Of a stretch of DNA of 64,000 nucleotides, positions 1-64,000 are shown in pieces. Source of the stretch: Marsupella aquatica (lineage: Eukaryota > Plantae > Marchantiophyta). Each line of letters opens with the position of its first letter. Position 1 is the first letter of the stretch. The position numbers and the translations under genes were made by a program. The stretch is taken from NCBI GenBank assembly GCA_973895155.1, contig OZ316891.1, positions 6,999,808 through 7,063,807 on the forward strand, written 5' to 3'. The notes beneath the pieces were generated by a model. That model saw nothing but the letters and a program-made list of their open reading frames with translations. It had not been told where the DNA came from and ran no database searches.

Positions 1-17
1 TTTTATTGTTATTGAAG

Positions 18-3000
18 ATCGACAGTGGATTGCAAGCAGTTCTAGTCAAGGTGAGTCCATGCAAAACTTTTATATCTGGATGAATATGTTTGAAGAAATT
101 CAAGAAACGCTCTACTTACATTTGGTTTTCATGATTGGAGCTGTCAATCATATCAGGGCATCATGCTTTTGAGACCGACTTCACTGAACCTGTCCTTGTC
201 ATTGGTTCGAGAAGGTTGCAGCGATGGGCTTGGACCCTCACAAGCATCTCGGGAAGGACCTTGCTGCTCTTCAGCCTTTATTTTTGAAGCTTAAAGAGTA
301 TGTCTATTTCCTTACCAGAAGATCCATCATCGTCTTCGCAATTGGGATTTCTTCTGTTCATGATTTGTCTAAAAACTTCTCAATCTGGGCGATCTTGTGC
401 GCGTGCATGCTCATTCTTAGGAAAGAGTTTCCAGATTCAACTCTCATAGAATTGATGCGGTCAATATTGATTACCTAGAGAAAGGTCTGTAGTCTTGATG
501 TAAAACATGATATTGATATTATTACATGTTAACCTTTTGCTTAGATTGCATTGTAGGACATAATATCAGAGCTGACTTGTTTGTGTGTGCAGCCTCTATG
601 GCTGCAATGTCTGTGGGGAGGGTGGAGAATATGAGAGTCTCACTTTGGACTGCCCTCTATTTAAGGTAATTGATATTAGGTTAAGAAGGGCTTCTTTCGA
701 GAGCATTTTTTGTTCTAAGGACTGTTAGTACTGCCTCATTTTTATAGACATGAAGTGGAAGCAGCCCATCGCATTAAGTTTGAACAAGCTAACTTGAACC
801 GACATTCGGTAGTTATGTTGGTTGCTTTATCACGCACATATCCAGGAGTTTCAAAGCGTACCAGATATGTGAAAACTTCGGAAACGGGTGGTCAGTGATG
901 TTGTTGCTAATGACTGCGGTTGGATGTTTACAGAACGCCAAAATCGTTCTGGATGAGTTTACTGTTCGACTGCACTCACCAGACACCATTGCTCCTGTCG
1001 GTGTTCTCCATCCAACAAAGTTTCATCTGGAGTACAAGTCACAGGAACCTGATCCTGGCTTGACACAAATGCCCTTCGAAGTAACAAATGACTTTTTAGC
1101 AAAGAATCATATACTTGAAACCCATGCAGCTGTATCACGAACAATGCCTTGTCAAGAGGCCTCTATGAAGTCTGAGCTTCTTACCAGCGTAAATAAGCAG
1201 AGACATGGTTTTGTGGCGATAAGCTGTTGGCAGAAAGGTGATCGTGCCTAGGAAGGTAAAGTTTGGAAGTCCTGTGATGCCTTATGCAGTTTCATGTACT
1301 TCAAGGTATTGAGCTGGACTGTTTGTGTATGTCGGGGGTCCTTTGGGAGCATGTTGATCTTGTCTAGCAAGTTCATGCAAAGCTATCTAATATTTGTATA
1401 CTATTCGTTGTCTTCCTTTCTTTGTCTTGCTAGCAGCGTGAAATTTGCAACAAGTCCGAGATTGTCGTCGAAACAATGATGATAACAGTCCTAAGGTTTA
1501 CCTCTGTTTTAAGCTTACCGGTTGTTTTCTGGATCGTAGAGTCGCAGTGTCAGCTGGATGATGTACTTGCTGAGATAGAAAAGCACCTGCAAATGGAGAA
1601 ACTGTGCTGGGCTGATGTCCTCTATGTACATTTGTATCTAAATGATATGAAGGAGTTCTCAAAAGCAAACGAGATATACGTACAGCATATTTCCGAGAAG
1701 GAGAGTGTCAGGGGTGTGCCATCAAGGTGTTGTGTAGAACTCCCTCTTGGACAGGCTGGGATGGGACAGGTCATGGTAGAAATTCTTGCTACAACAGATT
1801 CCAGAAAAAGGGTCGTACATGTTCAGAGCATCTCATCCTGGGCACCCTGTTGTATTGGACCATACAGCCAGGTGACAAATCAATGCCTATCCTGACGATA
1901 AAATAAATTCAGGTCAGTCTGCTCTGATAAGAAATTAGCAAAGTTGAGTTTGAATCTGATTCTCTGCAGGAGATTAAAAACCTATCTATGTGTGTCGTTT
2001 CTTGAGACATCCATTGAAAGAAAGTTCACGTTTCCCTACAAAACTTTGCACGTTGAAACTTAAGTTCGGGAAAAGATGATGTCCATTTTAATTAAATTTC
2101 AGACTAACCGCTCTCTTTTAAGTTGTTCTCATGTCTCAGGTCACTGCCACTTGTACTCGCTTCAGAGTCTGGACCCACTTTCTCGGCGTGAGAATTTGTC
2201 CCTCATCTATGAAATGTTGTTGCAGGCTACTCAACATCAACAATTAATGTACATGGCTGGGCAATTGGGGTTGGATCCTCCAACTATGAATTTAGTGCCA
2301 GGAGGTGCGACTTGTGAGATGACTCAGGCTCTAAACTGCAATGCTGTAGCAGAAGTGTTCACGCCAGCATTTTTGGATTCGGTTTTGAGCCTCACAGTGT
2401 ATTGCTCATCTGCTACTCGAGTGAAGGGGATGCAGGATGTGGAAAGAATCCTGGACAAGCATCTGGAAAATTGTTCGGAGGCAGGATCTCAAGGCCGGAT
2501 CTTGCCAAAGCCTCCAGTTCTTTACATCTTACTCCCAGCGCTGCCTAAAGGGTATTCTCAAGAAGATCTTGCTTTTTCTTCGGCTTTTGATTTTTCTAAC
2601 ACATAGCCGATTTTCACCTGATGAGTTGCAAACCTCATTGTTTAGAAGGTTCTCCCGGACTAATGCAGAATACTTTACTGCCTTCCAAAGGGATTCCCTA
2701 GCAATTAACCTGGAGTTGACAATAACAATTGGTCATATAATCATGGTGGTTACTTTCTCGGGTTCCATTCCTGTCCTGACTTTTATCGGTACTCTTTATT
2801 TTTGGATGCAGTGCCCTCGTGGAAGTAGCACCATTGACTTACATATCTAAATTATTAGATGGAACATATGACGAAATTTGTCCGGAGTCGTGGAAAGCAA
2901 TCACAGTGCACCAGAGTAAGGTTCTATCGTCTGGAGTTGAAGAGTTCTCTTTATCCGAAGGACTGATTCTACCGGGCACTCTTTGTAGAGCTTTCAGGTT

Positions 3001-3480
3001 TCTCTCATATCGAGCAGGCACGGCAGAAGGTGGCATTTCTTGGAGTTCTCTAAATGGGCATGCTGCTATTATGGAGGCCTTCGACTCAATGTCAGCTGTA
3101 CTTGGACAGGCTGATCTCAGCTGGGCTGATGTCTTTGTAAGTTCCACACGAAATCGAGCTTGCAAGTGTTAGAGAAAACCTGAAAACTACAACATCAGTG
3201 GGTAGCTTTTCCCAGGTTTGCATGCATTGGTGGTTGAGTACGCGGAATGCCTGGAATGTTGTTACTAATAGTGACCACGGTGCAGGTACTCCGGGTGTAC
3301 TTTGTTGTGGATAAGATAAGTGCTGATAGCTTGCGAGAAGCCCTTCTAGCAGTGGTGGGGGATTCCTTGTTCCAGAATGTCCCAGAACCGGCTCTCATCC
3401 CTGTTCTCGGTCTTGGAGACTCGGCAGAGCTGCAAGCTCTGATCGCTCTGGAGTTGACTGCTTCAGGAAGGCCTCGATGA
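18..3480 (+). CDS. DPH6: Diphthine--ammonia ligase (diphthamide synthetase) with C-terminal RidA/YjgF-like domains; 5' part lies before the window
   Basis: GT-AG exons 18-50, 215-297, 593-665, 934-1237, 1540-1871, 2226-2551, 2812-3136, 3286-3480 join in frame (1671 nt). Motifs: LVKVAAMGLDP, YGCNVCGEGGEYESLTLDCPLFK (Dph6 ATP-pyrophosphatase), VHVQSISSWAPCCIGPYSQA, YMAGQLGLDPPTM, LPKGALVEVAP (YjgF domains). Confidence 0.93.
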
Positions 3481-6139
3481 TACCTGATGATAAGATAGTC
3501 TCTTTTTCTCTACAACTTGGGGCAACAATTTTGACAGCGAGGTTTAGGCTAAAATTAAACGTCAGGGACGTTTTTTCATATATTGCACGGGGCATATGGT
3601 ATGGAAAGATGCTCTTGAAACGGGCCGTTGGGTCGATTTTCAGAAGTAGCGGAGTGCTCTAAGAGATGCTTGAAAGGGTCTTGTAATTGAGGCAGTTCTA
3701 CTTCAAAAGGAATCACAATTCTTTTGTTGGCTCAAAAAAGTCTGTAGAATCAATCAAAGGTTTTACTCGACCGTAGCTTTGTCATTCTTTCCGGAGACTC
3801 TCTGAGAAAGTATTCTTTCGTGAGAGGACATCTTTGCAACAAGATATAACTCATTGGAGATCAACGTCATATATTTTATCATCCTTTTCCTGTGATAGCA
3901 CCTTGCACCAGCTTTCGAAGACCTCTCCTTTGCTCTGATTTTGGAATTGTAGCCGTTGCTGCACTTCTCAACCTCCCTCAGCACAATTTTGCGGTTCTCT
4001 TTTCTACCGATCTTTTCCTTGTCATTGGTATCCATATCCTGTAACAGGAATTGAAGAGGCCAGAGTGTAATTTGTCTTTGCCAGAAAATGGTAAAGAGTT
4101 GCTTACAATGATCATGAATGACCCCATAATCTATGCTCAGGCTTGAATTATTCGTAATTATCTCGGACCTTCTCATGCGAAATTGCAACTGATAATTCTA
4201 GTCCTCACTTTCGCCTCTCTAATGTGCATTTAATGTGTTCCAATGGTTTCAGATGTATGCTGGAATTTGAATCACTTAACAAAGAAAGGTTGCCTGAGGT
4301 TCACTTGTCAATGTGAGTGATCAGAGAAGTAACTTCAAAGGAATGAAACAAATGAGCCAGAGAAACTCCCAAGAAACATGTAGTGTAGAGGTCATGTAGA
4401 GTGCTGGAAGATAGTGGATGGGTATGGTCAGAGAAGTAACAATAAAAGTCGACAACAACCTGAGTTTTTTTGAAGCAATGAAAGAGATTGCGAACATTTA
4501 ATGTATTGCATTCCTTTCAAATCGATGTTGGCCTTAAACCTAGTAAAGTGGCAATGTAGTTGATTTACGTATCAAACAAAAAGACGTTCCCGCTTTCAAA
4601 TTTTTTGTTCTTAAACCACCCCTAGCCATGACAAAACTTGGATCCACCTGTTCCCACCATGAAATGTACCATTTTCCTGAAATTGTGGAGAAGAATGAGT
4701 GGAATGTGAAAGAGGGAGAGGTCTTGGACACTTCCCCTTTTTATCTGGCTAGTGGGGGTTTAAGAGGTGGCAAATGCAGCCAAGGTTGGATGACCCTTTA
4801 TCACAGTCAGGGACAATTACTCTGGCAAATTGTAATCTTTAGCCTTTTCAAGATTATCATGGGAATCTGGAAAATACCCAAAGTTTTCATTGTGATCACT
4901 ATGCTTCCCATCTCAAAGACTAGTGAGCAAAGAATATGGTACTGCCAAATTAGCATTAGTAACACTAATTCAGGCAGGATCCAAAAGAGAGTCTTGTCAT
5001 GACCATATGTATTGTGTGGGTAGGATATAGTGTGCTAGCGGAAACCATACCTTATGTAGGGCCACAGTGTCTAGGTAGGGATGTGGTTTCATGCATAGGG
5101 TTGGAGTGGTGATCTGTTGAGGGTGACTCTTCTAGTAGGGCCCACCCTCAAGTTGGAGTGTATAGTGTGGAGTGAGCTCAAAGAACTATAGTTCTTTGAG
5201 TTGATGCTGTTGTATTGGGAGTTAGTCTTGGTAGTGAGTAGTGCTCCTTGGCTATGGTTCTCCTGTTAGCTTTGACCTAGATTCTCCCATTGTGAAGTGG
5301 GTTTGGCTCAACTATTTGTGATTCTATACGTGTTTATGGGTGAGAGATCAACGCGTGAAAGATCAACCCATCATCAACAAAGGAGGCAAAAATATGTTGC
5401 TCGAGCTTCATTTGATACCTTCCGCACCCTTGCTATTGAGATATTTGGGTGTCTTAATCATCAGCTTGATGGGCTTCTTCAACAGACTACTCGTGATATT
5501 CACGGACAGATGGGCCCCTCTGGACCCCAACTATCCATCTTAACCATGCACTTGTGTCAACACATTTCAGTGGCCTTACAACATGCCCAAGGTTGAGCAA
5601 TTTATTGTAGATCCCTCACAGTGGGTACTATTGTACCTCAGCAGATGCTAGCCCCCCTAGAGGACATGCTTATTGCACTTACTGATTTAGTTAGGACATT
5701 GGATGTCTACCATTAGCACTTGTCACATTTTCCAATGTGGACACTATTTAGTCCTTGGGTTCGCACTCATGTAGTTGACACTTTTCCTCCAATTTTTACT
5801 TTTTAGTGATTTCTTTTTACTTGTTTGTTGTCGTCTTTGGACCTCTCTTTCTTTCCTTTCATTGTACTTTGTTTTTTCCTGATTTATTAATTTGAGTCCA
5901 AAAGGAAAAACTTTGACAGTGAACCTTTTATATAGCCACCTTGTATATAGCCACTGGCGCTGTAAAACTACTGTAGTAAGGCGGAGATTTTTATTGGAAT
6001 CAACTTGTCTGGAACTGCAGTCCAAAGGAGTATCAACTGTCATACAATTATAGCAAGTTTGGTTCGAGTTTCTGTTGGAAGGTGAGGTGTTTAGAAACCC
6101 TCAAATTGAATTGCGCAGTTGCATAGCTGCATGGCACTG

Positions 6140-6395
6140 TGTCAGTATAATCCCCAGTCCTCCACAAAATCCTCCTGGAAGGGGAGCCAATGGAGGGACG
6201 TTGATCTCCTGTCCTCCACAAAAACCTCGAAGAAAAGGGAGCCAATGGAGGGGCTGATATGTGTCAAAATTAATTCCCAACTGGTACTCCACAAAATGCT
6301 CCCAAAAAGGGGAGCCAAATAGCCAATGGAGGGACGGTAATCTCAAGTCCTACCAAAAATCCCCTGACAAAGGGGAGACAATGGAGGGGCTGATA
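6140..6395. repeat. Degenerate ~55-80 bp tandem repeats
   Basis: Recurring (g)ccaatggaggg(a/g)c and cctccacaaaa motifs, about 4 copies. Confidence 0.6.
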
Positions 6396-6923
6396 TTATT
6401 ACGCCCAAAGCGCAACGAAAGCCTGCCATGCATTAGAAGATCCAAAACTACGTGTTACTCGGAGCCAATGGATGAGAATGTTTCTATTTGTGAGAACCGG
6501 TTTTGTAAGATACACTCGCCCCTTGGAATGTGCGAAATGCCAAGTAGTGTAAGCTCGTCTAAGAATAATCATTCGCTGCTGCCGATCAAAAGTACACTCC
6601 ACAGATTCCCAAAGAAAGACAAACCAAGCCCAGCCGACTGCCCAAAATCTAATGGACATCAATCCCCTCTCCAAAGTGAAGAAGGCTCACCACACGGTCG
6701 ATCCACTGCAATTAATGATGGCCGCTCTCATGCGAGTTGGGCTGAGCCTAGACACAGTACATAAGTGGCCGCATGGCCGCAGAGGATGTATCTACAGTGG
6801 CATGAGCAACTGAGCTTGTTAGACTCCTGTTGTTCTCACTCAGTCGTGTCTACAACTGAGCTTATTAGACTTCTGTTGCTCTCAATCAGCCGTGTCTATC
6901 AGTGTCTATCACAAGCTTGCAGA

Positions 6924-7676
6924 ATGGGGAGATTTCTGCTTGCAACACTGGTGCTGCTGAGCAGCTGGGCTGCCATTGCAAGTGCGGGAGAGTTGTGGCA
7001 GACTGAGACTTGGGCCAATGCTCATGCCACTTTCTATGGTGGAACGGATGCGTCCGGGACAATGGGAGGGGCCTGCGGATATGGAAACTTGTACTCGACT
7101 GGCTACGGAACTGACACTGCGGCTCTCAGCAACGCGCTTTTCAACAGCGGGCTCACCTGTGGAGCTTGCTTTGAGCTGCAATGCATTCAGTCCGAGTCGA
7201 GCTACTGCTACTCCGGCAAGAGCCTCGTAGTGACTGCCACCAACAACTGCCCGCAGGGTTCTTTCGGTGGCTGGTGTGACGCTCCCAAGGCACACTTCGA
7301 TCTGGCTTACCCAGCTTTCGCCCAGCTCGCTCAAGAGGTCGCTGGAGTCATTCCCGTCCAGTTCAAAAGGGTGGCTTGCGGCAAGACTGGAGGGGTCCGC
7401 TTCACCATGAATGGGAATGCGTGGTTCGATCTAGTGCTGGTTTCCAATGTGGCAGGAAAGGGAGATGTTTCGTCCGTGTCGGTCCAGGGCAGCGGCATGA
7501 GCCCGGTCTCCATGTCCCACAACTGGGGCCAGCTCTGGTCATGCGGCGCTAACCTCGTCGGCAAATCTCTCACATTCACGGTCGTGCTCGGCAGCGGCGA
7601 CTCCAAGACATTCACCAACGTTGCTGACAGTGGCTGGAGCTTTGGCTCAACCTACGAGGCCACCTCCAATTTCTAA
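6924..7676 (+). CDS. EXPA: Alpha-expansin, 250 aa, intronless CDS
   Basis: Signal peptide MGRFLLATLVLL..., AHATFYGG, GTMGGACGYGNLY, TAALSNALFN.G..CGACFEL, VTATNNCP, GGWC, HFDL motif, C-terminal MSHNWGQLW and WSFGSTY. Confidence 0.97.
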   Translation: MGRFLLATLVLLSSWAAIASAGELWQTETWANAHATFYGGTDASGTMGGACGYGNLYSTGYGTDTAALSNALFNSGLTCGACFELQCIQSESSYCYSGKSLVVTATNNCPQGSFGGWCDAPKAHFDLAYPAFAQLAQEVAGVIPVQFKRVACGKTGGVRFTMNGNAWFDLVLVSNVAGKGDVSSVSVQGSGMSPVSMSHNWGQLWSCGANLVGKSLTFTVVLGSGDSKTFTNVADSGWSFGSTYEATSNF

Positions 7677-8662
7677 TATCCCATCGTACCGCAATGCAAC
7701 ACGAGATGGTGTATCTGTCTGTCTAGCAGTCGCAGCAGCAGTAGCATTCAATCCAAGTTGCTGAATAGTAATTTTTACAAACAGCGTACCAAGTTTGGGC
7801 AGTAGGAACGAGGGTTGAGACAGTATGCTACGTAAACAATAGAGCTCACACGGACAGGAGAGGCGTGGATAGGCATTCTATCCCTTCAATTTATTTGCGC
7901 CCCCTGACTAGAGTTTTTCGCAGTAGTTTGATACTAGGAGCAAGAGTTACGTAGCTGAGGTGAGTGTTCAACTAGTTGGCGACCCGCTACCTTGCCAAAG
8001 TTTATTAGAGTCGAGATGTACTGTGTCAAGAAGAAGATATGAACGTAGACGATGGCACATGAGGTTCCTAGGAGACAACAAGCTTCGGCGGGCGTCAGAT
8101 GACTTTGTAACAATGATATCTATGTTATCCCTGGACTTGTAAGCCTTCCCGGCTGATCCTAAGTCCATAAATGAAATTGAGTCGTATTTTGTTTACCTGG
8201 CTTGTGCGTTTGGTTCCTTAGTTTCGATGATGGAAATATATGCTATGTTCTTGAGGATGAGTTTCGTGCAGAATATGCTCTCTCAAGTGGAAAGGAACTG
8301 CATTGGGAAGGTGACTTTTCGGTATGTACAATAACGACGATCTGAAACGTAGTACCGACGTTCAATTAATTTGGTGTTTCGGCCGTAAATCGAATCTGTC
8401 GCTTCTTGCTTCTTGCTTCTTCTGTGTTCGGAGACCAAATGTACATATGAAGGGTTTTCTTTTTTGGTCGATTCTGGCTACCAGGAGTGACCAGTGTACA
8501 GTGAACACCAGTATAGTCTATAGGTAGGTGTGGTTTAAAAAGCGGGCTTATATATACTAAGTGACAAAACCACAAGATCATCACCGAAAATGCTGTAGCG
8601 TAAATTCTCCCGTACCAAACGTCCATCCATTTTTCGGTGAAAGCAAGAGCTAGAGTACGTTC

Positions 8663-8846
8663 CATCCGTCACTTTTCGAAAAGAGCCGCGGAAGTCACAG
8701 GCGTTGCCATTCAATTTTCGCTTCGTAAAACTATGTGAGTTTCTCGGTGACAGTAATTGTATGTTTCATCCGTCACTTTGGAAAACAGTTGCAGAAGTCA
8801 CAGGCGTTGCAATTCAATCTTCTCTTCATCATAAAACTATGTGAGT
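8663..8846. repeat. Imperfect direct duplication (~104 bp period)
   Basis: catccgtcacttt...gaagtcacaggcgttgc.attcaat...aaaactatgtgagt occurs twice. Confidence 0.75.
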
Positions 8847-9881
8847 GTCTGCTTAGGTCCACGGAATTCTGGTTCGTGGCCCTGCAGGTAATTCAAGGAT
8901 TGCTAATAGAATTGTGTATCATTATTCTCCAGGAAATTCGGGCGTTAGGCCTATGTTCGTACTTCGTACTCCCCCGTATACCGTAATGTGAGCGGTGAGA
9001 AAGCTTGACCAAGGGTTGTTCCCCATAGCTAGTACTGTACGTAACGAATTTGCTGATTAGAATACTTTTGGATTGCCGTAGCCGAATGATCAGGATGTGG
9101 TAAACGGCAGGCGCAGTAGGAATAACTTGCTTGACCTCTTGCGCGGTGGACTTAGGACTCGGATTCCTAAAATGGTGGACGCGCCTGTATAGAAGTCAAA
9201 ATCTTTAACTGCAATGGGAGTTCTCTTGTTCGCCCGGACGCGTGAAATGCCATTCACACTGAAGTGCTATCTGATCAATTTACAACGGGACCCATTTCAG
9301 CTCGAATTCGTTCAGGACAAAGATAACGGATATTACGCCCTGAGATTTCTACAGTTGGACTCTCTCGAAGTCTTCTGGAAGAATGCCCCATATATACCGA
9401 GTTTTTCTCCTTGAACATCATGAGGGGATTCCTGAGCGTTAGGTTTGCAGTCCAAATTTGCTTTTGCCTTGAATGACTAAACTTCTCGTGCAATCGACAT
9501 TCATGAGGTCCAAATTATGGGTAGCCCACGAAGAGGTCGAACAGGCAGGGGTTTTGTGGCATGAGTCTTGACTCTGTTGGCTCTTCCGCCGTTGAAACGT
9601 GCTTGTATCTTTTATTGCATTTCGATCTGGTGGGCACCCTAGCTACATTTAGCTTAGTCTCCCTATTTTACTCTAAGCTTACTCTTTTCATTATATTCGT
9701 TCTTGCTGTATAAATTGGTTCATTGTAAGCTATTCTACTGTCACTACCTCGTCAGAATTCATGAGTGCTAGCTTTTCTTCTTGTCATTAAATAAGTACGT
9801 GAAAGGGATTTTGGGGTTAAAACATGTGCTAACCAAAGGTCCCCAGGGAATGTGTTGGATTCATAACTACATAAACTTGTA

Positions 9882-10386
9882 TCCTTGGTGTTCATTCTGA
9901 GCCAGTATCAAACTCTTTTTTTATAGTATGATTGATTATTTAATTTATGCATAAATAGAATTTGAACCTATCCAAACTTACAATATAAATCATCTTGAGT
10001 ATTACCAACTAAATTAGGCATACTACTAGGAAAAAATGAAAATAAGGGGCACAAAGCCTACCTTCAAATGTTGCTTGTCAACCAAGTAACCTGGTAAGTT
10101 TAGGATGAATATTTACATAAAAGGGTCTATCATTCAGGCCATCTTCCAAGGACCATGTAATAGGCGCTAGAAAGAGAAGGCAAAGTGGCAGACCTTCATT
10201 TGTATCGGACTTGCAGACACGTGTATCAAGTAAACACTCAAGTCAAGAGCTTTTAGTGCCTGCTGAAAAAGTTGGCCTTAGTGATGCAACGATGCCAAGT
10301 GTTGTATTGTGTAACACACAGTGAAAAAGGGGACTAAGGCCAACTTTTTAAGCAGGCACTAAAAGCTCTTGAATGAACACCAAGGA
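9882..10386. mobile_element. Putative MITE-like/foldback element with nested inverted repeats
   Basis: tccttggtgttcattc (9882-9897) is the reverse complement of 10371-10386; an internal 40-bp inverted pair 10243-10282 / 10333-10372 has 1 mismatch; AT-rich, non-coding. Confidence 0.55.
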
Positions 10387-10786
10387 ACAGCCGAACGTCA
10401 ATTGCCATAAATTTTGGAAGGCCCAAATATTGAGTCCCCCTATTAGTCATAGACTTGAAAAGCACATTTTAGGCTAAAAGTTGCCTGCCAAGTGAATTTT
10501 GTCTAGACAAAATTTTACTATCAGTCTGCTTCAGTTATGAAGGGGCTATTTGTTACCCATAATGCTCTGCTAGCAGCACCTTAATACACTTATTTAAGGC
10601 CTAAGAGATTTTTATTTTCTACTAATTTGAGTAAAAGTACTCAAGAATGCTCACAATGACCTGATCCAAACCTTGAGTGTGCATTATTCTCAGGCAGGGC
10701 ATGAAGTGGGTCTTCCTCTTTAAAATTTGATTTTCCTCCAAAGTTGTGTGTAAAATTTGAGTAAAGAGGTCCTTTTGGGGTCATCA

Positions 10787-11105
10787 TAATTGCACATCAA
10801 AATATGACATATATGATGTACCACATGTCTTTATACCATGATAAACCTTATTATTGGTACTTTCAAATCAAAATATGACATATACAATGTACTACATGTC
10901 ATAGTAAACTTCATTCTTTTCTTAAGTCAGTGAGTTGATAATTGCACATCAAAATATGACATATATATATACAATGTGCCACATGTGTTCTTACCATCAT
11001 AAAACCTCATTTCTTTCTTACACCTTATATTAAACACATTTCTTCTTACCATGATAAAGCTCATTAGTTTCTTACACCTTATATTAACACATTTTATGTA
11101 TTACC
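10787..11105. repeat. Degenerate AT-rich tandem repeats
   Basis: (ataattgcac)atcaaaatatgacatata x3 and ttcttacaccttatatta / ttaccatgataaa repeats. Confidence 0.65.
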
Positions 11106-11422
11106 ACATTCACATTTTGATGTGTGATCACAGCAGAGGGTACTTTTACCGCCTGATAATGTCTTGGGAAATCCATCGGAATGGTCTAGGAAGTTTCGTA
11201 TCAAGACCGCTTGGTCGCCTCTAGCGGAAGAACAGTCTGTTGACGCACCCACATGCAGTATCGTGAATCATCCCACCGATAATTATGATCTGCTTCGAGC
11301 ACCTCCACCGAATCACCCATTTACCCAAAGTACCTGCGACAGTTGCCATTCCTGTGCCAACTTTGAATACTTTGAGCCCAAGAAGTACACCCGCACTGAC
11401 ATCTCCCTCTCCTTGTTCACTG

Positions 11423-11660
11423 TATTGACTACTACTGTAGTCAAGTGAGTTCATCATTAGGATTGGATTCAAGTAGTAGACTTACAGACTAGGATTCTGC
11501 CAGCGGCAATGCGGCATTGACTACTGTAGTCAAGTACGCTGCTTATTAGTATTGGATTCAAGTAGTAGATTGGAATCCTGTCAAAGAAAATTGACCACTG
11601 TAGTCAAGTACGTTGCAGATTAGGATTATTTGGCTTCAAGTAGTAGATTTGGATTCTGTT
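11423..11660. repeat. Three degenerate ~75-90 bp tandem units
   Basis: actgtagtcaagt...ttgg(a/c)ttcaagtagtaga repeated three times. Confidence 0.7.
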
Positions 11661-12470
11661 AAAGGCGCTTTCTCAGGCGGAAGTAAGATTCGCTTGCTAT
11701 CGTGCTGGAGTCAATTGAGTACAGTACCCCTCGTCTGTTGAGAGGATTCCTTGGCCACCTTTTTGCATAGCAGTCAAACTTTCCACTGCATATTTATACA
11801 TTTGAGAGTTGATGCAATTGGAGTAGGATCTCTTCTTCTGGCCCTTCACACTCTGGACGTGCGAAAACGCTGTCTTGCTGAAGTTAGGTAGGGCCGTCTG
11901 ATCCACATTGCGAGCTTCATACAAGTATGTTTCAGTTCTCGATCAGGCCGACGGCGGATACGTAACGCTCTGAGTGACCTTTCTGCAGCTGGACTCTGGC
12001 TGGAACTCTTTGGGAAGGATTCACCATAACGAATTGTTTTACAGGTACATGAGGGATGCATGTGCGGTGGGTTGCAGGCCAAATTTGTTTTTGCCTTGAA
12101 TTAATGAGAATATAAGCACATCAAGGGAAAGAACTCTGGCCAAAGTAGTTTCAGAACGTCAGATCTGATGGGCATTGAACATTTACCTTACTTTCTCCAT
12201 TTTTCTCCAAGATAGCTCTTTCAATTCTAGATCCATTAATTCTGCCTCCTTTGCAAAACCAAATCTACAAGATCGTGGATTATGACCACCAAACCCTGTG
12301 GACAGAGAGGACCACTTCAGTATCACTAGTGATCCGTTCGTCTGACTGAGAGTGTCCTTGTTGTGTTGTCTGGGTGCTATATATGAAGATCGAACATCTC
12401 GTGCACCTGACACGGACATCATTCAGTCTGTTTGGTCTTGGGCAGCTGCTGCAGGCACCAAGTAAGCACG

Positions 12471-13382
12471 ATGAGAGGGACTCTAGCGCTGCCAATGGTC
12501 CTGGTGAGCATATGCTGTGTAGGGATGGTTGTGGAATCGAAGACCTCCAACCGAGACTCAGACGGGTACCTGCATTCCGGGTATGCGTGGCCCAAAACCA
12601 TTCTATGGCACACACTTCGCTTTTCACCGGGCTCGCTCTGGTTTTTCTACCTTTTCCTCGCGGGATCCGTGCTCATGTATGTGGAAGTGCTCATGTACGA
12701 GGTGCTTAAAAAATTGATAGGGAGTTCATGGGTAAAATCAAATGCTGGGGACCTCTCAGGGAGTTTCGGGGAGAAATTTCTTCTTGGCGTCGGCAAACAG
12801 ATTGACATGGATATGCTTGTATCCTATCAAGCCTGTGCGCTGGGCTCGGGTTTGATCTATTTGAGTTTGGGCGTGGTGAAGCTATCAGACGTGATGGAGG
12901 CGTACCTAGCGGGGATGGTGTCTGTCCAAGTGATCCTGTCCACCCCGCGTGTGCCTGGCAACAAGCTCGCTCGGCTGTTCTCCATGGAGGCCTTCATACT
13001 TTCCTCGGTGTTCGGGATCGCCATGCTCGACTCCTACCACCCGCTCAACGTGCTCAACGGAGTGTACTCTGTCGCGGCATCTCTGATCACTGTGATCCTC
13101 TTCCTCAGCGAACATTCAACTCCTTTTATGAGAGCTCTTTGGGACACGATCCTTAGCGTAGCGCAGATGCTTTTCTCTGTGATTGCCTTCGTTCTGGCAA
13201 CCAGGGTGGAAGGTACGCACCGAGTGCCCATGTTCACGATTCTCGTCACTGCTTGCGTGTTCACAGGCATTGCTCGCAGCAGCGTGTCTGCTGTGACTAG
13301 CGGGAGCGATCACCGCTCCGAAGCCGACTCCAATCCATTCCAACACAACCACTCCGATACATTCCAACACAACCATTTATAA
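12471..13382 (+). CDS. Hypothetical multi-pass membrane protein, 303 aa, apparently intronless
   Basis: Long ORF with GC3-rich codons in its 3' half and roughly 7-8 hydrophobic segments; TATATA at 12378-12383 upstream; C-terminal duplicated FQHNH motif. Family not recognised. Confidence 0.6.
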   Translation: MRGTLALPMVLVSICCVGMVVESKTSNRDSDGYLHSGYAWPKTILWHTLRFSPGSLWFFYLFLAGSVLMYVEVLMYEVLKKLIGSSWVKSNAGDLSGSFGEKFLLGVGKQIDMDMLVSYQACALGSGLIYLSLGVVKLSDVMEAYLAGMVSVQVILSTPRVPGNKLARLFSMEAFILSSVFGIAMLDSYHPLNVLNGVYSVAASLITVILFLSEHSTPFMRALWDTILSVAQMLFSVIAFVLATRVEGTHRVPMFTILVTACVFTGIARSSVSAVTSGSDHRSEADSNPFQHNHSDTFQHNHL

Positions 13383-15283
13383 GTGGAATGAAGGAAGATA
13401 TATTCACTGTGTCCTTGTAGGGTGTTTCATGCTTGGCCCTGGCTTAGAAGGTTGGAGATTGTTCCCGTCAACTTTTGGTCTCTTGTAAGGGCTCGAATAG
13501 TGGAGACCTAGACCGTCCTTGCGTTTCCCCATGCTTTGAAGTAGTCGTAGTCTTGTTGACCCTCGACGCTTTGATTTGCACCATTCCACACTAGTTGCAC
13601 TGTTGAGAAACTCTGTACTCGAGTTCCTCCAGCAGCGTTTGTCAACAGGAGTACAACGACCGGATTTCCTGCTCTCGAATCATACGCAATAGTTGGCAAA
13701 TTACGTACAAAGTTCTACATAATCATATACAACTCCAAAACTGCTTCAGGTCTGTGGATCACGGACGTGAGTCTAAGTATTAAAGTGGCCCGACACTTCG
13801 TAATGATCGACAAGAGAGTGTGAATTTGAGCTTCATCTGTGATATCCAAATTCGGTTTTCTATGCTGCAAATCTTCAACCAACGTGAGAACGAGTAATGA
13901 AGGAGTATGGAAAGAGATAATGAATTTGAGTCTCGATCTATTGTGACATGTTGGAAAATGTTGATACGATAAATAAACAAGAAGTGTAATTTAATCCCAG
14001 CTTTAAAGAGTTACACAGCTGTCATGTAAATTTGATTTAGTTTGGTGCAAATTGCTGCACAGAATTGAGAGCAAAGATGTGTCCGGACTCTACGGTTCAT
14101 ACTCAGAGTACGAAAGTCTTGATGAGATACATGAACCGACAACTTGAAGGATTCAATTGGGTTCGCTTGGGATGCGTCTACTCTACTTGAGCAAAGCCTC
14201 GTTTACATTTATGAAAGAAGACTGAGGAGAGAAGACACGAGTTTCAACCAGCAAAAAGGGGTAGGAAAATGTATCATAGATTCGCTTGCAATCATTTGGA
14301 CTACAGTAATCACATGACCATGATCCTCGAATTCATGAAGGAATCATGTTTACCTCTAGCTCTCACACCTTGGGTGTCGAGGATTGCACCATGCACAGTT
14401 ACGCCCTTACGTGACCATTCAGTTGAAGAAGCGTGCAATGGCCAATGTAAGTAATGTTCAACAATTTGGATGAAGACGCGATCCGAACTGTCGTCCACAT
14501 TAAATCGCAGGCACTGTTGTCAAAAAATCATCAGATCGTGGACCTGCAGTCGTTATCACATCTGAAGAATCTCCATCCGTCTAGATCTTTCTTACACACG
14601 CTTTTCTTTCGGTCTGTGTATAATTCTACAACTAAAAGTGACGGACGATATGACGGAGCTATCATCACTAGCTATCAGATCAATTTAGCCTGTCTGGTGC
14701 AAAATTAGAATACTCACTGTTCTGCTGCTCCTCTCTGCCGCTGCTGATCGAAGTTTCTCAATCAAAGAGGAAATCAAAGAAGGTCAACGAAGAAGGCTGA
14801 GACCTGGCTTCGCAATTGAGTGATCTATACTTGTTTCCAGGTTCCGAAATCCCGCCTTCTTGGTGCTATTATTGATCTTGTATCATTTAGTCCATGATAA
14901 TCATTACGAACACCTCACCTCGTGCTAAAATGCTTAATGGACGGCGTTGTTTAGGTGCTCATTAGGAGAGCCTTTCTCGATATATCAGATTCCATTCACC
15001 GGATGATGGAATATGCTCGTGCTTGTTAAACTCCCTTCCACTCTAGGTACTGCACGGCGTATCCTCGATTCAGCCCACGAGGTAGATGGGGCAAATCTTC
15101 TCCCTCGTCTGACATACAACTCTGTCCCTGTTGAAGCGTTTTGGAATGGACACTTTTGTGCAGATGCTGTCGAATTCATACAGGGTGCATCAATGGGGGT
15201 TCGGTTCTCTGCGAATCAGTAAAGAAGACAATCTCATCTGGTGAATATGAACGCTGTAGGCACAGAGAATTCCTACAATGCCT

Positions 15284-17063
15284 CTAAATTGCCATATCCT
15301 CTTCCTGGTCAGACGACGAATCGGTATCGGACTCTCCCTCGTGCAGCATATCAGCTGCGAGAGTGTTCTTGTTATTGGCCGACGTTTTTCCAATCCCGAA
15401 GAGAGCGGCGGGAAGGGCAAGTTTGGCGAGCAAGAGCCCAATCGTAATGGACAATCCGACCACCATCATATCGAACACGAAGCCCATTCCGGACAGCACA
15501 TCATCCTCCAGCATGGCAGCCACCCCCTGGACGCCAATTCCTCCCGGAACCAACAGCAGAATACCAGAAAGAACCATCACGAGTGGCAGATCCCCTCTCC
15601 AGTACGAATACGCGGTCCCTGTGACTCCCACGGCAAATGCAGCTACCACCGAGGATGCACTCCCTCCCAGGCGGTAACCTGCTATTGTCGATACGATGAA
15701 GCCGACGCCAGAGGTAACGATCATCCCCGACCACTGATCCAACCGAGCGTTGAGAAGCACATTGGAGGCTACAGAGAACCCCACGAACCACAGAGGACTC
15801 CACCAGATGGACAGGTCGGGAAGGTCGCACTCCATGGTAGCAGGAGACTCCCAGAACACGAAATTCTCCCCCACGGCGATCCCAAACCCAAGCTGCAGCG
15901 CTGAAAATAGAGCGTACATGATCCGAGACGTACCTAGAGAAAGAAAAAAACACAGAAATCTTAGAAGAGAGACAGTTCACAGATCCTGCCCAATCTTGAA
16001 CCAGGTCAGAGTAAAACAAATTTAGGGAGACGATGCAAAGTCCGGACTGAAAGCAATCTGCCTTTTCACTGGGTCTTAAACCGAGCAGAAGAAAAGTTTT
16101 CACAATTGATTCGAGACGTACGTAAAGGAAAACAAATTCACACAACACTGTAGAGTTATGGTGAACTGTACCTGTGACATGGGCTTTGGCCACCATCTCA
16201 CTCACGCCTAGCGTGAGGGACAACCCCGGGAGGAGCTGCACCAGCGACGCCAGCACCATGGAGAAGAAGCAGAGGTTGAGGCTTCCGAAGAACAGGCTGA
16301 GCAGGCGAGCCGCGAAGGAGACCACCAGAGCAGTCACAAACTCCTGCACACTTGCGAAGAGGTTCGATTCCGCCGCGACGAGGTCGAAGAGTCCTACGAT
16401 TAAGCCCAGACCCAAACACATAAATGCGTCCCAGAGCGTCCCGTTGAAGAACAGGAGAGCGGACATCGAGGCCGAGAGAGAGTACCCGAAGAGACGCCAC
16501 CACCATTGTCCGAACTTCGGAGGAGAAGTGGCGATGGCCTTCAATCGCCAGTAAGCCAGGAGGAGAGGTGTCTCGTCCCTCCCAACGTGGTTGGCAAGGT
16601 GGTCTGCGCGCCCGAGCTTGTCAACGTCCAGCTCGTTTTCTACTGTGAGGATATGGAAGCCTTCCTCTTCTGTGTGGCCGGGGAAGCTCAGGAGGATCAG
16701 GGACGGGAAGACTGCAATGCTGACATCCACATCGAGCCTGTTGGCCGCTTTCTCGATGAGGTACTCTGTTCGGGATGCCGAGCTCCCGTAAGAGTGGAGA
16801 GCGATGGCGAGGCGCTGGAGGAACCGACAACGGAGACGGGAGTTTCCTCGACCGCCGCTCTTCTTGCCCTGCCACCGCCTAGCGACTTCTTCTTCGGTCA
16901 TGGTTAACGCCCGTCGGACATCGCGCGAGCGCCCCCCGTGGTTGTCCGAAGTGTTTTCTTCACCGTTCTGCATGTTCCGTTTCTTCTTCCCTCTGTGATT
17001 GCGCCCGTTGTCGCTGCTAGCCATGGCTCCCGCCGCTTCCATCAGCCTGGTCTTAAGATCCAT
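15284..17063 (-). CDS. Threonine/serine exporter (ThrE / Prm10-like) family membrane protein, 513 aa
   Basis: Exons 17063-16172 and 15933-15284 (GT-AG) join in frame as AHVTG/TSRIMYALF. Motifs FLQRLAIALHSYGSSASRTE, LVQLLPGLSLTLGVSEM and ILLLVPGGIGV match the duplicated ThrE/ThrE_2 architecture. Confidence 0.85.
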
Positions 17064-19054
17064 TGCGAGCCGTTCCGAATGCAATTGGCAACACGCCAAA
17101 TAAAATCCTACTTGAGCCTTCCTCACCTCACCTCACCTCAGCAAGACTGAGAAGCACGCATCTCCAGTGCAGAAGTAGAAAGAGACGACAACCTCGATCA
17201 ACATCTCTGACGGATTCGGAAAAGTGAAATCCTGAGATGAAATCTCAATTGCCATCCATGCGTGACTGTTTATGGAAGGCAATTTATCTCATCAACTCCA
17301 AATTTCTGCTTGATCCAATTCTTGCGAGTCCCTGTAACGGGCACTGCATAACACGACTCCTTTACAAGCTTGGACGTTATCTACCGGACACAACTGAAGC
17401 CGAGACTCTCGAGAGGTAGAAACTAGAAACCTTTTCCGTCTCGGACCGAATTAGCTGCCGAAGGATCCTTGCAAGTTTGGGTAGCAATTTGCAATATAAA
17501 CTTGCGAGAGAAGGAACGAGGCAAGGAAGATCGATGTAAAGCCTAACTAATCCCCTTCTTTCCTACGAATTCGAGTCGCATTAACTCCAACACCACAATG
17601 TTAGTCACAATGGCTTTGTTTTGCTTTCGCTCAACTCCAGTCTTGACCCGGAGCTCAATACTTTCAGACAGGGAAGGGCAACCATTCAGAAGAAATCAAT
17701 GCAGTCAAACGCGACGGCAAATGGCGCGGATGCTGGTGCTATCTGCTCGGATGGCAAGAATATGTGAGCAGGCAAAAGCTTTGGAGAGAAACGACATTCT
17801 TCGCACTACGGCTCGTGAGAAGCAAGGACAGACATTTGACAGGGATACAGAAATGCACCAACTCTTCTAGAAAAAGAAGCCCCTATCAATTCCAATGCAA
17901 ATCCATTCCAGATCGGAGCTTTCAGAAGTGTTTCTAAACGGATTCTGAAGACAATTGTGCCTTTAAAACTCGAAGGCTAGTCAGCCGTCGACGCGTTCGC
18001 AGAACCAAACCAAATTCCTTTGAACTATTCGGAACACAGTAATGAATTCAAAGAGCCTGCAAAAATGTGTCCACCTACATCATCCTCTCACGCGCACGAT
18101 TCGCACCTATCCTGCTTCTCATTTCCCGAATTGACACGGCCGTTCCAAAGAAGAAAACACACTGCATCATTCTCCTGCGCGGCTGAAGAATCTGCACTCG
18201 GTCAGCAAAACGGCAGTGAGGTACAAAACGTTCGCAAATTCTGGTACAAGAAAGTGTGATCCGTTTCAACTGGAGCTTCGTTTCTTCTTCAATGGACCTT
18301 CGGCTTCAGCTGGAGCTTCGTTTCTTTCTTCAATGGAGCTGGAAGCGCATCATCTCCTCGATCCCACGAGAGAGCTGCAAATTGGTCGTAAGTTCACTGA
18401 ACATGGATCACACGAACGCCATGGTGGAATTCTGTTCGCAACGAGACATTGTAAGTTGTACATTCGCGGATTGGGTTTACTCTGTAGTTCAGACACATCC
18501 ACATTGGGTTTGGGCCTTTGGTACCTCTACAGTAAGCTCAAGAGTCAAGGGCCAGTATGTAGCTTTACACTAGTAAACACTGTCTACGCTGTAGGGTTGT
18601 ACAGCATGTTACAATCACTTAGTATATTTTCTGGATCTTACTGATCTTACGGATCTTACTAATAAAGATTGATCCAAAAGTGTTTTTTCCCCCTTTTTCC
18701 TTCAAAGAAGCACTTTACTTAATTAATCAAAAAATTAAACCCATGCAAAATAAATCAAGAGGAAAAATGGCCAGACCCAAGAAAAGGTTGCAGGCCAATT
18801 GTCACACCAAGACCAAACACATTCAGTCAAGTGGACAAAGGCCAACATTGCAAAAATGAGTGAGAAGCAACCAGACCCTCGCCCAGACCCTTTGCCCACA
18901 GAAAAACAAAAGAAACCCGGGGAGAAATGTGGGCTGACTTAGCCCGATCCAGAAAATGAAGACCTGAACGGCTACACTTATCGCACATTAAATTTACATC
19001 AGTCATGCAAAGCAAAACATAAACCAAGACACATGTAATTCAAATTGAGACATT

Positions 19055-19197
19055 TATTTGATGGACTTCCAAAATGCAAAGTGTTTCTTGATGGACCCAT
19101 GACTGATCCAGACCATTGATAGATTTCACATCAATGTACCCAAAGCTCATGAGGTCTCATGGGGTCCATTAAGTAAGACATTTCAATTTAGGGGTCT
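19055..19197. repeat. Dispersed repeat copy A (probable TE fragment), homologous to ~44935-45086
   Basis: Shared cttgatggacc..atga.tgatcca.acc.ttgata...ctcatg...tccattaagtaa.ac.tt.caat.taggggtc. Confidence 0.6.
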
Positions 19198-20579
19198 ATC
19201 ATGTATAATTCTCCATTCAAATCATTTGGTTTGTAGATCATAAATATAGTGTATTGATTTATGTTCTGGTGTACAGACCGCATTAACTTGACGCAGAATC
19301 ACTAATTGTGGAACAAATCATACCCGAAAACACTAAGCCAAATCAAGGCGGACCAAACAACAACACTGAGCTATAGTCCACAATAAACAGACCATTAGAG
19401 TTGTGCAAGGAGAGATACTAAATTATTCTCCGGGACTATAAGAATGAAGTCTCTAGAGGTAACTCCAACTGAAAAGTGGACAAGAAGAGTGATGTGGACA
19501 AAGATGAACGCTAAAGAAAATGAGAGATATTATAATGGACCTCAAAACACAATTTTCTTACTTAACTGACCAAAACATGCAGAATTTCACCTAGTGGATT
19601 CCAAGGAAACATGCAGATTCCCCCCAGTGGGTCAATGCATTGGTTAGTTCGATGTTAGTTCGACACTGCAGTCATAGTCGATGCAGTCACACACCATAGA
19701 ACAGTAGAATATGCTGAATTTTAAGTGACATCCTCACGTTTTAAGGGTTGCACATTGCATTAGATGAACATCTGGCACAAATGGTACCACTGGTGGGCCT
19801 GGAGGTCCACTGGAGAAAATTATGCATCTTTGACATTGGGTTAGGCAACAAAGTTGCATTTGGAGTTTTTGTCTTCATGTCTATTTATGTTCAAGAAATC
19901 TGTATCATGCTAGTAAATATATAATAGGATGTGAACTTACCTCCTAGAGGAAAGTCTCTAGAGGGTGACTCTTTGTGCCTAATTGAAGTTGGGGGTGGGA
20001 GCAGAAAATGGGGATTGTGTGCATGTGAGTCTGAATGCAAACAGATGAACAGGCAACCAACTTGAATATTTCCCACCTCTATAATGTGTTAAAAGAACCT
20101 GTAGGCCAACTAGTGGTTTGAAGAATAGCAAGAGAAAATTAATTTTGAAGGCTGATTGACCTAGTTCGTGATAATATGGCGCAACCACCCAAACAGCAGG
20201 CAGTTTTTACTGAAAAAGCTAAATAATAACTTGAGATAACAAGTCATTATCCCTTGACCCTGGCCAAAAAGGAAAAAAAACACTTACAAAATTTAGCTGC
20301 CAAAGAGCCATGTCCCTGCAGGTAATCACACATCAAAGTGTGATAATATTGAGTGTACACTCATTGATGTAACTAAAATAATGAGATTTATCATGATATG
20401 GAAGAATGTCTTACACTATACATGTATATCAAATTGCCAAAAAGCAGGCCACAGGATCCCACAAGCCAAAAACCCAATCAAGGGAAAACAAGGAAAAGTC
20501 CAGAAGACCATATTTTGATGTGCACTTAGCTAGACCCTTGCCATGTGAAGGGTCAAGCCCTCAACTGCTCCCACAATGA

Positions 20580-21790
20580 AGGGTCACAGTATCTCCATGA
20601 TCTCGTTGCAATAGTGGGCTCTGGATCCTGGTTGGACCGGAGTAAGTTAGTACAATGGAGGATGTCAGCAGATGAAATTCGAGGCATCAGCGTTTTTTGC
20701 GTGGACAATATTCCTTAACATTCCACCTCACTGAAATGTCTTCTCCTCTTTTGGCTTGGTTTTTTTGGTTTGTTTTCCAGCAGCCAGTTTCCTATCAAGC
20801 CCAGAGACCCATTAGCAAAAATAGTCGGATACCGTCAATATCTGACTGTTAAATAGTAGATCAGAAGATGATATTGGGCGGCATCCTGGCCAAAAATAAA
20901 ACTTAAGCCAGGACTAGGACTTGCCAGTGACACCAAATCCATTTAATCTGAACGATCCAGTCCTAAACTGCCCCCACCATAGGCGGTCACAGTGCTCCAT
21001 GAACTTGACTGCAATAGTGGGCCGTGAATTGGTTGAACGGGAGTAAGTGCAACGGACATGGCAGCTGCCAGCCGTTTTTGTTACTGGCCAAAATTCACTA
21101 GATTACACCGCTCCTAATTGTCTTCTCTATTTTTGGCTTGGTAGTGTTTTTTTTGTCTTCCATTAGCCAGCATCCAGAGACCAATTTAGCCAAATCTGAT
21201 GGTTATCTCCAAACCTAGGAAGATCTAAACTGGCTTATTTTGTAAGGTTTTTTGTTTTTAGCTAGTGTGGCAAATGTCACCCTCAAGAAGATGCTAAGAA
21301 TATTTTTTATCAGTTTTCTCATGTATTATATCCTGACAGTCACACATCCCTAGATTTAAGGAAGTCTTGTTAAATATTAAAATATGATGAATGGGTCAAT
21401 GGGGTACATGATCTGGTGAGAACGTGACAAATGGCATACAAAGTGGCCCAACACTTTTTGGGGAGGTGCTAAAGTTTGCACAAAAAAAATAAGCTGATCT
21501 GAATAGCCAATCTAATAAAATTAGATAAGGAATCTTCTTCTCTCCCACAAAAGGTGCCAGTACTCCAAAAAGGGAAAACGCTAAAAACCTAATTTTAAGC
21601 GGACACTACAGTAACTGGGGGATTTGCTATGTCCCACCCACACCATTCATTCTGAACGATCCAGTCGTAGACTGGTCCACTCATCGACGGTCGCAGTGGC
21701 TCACGATCTCGTCTGGAACAGTGTGGCCGTCGATCCTGGTGGGGCAAGGGTAAGTAACTGCAAGTGACCAGGTCAGCAGGTGAAACGCCA
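20580..21790. repeat. Three diverged copies of a ~100-200 bp unit
   Basis: ggtc(a/g)cagt...(g)caatagtgggc...gtaagt...cagc at ~20582, ~20985 and ~21689; tctgaacgatccagtc at ~20948 and 21651. Confidence 0.55.
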
Positions 21791-22010
21791 GATATGGAAA
21801 TGATACCCGTAGGTACGGTTTGGAGCTTTGAAGAGTCGTGGAGTCCGATTCAGCTCGATCCGAGGATCGACCGTCGTCCGTGACTGTGGGACTGTTGCGC
21901 TGTGGCGGAGGGACATCGCCACATCGGTATTGGCCACGCACGCGGCGACACGACGGCGTACCGCCGCCCAGAAAGGAATGTTCATGCAGCACTGTCGTTT
22001 CTTTCATTCC

Positions 22011-22076
22011 TTCCGCAGAAAATCTTTCCACTGAAAAGACAGGGAATGTTTTCCGCAGAAAATCTTTCCACTGAAA
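22011..22076. repeat. 26-bp direct repeat
   Basis: ttccgcagaaaatctttccactgaaa at 22011 and ~22050. Confidence 0.8.
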
Positions 22077-22983
22077 GACATGATCGACGATACGAGACCT
22101 GCATTGTTTGGATAGGATTTGTTTTGCTTTCCCCGATTTATAATTTGAAATTGATGCTCATAGACCACAACGTGTTTATTTTTGAAACCCCAATGTACCA
22201 CATTTCCCAGAATTTATTTCTTTATTTTTAAGGGAAAATTTGTGAAACCACACAGAAAGGGGGAGTCGGCCACAATAGTATTTGAGTTTACTTGTAATAA
22301 GTTGATGTTTATAATATATGCTATAGTAGGTAGGCTACACTTCTATCAAAAAGAGAGTAAAATTTTGATCATTTTGGTTGAGTTCATCATGGAATGCTGA
22401 AGGATAAATTTTGCAAGATAAATTTTCATTACCAACCCCACTAGGGGTCCGTTCCAAAATTCGAGACTCCACAGCATGCCATGTCATCATGACGTGCTCC
22501 AAACAGGTATGGACTGGTTTACAAAATAAAATTACTTCACCATTTGTGTTTGTGGCATGATTTTGGTAAAATTGAGGACGCCATGTCGTAAACCTTGATG
22601 TAAAAATGTTTGAAAATAATTATTTTATTTACCCTAGGTAACAAACTGTTCAATCAGTAGGAGGCCCACCTTTCGTGTTTTTTACCCTGAGTAACCGCTG
22701 CCCACCCGCATTCTGAATTGTGTTTCAATTGAATAATAACTAAATCTCTCTAAGCAAGTTGATCTGATGACAAAGTAATCGTGGCGATTTTCTCGACCTT
22801 CTGCTGTCACGAAGGAAGAAGTGGACATGACTCTATGTTGGATCACTCAGCACTCCTTTCCATGGCGTCATCATTACAGTTCCTAACTCGGTGATGCCTC
22901 TCGCTACTGTTAGATTGTCCAACAAGGCACGAGCAAACGAAAGAGAAGCAAGCTTAGCAGGGTTAAGTAAAGGCCTCGTCTAC

Positions 22984-23118
22984 GTGCAGATGGTGTTGAA
23001 GAGACTGGGCATGAAAGAAGGACATAGTTATAAAAAGTGTCAGCAGATGATCAAGGGAGTTGATGCGAACGGTAATGGGAAGGTGGACTTTCAGGAGTTC
23101 AAGGGGTCCACTAACTAA
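22984..23118 (+). pseudogene. Calmodulin-like (CML) C-terminal EF-hand fragment
   Basis: VQMVLKRLGMKEGHSYKKCQQMIKGVDANGNGKVDFQEFK matches the last helix-loop-helix of plant CMLs (DxNGNGxVDFxEF loop); upstream EF-hands are missing. Confidence 0.7.
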
Positions 23119-23620
23119 TTGTGTACTATGAAATATTAGTACTTGTATTTGTTTTATGTCTCCTCCCTAAACACGTGCTCGTGAACTGATTCCCCAGGAA
23201 ATTAAGTTTCCAAGAGCATTTGGACCCCTCATTTCTGGATTTTCATTTCTGGGTTTTCATTTCTTCCCACTTAAACCTACTCGACATCATATTTTCAGGC
23301 TTGACACATCTGCAAGGGCAAATTTGTTGCCCTGGACTATTTTTATTTTTTTAATTACTTATTTGAAGCTCAAACCTAATTACTACTAAGGCAGTTTTGG
23401 TCAGAAGATACATCCTTCTCGTTTGGCAAAGTTCTCATTGGAACTTTGAGTCGCGACTACAACTTTCACCTACTCGTAATTGCTCCGGCGTTGCCTAACT
23501 CCAGCGTTGAGCCCCTCTTAGATTTGCTACCATCATGGCCATTAGGGATGCAACTAACAAAGAGGAGGCTAGTAAGAGCAAGGACAAGACTTGAGAAAAG
23601 CGCGCTCCACTTAACTTTAT

Positions 23621-24242
23621 TGGGCCCATTGCCGATCACGGAAATATGAACTATTTTTCTGACGGATCACCATAGGGGCCCGAGAAGCCCCACATGAGCC
23701 CGATCATGGGGCCGCATATTTCTCGGCCAACGGACCCAGGGGCCAAAAGTTATGGCCGACTCAAGCCGCATGCTTGTAGTTTGGGCCCGTTGCCGATCAT
23801 GGAAAAATGAACTATTTTTCCAACGGATCACCATAGGGGCCCGAGAAGCCCCACATGAGCCCGATCATGGGGCCGCATATTTCTTGGCCAACGGACCCAG
23901 GGGCCAAAAGTTATGGCCGACTCAAGCCGCATGCTTGTAGTTTGGGCCCGTTGCCGATCATGGAAAAATGAACTATTTTTCCAACGGATCACCATAGGGG
24001 CCCGAGAAGCCCCACATGAGCCCGATCATGGGGCCGCATATTTCTCGGCCAACGGACCCAGGGGCCAAAAGTTATGGCCGACTCAAGCCGCATGCTTGTA
24101 GTTTGGGCCCGTTGCCGATCACGGAAAAATGAACTATTTTTCCAACGGATCACCATAGAGGCCTGAGAAGCCCCACATGAGCCCGATCATGGGGCCGCAT
24201 ATTTTTTGGCCAACGGACCTAGGGGCCAAAAGTTATGACCGA
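23621..24242. repeat. 161-bp tandem repeat array, ~3.9 nearly identical units
   Basis: Units start at 23621, 23782, 23943, 24104 (tgggccc.ttgccgatca.ggaaa.atgaac...); near-identical spurious ORFs at 23752 and 23913 confirm the period. Confidence 0.97.
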
Positions 24243-27200
24243 TTTAGACTCGATTAGAGTCGCCGCGCATCGATGGACCAAGAGGGGGTTGCCTGGACCA
24301 GGGGGGGTTGCCTGGACCAGAGCGGGGTTAGGGCCGTAACTTTTAGCCCCTTATGCCACAATTTGCGCTCGAGGCCAAGTTACAGAAGGTTTTCAATTAT
24401 CTTCGTTTCGAGCTAAGTGGCGGGGCCCACGGACCCTCGGGTAGGGGGCCAAAGATAGGGGACCAAAGCTGGTCCGGGGGTGGCAGGTCCCCAGAAGCAT
24501 ATATGAGGGGAGTGGTCCTTTCAAGTTTGAGCTCGAGCTGATCGCGATCAACGAAGATACGTCGTTTCGAGTTTTGAAGCGAAAACAAACATAACTCGAC
24601 GACCGGATCTCCGTTGGGGGAGTTCTTGGGCTCGTTGGAAAGCTAATGAAGAAATCTACCTCATGGTGCTCTCTGATTGTGCATTGGATGATTTTGGTTT
24701 TGAGGCTTGCAATGGGGGGAGTCCCTCTTGCCGATCCGAAGTCGAACAGTGACCAAACCGCATTTGGTTCCCATGGGGACCTGATGTTGGAGAGGTAGAA
24801 CCAAGTAGACTCTGGGGGCTGCCATTGAGATCTGGTCCCGATGCATGGTGAGAGGTTGAGCGGAACCCAGTTTCGCAAAGAGGTGGCTAAGATCTAGAAA
24901 TTGAATGGTCCCGGCGTGTTACTACTAGTTTGTGACAAACTGAGTTTGGGCCATGGGCATGTCCTGGAGGCAGGGCGGTCAGCCATTGACGGGTAGAAAG
25001 TGGGGAAGCTTGGGCGACATCCGGTAGATAGACTGTTCTGGACGAACAGTGATGTCGACCTTAGTTTCAGCTTATGGCAAGGCCATGCGGGCCTGGGAGG
25101 CTCTATCCGTTGACCTACTTACTAACGACTGTTGAGCTTGAGGCAAGACAAGGGTCTTGGGAGTTCTGAGATCAAGACAAGTTCTTACCGGTTGGTTGGT
25201 TGCTTGTGCAGATAGCAAAGACCGTTGAGCGACGGTTGTGCTGACGAGGGCAAGTGCGGCTTCGTATGGGAGGGTCGCTGACGACAAGGAGTATAGTCGG
25301 GGAGAACTTGCCCCAACATTCCGTGTTAGTGCAAGGTTCGACTTGTTTCAAGGCTGAGAAACGAGTTTGGATGGGCACGTGGTGGGAGGGCCACCACTCT
25401 TTGCTAGCACCAGTTCAGAGAACATCTCAATGACAGGTGTTTGGCATATTGGCAAAGTTCTCATTGGAACTTTTCTAGCACCAAGTTTAGGGCACATGGG
25501 TGTAAGGCATATGGGACGTGCAAGGTTCACTTTGGTTGTGCTTTGCTGGTACTGAAGACTGAGCTCTTATGTGTGAACTTTCATTGGCGTGTCATGGCTC
25601 TCTTTCATGGGCATGTGGAAGTGCAAACTTCTTAGAAGAACTAGGATTCAGGGTTTGTTTAGTGGCAAAAATTAGCTAGCTAGATTCCAGCTCTCTGAAA
25701 GTCTTAACCACTTTTGGCAAAATTTGGCTAGCTTTTCTGTCTACCATTAGCAAGTTTCCCACCTGGCCATAGGCCCATTAGCAAAAATGTAATGGTGTTA
25801 AGTCTAGGGATACCTGACACTCAGAATTTACAATAGGAAAATTAGATAAGGAATATTCCTAGCATCTTCTCCCTTCACACAATGTTACCTTTGCCACAAT
25901 GAATGGCAAAAGTAAAAACCTTAAAAATTACGCTACTTAGAGCGGCTACTGATCTTGGACCTAAAGTTGTTCAAGGCAATGTTTACTTGTTTTTATGCTT
26001 GTAAAAAGCATAACAAGGTTTTTGTGACCTAAGAATTCAAGCTTTGCTGAGTGATCATACTTAATAATTCTGTCAAGTCTGGAATTGCCTACTTAATTCC
26101 AAATTTCAATTCACTGTTTGCCTGATTGTGGAGGAGCCTGCCTTGGACATTATTGATTGATGCTTTTGTGGGTCATGCCAGTCATTCGATGCTTGCTTCC
26201 TACGGTGTACAGAAGATAAATGTGTATGTCTTCACATATTTTCAAATACTTTCCTAGTGTGAGCAGAATTTAGTGATTTCTGGTCCATCCCATAGCTCTG
26301 GTTATGGAACTCAGTTAGGGTGGGCCAATGCTGTGTCAATTACCCACCCTCTACGGCAGGAGTTAGAGCCTCACCCTAGTCTCATAGCATATATCTCTTT
26401 TATTTATTTTTCAATGGGCGCATGTAGTGCCATTACATCAGGCCCAAGCCCACCTGCGTGCAACCGCCACTTTCTGGATTTTTGGACTTCTGAATTTATG
26501 GATCCACACATAAATTTACAGAAAAGTTGTTCAAGTTATTGGTCAAGTGTTGCGGAGCGTGCTTTTGGAAAGTAGCCCAAGATCAACTCAAACAAATTTT
26601 ATGAGAGGTTTCAATTTTTTATGAGAGGCCTAAATGAATTGCTGCCATCTTCTATTCTGCTGCACTGCTTCAACTTAGGTGTCGCAACTGTAACAATGAA
26701 TTGCTGCAGCGTTTTAAGTGAAGCGACTTTTACAGTGAATTGCTGTAAAGTTGTTGATGCTTATCAAGTTTACAGGACGTCCGGTTACCACTCTATTGAC
26801 CACTCAATCTGTCAGGTGTTATTAGCACCAGTTTCCGGGACAAACAAGGTTTTTGCACCGGTACAGACTGCACTTTTCGAGAGCAGACTATAGATTCGCC
26901 CAACGAAGTGAGCGAGCTAGATTGATACTCCTCATAATCAGTATCCACAAACGAAACACATTAATGAGCCAATGTCCAACTCGATCGATGAAAGCCTGGT
27001 GTATCGCAATTCAAGTGACACTGTCCGACTATGGATTTGCAAATGTAAGAGACAAGGGTACATGAGTTATGTACTGTGAAAGTAACTAAACAGCATCAAT
27101 CTTCTGAGCCAGTTCAAATGTGCGTGAACTTCGGCTTCCACCTCAGTCAGTGAAATCAACATATTTACAACAATCGAATTTGCAGTGAGATCTGCACGAA

Positions 27201-27397
27201 ACTAAAGTTTGGCAATCCTCTAGTATGGAACAACGGGATCAATTATCTCCAACATCACGACTGGAATTGACAGTTGTACTGAGTCACATCTTGAATTACC
27301 TGCAGCTGCACGACATCTTGAGCATTGAAGCTTGTCGGCACGGGACGACCAAAATTTGGAATAGTGTACCCAAATTTACGAGAGCATCGGTGGCTGT

Positions 27398-30300
27398 CTA
27401 GGATTTACAGCACCTGAATTTTGCAAAGACATATGGATATTGTTTCTGATAGTAGTTTCTGAACGAGTCCCTCAGCATCGACGGATGTGTGACAGGCGAG
27501 GATCCTTTCAGAACAAAGTGATTGCCATCAAAGAAATCCGTTGAGTACTCTGGATACTCTGGCATAGCCTCAAATCCCGGGAAGGGCATGAAGGGAGTGC
27601 TCGTCCACTCCCACCCGCCCGTGCGCATCTGTTCCACTGTTGCCTCATGTTTGTCCACATCCAGAATTCGGTGGTACTCAGCTTCTGTCATGATCCGAGC
27701 TCCCACCCATCGACAGAAGGCCTGAGCTTCTGAGAAGCTCACAAACACAGGCTTGAATTTCACTTTAGACCAGTGATGAGTGGACTGAAACTCATGCACA
27801 TAGAACTCCCCTCCTACGAGAGACCAAGTTGCTGGGAACTTGACACCCTTCTCCTTGATGTGCTTGAAGTCGTCAGCATCCCACAAACTCGGGTTGTCAT
27901 ATCCACCTTCCAGAAGAAACCTGTAAAACTCTCCGATTGAGATGGGATTCGAACTCACAAAGAAAGCACTCTCAACTTTGGTATGAAACTGGGGATATTC
28001 GTTGTCCCACAAAAATCCACTCTTGGTTGCATCAGCACCAAGAACCACCTCTTCAGGTTCAATGGCGATCATCTTCGACTTGGATAGGAATCTCAGTATA
28101 GACATCGTAGTGAGGGGCTCCTCTCTCGAGGTAGAAAGGTTATTACTTTGCCAGCTTTGTGTCATGGTTCTCTCGAAGGTAGCTTTCCTCTCCTGTGCCA
28201 TCATGTAAATCAAAGTTTCCTGATGCATGCGCTCATGCTCGAGAATAAATGTCACAAGTTTAGACTTCCCCATCTTCATGTCAGTTGCGAGAGACTGAAG
28301 CACTCTCTCTCGGTTGGCCCTCACATAAGCCACGATTTCCTTCTTCGTTGGCCACTCAGCTGGGATCTCTGGGTGCTCGTGGCACTGAGCGGGATTCAAG
28401 ACACCCGGATCGATGCCTCTCGAGAACATGGAGTCGAGCCCTGATGCAGGCTCGTCAGGGAACATCTTCAGCTTCATGAAGGAACTCACATGACCACTGC
28501 ACTCGCAAAAGGAGGAGCAAACCAACGATATTAGGCTAATTGCACAGGGTGAATCTGGCCAACACCAATCCTATTCAATTGAGAGTACTTTCACATAACC
28601 CCAACTACTTAATAATCTCGAATTTCCTTTCCAAAAGCTGAATGTGGACACTTAAGTGACTGATGAAGATGGGAATAGATGAGATCACAGAGTTAAATTG
28701 GAACGGGATACTTCAATGCAAATTCACTTACTAGTAAAAGCAGAAAGGATGTCGCAGGTCGATGGGTTTGACTGCCCAGTTTGATAATCCCTGAAACAGA
28801 GTGTCTGTTTCTTGCCAGCATTGAACGAGAGCTTCCACATCAGAGAGTAACATTTGGCTACCGTACTTCTCGTTGCGCCAAGCTTTCAGCACGTGAAGAC
28901 CTGACTCCTGGGCCATGTACTGGATATCTTCCACAGTGAACTTTCTGGATATTTCCATCAACACCCTCTCTCCAGGGCTGTGGTTTCCGCCAGAGGAAAT
29001 TTTGTCAGTAGGTCGCACAAATCGTGATTAAATTGCATTCTGTCAGAATTGTGCAAGCAAAGTCGGCTAAAATTCGTACACCAGCGATCAAAGTTGGAGA
29101 CTCGGGAAAGGAAGACTCGATACGTTCACAAAAGTTAGCCTGAATGGGTGATGCATTTTGTTCTTTGTGAATTTTCCACGCACAGGCGGGCTCAAAGTGG
29201 CTCGATGGAAACGAAAACGTGATGCCATCAACTGAAAAAAGAGCAGAGCTGAAAAGCTAGAATTCGAAAAGCCAGCCTCACCTGATGTTGACGTGGTGTT
29301 GAAAGCTGAGGCCTCGTGGGAATCTAAGATACATCTCCACAAATCTGTCCTTGCTGTTGATCTCCACTTCATATACCCAGGAGTTCTCCTCCTCCTCCGA
29401 AGCCACGTACCCCAATATCTGAAGCGCATTTCTCATCCCGTTCTTGATGAACTTCTCCGTAACCCCTTCCCTGTCGTGATATGCTGCGTACATAGTAGCC
29501 GTTTTCTTCCACATATCTACATATCAATAATCCATAGTAAGGATCTCTAGTTAGTAACATCAAGGCCTGTGATAAAGGAATCTTGTGGTACCTCAAGTTG
29601 ACAGTATATTAAGTCGTGGACACGAAAGAGCAATGAAACCCAACTTCCATGTTTGACCTTGTCTTTAAGATTGTCAATAGCTTTCAACTCGGATCCTATG
29701 TGAATCACTACTTTTTCACGTGTTCGTATCCAATGGAGCCTTTTTACCTTCAAATTGTAGCGCATATCAAGCTACTGATCGAAATACAATGGACTTATCC
29801 ATAAGCGTCAGAAGGCAAAGATTTTCGCAATGACTGCCTTGAAATCGTCAACATTGGACTAAGTAGTACCACTTACACAAAAACTATAGATCAGGTTTGT
29901 AATCTATCCACTGACAATTGTGAAACCCGACATCGGAAACGGAGCTCACAGACGTGTAAGACTGAGATTGACTTTGACTTCGCCGTATTAACTCGAATGG
30001 TTATCAATTAAGTGCACGCAAGCATTTTGTGGGGGCTGGGCATTGGTTGGACACTACGATCTCGTGGAAAACTTTAGACGACATGAAACAGACAGAGGAT
30101 AGGAGACCCACCAGCAGCAACGAAGATGCGGCACCGGTAATCGACAGCATTCACCACAGCTTTGAAGAACGAGATGGCCTCGTCCGCTCGCAAATTACCC
30201 ACACTGCTGCCCAGCCAAAGCAAGCAAAGGAGATCGTCGGGATACTTCTCCCTCACTTGTCTCAGACCATCTAGGTAGTCCCCCTCCACCATATCCACGC

Positions 30301-31537
30301 TGAGCTGCCCCTCCACTTGAAGCATCAGGTTGCAGGCTGCCTCCTCCAGGAATGACGACGATACATCGATACCCACGAATCGACATCTACAACAAATCAT
30401 GGCAGGCAGCTTTATCCTTAGCAAAGCAAGTTGGCTCGGTTAGGAACATCCCGAAGAAATGGAATGGCCATATTTAGGTGCACATACCACTAACAATTGA
30501 TTTCATTTCAAGGCTGCATTAAACATGCGTCTCTTCAATCAACATGATTATAATTACCCTGATCTTCAAATCTACCTACCTCATGTGGGAACAAGGCTAC
30601 CTCTCACATTTCCAATCACCACAATTATAATGGTCACGTACAAACGTCAAATGTAATTAGTAATTGCAGTTGGTAAGTTCATCGGCTTTCCAATTAAGCG
30701 TATTTCAGCTTTCATCGCTTGAATATGCGTATCTCAGAGACACATGTACGGCACAATCTCACATGTAGGACTCACAGATTCATCGGCTCCATGTCTCAGA
30801 AGAAACCTTCAATTAATCGTCTTCGATTCAAGCTCAGCGACAGTTTCACCGCAAACATCTACTCTACTCCTGTTACAACTGATATCATTCTCCGTTGTCT
30901 AAGTGATCGTAGTTCTACAGATAAACCCTACACTCTGGTCCGAAAGCAAAATGAGAATGAGGGGGTCATACAGCCGGGGGGAAGGAACGCCATTGTTCCA
31001 TGCAACGCGATTCTAAATAAAGATTTACGAGGCAAGAGTTCAAGATAGGTTCCAGAGAAGACTCTAACATACAATTGTGAAGAAAGTCTCTCACCTTCCC
31101 TGACGTGCAATGACGGCACTAAGAAGTCGAGCAGTTTTCTTCGCAGAGCCACAGCCGAGCTCCACCAGCACACTACCTTCTGGAATGTAAGAGGCTATAT
31201 TGTCAACGTGCTCATCAAACATGTCATCCTCGGCCTTGAAGGGGTAGTACTCCTCAAGCCGAGTAATGGCTTCGTAGAGTTCCGAACCTTTGTCGTCGTA
31301 CAAAAAACGGGCTGGAAGCTCCTTGGCATCGAATTCCTTTTTTAATCCTTTCAGGATAAGCCCTTCCGGATCCAAGTCAGATAAGTCGGATTCGGATCCT
31401 TGTGGGTCCCTCTGGTACGCTTCATCGGCAGTCCACTGCAGCTGGTCATTGAAATCCTTTGTCGCAGCAGACAAGCGCCTCGGAGAAAGCTCGACAGCAG
31501 TACTGGCAGGCATGATTCCTGCAAGTGATATCGACAT
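27398..31537 (-). CDS. EGT1: Ergothioneine biosynthesis protein 1 (Egt1-type): N-terminal histidine SAM-dependent methyltransferase (EgtD) fused to DinB + FGE-sulfatase sulfoxide synthase (EgtB-like), 765 aa
   Basis: GT-AG exons 31537-31095, 30386-30112, 29516-29282, 28977-28732, 28496-27398 join in frame (2298 nt). EgtD motifs KELPARFLYDDKGSELYEAITRLEEYY, LVELGCGSAKKT, WLGSSVGN, AAYHDREGVT, VEMYL, MEISRKF; EgtB motifs LRHPFCFYYGH, FSRGIDP..NP.QCH.H.EIP.EWP, HERMHQETL (Fe-binding HxxxHxE), FLWDNEYP, GGWEWTST, FPGFEAMPEYPEYSTDFFDGNH. Confidence 0.93.
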
Positions 31538-31799
31538 CAGTGAGAACAAGCTTTAGTCAACCTTCAAGAGTAAGGTTCTTAAATACTTAGCCAAGTAGCT
31601 GCTTGACTCGGAGTTTTTGACCTCATGATTCATTTCTTGATCCAGCAAAATGAAAGTAACAAGGCCGGCTCCTAACAGCACCGGAAGCTCATACACACTG
31701 ATGCCGAATGGAGGCAGATGAATTCGATACTACATTGAACATGTCAGGTTCCGGGTTCAGCTCACAGTCAAATCTGTAACTCTTTAGAGTTCCCTTGTC

Positions 31800-31813
31800 A
31801 GGGTTTAGGGTTT
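31800..31813 (-). promoter_or_regulatory. Telo-box-like motif upstream of EGT1
   Basis: agggtttagggttt (AAACCCTAAACCCT on the minus strand), ~270 bp 5' of the ATG. Confidence 0.3.
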
Positions 31814-31852
31814 ACGTGTCGATGCATAGCATAGCTTAGGTGGGAAAGTGAA

Positions 31853-32070
31853 GAGCTCATGAAGCCCACATAAGGTGGATAGAGCTCTGACCACTTAATA
31901 AAACAAGAAGACTTCTAATCCAAATTGATTCTAGAGCTCATCTAGATGAACAAATTAGTTGAAACAGTGAACAGCTCATGAAGTCCACGTAAGGTGGAAA
32001 ATTCTGGATAGAGAGCTGACCACGTAAGAGAACAAGAAGACTTCTAACCCAAATCGATTCTAGAGCTCAA
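31853..32070. repeat. Imperfect ~120-bp direct duplication upstream of EGT1
   Basis: agctcatgaag.ccac.taaggtgga...gctgaccac.taa...aacaagaagacttctaa.ccaaat.gattctagagctca twice. Confidence 0.8.
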
Positions 32071-34723
32071 CAAGATTAAATAATTTCATACCCGAGAGGA
32101 TAGTATTCCCTGCTGTAGGTAGTGAGTCCGTCGACGATTAAGAATATTCACCCCTCGAAAACAATCTAGAGTTCTACTTATACAGTCTGCCGTGCGATCA
32201 AGCTGGGAGGGGAGTTCAATTGTCCTCTATTGCGCTGTCAAAGGTCTTGAGACATACGAATTGCAGGGCAAGCTCGGGGAGGCGGCAGGCATAGCATGCA
32301 TGAAGGCCAGTGAGTGTGAGTTGATATACGTTGATTCTACAATCTTACTCCACGTTTATATACGCAATCACACGCGAGCCACACTCTCGATCACTGACTC
32401 TTGGTCATACAGCTACGTACTGCATTAACAAACTCTAATCATCGCCTATTGGTCTCGTCGATTAGTGAACCTACCTGCCCCCGCAGACTGCAGGGACGTT
32501 GCAGTAAAGTGAAGGGTCTCGGAATAAGCTATGGCAGCGTCCTGGAATTTTCTCCGTTACTGCGATTTGCTACTGTTCGAATTATATCGGACCAGAGACC
32601 TGAGCAACCTTAACTAGTCTTTTAAAAATCCAGAGACTACGGCATACAAGCTAGACAAATGTACAACTAAACGCCAAATCCTTCACGGTGATGAGGTAAG
32701 ATATGTGATGACTCCAAATGCAAAAACTAAACGCCAAATTCATTATGATGAGGTAAGATACTTGATGACCTCAGGTTCGTAAACACCTTCCTCGCTGAAT
32801 TTCAGGCTGTATGAACTAGTCAGGACTCTGTCGACCGTGAACATTTTCTTATCTTTACAACGCGTGCGGATTGCATTGAGACTAATTTGAGAATTGAGAC
32901 CGATCGACGACCTCAAAGTGTGCGGAGGAGCTCGACGGACTGAAAGTGCATACGCACCCCGTCACAAAGGATGACATAGAGTCTGCAGACGGCCCTACAC
33001 GTGCGCCTCAGGAGAAAGTTCGCGGAAGACCGAAAGTTGCGTGTAGGAATGAAAAGGTGCGTGAAGACGGCGCATGCATCGGGGCTACAGTTGTGGTACT
33101 TTTGCATTCGACACTGAAATAGTACTTTGATCGAGCGTCGCTAATTAGCAAATTCTACGTGGTTTAAACATGACAAATGCAGCTTTTACATGTATTCTCT
33201 GAGTTCGTTGAGTTGGTTGCGTTCGTTGCCGACGTGAAGAATAACCTAAATTACGAAAGAACTGCTGTACAAAAGATATTTCTTCCACTGGGAATTACAG
33301 TAATCGTGCTGTACCTAAAGGTGCTTACGCGTCGACCTCCTCCACTCGAGCACTCGAGAGGGGACCCTGCGCACGAAGCATTCTTCCTTGCATTGTTCAT
33401 TGCATTCAACTTTCGCAAGTGCTAAAACGCATATAAATTTTTCTTGCACTGCAAGTGATACCCCTCAATTTCACAACGAACACATACAGAGTGTCGAATG
33501 CGGATTCTTCGCGAGATTCTTCAAACCCAACTTTCAATTGCAGGTCTACATCGAACTGGCATTTCAAATTCGTAGTTTCTCAAGAAATTACTCCGGAAGG
33601 GGCATAAGGAAAAAGAAGTACCTGGCTAGCTTCGCTGCTAACCTTTGCTCGGCAAGAATTGAAGCAACAAAGTGGAGAGAAGCATTTACAGCGCCATTGA
33701 CTGCAGCTGGCCAAGACTTACTAGGATCTGATGACAATCGACCACAAAGTTCCACTAAAACCTCCTTTATGCCACTCGAACCCGCCCGAAACACACAACA
33801 ACGTACGAGCTGTGCGATTGATGCTGGAACGATAAGTCAGAGCGAAACATCAGCCATTCATTCAATCCCCTCGCTTGTTCCGCGAATGATTGGATCATTC
33901 TGCATGTCCACATTCCTCACTTCAATTGCATGCGTCACCTTTCCCGACTCACCTTGAATTTGTCCTTCGCTGACTCGCCAGCTAGCAGGCTGTAACCAGA
34001 TGTCGGAAGCCCGAAAATCACCGAGAAAGAAGGGAGCAGACTGGACATCAAGCGCCATCTCCGTTCCTCCCTTACTAGCTCAGAGTAGGGAGGAGAAACG
34101 AATGAGCGACCTGGTAGCTAGGCAGTTAATAAAACGCCAATCGTATAATGCTGCTAACTGCTCCACATGCAAAGGACCACGTCGACGTGCGAGTAGGACA
34201 ACTCTCATCCGGTACTCTCCCGAAGCTTTGAACACGCCTACTTTGCTACTGTAGTGACCTTTCAGTACGAGCCATCAGCCATGTACGCAGAAGCCAAACT
34301 TGCCGGCAGCATTCATTTGAAATTGACAGCAATCCTATGAGAATGACAGAGGATATTGGACAGATATACACACGTTTCAGACCATGTCGATGACTTTGGT
34401 GACATGCAGCTACACGTGCAGCCATAATGTGTGACATTGATCATGTCTGGAAAAAATCAGACGATGTAACTGCGAGAGAAAGGCAATGCAGCACGGTCGG
34501 CTTTGGAGATTTGCAAGTGAGATTTTCGGAGAGAAATCGAGTATCACGACTCCGCACTACGGAGTACAATGTCGATAAAAACCTTACAAGTTGTTGTGTA
34601 ACTATGAATCATGAGCAATTCAGCATAGATGCCAGAAAATTGACGTGAGGTTTCCAGTTCCCGACGCAGAGTATTCCTTCTCCTGCACGGTCAGTACGGA
34701 AAATTCCTGCCCCTTATTCCTCG

Positions 34724-34850
34724 GACAACGACAGGAAGCGGGAATTAGGCCTCCACTTTCTGATGTCAGCCGAATCATGAAAATAATTTAATCAGACAAC
34801 GACAGGAAGCAGGAATTAGGCCCCCACTTTCTGATGTCAGCTGAATCATG
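34724..34850. repeat. 71-bp-period direct duplication
   Basis: gacaacgacaggaagc.ggaattaggcc.ccactttctgatgtcagc.gaatcatg at 34724 and 34795. Confidence 0.85.
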
Positions 34851-35917
34851 CAAGGAATTTCATCTAATTCCGATCTTCTGATTTGAATTCTGCCACGCAT
34901 GGTACATTTTGTGAAATTCTTGCTCCGAGCAGTCGTTACTGTCGCTGCTCTTCGTTGACTGCTATTATCCAAGTAAGAGAGCAGCTATTATCTTCCTGCT
35001 GCAATCACCTTGCTGTGAATTTCCCTCCATATAGAATCGTCATGGGAATCATCATTGTCGCTCTTCTTGTTAAAATAAAATTCAAGTTGTTCAGCGTTTG
35101 TCCATTCATCTTTCGACCCACTTCAATTTCACGCACTTTCATCATTCGGTCATCAATTTCATCGACAGTTTATCACCAAACTCGTCACCGGACTGACATG
35201 TCTGGACTGATGACTGAAATTCCGAAGCTACTGTAGGTCTAAACACTCGGCCAGCAATTGATTATTCCACAGCTCAAAACATGGAGTACTCTGACTTCTA
35301 GTAAACGTGTACACTCGCTCGCTGGACGCACTATAATGCTTCAACTAAGCACAACGCAAACATTCGTCATCTGGATCAAGTGACAAGAATGGAAGGGGAG
35401 GAGTAGAATTGAATGGACGGTTCCAGATGCAGTTGACAGAACTACAACGAAGCTATCCTCACGATTCCCAGCGACGAAATGTTTCCAAAGTTACCAAACA
35501 AACTGCATTGTTTGGTACAACAGTGTTTACAGTATCTATTGTAGGAAAAATTTATGATTACATCCCAGTAACATTCACTTTCCACCTACCCTATCGATGA
35601 GTGATTCAACCGAGAGATGGTCCAAACTGACAGAGATGATTGAAAGAATATGGTACACACAGCACAAAAGGCTCCTGCACTAACAGTCCTCTGTGATATC
35701 GCATTAGGAATATGCCCCACCATAATTATGTTGTCGACAATTATTCCTCGCTCCACTGTAGTTTCGTGTGTAGTTTCCCAGCTGGACAGCAGGACACCGA
35801 ATCCTTCTCCGATCTTGACAATCCTTTCTGTTGCCTGGAGAACTCTTTTTAGCTTTGAAACATTTCAGTGATATGATTGAGATTTGAGAGAATCGCATCC
35901 ACCGAGGGCTTCCCGCC

Positions 35918-36083
35918 AGGGAACAGCACCCCGAAGGTGAGACATGAGGACACGGTTACTCGTCGTAGAGCAGGCCGGCAGGGAACAGCACCCAGAAGGT
36001 GAGACAGGAGGACACGGTAATCGGCGTGGAGCACAGCACCCAGAAGGTGAGAGAGGAGGACACGGTTACTCCGCGTGGAGCAG
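35918..36083. repeat. Three ~55-60 bp tandem units
   Basis: acagcacc.agaaggtgaga.a.gaggacacggt.a.tc..cgt.gagca x3. Confidence 0.85.
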
Positions 36084-36961
36084 TGCTGTGAACTCGAAGT
36101 TGTCTCATTCTACTTGTGACTTACCCTGACATGAAGCGAAGCACATCCCGAAACCCTTCTGGCAGTTTCAACCCCTATTCGAATCTTGAGTAAGTTAACT
36201 GAGAGACTACGCTCAACTCACCAATAGCACCACATTACTGACAACTCTAATAATTTGACAAAGTCGAGAGTAATCGAAACTTGGCCATATATATTACTCA
36301 CAACTGTAACAATTGACGGAGTCGTGAGACACTTGAGGACCCTTCATTCCTTCAATGTACTTGAAGCGTGTGTGAGCGGAGGACTCGAACATTACTTGAA
36401 CATCACTGGAGAACTCGTAAACGGCACTTCACCCCACCAAGCTTCAGGCAGTGCCAGCAACGTTTCTCAGAAAAAGGTCTGGTCTCATAAGAGGGTAAGT
36501 GGTAAGCCTGACTGGTTTGTTAAATGTAATTGACTCAGGATTGTCGAATGTGATTGGACCATGGAGTCAGTGATACTTGTGAGATAGCTTCTGAATTCAG
36601 CCACGAAATAAATACGTAGCTCAAGGAAATGCCTCCCCGGGCAACCATGTGCTTACAGAAATTCGTACACCCCAAATTGAAAGTGTTCGAATGTTTGCTA
36701 ATGCAATCCGAACTGCTAAAGCCAGGGTACTTCAAGTTTTGATGGCTTATCGCAGCAACGCCTAGTGGAGAATCCTGACAGTGCAATCCTCTGCCGGAAG
36801 AGTGTAGATTGACAATGCTCAAGAGCTCCACTGACACAATATTTTCGCTGGCTTGAAAATTTTGAGAACTGAGTGGGAGGCGGAACAACCACCCCGCCTA
36901 AGCCTACCGGACCAAGAAGTGGAGCTGCAATCCGGGAAGACAACATCAGTCTTCGTTACTC

Positions 36962-48749: not shown

Positions 48750-49919
48750 AGGGGGGGTGGGGAAGGCATCCAATTTTGGTAGATTACAAATTATCGTTCC
48801 TTTCGTTAATACGGTGCAGCAGAATAGACTCCGAGTTCATAATTGAACTGTATACAAAATCATTGGTGTACATATCTTGGCCTGTTATAATCTAGAAGAG
48901 GGGTTATTTTTTAACCAACTGCGATTTGTAAACGTGTGCAGTTCAGCTCGTGTACAGCCGAGTTTTGTTCATAACAATTTACAAGAAAACCATTCCCCGA
49001 CTGAACCGAGCAGAATTCTCGTGCAGCTTCATTTCTGTTTCTACAGTCCAGTTCTCTTTGCTCAGTATACGACTCTTTGATGGACACACAGCTACTAGCA
49101 CTTTCGTATCTCTTTATATAGTAGTAGACGGTACTCAAATCATTAGATATAAAAGTCATTCAACGGGCCTGAGTCCACGGTCAGCCTGGTGGCTCAGTTG
49201 GCATCACATGGTGGCGCTAGCTATAGGTGTTTGACTTCAGCACTTTTGTCCAAGAATTCGATTGTTCGGGAGGGTTTCGGTGGAGCAAAACATGGGAGTG
49301 GTCTCAATAATGTCTGAAATTTTTCCCTTCCCGGTTATGCATCATCGCTTCCTTTTTCAAGTGCCCCCAGCATACATCTGGCTTTCAATGAGTGAGACGA
49401 CACCTGTGCTTTCTGTCAATCCGCCCCCACCAGACACATGGCTTTGATGAACAGACACACCTGTGCGCCCTGTCAATCCTACTAACTCACAAGGCAGAAA
49501 TGTGGAGCTCCTATGAAGTCGTCAGATCTATATAGATGGAACCAAATGGAAATAACTACGGTAGTGCTTGGGGACACAGCGCTATGGAATGGTGCGGTCC
49601 ATGTTTTCAGGAATGCGCAAAGGCTATGCAAGTGCCAGAAGTATTTTCCCTGAAAATCTGCAGTGCCAATCTAGAATTTACATCCTATTGTGCAAGGTGT
49701 CCATGTTTGCAATTTTTAACTGACAATCTTGACATAGATGTGTGCTCATGAGTTGTCACCTTTGTTACTCTACGCTGGTCCACTTTTTAGAGTGCGTTGT
49801 AAACACCTACCAAAATGATGAAGGGAACAGTCTAGTAAATGAACATTGGCCTCCGCTTATGCTTTGTCAAGAGTGTCTACAGCCATCTGGGAAAGTAGTC
49901 CACCTGCCAAAGGGCAGTA

Positions 49920-50730
49920 GATTCCATAGCTTTCTGCCCTCCAGCCCATAGCCCTCCCTCTGGTCATCCTACTTTTCCTATAGTTCTCTGCCCTCCCGCC
50001 CATAGCCTGATAGCCCTCCTTCTGGTCATTCTACCGTCTACCCGGGTGACTGCCATACCTATAGCCCTCCAAAAAGTCATGCTTTCTAAACAAGAGGACC
50101 CCCCAAAGCAAAAAAAATTCATTCCAGTGTTTGAATTTTATTTGCATTAAATACAGTTGATTATTAATCTAACTTTCATCCCATATCCGTCCTACCAACA
50201 GGGCCCTCCACCCATAGCCCTCCCACCACAATCCTCTTCCAGCCCATAGCCATCGACCCTCCATCCCATAGCCCCTTCTTCACGTCCTGGTGCCCTCCAC
50301 CTGGTTGGCTGCCCTCATAGCCCTCCAAAACGTTATGGCTCCCAAACAACGAGGACCCACCCCGCAAAACAAAACAAAAACTTGGTGTTAAATTGTTTAT
50401 ATGCATTACATAAACTTGACTTGCATGTTAGCTTCCAGCCCCTAGCCTTCTTGCCAACAGAGTAAACAGAGTAGCCCTGCCCATAGCCCTCTGGTCTCCA
50501 TGGCATAGCTCTCCGGACTTCATCCCATAGCCCTCCAGGCTCAGCCCGTAGCTCTCCCCCTCCCCTCCATCCATAGCTTCGGTCTCCAGCCAATAGCTCT
50601 CCCCTCCATCCTGTAGCCCTACTGCCCTTATTAGCTTTCCGATCTCCATTCCACAGCCCTCTGCCCTCCATCTCATACCTGTCCACAAGTCTCCATCCCA
50701 TAGCTCTCCAGCCTCCATCACATAGTCCTA
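49920..50730. repeat. Low-complexity C-rich region with many ccatagccctcc motifs
   Basis: More than 15 copies of ccatagc(c/t)ct variants; also two copies of gaggaccc.ccc..aaa.caaaa. Confidence 0.7.
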
Positions 50731-52359
50731 TGTATTGGGTAATGACAGTATTGAGTTAGGCAGCAAACAATCCGCCGACGAGAAAACTGTCACTAAATCT
50801 TGCCCTTTGTTCACAAAACACAACTCCCTGCACTGTACAAATGCTCCACCCTAAACACTTAACTCGGGAACAAGGAAATTATCGACTTATGTCTCGCAGT
50901 GACGACGATGGACGCCGGCACCTTCAGGAGGGGTCTGCCTACCTCCTTAATTCTCCTGGCCGTTTTGGTCTAAGACTAGCATTTTGCTTAAATTATTTTG
51001 GCAGCAACTACCCGTCGAATCATTTGCGTTTCAACTGATTCTACAAATGATGGCTACTGTAGATCAAGTTTTCAATTGATTGAAGTATTTAATGTAGACG
51101 TGTACGTGCTTCTCATCCTGCAGATTGCAAAACTTGCAGTTGGACCTTTGGTTGCACGCCCATTCATTGCCCATGTGTAGATCAATGGATTGCAGAATTG
51201 CAGCTCCATTGACCTCCTTAATTTCTCTTTTCGTTCTACCATCACGGCAAGACTGATGTGCACATTGTGCACGGCCTCTTCAATTTCTACATTATTATGA
51301 AGGGCTTAGACTGTATGAATTTGATGTCACCGCCCAGAGAAATTGCTTCGACTGGGAATTCTGAGTTACGTTTGTAGTGAAGTGGGTGGTTGTTTATTTT
51401 GTTGTGGAACCAGAATCGAGGAAGGGTCGGTTGATCGAGTACTCCGTTGATTTGTCGACCGAAGCTCGGATGGGACTCACGGTATTACGGTACTGTAGCT
51501 GGAGCTGTAACGTTGTGTCCAATATATATTAGGATACAAAACTTGAATCCTTCGCCTGCACTTGCTTCTGTATACGGTAGAACGCCATTGACTGAATCAA
51601 TCGCAAGAAAGCTCCGATTCACAGCTTTAGATCGACTTGCTGAAACCAAATCAGATGTGGGAGCTAGAGTTTCATTCGATAGGACATCCTTATTCTAAAA
51701 CAGCTTAATCGATCAAAGGCAATCTTATTCTGAACCAGACTCTCAATGAGCATCAACCGCGCCTACTCATTGATCCACCTATTGATCGTTCGTCGCCCAT
51801 GTCTTCTTGAAGTCGAGACCCACTACTAGCTTGTATGCTTATGAGTCTGCTGTGTGGCTTGTCGGAAGGGTTCTACGTCTTACCGTCGCAGCGACTCCTG
51901 TCGAGATGCCTTAGGTTCGTTCGTCAATGCAGAATCCTGCTTTTGGGCTTTAAAATGTTAGCTTTCTTTTCATGAGGATTGAGGGAACATCCTGCGCAGG
52001 GACTGGTGGATGATTCAACGTCTCCAAATGCGTTTGTTGGCAGAATTCACGTAAGCGGCAACAAAAGCCAGTCAGAGAGCAAGTAACTATTATTAAGGAA
52101 CTGGAGTGTCGAAATCATCAAATTTCTATCCCAGGCACGGCATTTGTTGGCCAATGGCTGCCCGCGGTTGTGGATTATTGATTCATTGCCGAGCAGAAAT
52201 CTGATCCCCCTACTTAATTAGTTGAAGGACCTGAGGGAAGTGGATGGGAGCACCCGATCTGAGCATGATGAATTTTGTCACCATGATAATTAAGGCTAGG
52301 TACTTCCGTTTCTTACGAACCCGACTCTAGGAGTTGTTCCGAAAACTAAGAACCACCGA

Positions 52360-53190
52360 ACAGCCCCAAGACAATCTCGCTAACACCCTGCCATTCGAAT
52401 TTTATTCGAGTACTTGATCCTGAAATTAATGACCACTAAACAGCCCCACCACAATCTCGCTACCACCCTGCCATACGAAGTTTTTGCAAAGTAAGACATC
52501 AAAGTGTATTCTCTGGTTTACTCCATGGCCATTTTTGCAACCAGACCATCACTTAAAGTGCTGATAGAACTGGATTTTTCTTTCTCTTAAGTTGACAGTC
52601 GCTCGTCACGAAGGACGGTGACGGGGGTCGTGGGTTGAATTGGCATCCTTGGCTCACCTTGCGCAGTCATGATGCAATCCACTGGCACGACAATCGAAGT
52701 GTGAACAATTCTCACTCACTTCTCGATAAGAAAATTAGTCCAGTCCTCTTTTGCAAAGCTAGACATCAAAGTTAGTTCTCTTGTTTCACTCCATCATGAT
52801 GACCTTTGCAACAAGACCACCATTTAAAGTGCTGACTGGATTTTCTCAATCTTAAATTCACTGTCCCTCCTCACGAACGAACAGGGTAATGGTTGGCGAT
52901 CCTTGATCTTCTCCTTGCACACAGTCATGACACACTCTACCGGCACGACAATCGAATCTGTAATAAATTGTCACTCACTTCCACTCACTTCTCGATAAGA
53001 AAATCAGTCCACTCTTTTGCAAAGCTAGACATCAAGCTAGACATCAAACTGAGTTAGTTCTCTGGTTTGACTTCATGATGACCTTTGCAACAACACCATC
53101 ATTTAAAGTGCTGAACAGTCGTTACACACTCGATCTACTGGCACGACAATCGAATGTGTAAACAATTCGCACTCACCTCTCGCCAAGAAA
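52360..53190. repeat. Degenerate ~250-bp tandem triplication
   Basis: tttgcaaag.tagacatcaa...tttgcaac...ccatca.ttaaagtgctga and .ggcacgacaatcgaa each recur three times. Confidence 0.75.
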
Positions 53191-55131
53191 GTTACTACAC
53201 TCGTCTAACTTCAATTATTGTCGCTTCAAACTGTCACACCACAGCTCCTTCTTTTGCCTGCCCGCGGGCAAGGAGGTGGGTGCCCGTTAGCCAAGATGTC
53301 GGAAACGTAACCTGACCACGGTTACTTTCTCGGAGGTGTGGTTTGCAACGGCATTTCAAATGGGTAACGGGATACCCAGACGGGCAGCTCCAACCGTATC
53401 AAACGACCCGCTACAACTATTCGGTTGCGGGTTGCCGCGGGCATTAAAACGTGCTGATCCAAGGACACGCGTCGTGCCAAAATCTTCGCGCCGTGAGGGC
53501 AGCCCAAGCTATTTTCCTCGGAGACCAGAAAAAAACCAACCAAAGTTCCAAACCTTGAGGGCAGCCAAAACATTTCTCCTTCGAGACCAAACGACGAGCA
53601 AACCATCGGGGCAGCCCAAACTATTTTACTTTTTACACTTGGAGACATAAAAGACAAAAAAACAAAGCCTCAGAGCAGCCCTCACAATTTTCCTTCGAGA
53701 CTAGAAAGACAAACAAACAAACCGGACGGGCAACCCAAACCATTTTCCTTCGAGAACAAAAAGAGACACAAACTTGAAGGGCAACGGGTACCTGGTAGCG
53801 GGGCAGGTATCGCCTACGAGTAGGAAAACCCCATCGACTGCCCGTCGCATGGACTGCCTGCCCGGTCTTAACCCACACACCTCTCAAACCATCGTTCGAA
53901 TGCAGGATATTATTGTAACGTTGATAAATTTACATCAATTGTGGTCGTTCATGTTGAGGATCGACGGTTCATATTCCAACATAGAGAATTTCTCTCAGAA
54001 CTGTTGTACCGAACCGGCAGCCTGAGTGGACATAAGAGGGAGTGTGGTTACCCGCGTCAGTTAACTGGGGGTTAAGTCCGTAGCCTACATAAGTCGTCCC
54101 AGAGGTGAAGCTGTCTGAGCACAAGCGAGTGAGAGGCTTGAGCTGACTTGAGAGTTCTCATGCGTTGATCAATTGAAGAGCTTTCAGATTGGGTTTATAG
54201 ATGCCTGACGTTCTATGAATCAGGTGACTCCTGAGAATAGCTCGATTTCGTGAGTTGATTCGAGCCATTACTCTTCTTGCTGTGTCAATTGGGTTAATTT
54301 GCTGAAGGTCTCGTTCTGAGGTGACTCCAGGTCGAGCTAGATTACCTCCAGTTCGTGAGATTCGTCTGATACTCTCGACGTATCGGTCTGATATTCTGTA
54401 GTGAGAATCAATGAATTCTGTTACGTGAGCCAGCTGACGATTGTGATTGACCTTTCAGCTTAATTAGTCAAATTCAGACACGTTGATGAATCCTCCTGCG
54501 CTCTACCTCACAGCGTACTTCACTCAGCGGATTTGTGCACATCATTGAGATCGGTAAGCCAGAGTGATCCCGTCTGTAATCTTTGTCACATTATTCCAAA
54601 TCCCAATTTCTGCCTGACAAAATTGCACTTCCAATCTTGAGCGAGCAATGACCAAATTGTTATGTCCTCTCAGAAAGTCCACGAGACAACATTTTCAATT
54701 GAGAGAACAGTGAGAGTCGACAACATTTTCAATTGAGGTTGAGCTAAATGAGAGTTCTATTCCCGTGAGCACTGAAATTCGCTTTCAGAGTCTGTAATCT
54801 AAGCCCACAGTAACATTCCAAGATCGACTTCCTCAGTGGACTGCACATCTTCACAAGAATGAAAACAAATGAATTAGTTAGAGTCAATTGGCGATTTCGA
54901 AACCCAAGCGACTGCATTACTAGTAGCTCTTGGATTGGTCCGCAATTTTTAAAGCAAAAGTACTAATTGTCCACTAGCTAGACAACCCAATTTCGGTTCA
55001 GAACACAAAGAAATAACATCGCAGGTAGGCAAGTTACGTGTTGGCGACTTGCAATTTTGAGGTACCTCTAGAGCGATCCACCTCTCTTATTGATCGAGGT
55101 AGTATGCTGCGTTGGCTCTGTCTAATTGAAA

Positions 55132-55138
55132 TATATAA
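55132..55138 (+). promoter_or_regulatory. TATA box of the lipocalin-like gene
   Basis: TATATAA ~100 bp upstream of ATG 55239. Confidence 0.45.
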
Positions 55139-55238
55139 GCTGCACCTGCTGTGGTTAATCCAATTTTTTTGCATGCAGCAGCGAGCTGGGGCTAGTTAAG
55201 CACTTAGCACTGTTCAAGCTTCAAGGACTCTAGTGATC

Positions 55239-58200
55239 ATGACGTCGAGACGAGCAGGCACACTTCAGAAGCTGACAGTGCTTCGGACTGCGAGCTTGCT
55301 TTTTGTTGTGTCACAGCTTACAACGACGGCCAGTGCACAAACGCTTTTCGACATCGACTTCTGCGATAATTGGCCTCAGGTCGGTCTTTCGAACGAATTG
55401 AATCTAGAGTACAATAGCAAGAGTGACTGGATAAGTAGATGCCCGAGTGGATGGTGGCCATTGTCCCTCGCTTTTGCTCGCATGTACTTACCTCAGACCT
55501 CTCAACAGTTTCGCGGTCCTCCCTGTCGAGCTTTCGGTTAGCACATTAGTCCCTGCATTAGTCCTGCATTTTCCCTTGAGCCTGTTTTTATATAGGAGGA
55601 CTAATGTGCTAGCCGATATCTCACAATCAGACACTCGTCATTCTTCTCCCCAGGATCCTGTGTGGCCTTTTTGGCAAAGATGTCAAATTAGCGTTTGCTA
55701 TCTCGAGAAGTCCTTCAAGCCAACCCTTGGAAGTGACAAATAGTCGTCTTGATTCTTAAATTTCAGGCTAGTTTGATATCTATCCACCATATCCGTTAAG
55801 TTTCACTAACCAAGTGTTTCTTTTGGAGTTGCTTGAGGCGTGCAGAAGTCATTTCTGTACCTAAATTTTCTATCAAAGAACAGCGTTACTTCTCATCTTT
55901 CCATGAATTCCAAGCTTGATTGATTGATTCCAGCTCGTGGATAACATTGTTTTCCAACTAATCAATTGCCAACACTGACAATAGACTGTTTGATTAGTTC
56001 TCGTGAGTATAACTTTCAAACTCAGATTTGGGTGACTTGAATTGCTCTATTATAGTTCTGTGCAGCCTCATTCACTGCTCTAGCGCGCTCAACATTGGTT
56101 GTTCCCAATGGGTTTAGAGTCTAAACCTCTTCGTTGTGATTATCAGACAAATTTGAACCTGTGTACCTTGAAAATTCACTTTGTTGTGCTCTTACCGATG
56201 TTTGGCCTTCAATTCGTACCTCAATCTAATTGAACATGTTTGGCCTTCGTATCTCTAGCTAATTGAACTTTGCTGTGTTGCTTCCGGCCCATGCAGCCAA
56301 ACACGTGCCCGACGCCGCCTACCTTCAACACCGTGAACCTCCAGGGGATGTCCGGGAAGTGGTACGAGATTGGCACCAATGCAAAATTCAAGCTATTCCG
56401 GGAGAACGGAATGGCGTGCAACACCGCAAACTACACCGTGGTGTCGACACCAGCAAACTTCTGGGGCGTCACGCAAAGCAATTTATCCATAGTGGACTCG
56501 GGGGTCAAGGCCATGGGACCGCTCTCGGGCTACGGCGTCGCGCAGGTCTCATTGGGGTCTAAAGCGCTTTGCACAAACGCTCGTACAATCTGCCATCTGA
56601 TGAGCAGCGACAGCCAGCTCGGGCAAGCAGTCACGCAGCTAGCCACCACCACCGGACAGCTCCTTCTGCTACATCCCATCGAAGCAGCTCAGCTGATCAA
56701 CGCAAGCGCTACCGTTGGTGCAGCCATCAACAGCATTAACGGAGCTCTCGATGCGCTCACGAAGAATGTGACGAGCATCCAGTCCGTAAACGCTCAGCTG
56801 AGTCAGGTGAACGGGAGCAGCCAGGCGAATTTGCAACAGCTCACCAGCGTGACTAATCAGGCCTTGATGGTCCAGAACACCATTCAGCAGGCTGTCGCCA
56901 GCATAGCTGCCGCTAAGGGCATCGTCTTGGAGGTAAACTGACTACATACTCTCGGAATGTACTGTTAATTCAGAAGCACTGCAATGTCCTTCGCCGAATT
57001 TGGTGCAACGGATTCAACTCATTCAAAATTGTCTAGGATATGGTCCGTCAGAGTTGTGCTTGTAATTAACATCGAATTGAAGTCCGATTTCTCGTCGAGC
57101 GTAGACGAGATGGTAACTAAGGTTTAAATGTGCTGTCTTCCATACATGACAGGTGACGGCCAAGATGTTGTTCGCGGGCGGAATTGTGCCAATGACTACG
57201 ATCCCGGATCTGGGCAAAGTGACATATCTACTGGCATCCGCGGAGCTCGCAATCATGGCGCAGGCAGGGGAGATAGAGCTGACGCTGTTCGGGATCAACG
57301 CCATGATGCCGCTAATCTCCATTGACAACACCAAGCCGTTTTCCCTTTCTTCCACGGGCACCGCTATGCAGAACGACACAGCCGCGGGTAGCCTCACTGC
57401 GAACATCCATGGAGTCGACGCCCCATTCCTCATTCTCGCCGTCAACGGCTTTGCCTCCTCGGGCTACACTTCAGCCCTCCTCTACTCCTGCGTTGAGGTC
57501 CCCAACGGCGACTACCAGCAAGGCCTCTTCGTCATCTCCAGGTCGACTATAATCCCGGTCTTCCAGTCACCGAATTATTGTTCGAGCAACAGTCAGAAAA
57601 TTATAAATTTATACCTTGAATTTCAAAAAGCTACCAAATTAATAACCATTTGTGTTTCTTGCAAGCCTTCTAATCCAGTCGGTCTATACAAGCATCGTCC
57701 GTTTTTCTGTTCACTTAAGTCATGGAGTAACGACCGATTTCCGAGGAATTTCTTCAGTGGAGTGTTACAGTCATTCAGTCATTCCTCGAGTCTTTGGGCA
57801 AGCTTCAAAGGCAGTTCTAAGGCTCGAAGTAAGCTCACCTAGGTCTGCTTATCGATAGAGTAGTCAGTCAACTTCAGTCACCAGTCAAGTACTGCTCCCA
57901 AGAAAACGGGTCAGACATCAACTGTAGCATGTGTTGACCTCCGCAAGTCGATCCAATTCGGTCCTTCAAGAAACCTCGATTGAAACGTTAACAGAAACCA
58001 AAACGAGCGAGAAAATATTTATCACTTGACCCGAATTGAATGTAGCCGGTAGCAATTCCCAGATCTAGAGACTGACCCTCACTTGGATAGCTACCGAGTT
58101 CCGATCCCAATGGCTTCTTTGCTAGTCCTCTTTGCCTATCAGGCGGTTCGATCTAACTGGCATATATATCTAACGCACTATTTGTCATATTTCGCTGATG

Positions 58201-58373
58201 ACAGGACCCCGACGCTGGATCCATATGTGGTGAACAACTTGCTCAATGTCGCCAGTATGAACGGAATTCAGACCACCTGTGACGATCCATTCGTCTACAC
58301 CGTCCAACAGTCTCCAATTTGCTCACCGCTCCCGCCCCCGGCACCTGGAACACATCTTCCAATCCCCAAGTAA
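55239..58373 (+). CDS. Secreted lipocalin (ApoD/Blc-like) with a ~200-aa helical insertion, 444 aa
   Basis: GT-AG exons 55239-55379, 56297-56932, 57153-57541, 58205-58373 join in frame (1335 nt). Signal peptide; SCR1 CPTPPTFNTVNLQGMSGKWYEIG, CNTANY, SCR2-like PFLILAV...YTSALLYSC, SCR3 VISRTPTL, C-terminal Cys. Confidence 0.8.
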
Positions 58374-59362
58374 ATTATAAGCTTGAGGAAGGAGGGCAGC
58401 ATGGTCAGAGCTACCTAATGAATAGAATAGCTCAACAGATACTGATTTTGGGTAGGGAATGAACATTACGAGTAAACGTTCTCTCGCCTTTCGTTGAGTA
58501 CGTAGCAATAATCCCTTAGAGTACAAAACAGTGATCACAGTGTGCCTTCACAACTGATTTGATTCACTATGTATGAATTTGTTATATGTCTTCTATATAT
58601 ATGAATCTTCAATTTGCTTTTCCGTCTCGTTTCCACAATCACTGGATCTTGAGTTCGTGATCGGTACGTTGTCAAAGTCGAGGTCCAACTCACGCCCATC
58701 CGTGCTTCTGTTTAGTCCAAAGTCCAAACTGTACAGATGACAGACTTGAACTGGGTCAAATGGTAGTCATCCCGTCTGCCTGCAGCCAATTTGACGGAGA
58801 CCTTGATCGTCCAAGCTTGATTTACAAACCAGACATCTGGACCCTGACTGTTGTGCTTTGGGTCCAGATTTCGTGGTTTACACCCAAGTTCTCTACAAAA
58901 TCCACTCAAAGGTGTTTTTTTCGAGGTGTTCAAAAGATTATGCACTTTTAAACAATGTTCTCTTGGAGTGATTTTACACTGTTCTCCTCTGCAGTCGTAA
59001 GTGTGAAATTAAAAAGTGTCCGATCGATAACTCTACACCAAGTGCAGCTAGAAATTCGATCCCGTCCTCTGCATTTAGTACGACACTGTACAGTGAAATA
59101 GTCCCAAGCTGGCCTAGCTACATGAGTAACCCTGTGCCGAGACCGTCATTATCCTGTACGTTCGTTCGTTGTCAAGAAATAATACTAGTACGATATAATC
59201 CCACAATGCGAAGTTGGGTGGAGGAGAGCTTTGAAAATTGCCTTTTCTCCTCATGCCTTCGCTCAACCGATCGTAGTCTAATCCGTCAGTTTAAGAGATG
59301 AGCAGCGGAGGAAGTATTTCTTTCTCATTCTGTGTAGTGACGTGCCCCGCGCCGATGCGAGC

Positions 59363-61252
59363 TGTTGAATGTTTGAATTTGAATATGGGCCACTCACGGA
59401 AAAGTAGGTTTACGGAACATTCATTATCTCTTCTCTGGCAGTTTCTCTCGGAGTCTTTCCGTGCGCACATGTCTTTGCTGAAGCTAAAGAGTGACAGGTT
59501 ATGGGCGAAGACTTTCTAAACTGAGTCAATTGATCTATCGTTTCTTTTGTATCAGTTGTGCATTACTCGAGACACATTCTTTTCTGTTTTGCTAGACTTT
59601 TCTGTTTGTGTCTGTGCTCATGGCTTGCTCCGACGGAGATTCTAGTGATGTAATTCCCAAGCGAGTTCCCAGGCTGGGCGGTGGTTCTAGTTATGAAGCC
59701 TGGCAGCTTCTAGTAGCGAGAAGTTTAGCTTCTTCTGGCGCATGGAAGTTCATTGACGATACTGCGATTCCACCTACGAAGGATGCAGATGAGGAGGATT
59801 ATCAATATCAAGTTCGTTTGGAAGGATATAACAAACACGCCGCAGCCGCTCGCGAGCTAATTCTGTCCACTTGTAAACCGCATATTCAGACCACATTAGC
59901 CAAGGTCACTACGGCTAAGGCATGTTGGGAGAGGCTCAAGGCACAGTATCAGCCTGAGAGCGCATTAGCCACGGTCACTACGGCGAAGGGATGTCGGGAG
60001 AAGCTCAAGGCACAGTACCAGCCTCAAGGTTTAATTCAGAAGCACAACAACTGGGTGAACTTTGTCCAAATGCAATACCGAGGTGAAGACATGGAGGCGT
60101 TTGGCATTAAATACCGCGAAGCAATTGATCGTTGTATTTCAGCTTGTCTTACAATTGATCCCGTGGTTGAAGTGATGCACTTCATACATCTACTTACTCC
60201 TCATTTTCATCATTGGACTGCTAGTAAACGTCAACAGATGCGGCGGGACCCGAATGCCACTCTTTCATTAGATTCATTGATTCTTGAAGCCAAAGATGAG
60301 TGGCGTATTCGGCATGAACGTCCTCCTCTTCAACTCAGTGCAAGCTCTTGTACAACTCAGACGACTCATGTTCCTATCTATAAATCAGTTCGCAACGAGA
60401 TCTGTCCTTATTGTCGTTTGCCATATCACAAAGAAGAGACGTGCTACTACAAGCATGTGCATCTTCGGCCTCCCGGTTGGACTCCCGCCCTGATCATCAT
60501 GCAGAAGATTCAGGAGCAGCTTCAAGGTGTAAATCATCTTCAGGCGTCATCATCCTCTGCCGCCACCCCGGAATCACTTGCACTGGATATGTTCAGTTTC
60601 ATTGACGTTTCTCATCAAGCACATTCTGATGGGTTTCCAACTATTGATAGAGATACATGGATCGCGAGTTCGGGCGCTACCCGTCATTTTTGTAACAATA
60701 AAAGTTTGTTTCAAGATAGTTACTTAGAGAATCCGCTCCCTATCATTACGGCGGCAGGCTCCATCATATCTCCTGGATACGGCAGCATCGATGTTCAACT
60801 ACAATGCACCGATAAATCTTTCCGCTCCATTCAGTTGAATCATGTTAGATTTATGCCTAGCAGTGTCCTGAACACAATTTCTGAAGATCTTTTAGAACGA
60901 AAAGGAGTCTACTGGCATGGATGGGAGTCCAAGTTTATATTTGGTCCAGCTGGTGACGAGTTTGCTCATGCTCGCAAAATAGACGGTCTCAAGGTATTCT
61001 CCGTCTGCTCCTCTCCGCTCACTGCTCACCATGATAATACTCTGTCCACACAGAGGGTCAGTAGTAATACGCTTCACAAGCGGTCTCGCTCACCTAAATT
61101 TGGCAGGCCTTCGATATTTCAGTGAGCAGGGACAGATAGTGTTAGGTGATTCTACTCCTTTTCAACCTTGCGAAGCATGTGCTTTAGGTAAATCTACCAT
61201 CTGTCGGAAGCCACACACTCGCGCGTCCCGACCATGTCAGATTAATTGGTGA
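59363..61252 (+). mobile_element. Truncated, inactivated Ty1/copia LTR retrotransposon (putative short 5' LTR, PBS, gag-protease, start of integrase)
   Basis: ...GACA at 59496 followed by PBS GGTTATGGGC (59497-59506). ORF 59620-61125 has a copia gag (AKACWERLKAQY), zinc knuckle CPYCRLPYHKEETC and protease WIASSGATRHFC (catalytic D lost); after a +1 frameshift near 61084 come LHKR/LAHLN and CEACALGKS (GAG-pre-integrase). No RT/RH or 3' LTR seen. The LTR start (TGTTG at 59363) is tentative. Confidence 0.85.
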
Positions 61253-64000
61253 CTCAGGGGCATGGAAATGTTCTGATGTCTACCTTTGGGTTCACGGGGG
61301 CGCAAGGTGTTTGCTCCTTAAAGTTTACGAAAGGTGTAGGACAGTAGGACTGATTAGCCTTGGAGTTTCCATTAGGAAAGGACTAGTCAATTGCTGGCTC
61401 AGTATGTCTGTGCCTCAGTGGCTTCGAAGGAGCGAGCGACACAAGGAGACAAGTCAAAACAGAAGAATGTTGGTGGCTATTATCATGGGTCACGTGACTG
61501 ATATGAATACACTAGTAGGTCCTTATGTAATAGGGAGAAGCGAGCAATCTTCATCTTATTTCAGGTGCTTCACCGCAGAACTGATTGTCAAGAGAGAGGG
61601 AGGACCACGGTGATAGAGAAGGATGAAAGATTAAGGTTCACCGAAAATCAGGAATCTTGAGACAAGATTGGTTCGATGGAGCAGGAAGGTAGTGATGGAG
61701 CTCGGCCACCAAGAGGAGAGCCAGCTGCAGAAGATTAAATGTGACAGAGCACATCGACAGAGGCAATCGTCTCGCAACTTGCTGAGATTATCCGACTTAT
61801 GCAGGATGAACGTTTGCCTGCTGAGGACACTCTTTTGGAGACACTTGAAGTCTCTGCGTGTCACCCAAATTTGGCTGGAAATCATGCACGAACGAACGAA
61901 CGAACGTGCTGCACATGCAGCCCACATCCCAAGGATGAGGGAGATGGGCAGGCTCTTCGAGGAATTTGTCTGAGTGCTCTTCACGTGATGTCGAATGACT
62001 GATGATGAGAACTCGAAAGAAGTGGGCGGTTCAAATACGGGAATCCGAATTAAGTGGAGGCGAAGGCTACAGAAGAACTTTTACAACTCTGTTCGACTGG
62101 TTTGGGTGATTCTTCTTGTCAGAGTTTTGTAACGCGCGATTGAGTAGATTTCTTATGGAGATTTTTAAGAAACAGAGAGTAAATTTTGAAGAAATCTTGT
62201 TCTGTAATGATGACGATTAGTTATTCTGCTTGCTTCTTTATAGTTTAAGATTTAGTTTAGCTTAACTTTTCCGGATGATCAGTAAGATCAGGGCTTCATT
62301 TCTGGTGGCTCACCTGTTTGAGAAGGCAAGCTTGCATTGCACTCTTCCGCACGGTTACGTCTGCATGAAAGTTATAAATGCTTGCTCTACCAACAGGTCA
62401 GAATTGCGCGCCACTGTGGTTCATTCTAGGATCTTCCCAGCTTATTCGGTTCAGGTTTTACCAACGGGAATTTGGAAAAGGAAATTACGAACAAAAAAAT
62501 CCACATTCGCATTCTACAGAGAATACTACGGAGAAATCTCCTATTCTATACGAATTCTTGCTGGCACAATTCTACTATTGTCCAACTCTGGTATCTGCCA
62601 TTTGCTGAGATATGCTTCTAGATCATTGAAGACCACCAGCTACTGGAGACAAGTGAAGGAAACAATTGATAATTCGAATTCTTTTGATTGGCTCAGAAAC
62701 ATGGTTCCCTTGGATCTCCCTCTCTCCTGAGCTTGGATTCACTTCGATCTATTATTTTTCCCGGTTCGTCGCATCTTCACCTCTTCGCTCACTTGAAAGT
62801 TCATAGTCTGCAAAGTTTGTGGCTCACTTGAGGAATGACATGATTGACCAATCTGACTCACTGAGAAAGAGGTATTGGCATGCTCATCCTCTGTTTCACT
62901 CTTCCAAGTATTAGACGCGGGTTCTATAACATCCACGGCCTCGCAGAGTAGAAATCATCTTTTCTAAACGACAGGACGCATATAACCCCAAAAACTGTGC
63001 CTAACAGCAGCTAGCTCACTTATTTTGAAGAATCACCTCTCCATACACATCATTTGAATGAACTATTCACACAGGCTGCATGTTGTTGCAACCCAAGAAC
63101 CAGCTCAACATTCCTGAACGTAAGTAGGAAGGAGCTGACCCACGACTGTATGGATGTGAGAGTTCTGTTTGTCTTAGAGCACACGAAGATGGGCCATCTC
63201 AGCTGTCAACGGCCTCCACACTTCTACGAATGCAATAAGAAATTTTCCTCTGGTCCGACAATCAAATGCCACCATCAAGGTGAGTCTCCTTTGATCCGAA
63301 CTTCTATTAGGTCGACCAAGTCGCTTTCAGATATAGTTGGAATCTGGTTGGAATCCATGTGAAATCAACAGATATATCAATCTTCTGTGAGGACAAGTAC
63401 ATGCCATGCTAAGGAAATTCAACTCATGATTGCCCTAAGATTCCGCATCCCAATGTACAGAATATGGAGAACTTCAGTCCAGCATAACGAGTTCTCCGGA
63501 CATAGTCCCACAATGATATAAACAAAATGATCCCTTCTAAGCAAGGCAGATCAAATCTTGGATACGAAGATTTTCGAGCCTTTTTCTGGGGATCTCCTCT
63601 CAGCCAGAAACTCAGTCCCACTTCACACTAAGTAGCGAAACAGGGTCCTTTGTGCGTACGATTGTGAGATGCACGATCAAATGTATCGGTTAGGACCATT
63701 CCAGCTATTCATCCGCCATAGCTAGCTCAAGGGCATAGTCGTCATTTTCCTACACCAAAGAGAAACAAAAGATTAACGGTTGTGGTATAGATAATAAGTA
63801 ATGACGTGCAGAAATATGACATCCGTTACGTCAGTACTGCAAACGGACAAGAGCAGACGACAATCATTGAGCATAAACTTACGATTGGACCCCTTGCAAA
63901 ATATTGACCGAATTGCAGCCAGTAGACCTGCAATACGCAAGTCAGCAGGGTCAGAAGAGCTTTCCCATGATTTCCTTCATAGATTTAAAAACAGAACAAT

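Follow-up and report, generated by a model that had tools for sequence, protein, structure and literature searches.

An intact liverwort orthologue of plant EGT1 in Marsupella aquatica and the descent of its two fused domains

The window analysed here, a stretch of 64,000 nucleotides from contig OZ316891.1 of Marsupella aquatica, carries on its minus strand a gene of five exons encoding a methyltransferase domain followed by a sulfoxide-synthase domain. Its parts, in window coordinates and in the order of transcription, are as follows.

Exon 1, 31095..31537, minus strand: N-terminal extension (low-confidence) and start of the EgtD methyltransferase, with Y80, Y97 and GxG at 128-130
Intron 1, 30387..31094, minus strand: 708 nt, GT-AG, phase 2
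Exon 2, 30112..30386, minus strand: methyltransferase, with N212 (= EgtD Asn166)
Intron 2, 29517..30111, minus strand: 595 nt, GT-AG, phase 1
Exon 3, 29282..29516, minus strand: methyltransferase, with Y252 (= Tyr206) and M301 (= Met252)
Intron 3, 28978..29281, minus strand: 304 nt, GT-AG, phase 2; junction gap-free against the Calypogeia fissa protein
Exon 4, 28732..28977, minus strand: end of the methyltransferase (E326, S328 = Glu282, Ser284), followed by a linker and the first part of the DinB-like helical domain (R393-Y399)
Intron 4, 28497..28731, minus strand: 235 nt, GT-AG, phase 2
Exon 5, 27398..28496, minus strand: sulfoxide synthase with predicted iron ligands H402, H487 and H491; stop codon included
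Sites within exon 5, 27398..28496, minus strand: predicted catalytic Y714, predicted hercynine-binding N747-Y748, and Y749 at the Asp416 position

Joined, the five exons give 2298 nt, that is 765 aa and a stop codon, with zero internal stops; all four introns have GT...AG borders. The coordinates and frame of the original prediction, five GT-AG exons spliced into an uninterrupted 765-aa protein, were thus confirmed, with an amendment at the start. An independently annotated C. fissa protein (P0001) aligned to the spliced model with 655 identities over 755 aligned residues (86%), free of gaps at 4/4 exon junctions, and it is from this homology that we infer the splicing pattern of the gene. The first ATG, at 31537, opens a frame of 765 aa and the second, at 31513, one of 757 aa; as the N-terminus of the C. 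fissa protein corresponds to Met9 of the longer model, the second ATG is more likely the translation start. A hidden micro-exon in intron 3, considered since the frame seemed shorter than EgtD, was ruled out by the same alignment, which crosses the intron 3 junction with one single-residue difference nearby. A tblastn search with the C. fissa protein located EGT1 at this locus only in the 64-kb window; Marchantia, in contrast, has two EGT1 genes. The neighbours in the window are an expansin gene, a U6 snRNA gene and a GAF gene that has its best named relatives in C. fissa and Riccia sorocarpa.

Exons 1-4 each matched Methyltransf_33 in Pfam, in the order of the profile (5-83, 90-173, 180-246 and 259-295), and exon 5 matched FGE-sulfatase (E 4e-22); the predicted arrangement, an EgtD methyltransferase at the N-terminus and an FGE-sulfatase sulfoxide synthase at the C-terminus, was therefore recovered exon by exon. 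DinB_2 was unreported for exon 5 alone; a precomputed match exists for the orthologue in C. fissa, and the helical domain is seen in the orthologue's model. One protein with a SAM-dependent histidine methyltransferase domain followed by an FGE-sulfatase domain is what Kock et al. 2026 (PMC13358676) take as EGT1, and the Marsupella protein has this order. Modelled with AlphaFold, the C. fissa orthologue (pLDDT 89, pTM 0.87; residues 1-42 with pLDDT <50) had structural matches in OvoA (8khq), EgtB-IV and EgtD; the closest PDB sequences were those of EgtB-IV (8vig, 8vih) and EgtD (4pim, 7scf). The orthologue fell under the curated cut-offs of the bacterial NCBIfam models for EgtD (202 versus 291) and EgtB (174 versus 360), as well as under those for SenA (NF041186, 202 versus 420) and OvoA (172 versus 400), and the fungal protein P0080 likewise stayed under all four.

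In the methyltransferase domain, residues Y39, Y56, N166, Y206, M252, E282 and S284 of mycobacterial EgtD align to Y80, Y97, N212, Y252, M301, E326 and S328. All EgtD substrate residues that we checked, and GxG, are conserved (alignment of the orthologue, site table); the residues named earlier as giving EgtD its histidine specificity (Asn, Tyr, Met, Glu/Ser) are all kept. Histidine is contacted in EgtD by Tyr56, Tyr206, Ser284 and Asn166 (PMC8593015, our source for the roles of the sites other than M252); M252V/E282A is a tryptophan-binding EgtD variant according to the title of PDB 4pip. Met occupies EgtD position 252 in 26/28 other green rows and in 0/16 fungi, which have Ala, Gly or Ser there.

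In the sulfoxide-synthase domain, the two motifs predicted to be intact were found, FYYGH at 398-402 and HERMHQE at 487-493. The latter holds the iron motif H-X3-H-X-E described for Egt1 (PMC4659905) as H487, H491 and E493, with H402 as the upstream His. Y714 aligns to MthEgtB Tyr377, which has a catalytic role (PMC10903977), and both Y714 and a second tyrosine, Y717, align to 4x8b. We took subfamily motif classes from bioRxiv 2024.04.10.588772 and mapped their 17-position motif onto the query by alignment. The resulting site string, RHYH-RD-HMH-YY-NYYY, is identical in 6/28 other green sequences; 11/16 fungal sequences read RHYH-RD-HMH-YY-NWYY, a single aromatic exchange (Trp for Tyr748). The EgtB-IV motif, RxYH--DxHxHYxNWFx, is matched except that Trp is replaced by Tyr748 and Phe by Tyr749, so that RxYH..D..HxH.Y.N is common to 8vig, 8vih and the Marsupella protein, with NWF in the former versus NYY in the latter. 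The EgtB-I motif, xSDH--RRHQHYYNWDR, is absent: in place of its Asp416 and Arg420 stand Y749 and Y753. As Asp416 of EgtB-I binds the glutamyl group (PMC11237966) and its position is taken by Tyr749, free cysteine is the likely sulfur donor. Judged by these aligned residues, the active site carries a motif of the class that pairs hercynine with cysteine, as in fungal Egt1 and, two aromatic exchanges apart, in EgtB-IV, and unlike that of OvoA, SenA or EgtB-I.

With exon 5 as query, 52/1393 candidate long proteins passed E 1e-10; the best matches were from C. fissa (90%) and from Marchantia and Riccia (61-64%), followed by ferns, conifers, mosses and algae. Over the full length, identity was 86% to C. 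fissa, 57-62% to Marchantia and Riccia (61-62% to Marchantia EGT1), about 48-55% to other land plants and streptophyte algae, and 26-30% to the sampled fungi. The C. fissa proteins (CAM6124876.1, CAM6122641.1) have no function annotated, and 'Calypogeia' has 0 occurrences in Dataset S1 of PMC13358676, as far as the available part of that source goes. Kock et al. reported EGT1 in streptophyte algae, in all bryophytes, lycophytes, ferns and gymnosperms that they examined, in one chlorophyte and in no angiosperm; their plant EGT1 genes include Mp3g17070, Mp3g22110, Pp3c20_13320 of Physcomitrium, and those of Anthoceros and Klebsormidium (PMC13358676). Mp3g17070 of Dataset S1, which is MPTK1_3g17070 (P0006), shares with the Marsupella protein the domain order, the motifs, 61% identity and a place in the liverwort clade of both trees described below. 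Earlier, Ho 2015 (PMC4659905) had pointed out that Physcomitrella and Auxenochlorella possess Egt1-like proteins of this domain order, that in brown algae the order is reversed and that in red algae the methyltransferase is absent. The reservation made at the outset, that bryophyte or algal homologues might already be described, was well placed (PMC13358676, PMC4659905): the family appeared in print in April 2026, and an orthologue such as Marsupella EGT1 is expected in a liverwort.

Trees were computed for each domain. The quick trees contained 82 sulfoxide-synthase and 79 methyltransferase rows, drawn from homologous proteins and from the best 80 of 553 bacterial loci (from 26/64 parts of the collection); the careful trees contained 60 and 55 rows, after removal of near-duplicates and of a number of rows that were long or partial. 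Ascomycetes were represented by only one or two sequences, S. pombe and N. crassa not being among them, and neither red nor brown algae appeared under a name. In both careful trees the query and Calypogeia form a pair at 100/100, within a liverwort clade that includes M. polymorpha 3g17070 (100/99 and 100/96 in the two domain trees); all green sequences form one clade (100/94 and 100/98), in which the gene tree tracks plant phylogeny back to chlorophytes. The fungi are monophyletic to the exclusion of plants (100/100 and 100/99). Green and fungal fusions, together with five further fused proteins (P0045-P0047, P0049 and P0073), are joined apart from the sampled bacteria (99/98, 99/96); just outside the green and fungal group lies a protein of the amoebozoan Pyxidicula in which the domain order is reversed (94/82, 98/81). 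Several deep branches are long. The phylogeny called for alongside the original prediction, with fungal Egt1, bacterial EgtB/EgtD and OvoA, thus puts the query among liverwort, land-plant and green-algal orthologues. Both trees and the 86% identity to C. fissa point to a leafy liverwort near Calypogeia as the host and dismiss an angiosperm, whose possession of the gene would have conflicted with Kock et al.

We hold with high confidence that the Marsupella gene is orthologous to the plant EGT1 genes, an intact fusion inherited within green plants, and that its product likely converts histidine to hercynine and hercynine to hercynylcysteine sulfoxide, from which ergothioneine is made. The enzyme assignment and plant origin proposed originally are borne out by homology, trees and sites; the implied novelty is not, the family being already in print (PMC13358676). 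From the conserved EgtD residues, the N-terminal domain would trimethylate the amino nitrogen of histidine at the expense of SAM, giving hercynine. Going by its motif, the C-terminal domain would coordinate Fe(II) with His402, His487 and His491 and use O2, with Tyr714 as a catalytic acid, to attach free cysteine at C2 of the hercynine ring. Ergothioneine would presumably be released by a PLP C-S lyase of the EGT2/L-cysteine desulfhydrase type, encoded at an unlinked locus; the EGT2 genes of Marchantia are Mp6g20160 and Mp6g09430. In S. pombe this step is completed by Egt2, with some conversion in its absence (PMC4020840). A Pfam scan of 298/376 window frames of at least 60 aa returned zero PLP-enzyme matches (short exons could escape such a scan), in line with the original statement that the window holds no Egt2 C-S lyase; linkage of the lyase to EGT1 is not required. 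Weak matches of window frames to SARS_3b, Maff2 and VASt lay below the cut-off and were taken as chance.

Among the algae and land plants of Kock et al., LC-MS of sterile cultures detected ergothioneine solely where the plant has both genes; Thuja has both genes, yet its callus was without ergothioneine (PMC13358676). As we found neither an enzyme assay nor a knockout of a plant EGT1 in the available part of that paper, the function of plant EGT1 rests on correlation and homology.

Could the stretch be a fungal or algal contaminant, or the gene a pseudogene? Among the 11 coding differences listed from the runs of a second organism, seven are missense; the other four are silent, however, and the 11 include 0 stops and 0 changes at motif sites. 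Contamination is opposed by a single DNA contig that spans 25342-38000, gene and flank together, at even depth; in run X1 this contig has a depth of 16.6 and zero differences, though X1 is possibly the source of the assembly and so not independent. Run X2 and two runs of a second study, X3 and X4, cover the gene as well. Moreover, the orthologues lie on multi-megabase liverwort contigs, and the neighbours of the gene are plant genes. The original judgement that a fungal contaminant is unlikely, in view of the expansin and U6 nearby, is strengthened by the even depth; we regard either defect as extremely improbable. The gene is intact and correctly identified. A different product, ovothiol or selenoneine, or hercynine alone, is hardly more credible. 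It is true that OvoA (8khq) is among the nearest structures, and that SenA had the top score (202, under the cut-off of 420) among the sulfoxide-synthase NCBIfam models; OvoA and SenA (8k5i, 8ryz) share the non-heme-iron fold and the three-His triad, but differ in their substrate-binding motifs. The OvoA motif F(Y/F)AFx, read as YF-YAFF in 3/3 OvoA sequences, is absent from the query, as is the different, C-terminal methyltransferase of OvoA (P0050-P0052); the SenA motif, xNEH--HRHxHYYN(F/Y)(F/Y)R, is contradicted by RHYH, D429 and Y753. OvoA proteins also branch apart at 100/100 in the sulfoxide-synthase tree, and so the grouping with ovothiol synthases that would have spoken against the original prediction was not observed. 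With three iron histidines and both tyrosines intact, a dead second domain, and with it production of hercynine alone, seems unlikely. S. pombe Egt1 also forms selenoneine if given selenium (PMC4020840), so selenoneine as a side activity is plausible.

Returning to EGT1 as a probable hercynylcysteine sulfoxide synthase inherited by green plants, we asked how the fusion arose. Fungal Egt1 (type III; S. pombe SPBC1604.01, N. crassa NCU04343; PMC4020840) has the same Methyltransferase-DinB-FGE order, a near-identical active-site motif of the cysteine type with mostly Trp at 748, and a place in the sister clade, and the fused proteins of the two groups stand together apart from the sampled bacteria. 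One could thus imagine that a fungus, e.g. a symbiont from Mucoromycota or Glomeromycota, passed the gene to a liverwort or an early plant, where host introns were gained later. Such a transfer is very improbable: the fungi form a separate clade, the gene tree follows plant phylogeny down to chlorophytes, green rows and fungi differ at EgtD position 252, and in the sulfoxide-synthase tree AU tests rejected liverworts with fungi (p 2.15e-30) and green sequences with Mucoromycota/Glomeromycota (p 1.03e-6), both groups having been chosen once the quick tree had been seen. The label 'fungal-type' hence holds for architecture and active site and fails for descent from the sampled fungi; of the two origins offered originally, an ancient gene fits best, and acquisition from the sampled fungi is rejected. 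Parallel fusion, in which green plants joined bacterial egtB-IV-like and egtD genes on their own, deserves somewhat more credit and is still unlikely. In its favour, the BLAST identity of the C-terminal domain is higher to bacterial EgtB-like proteins without the fusion (33-36%) than to fungal Egt1 (26-30%); bacterial clusters with both domains exist (Atlas; domain order not given); and the five further fused proteins, of unassigned source, lie near the green clade. On the other side, 0/80 of the best bacterial loci (of 553, with 26/64 parts scanned) were fused, most having egtB and then egtD as separate genes versus the fused, eukaryotic gene here, and in either domain tree the fusions of green plants and fungi group to the exclusion of the bacteria. 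A clade of green sequences, P0046 and 17 bacterial EgtB was rejected more weakly (AU p 0.012; group named post hoc, after the quick tree). Bacterial loci matching residues 62-755, at one point taken for a fusion of the same order, turned out to be egtB followed by a separate egtD.

The grouping of green-plant with fungal fusions, to which the sampled bacteria are outsiders, suggests one very old eukaryotic fusion. That green EGT1 and fungal Egt1 descend from a single fusion, which arose from a bacterial branch resembling EgtB-IV and predates the split of fungi and green plants, is a reading we hold tentatively, at a little under even chances. The gene may instead have been transferred between stem lineages before fungi or green plants radiated; the trees do not separate this course from an ancient fusion. 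In the available part of Kock et al., the cladogram is one of species, a gene tree is absent and 'horizontal' has 0 occurrences (PMC13358676). Our literature search returned no eukaryote-wide Egt1 gene tree and, beyond PMC13358676 and PMC4659905, no liverwort study (Jones et al. 2014, Gene 549:161, may treat the origin), so the origin of the green and fungal fusion looks unaddressed in the papers found.

The Marsupella gene extends the published range of EGT1 to leafy liverworts and provides a residue-level case, built on aligned sites, that plant EGT1 would use hercynine and free cysteine. Only the tree adds to what the papers found already contain; it speaks against transfer from fungus to plant and for an old shared eukaryotic fusion. 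If the fusion is indeed single and old, ergothioneine synthesis would be ancestral in eukaryotes rather than a fungal and bacterial speciality, and its loss in animals and flowering plants would be what needs explaining.

Besides EGT1 (the methyltransferase and sulfoxide synthase fusion gene), the window has the following features:

793-3172, plus strand, exons with two Ribonuc_L-PSP matches (Pfam)
6927-7676, plus strand, expansin in one reading frame (DPBB_1 and Expansin_C)
15287-17132, minus strand, ThrE threonine/serine exporter gene in two parts (Pfam PF06738, PF12821)
23620-24242, tandem repeat with a 161-bp unit
56267-57842, plus strand, two long frames of 224 and 230 aa
59596-61249, plus strand, Copia-type retrotransposon gag-pol remnant (Pfam)

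The Ribonuc_L-PSP exons presumably form, judging from their architecture, the 3′ portion of a diphthine-ammonia ligase gene; the ThrE family is chiefly bacterial and fungal. A Pfam scan returned no match for the 224- and 230-aa frames, which read like a single spliced secreted protein. Immediately downstream of EGT1 lies a high-copy repeat region (22000-26000); it contains the tandem repeat, and its summed contig depth exceeds the depth over the EGT1 gene by factors ranging from tens to thousands.

Among the 80 bacterial loci retained out of 553 in a scan, Acidobacteriota and some Pseudomonadota (loci L008-L080) have an EgtB-IV-like sulfoxide synthase gene followed directly by egtD, as two separate genes; the EgtB-IV-like proteins and eukaryotic Egt1 have a cysteine-type motif in common. 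One Egt1 protein, P0216, is filed under the angiosperm Anthurium amnicola; its score falls amid Glomeromycota and Mucoromycota matches, and the record probably reflects fungal contamination.

A further gene, of GAF/fRMsr type, neighbours EGT1:

36962-37465, minus strand, GAF gene

An ATG at 37428 matches the start of the Calypogeia fissa protein but differs in frame from this gene; therefore, either the gene contains a frameshift or an assembly error, or an exon farther upstream is spliced to it. Its top named relatives are proteins from C. fissa and from Riccia sorocarpa, whose annotated versions each lack the second cysteine stretch, and the next are bacterial (e.g. Gemmatimonadota, 59%). 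According to a 2021 preprint, fRMsr outside fungi is present in just a handful of multicellular eukaryotes. The gene at 36962-37465 is a candidate for a liverwort gene of bacterial derivation.
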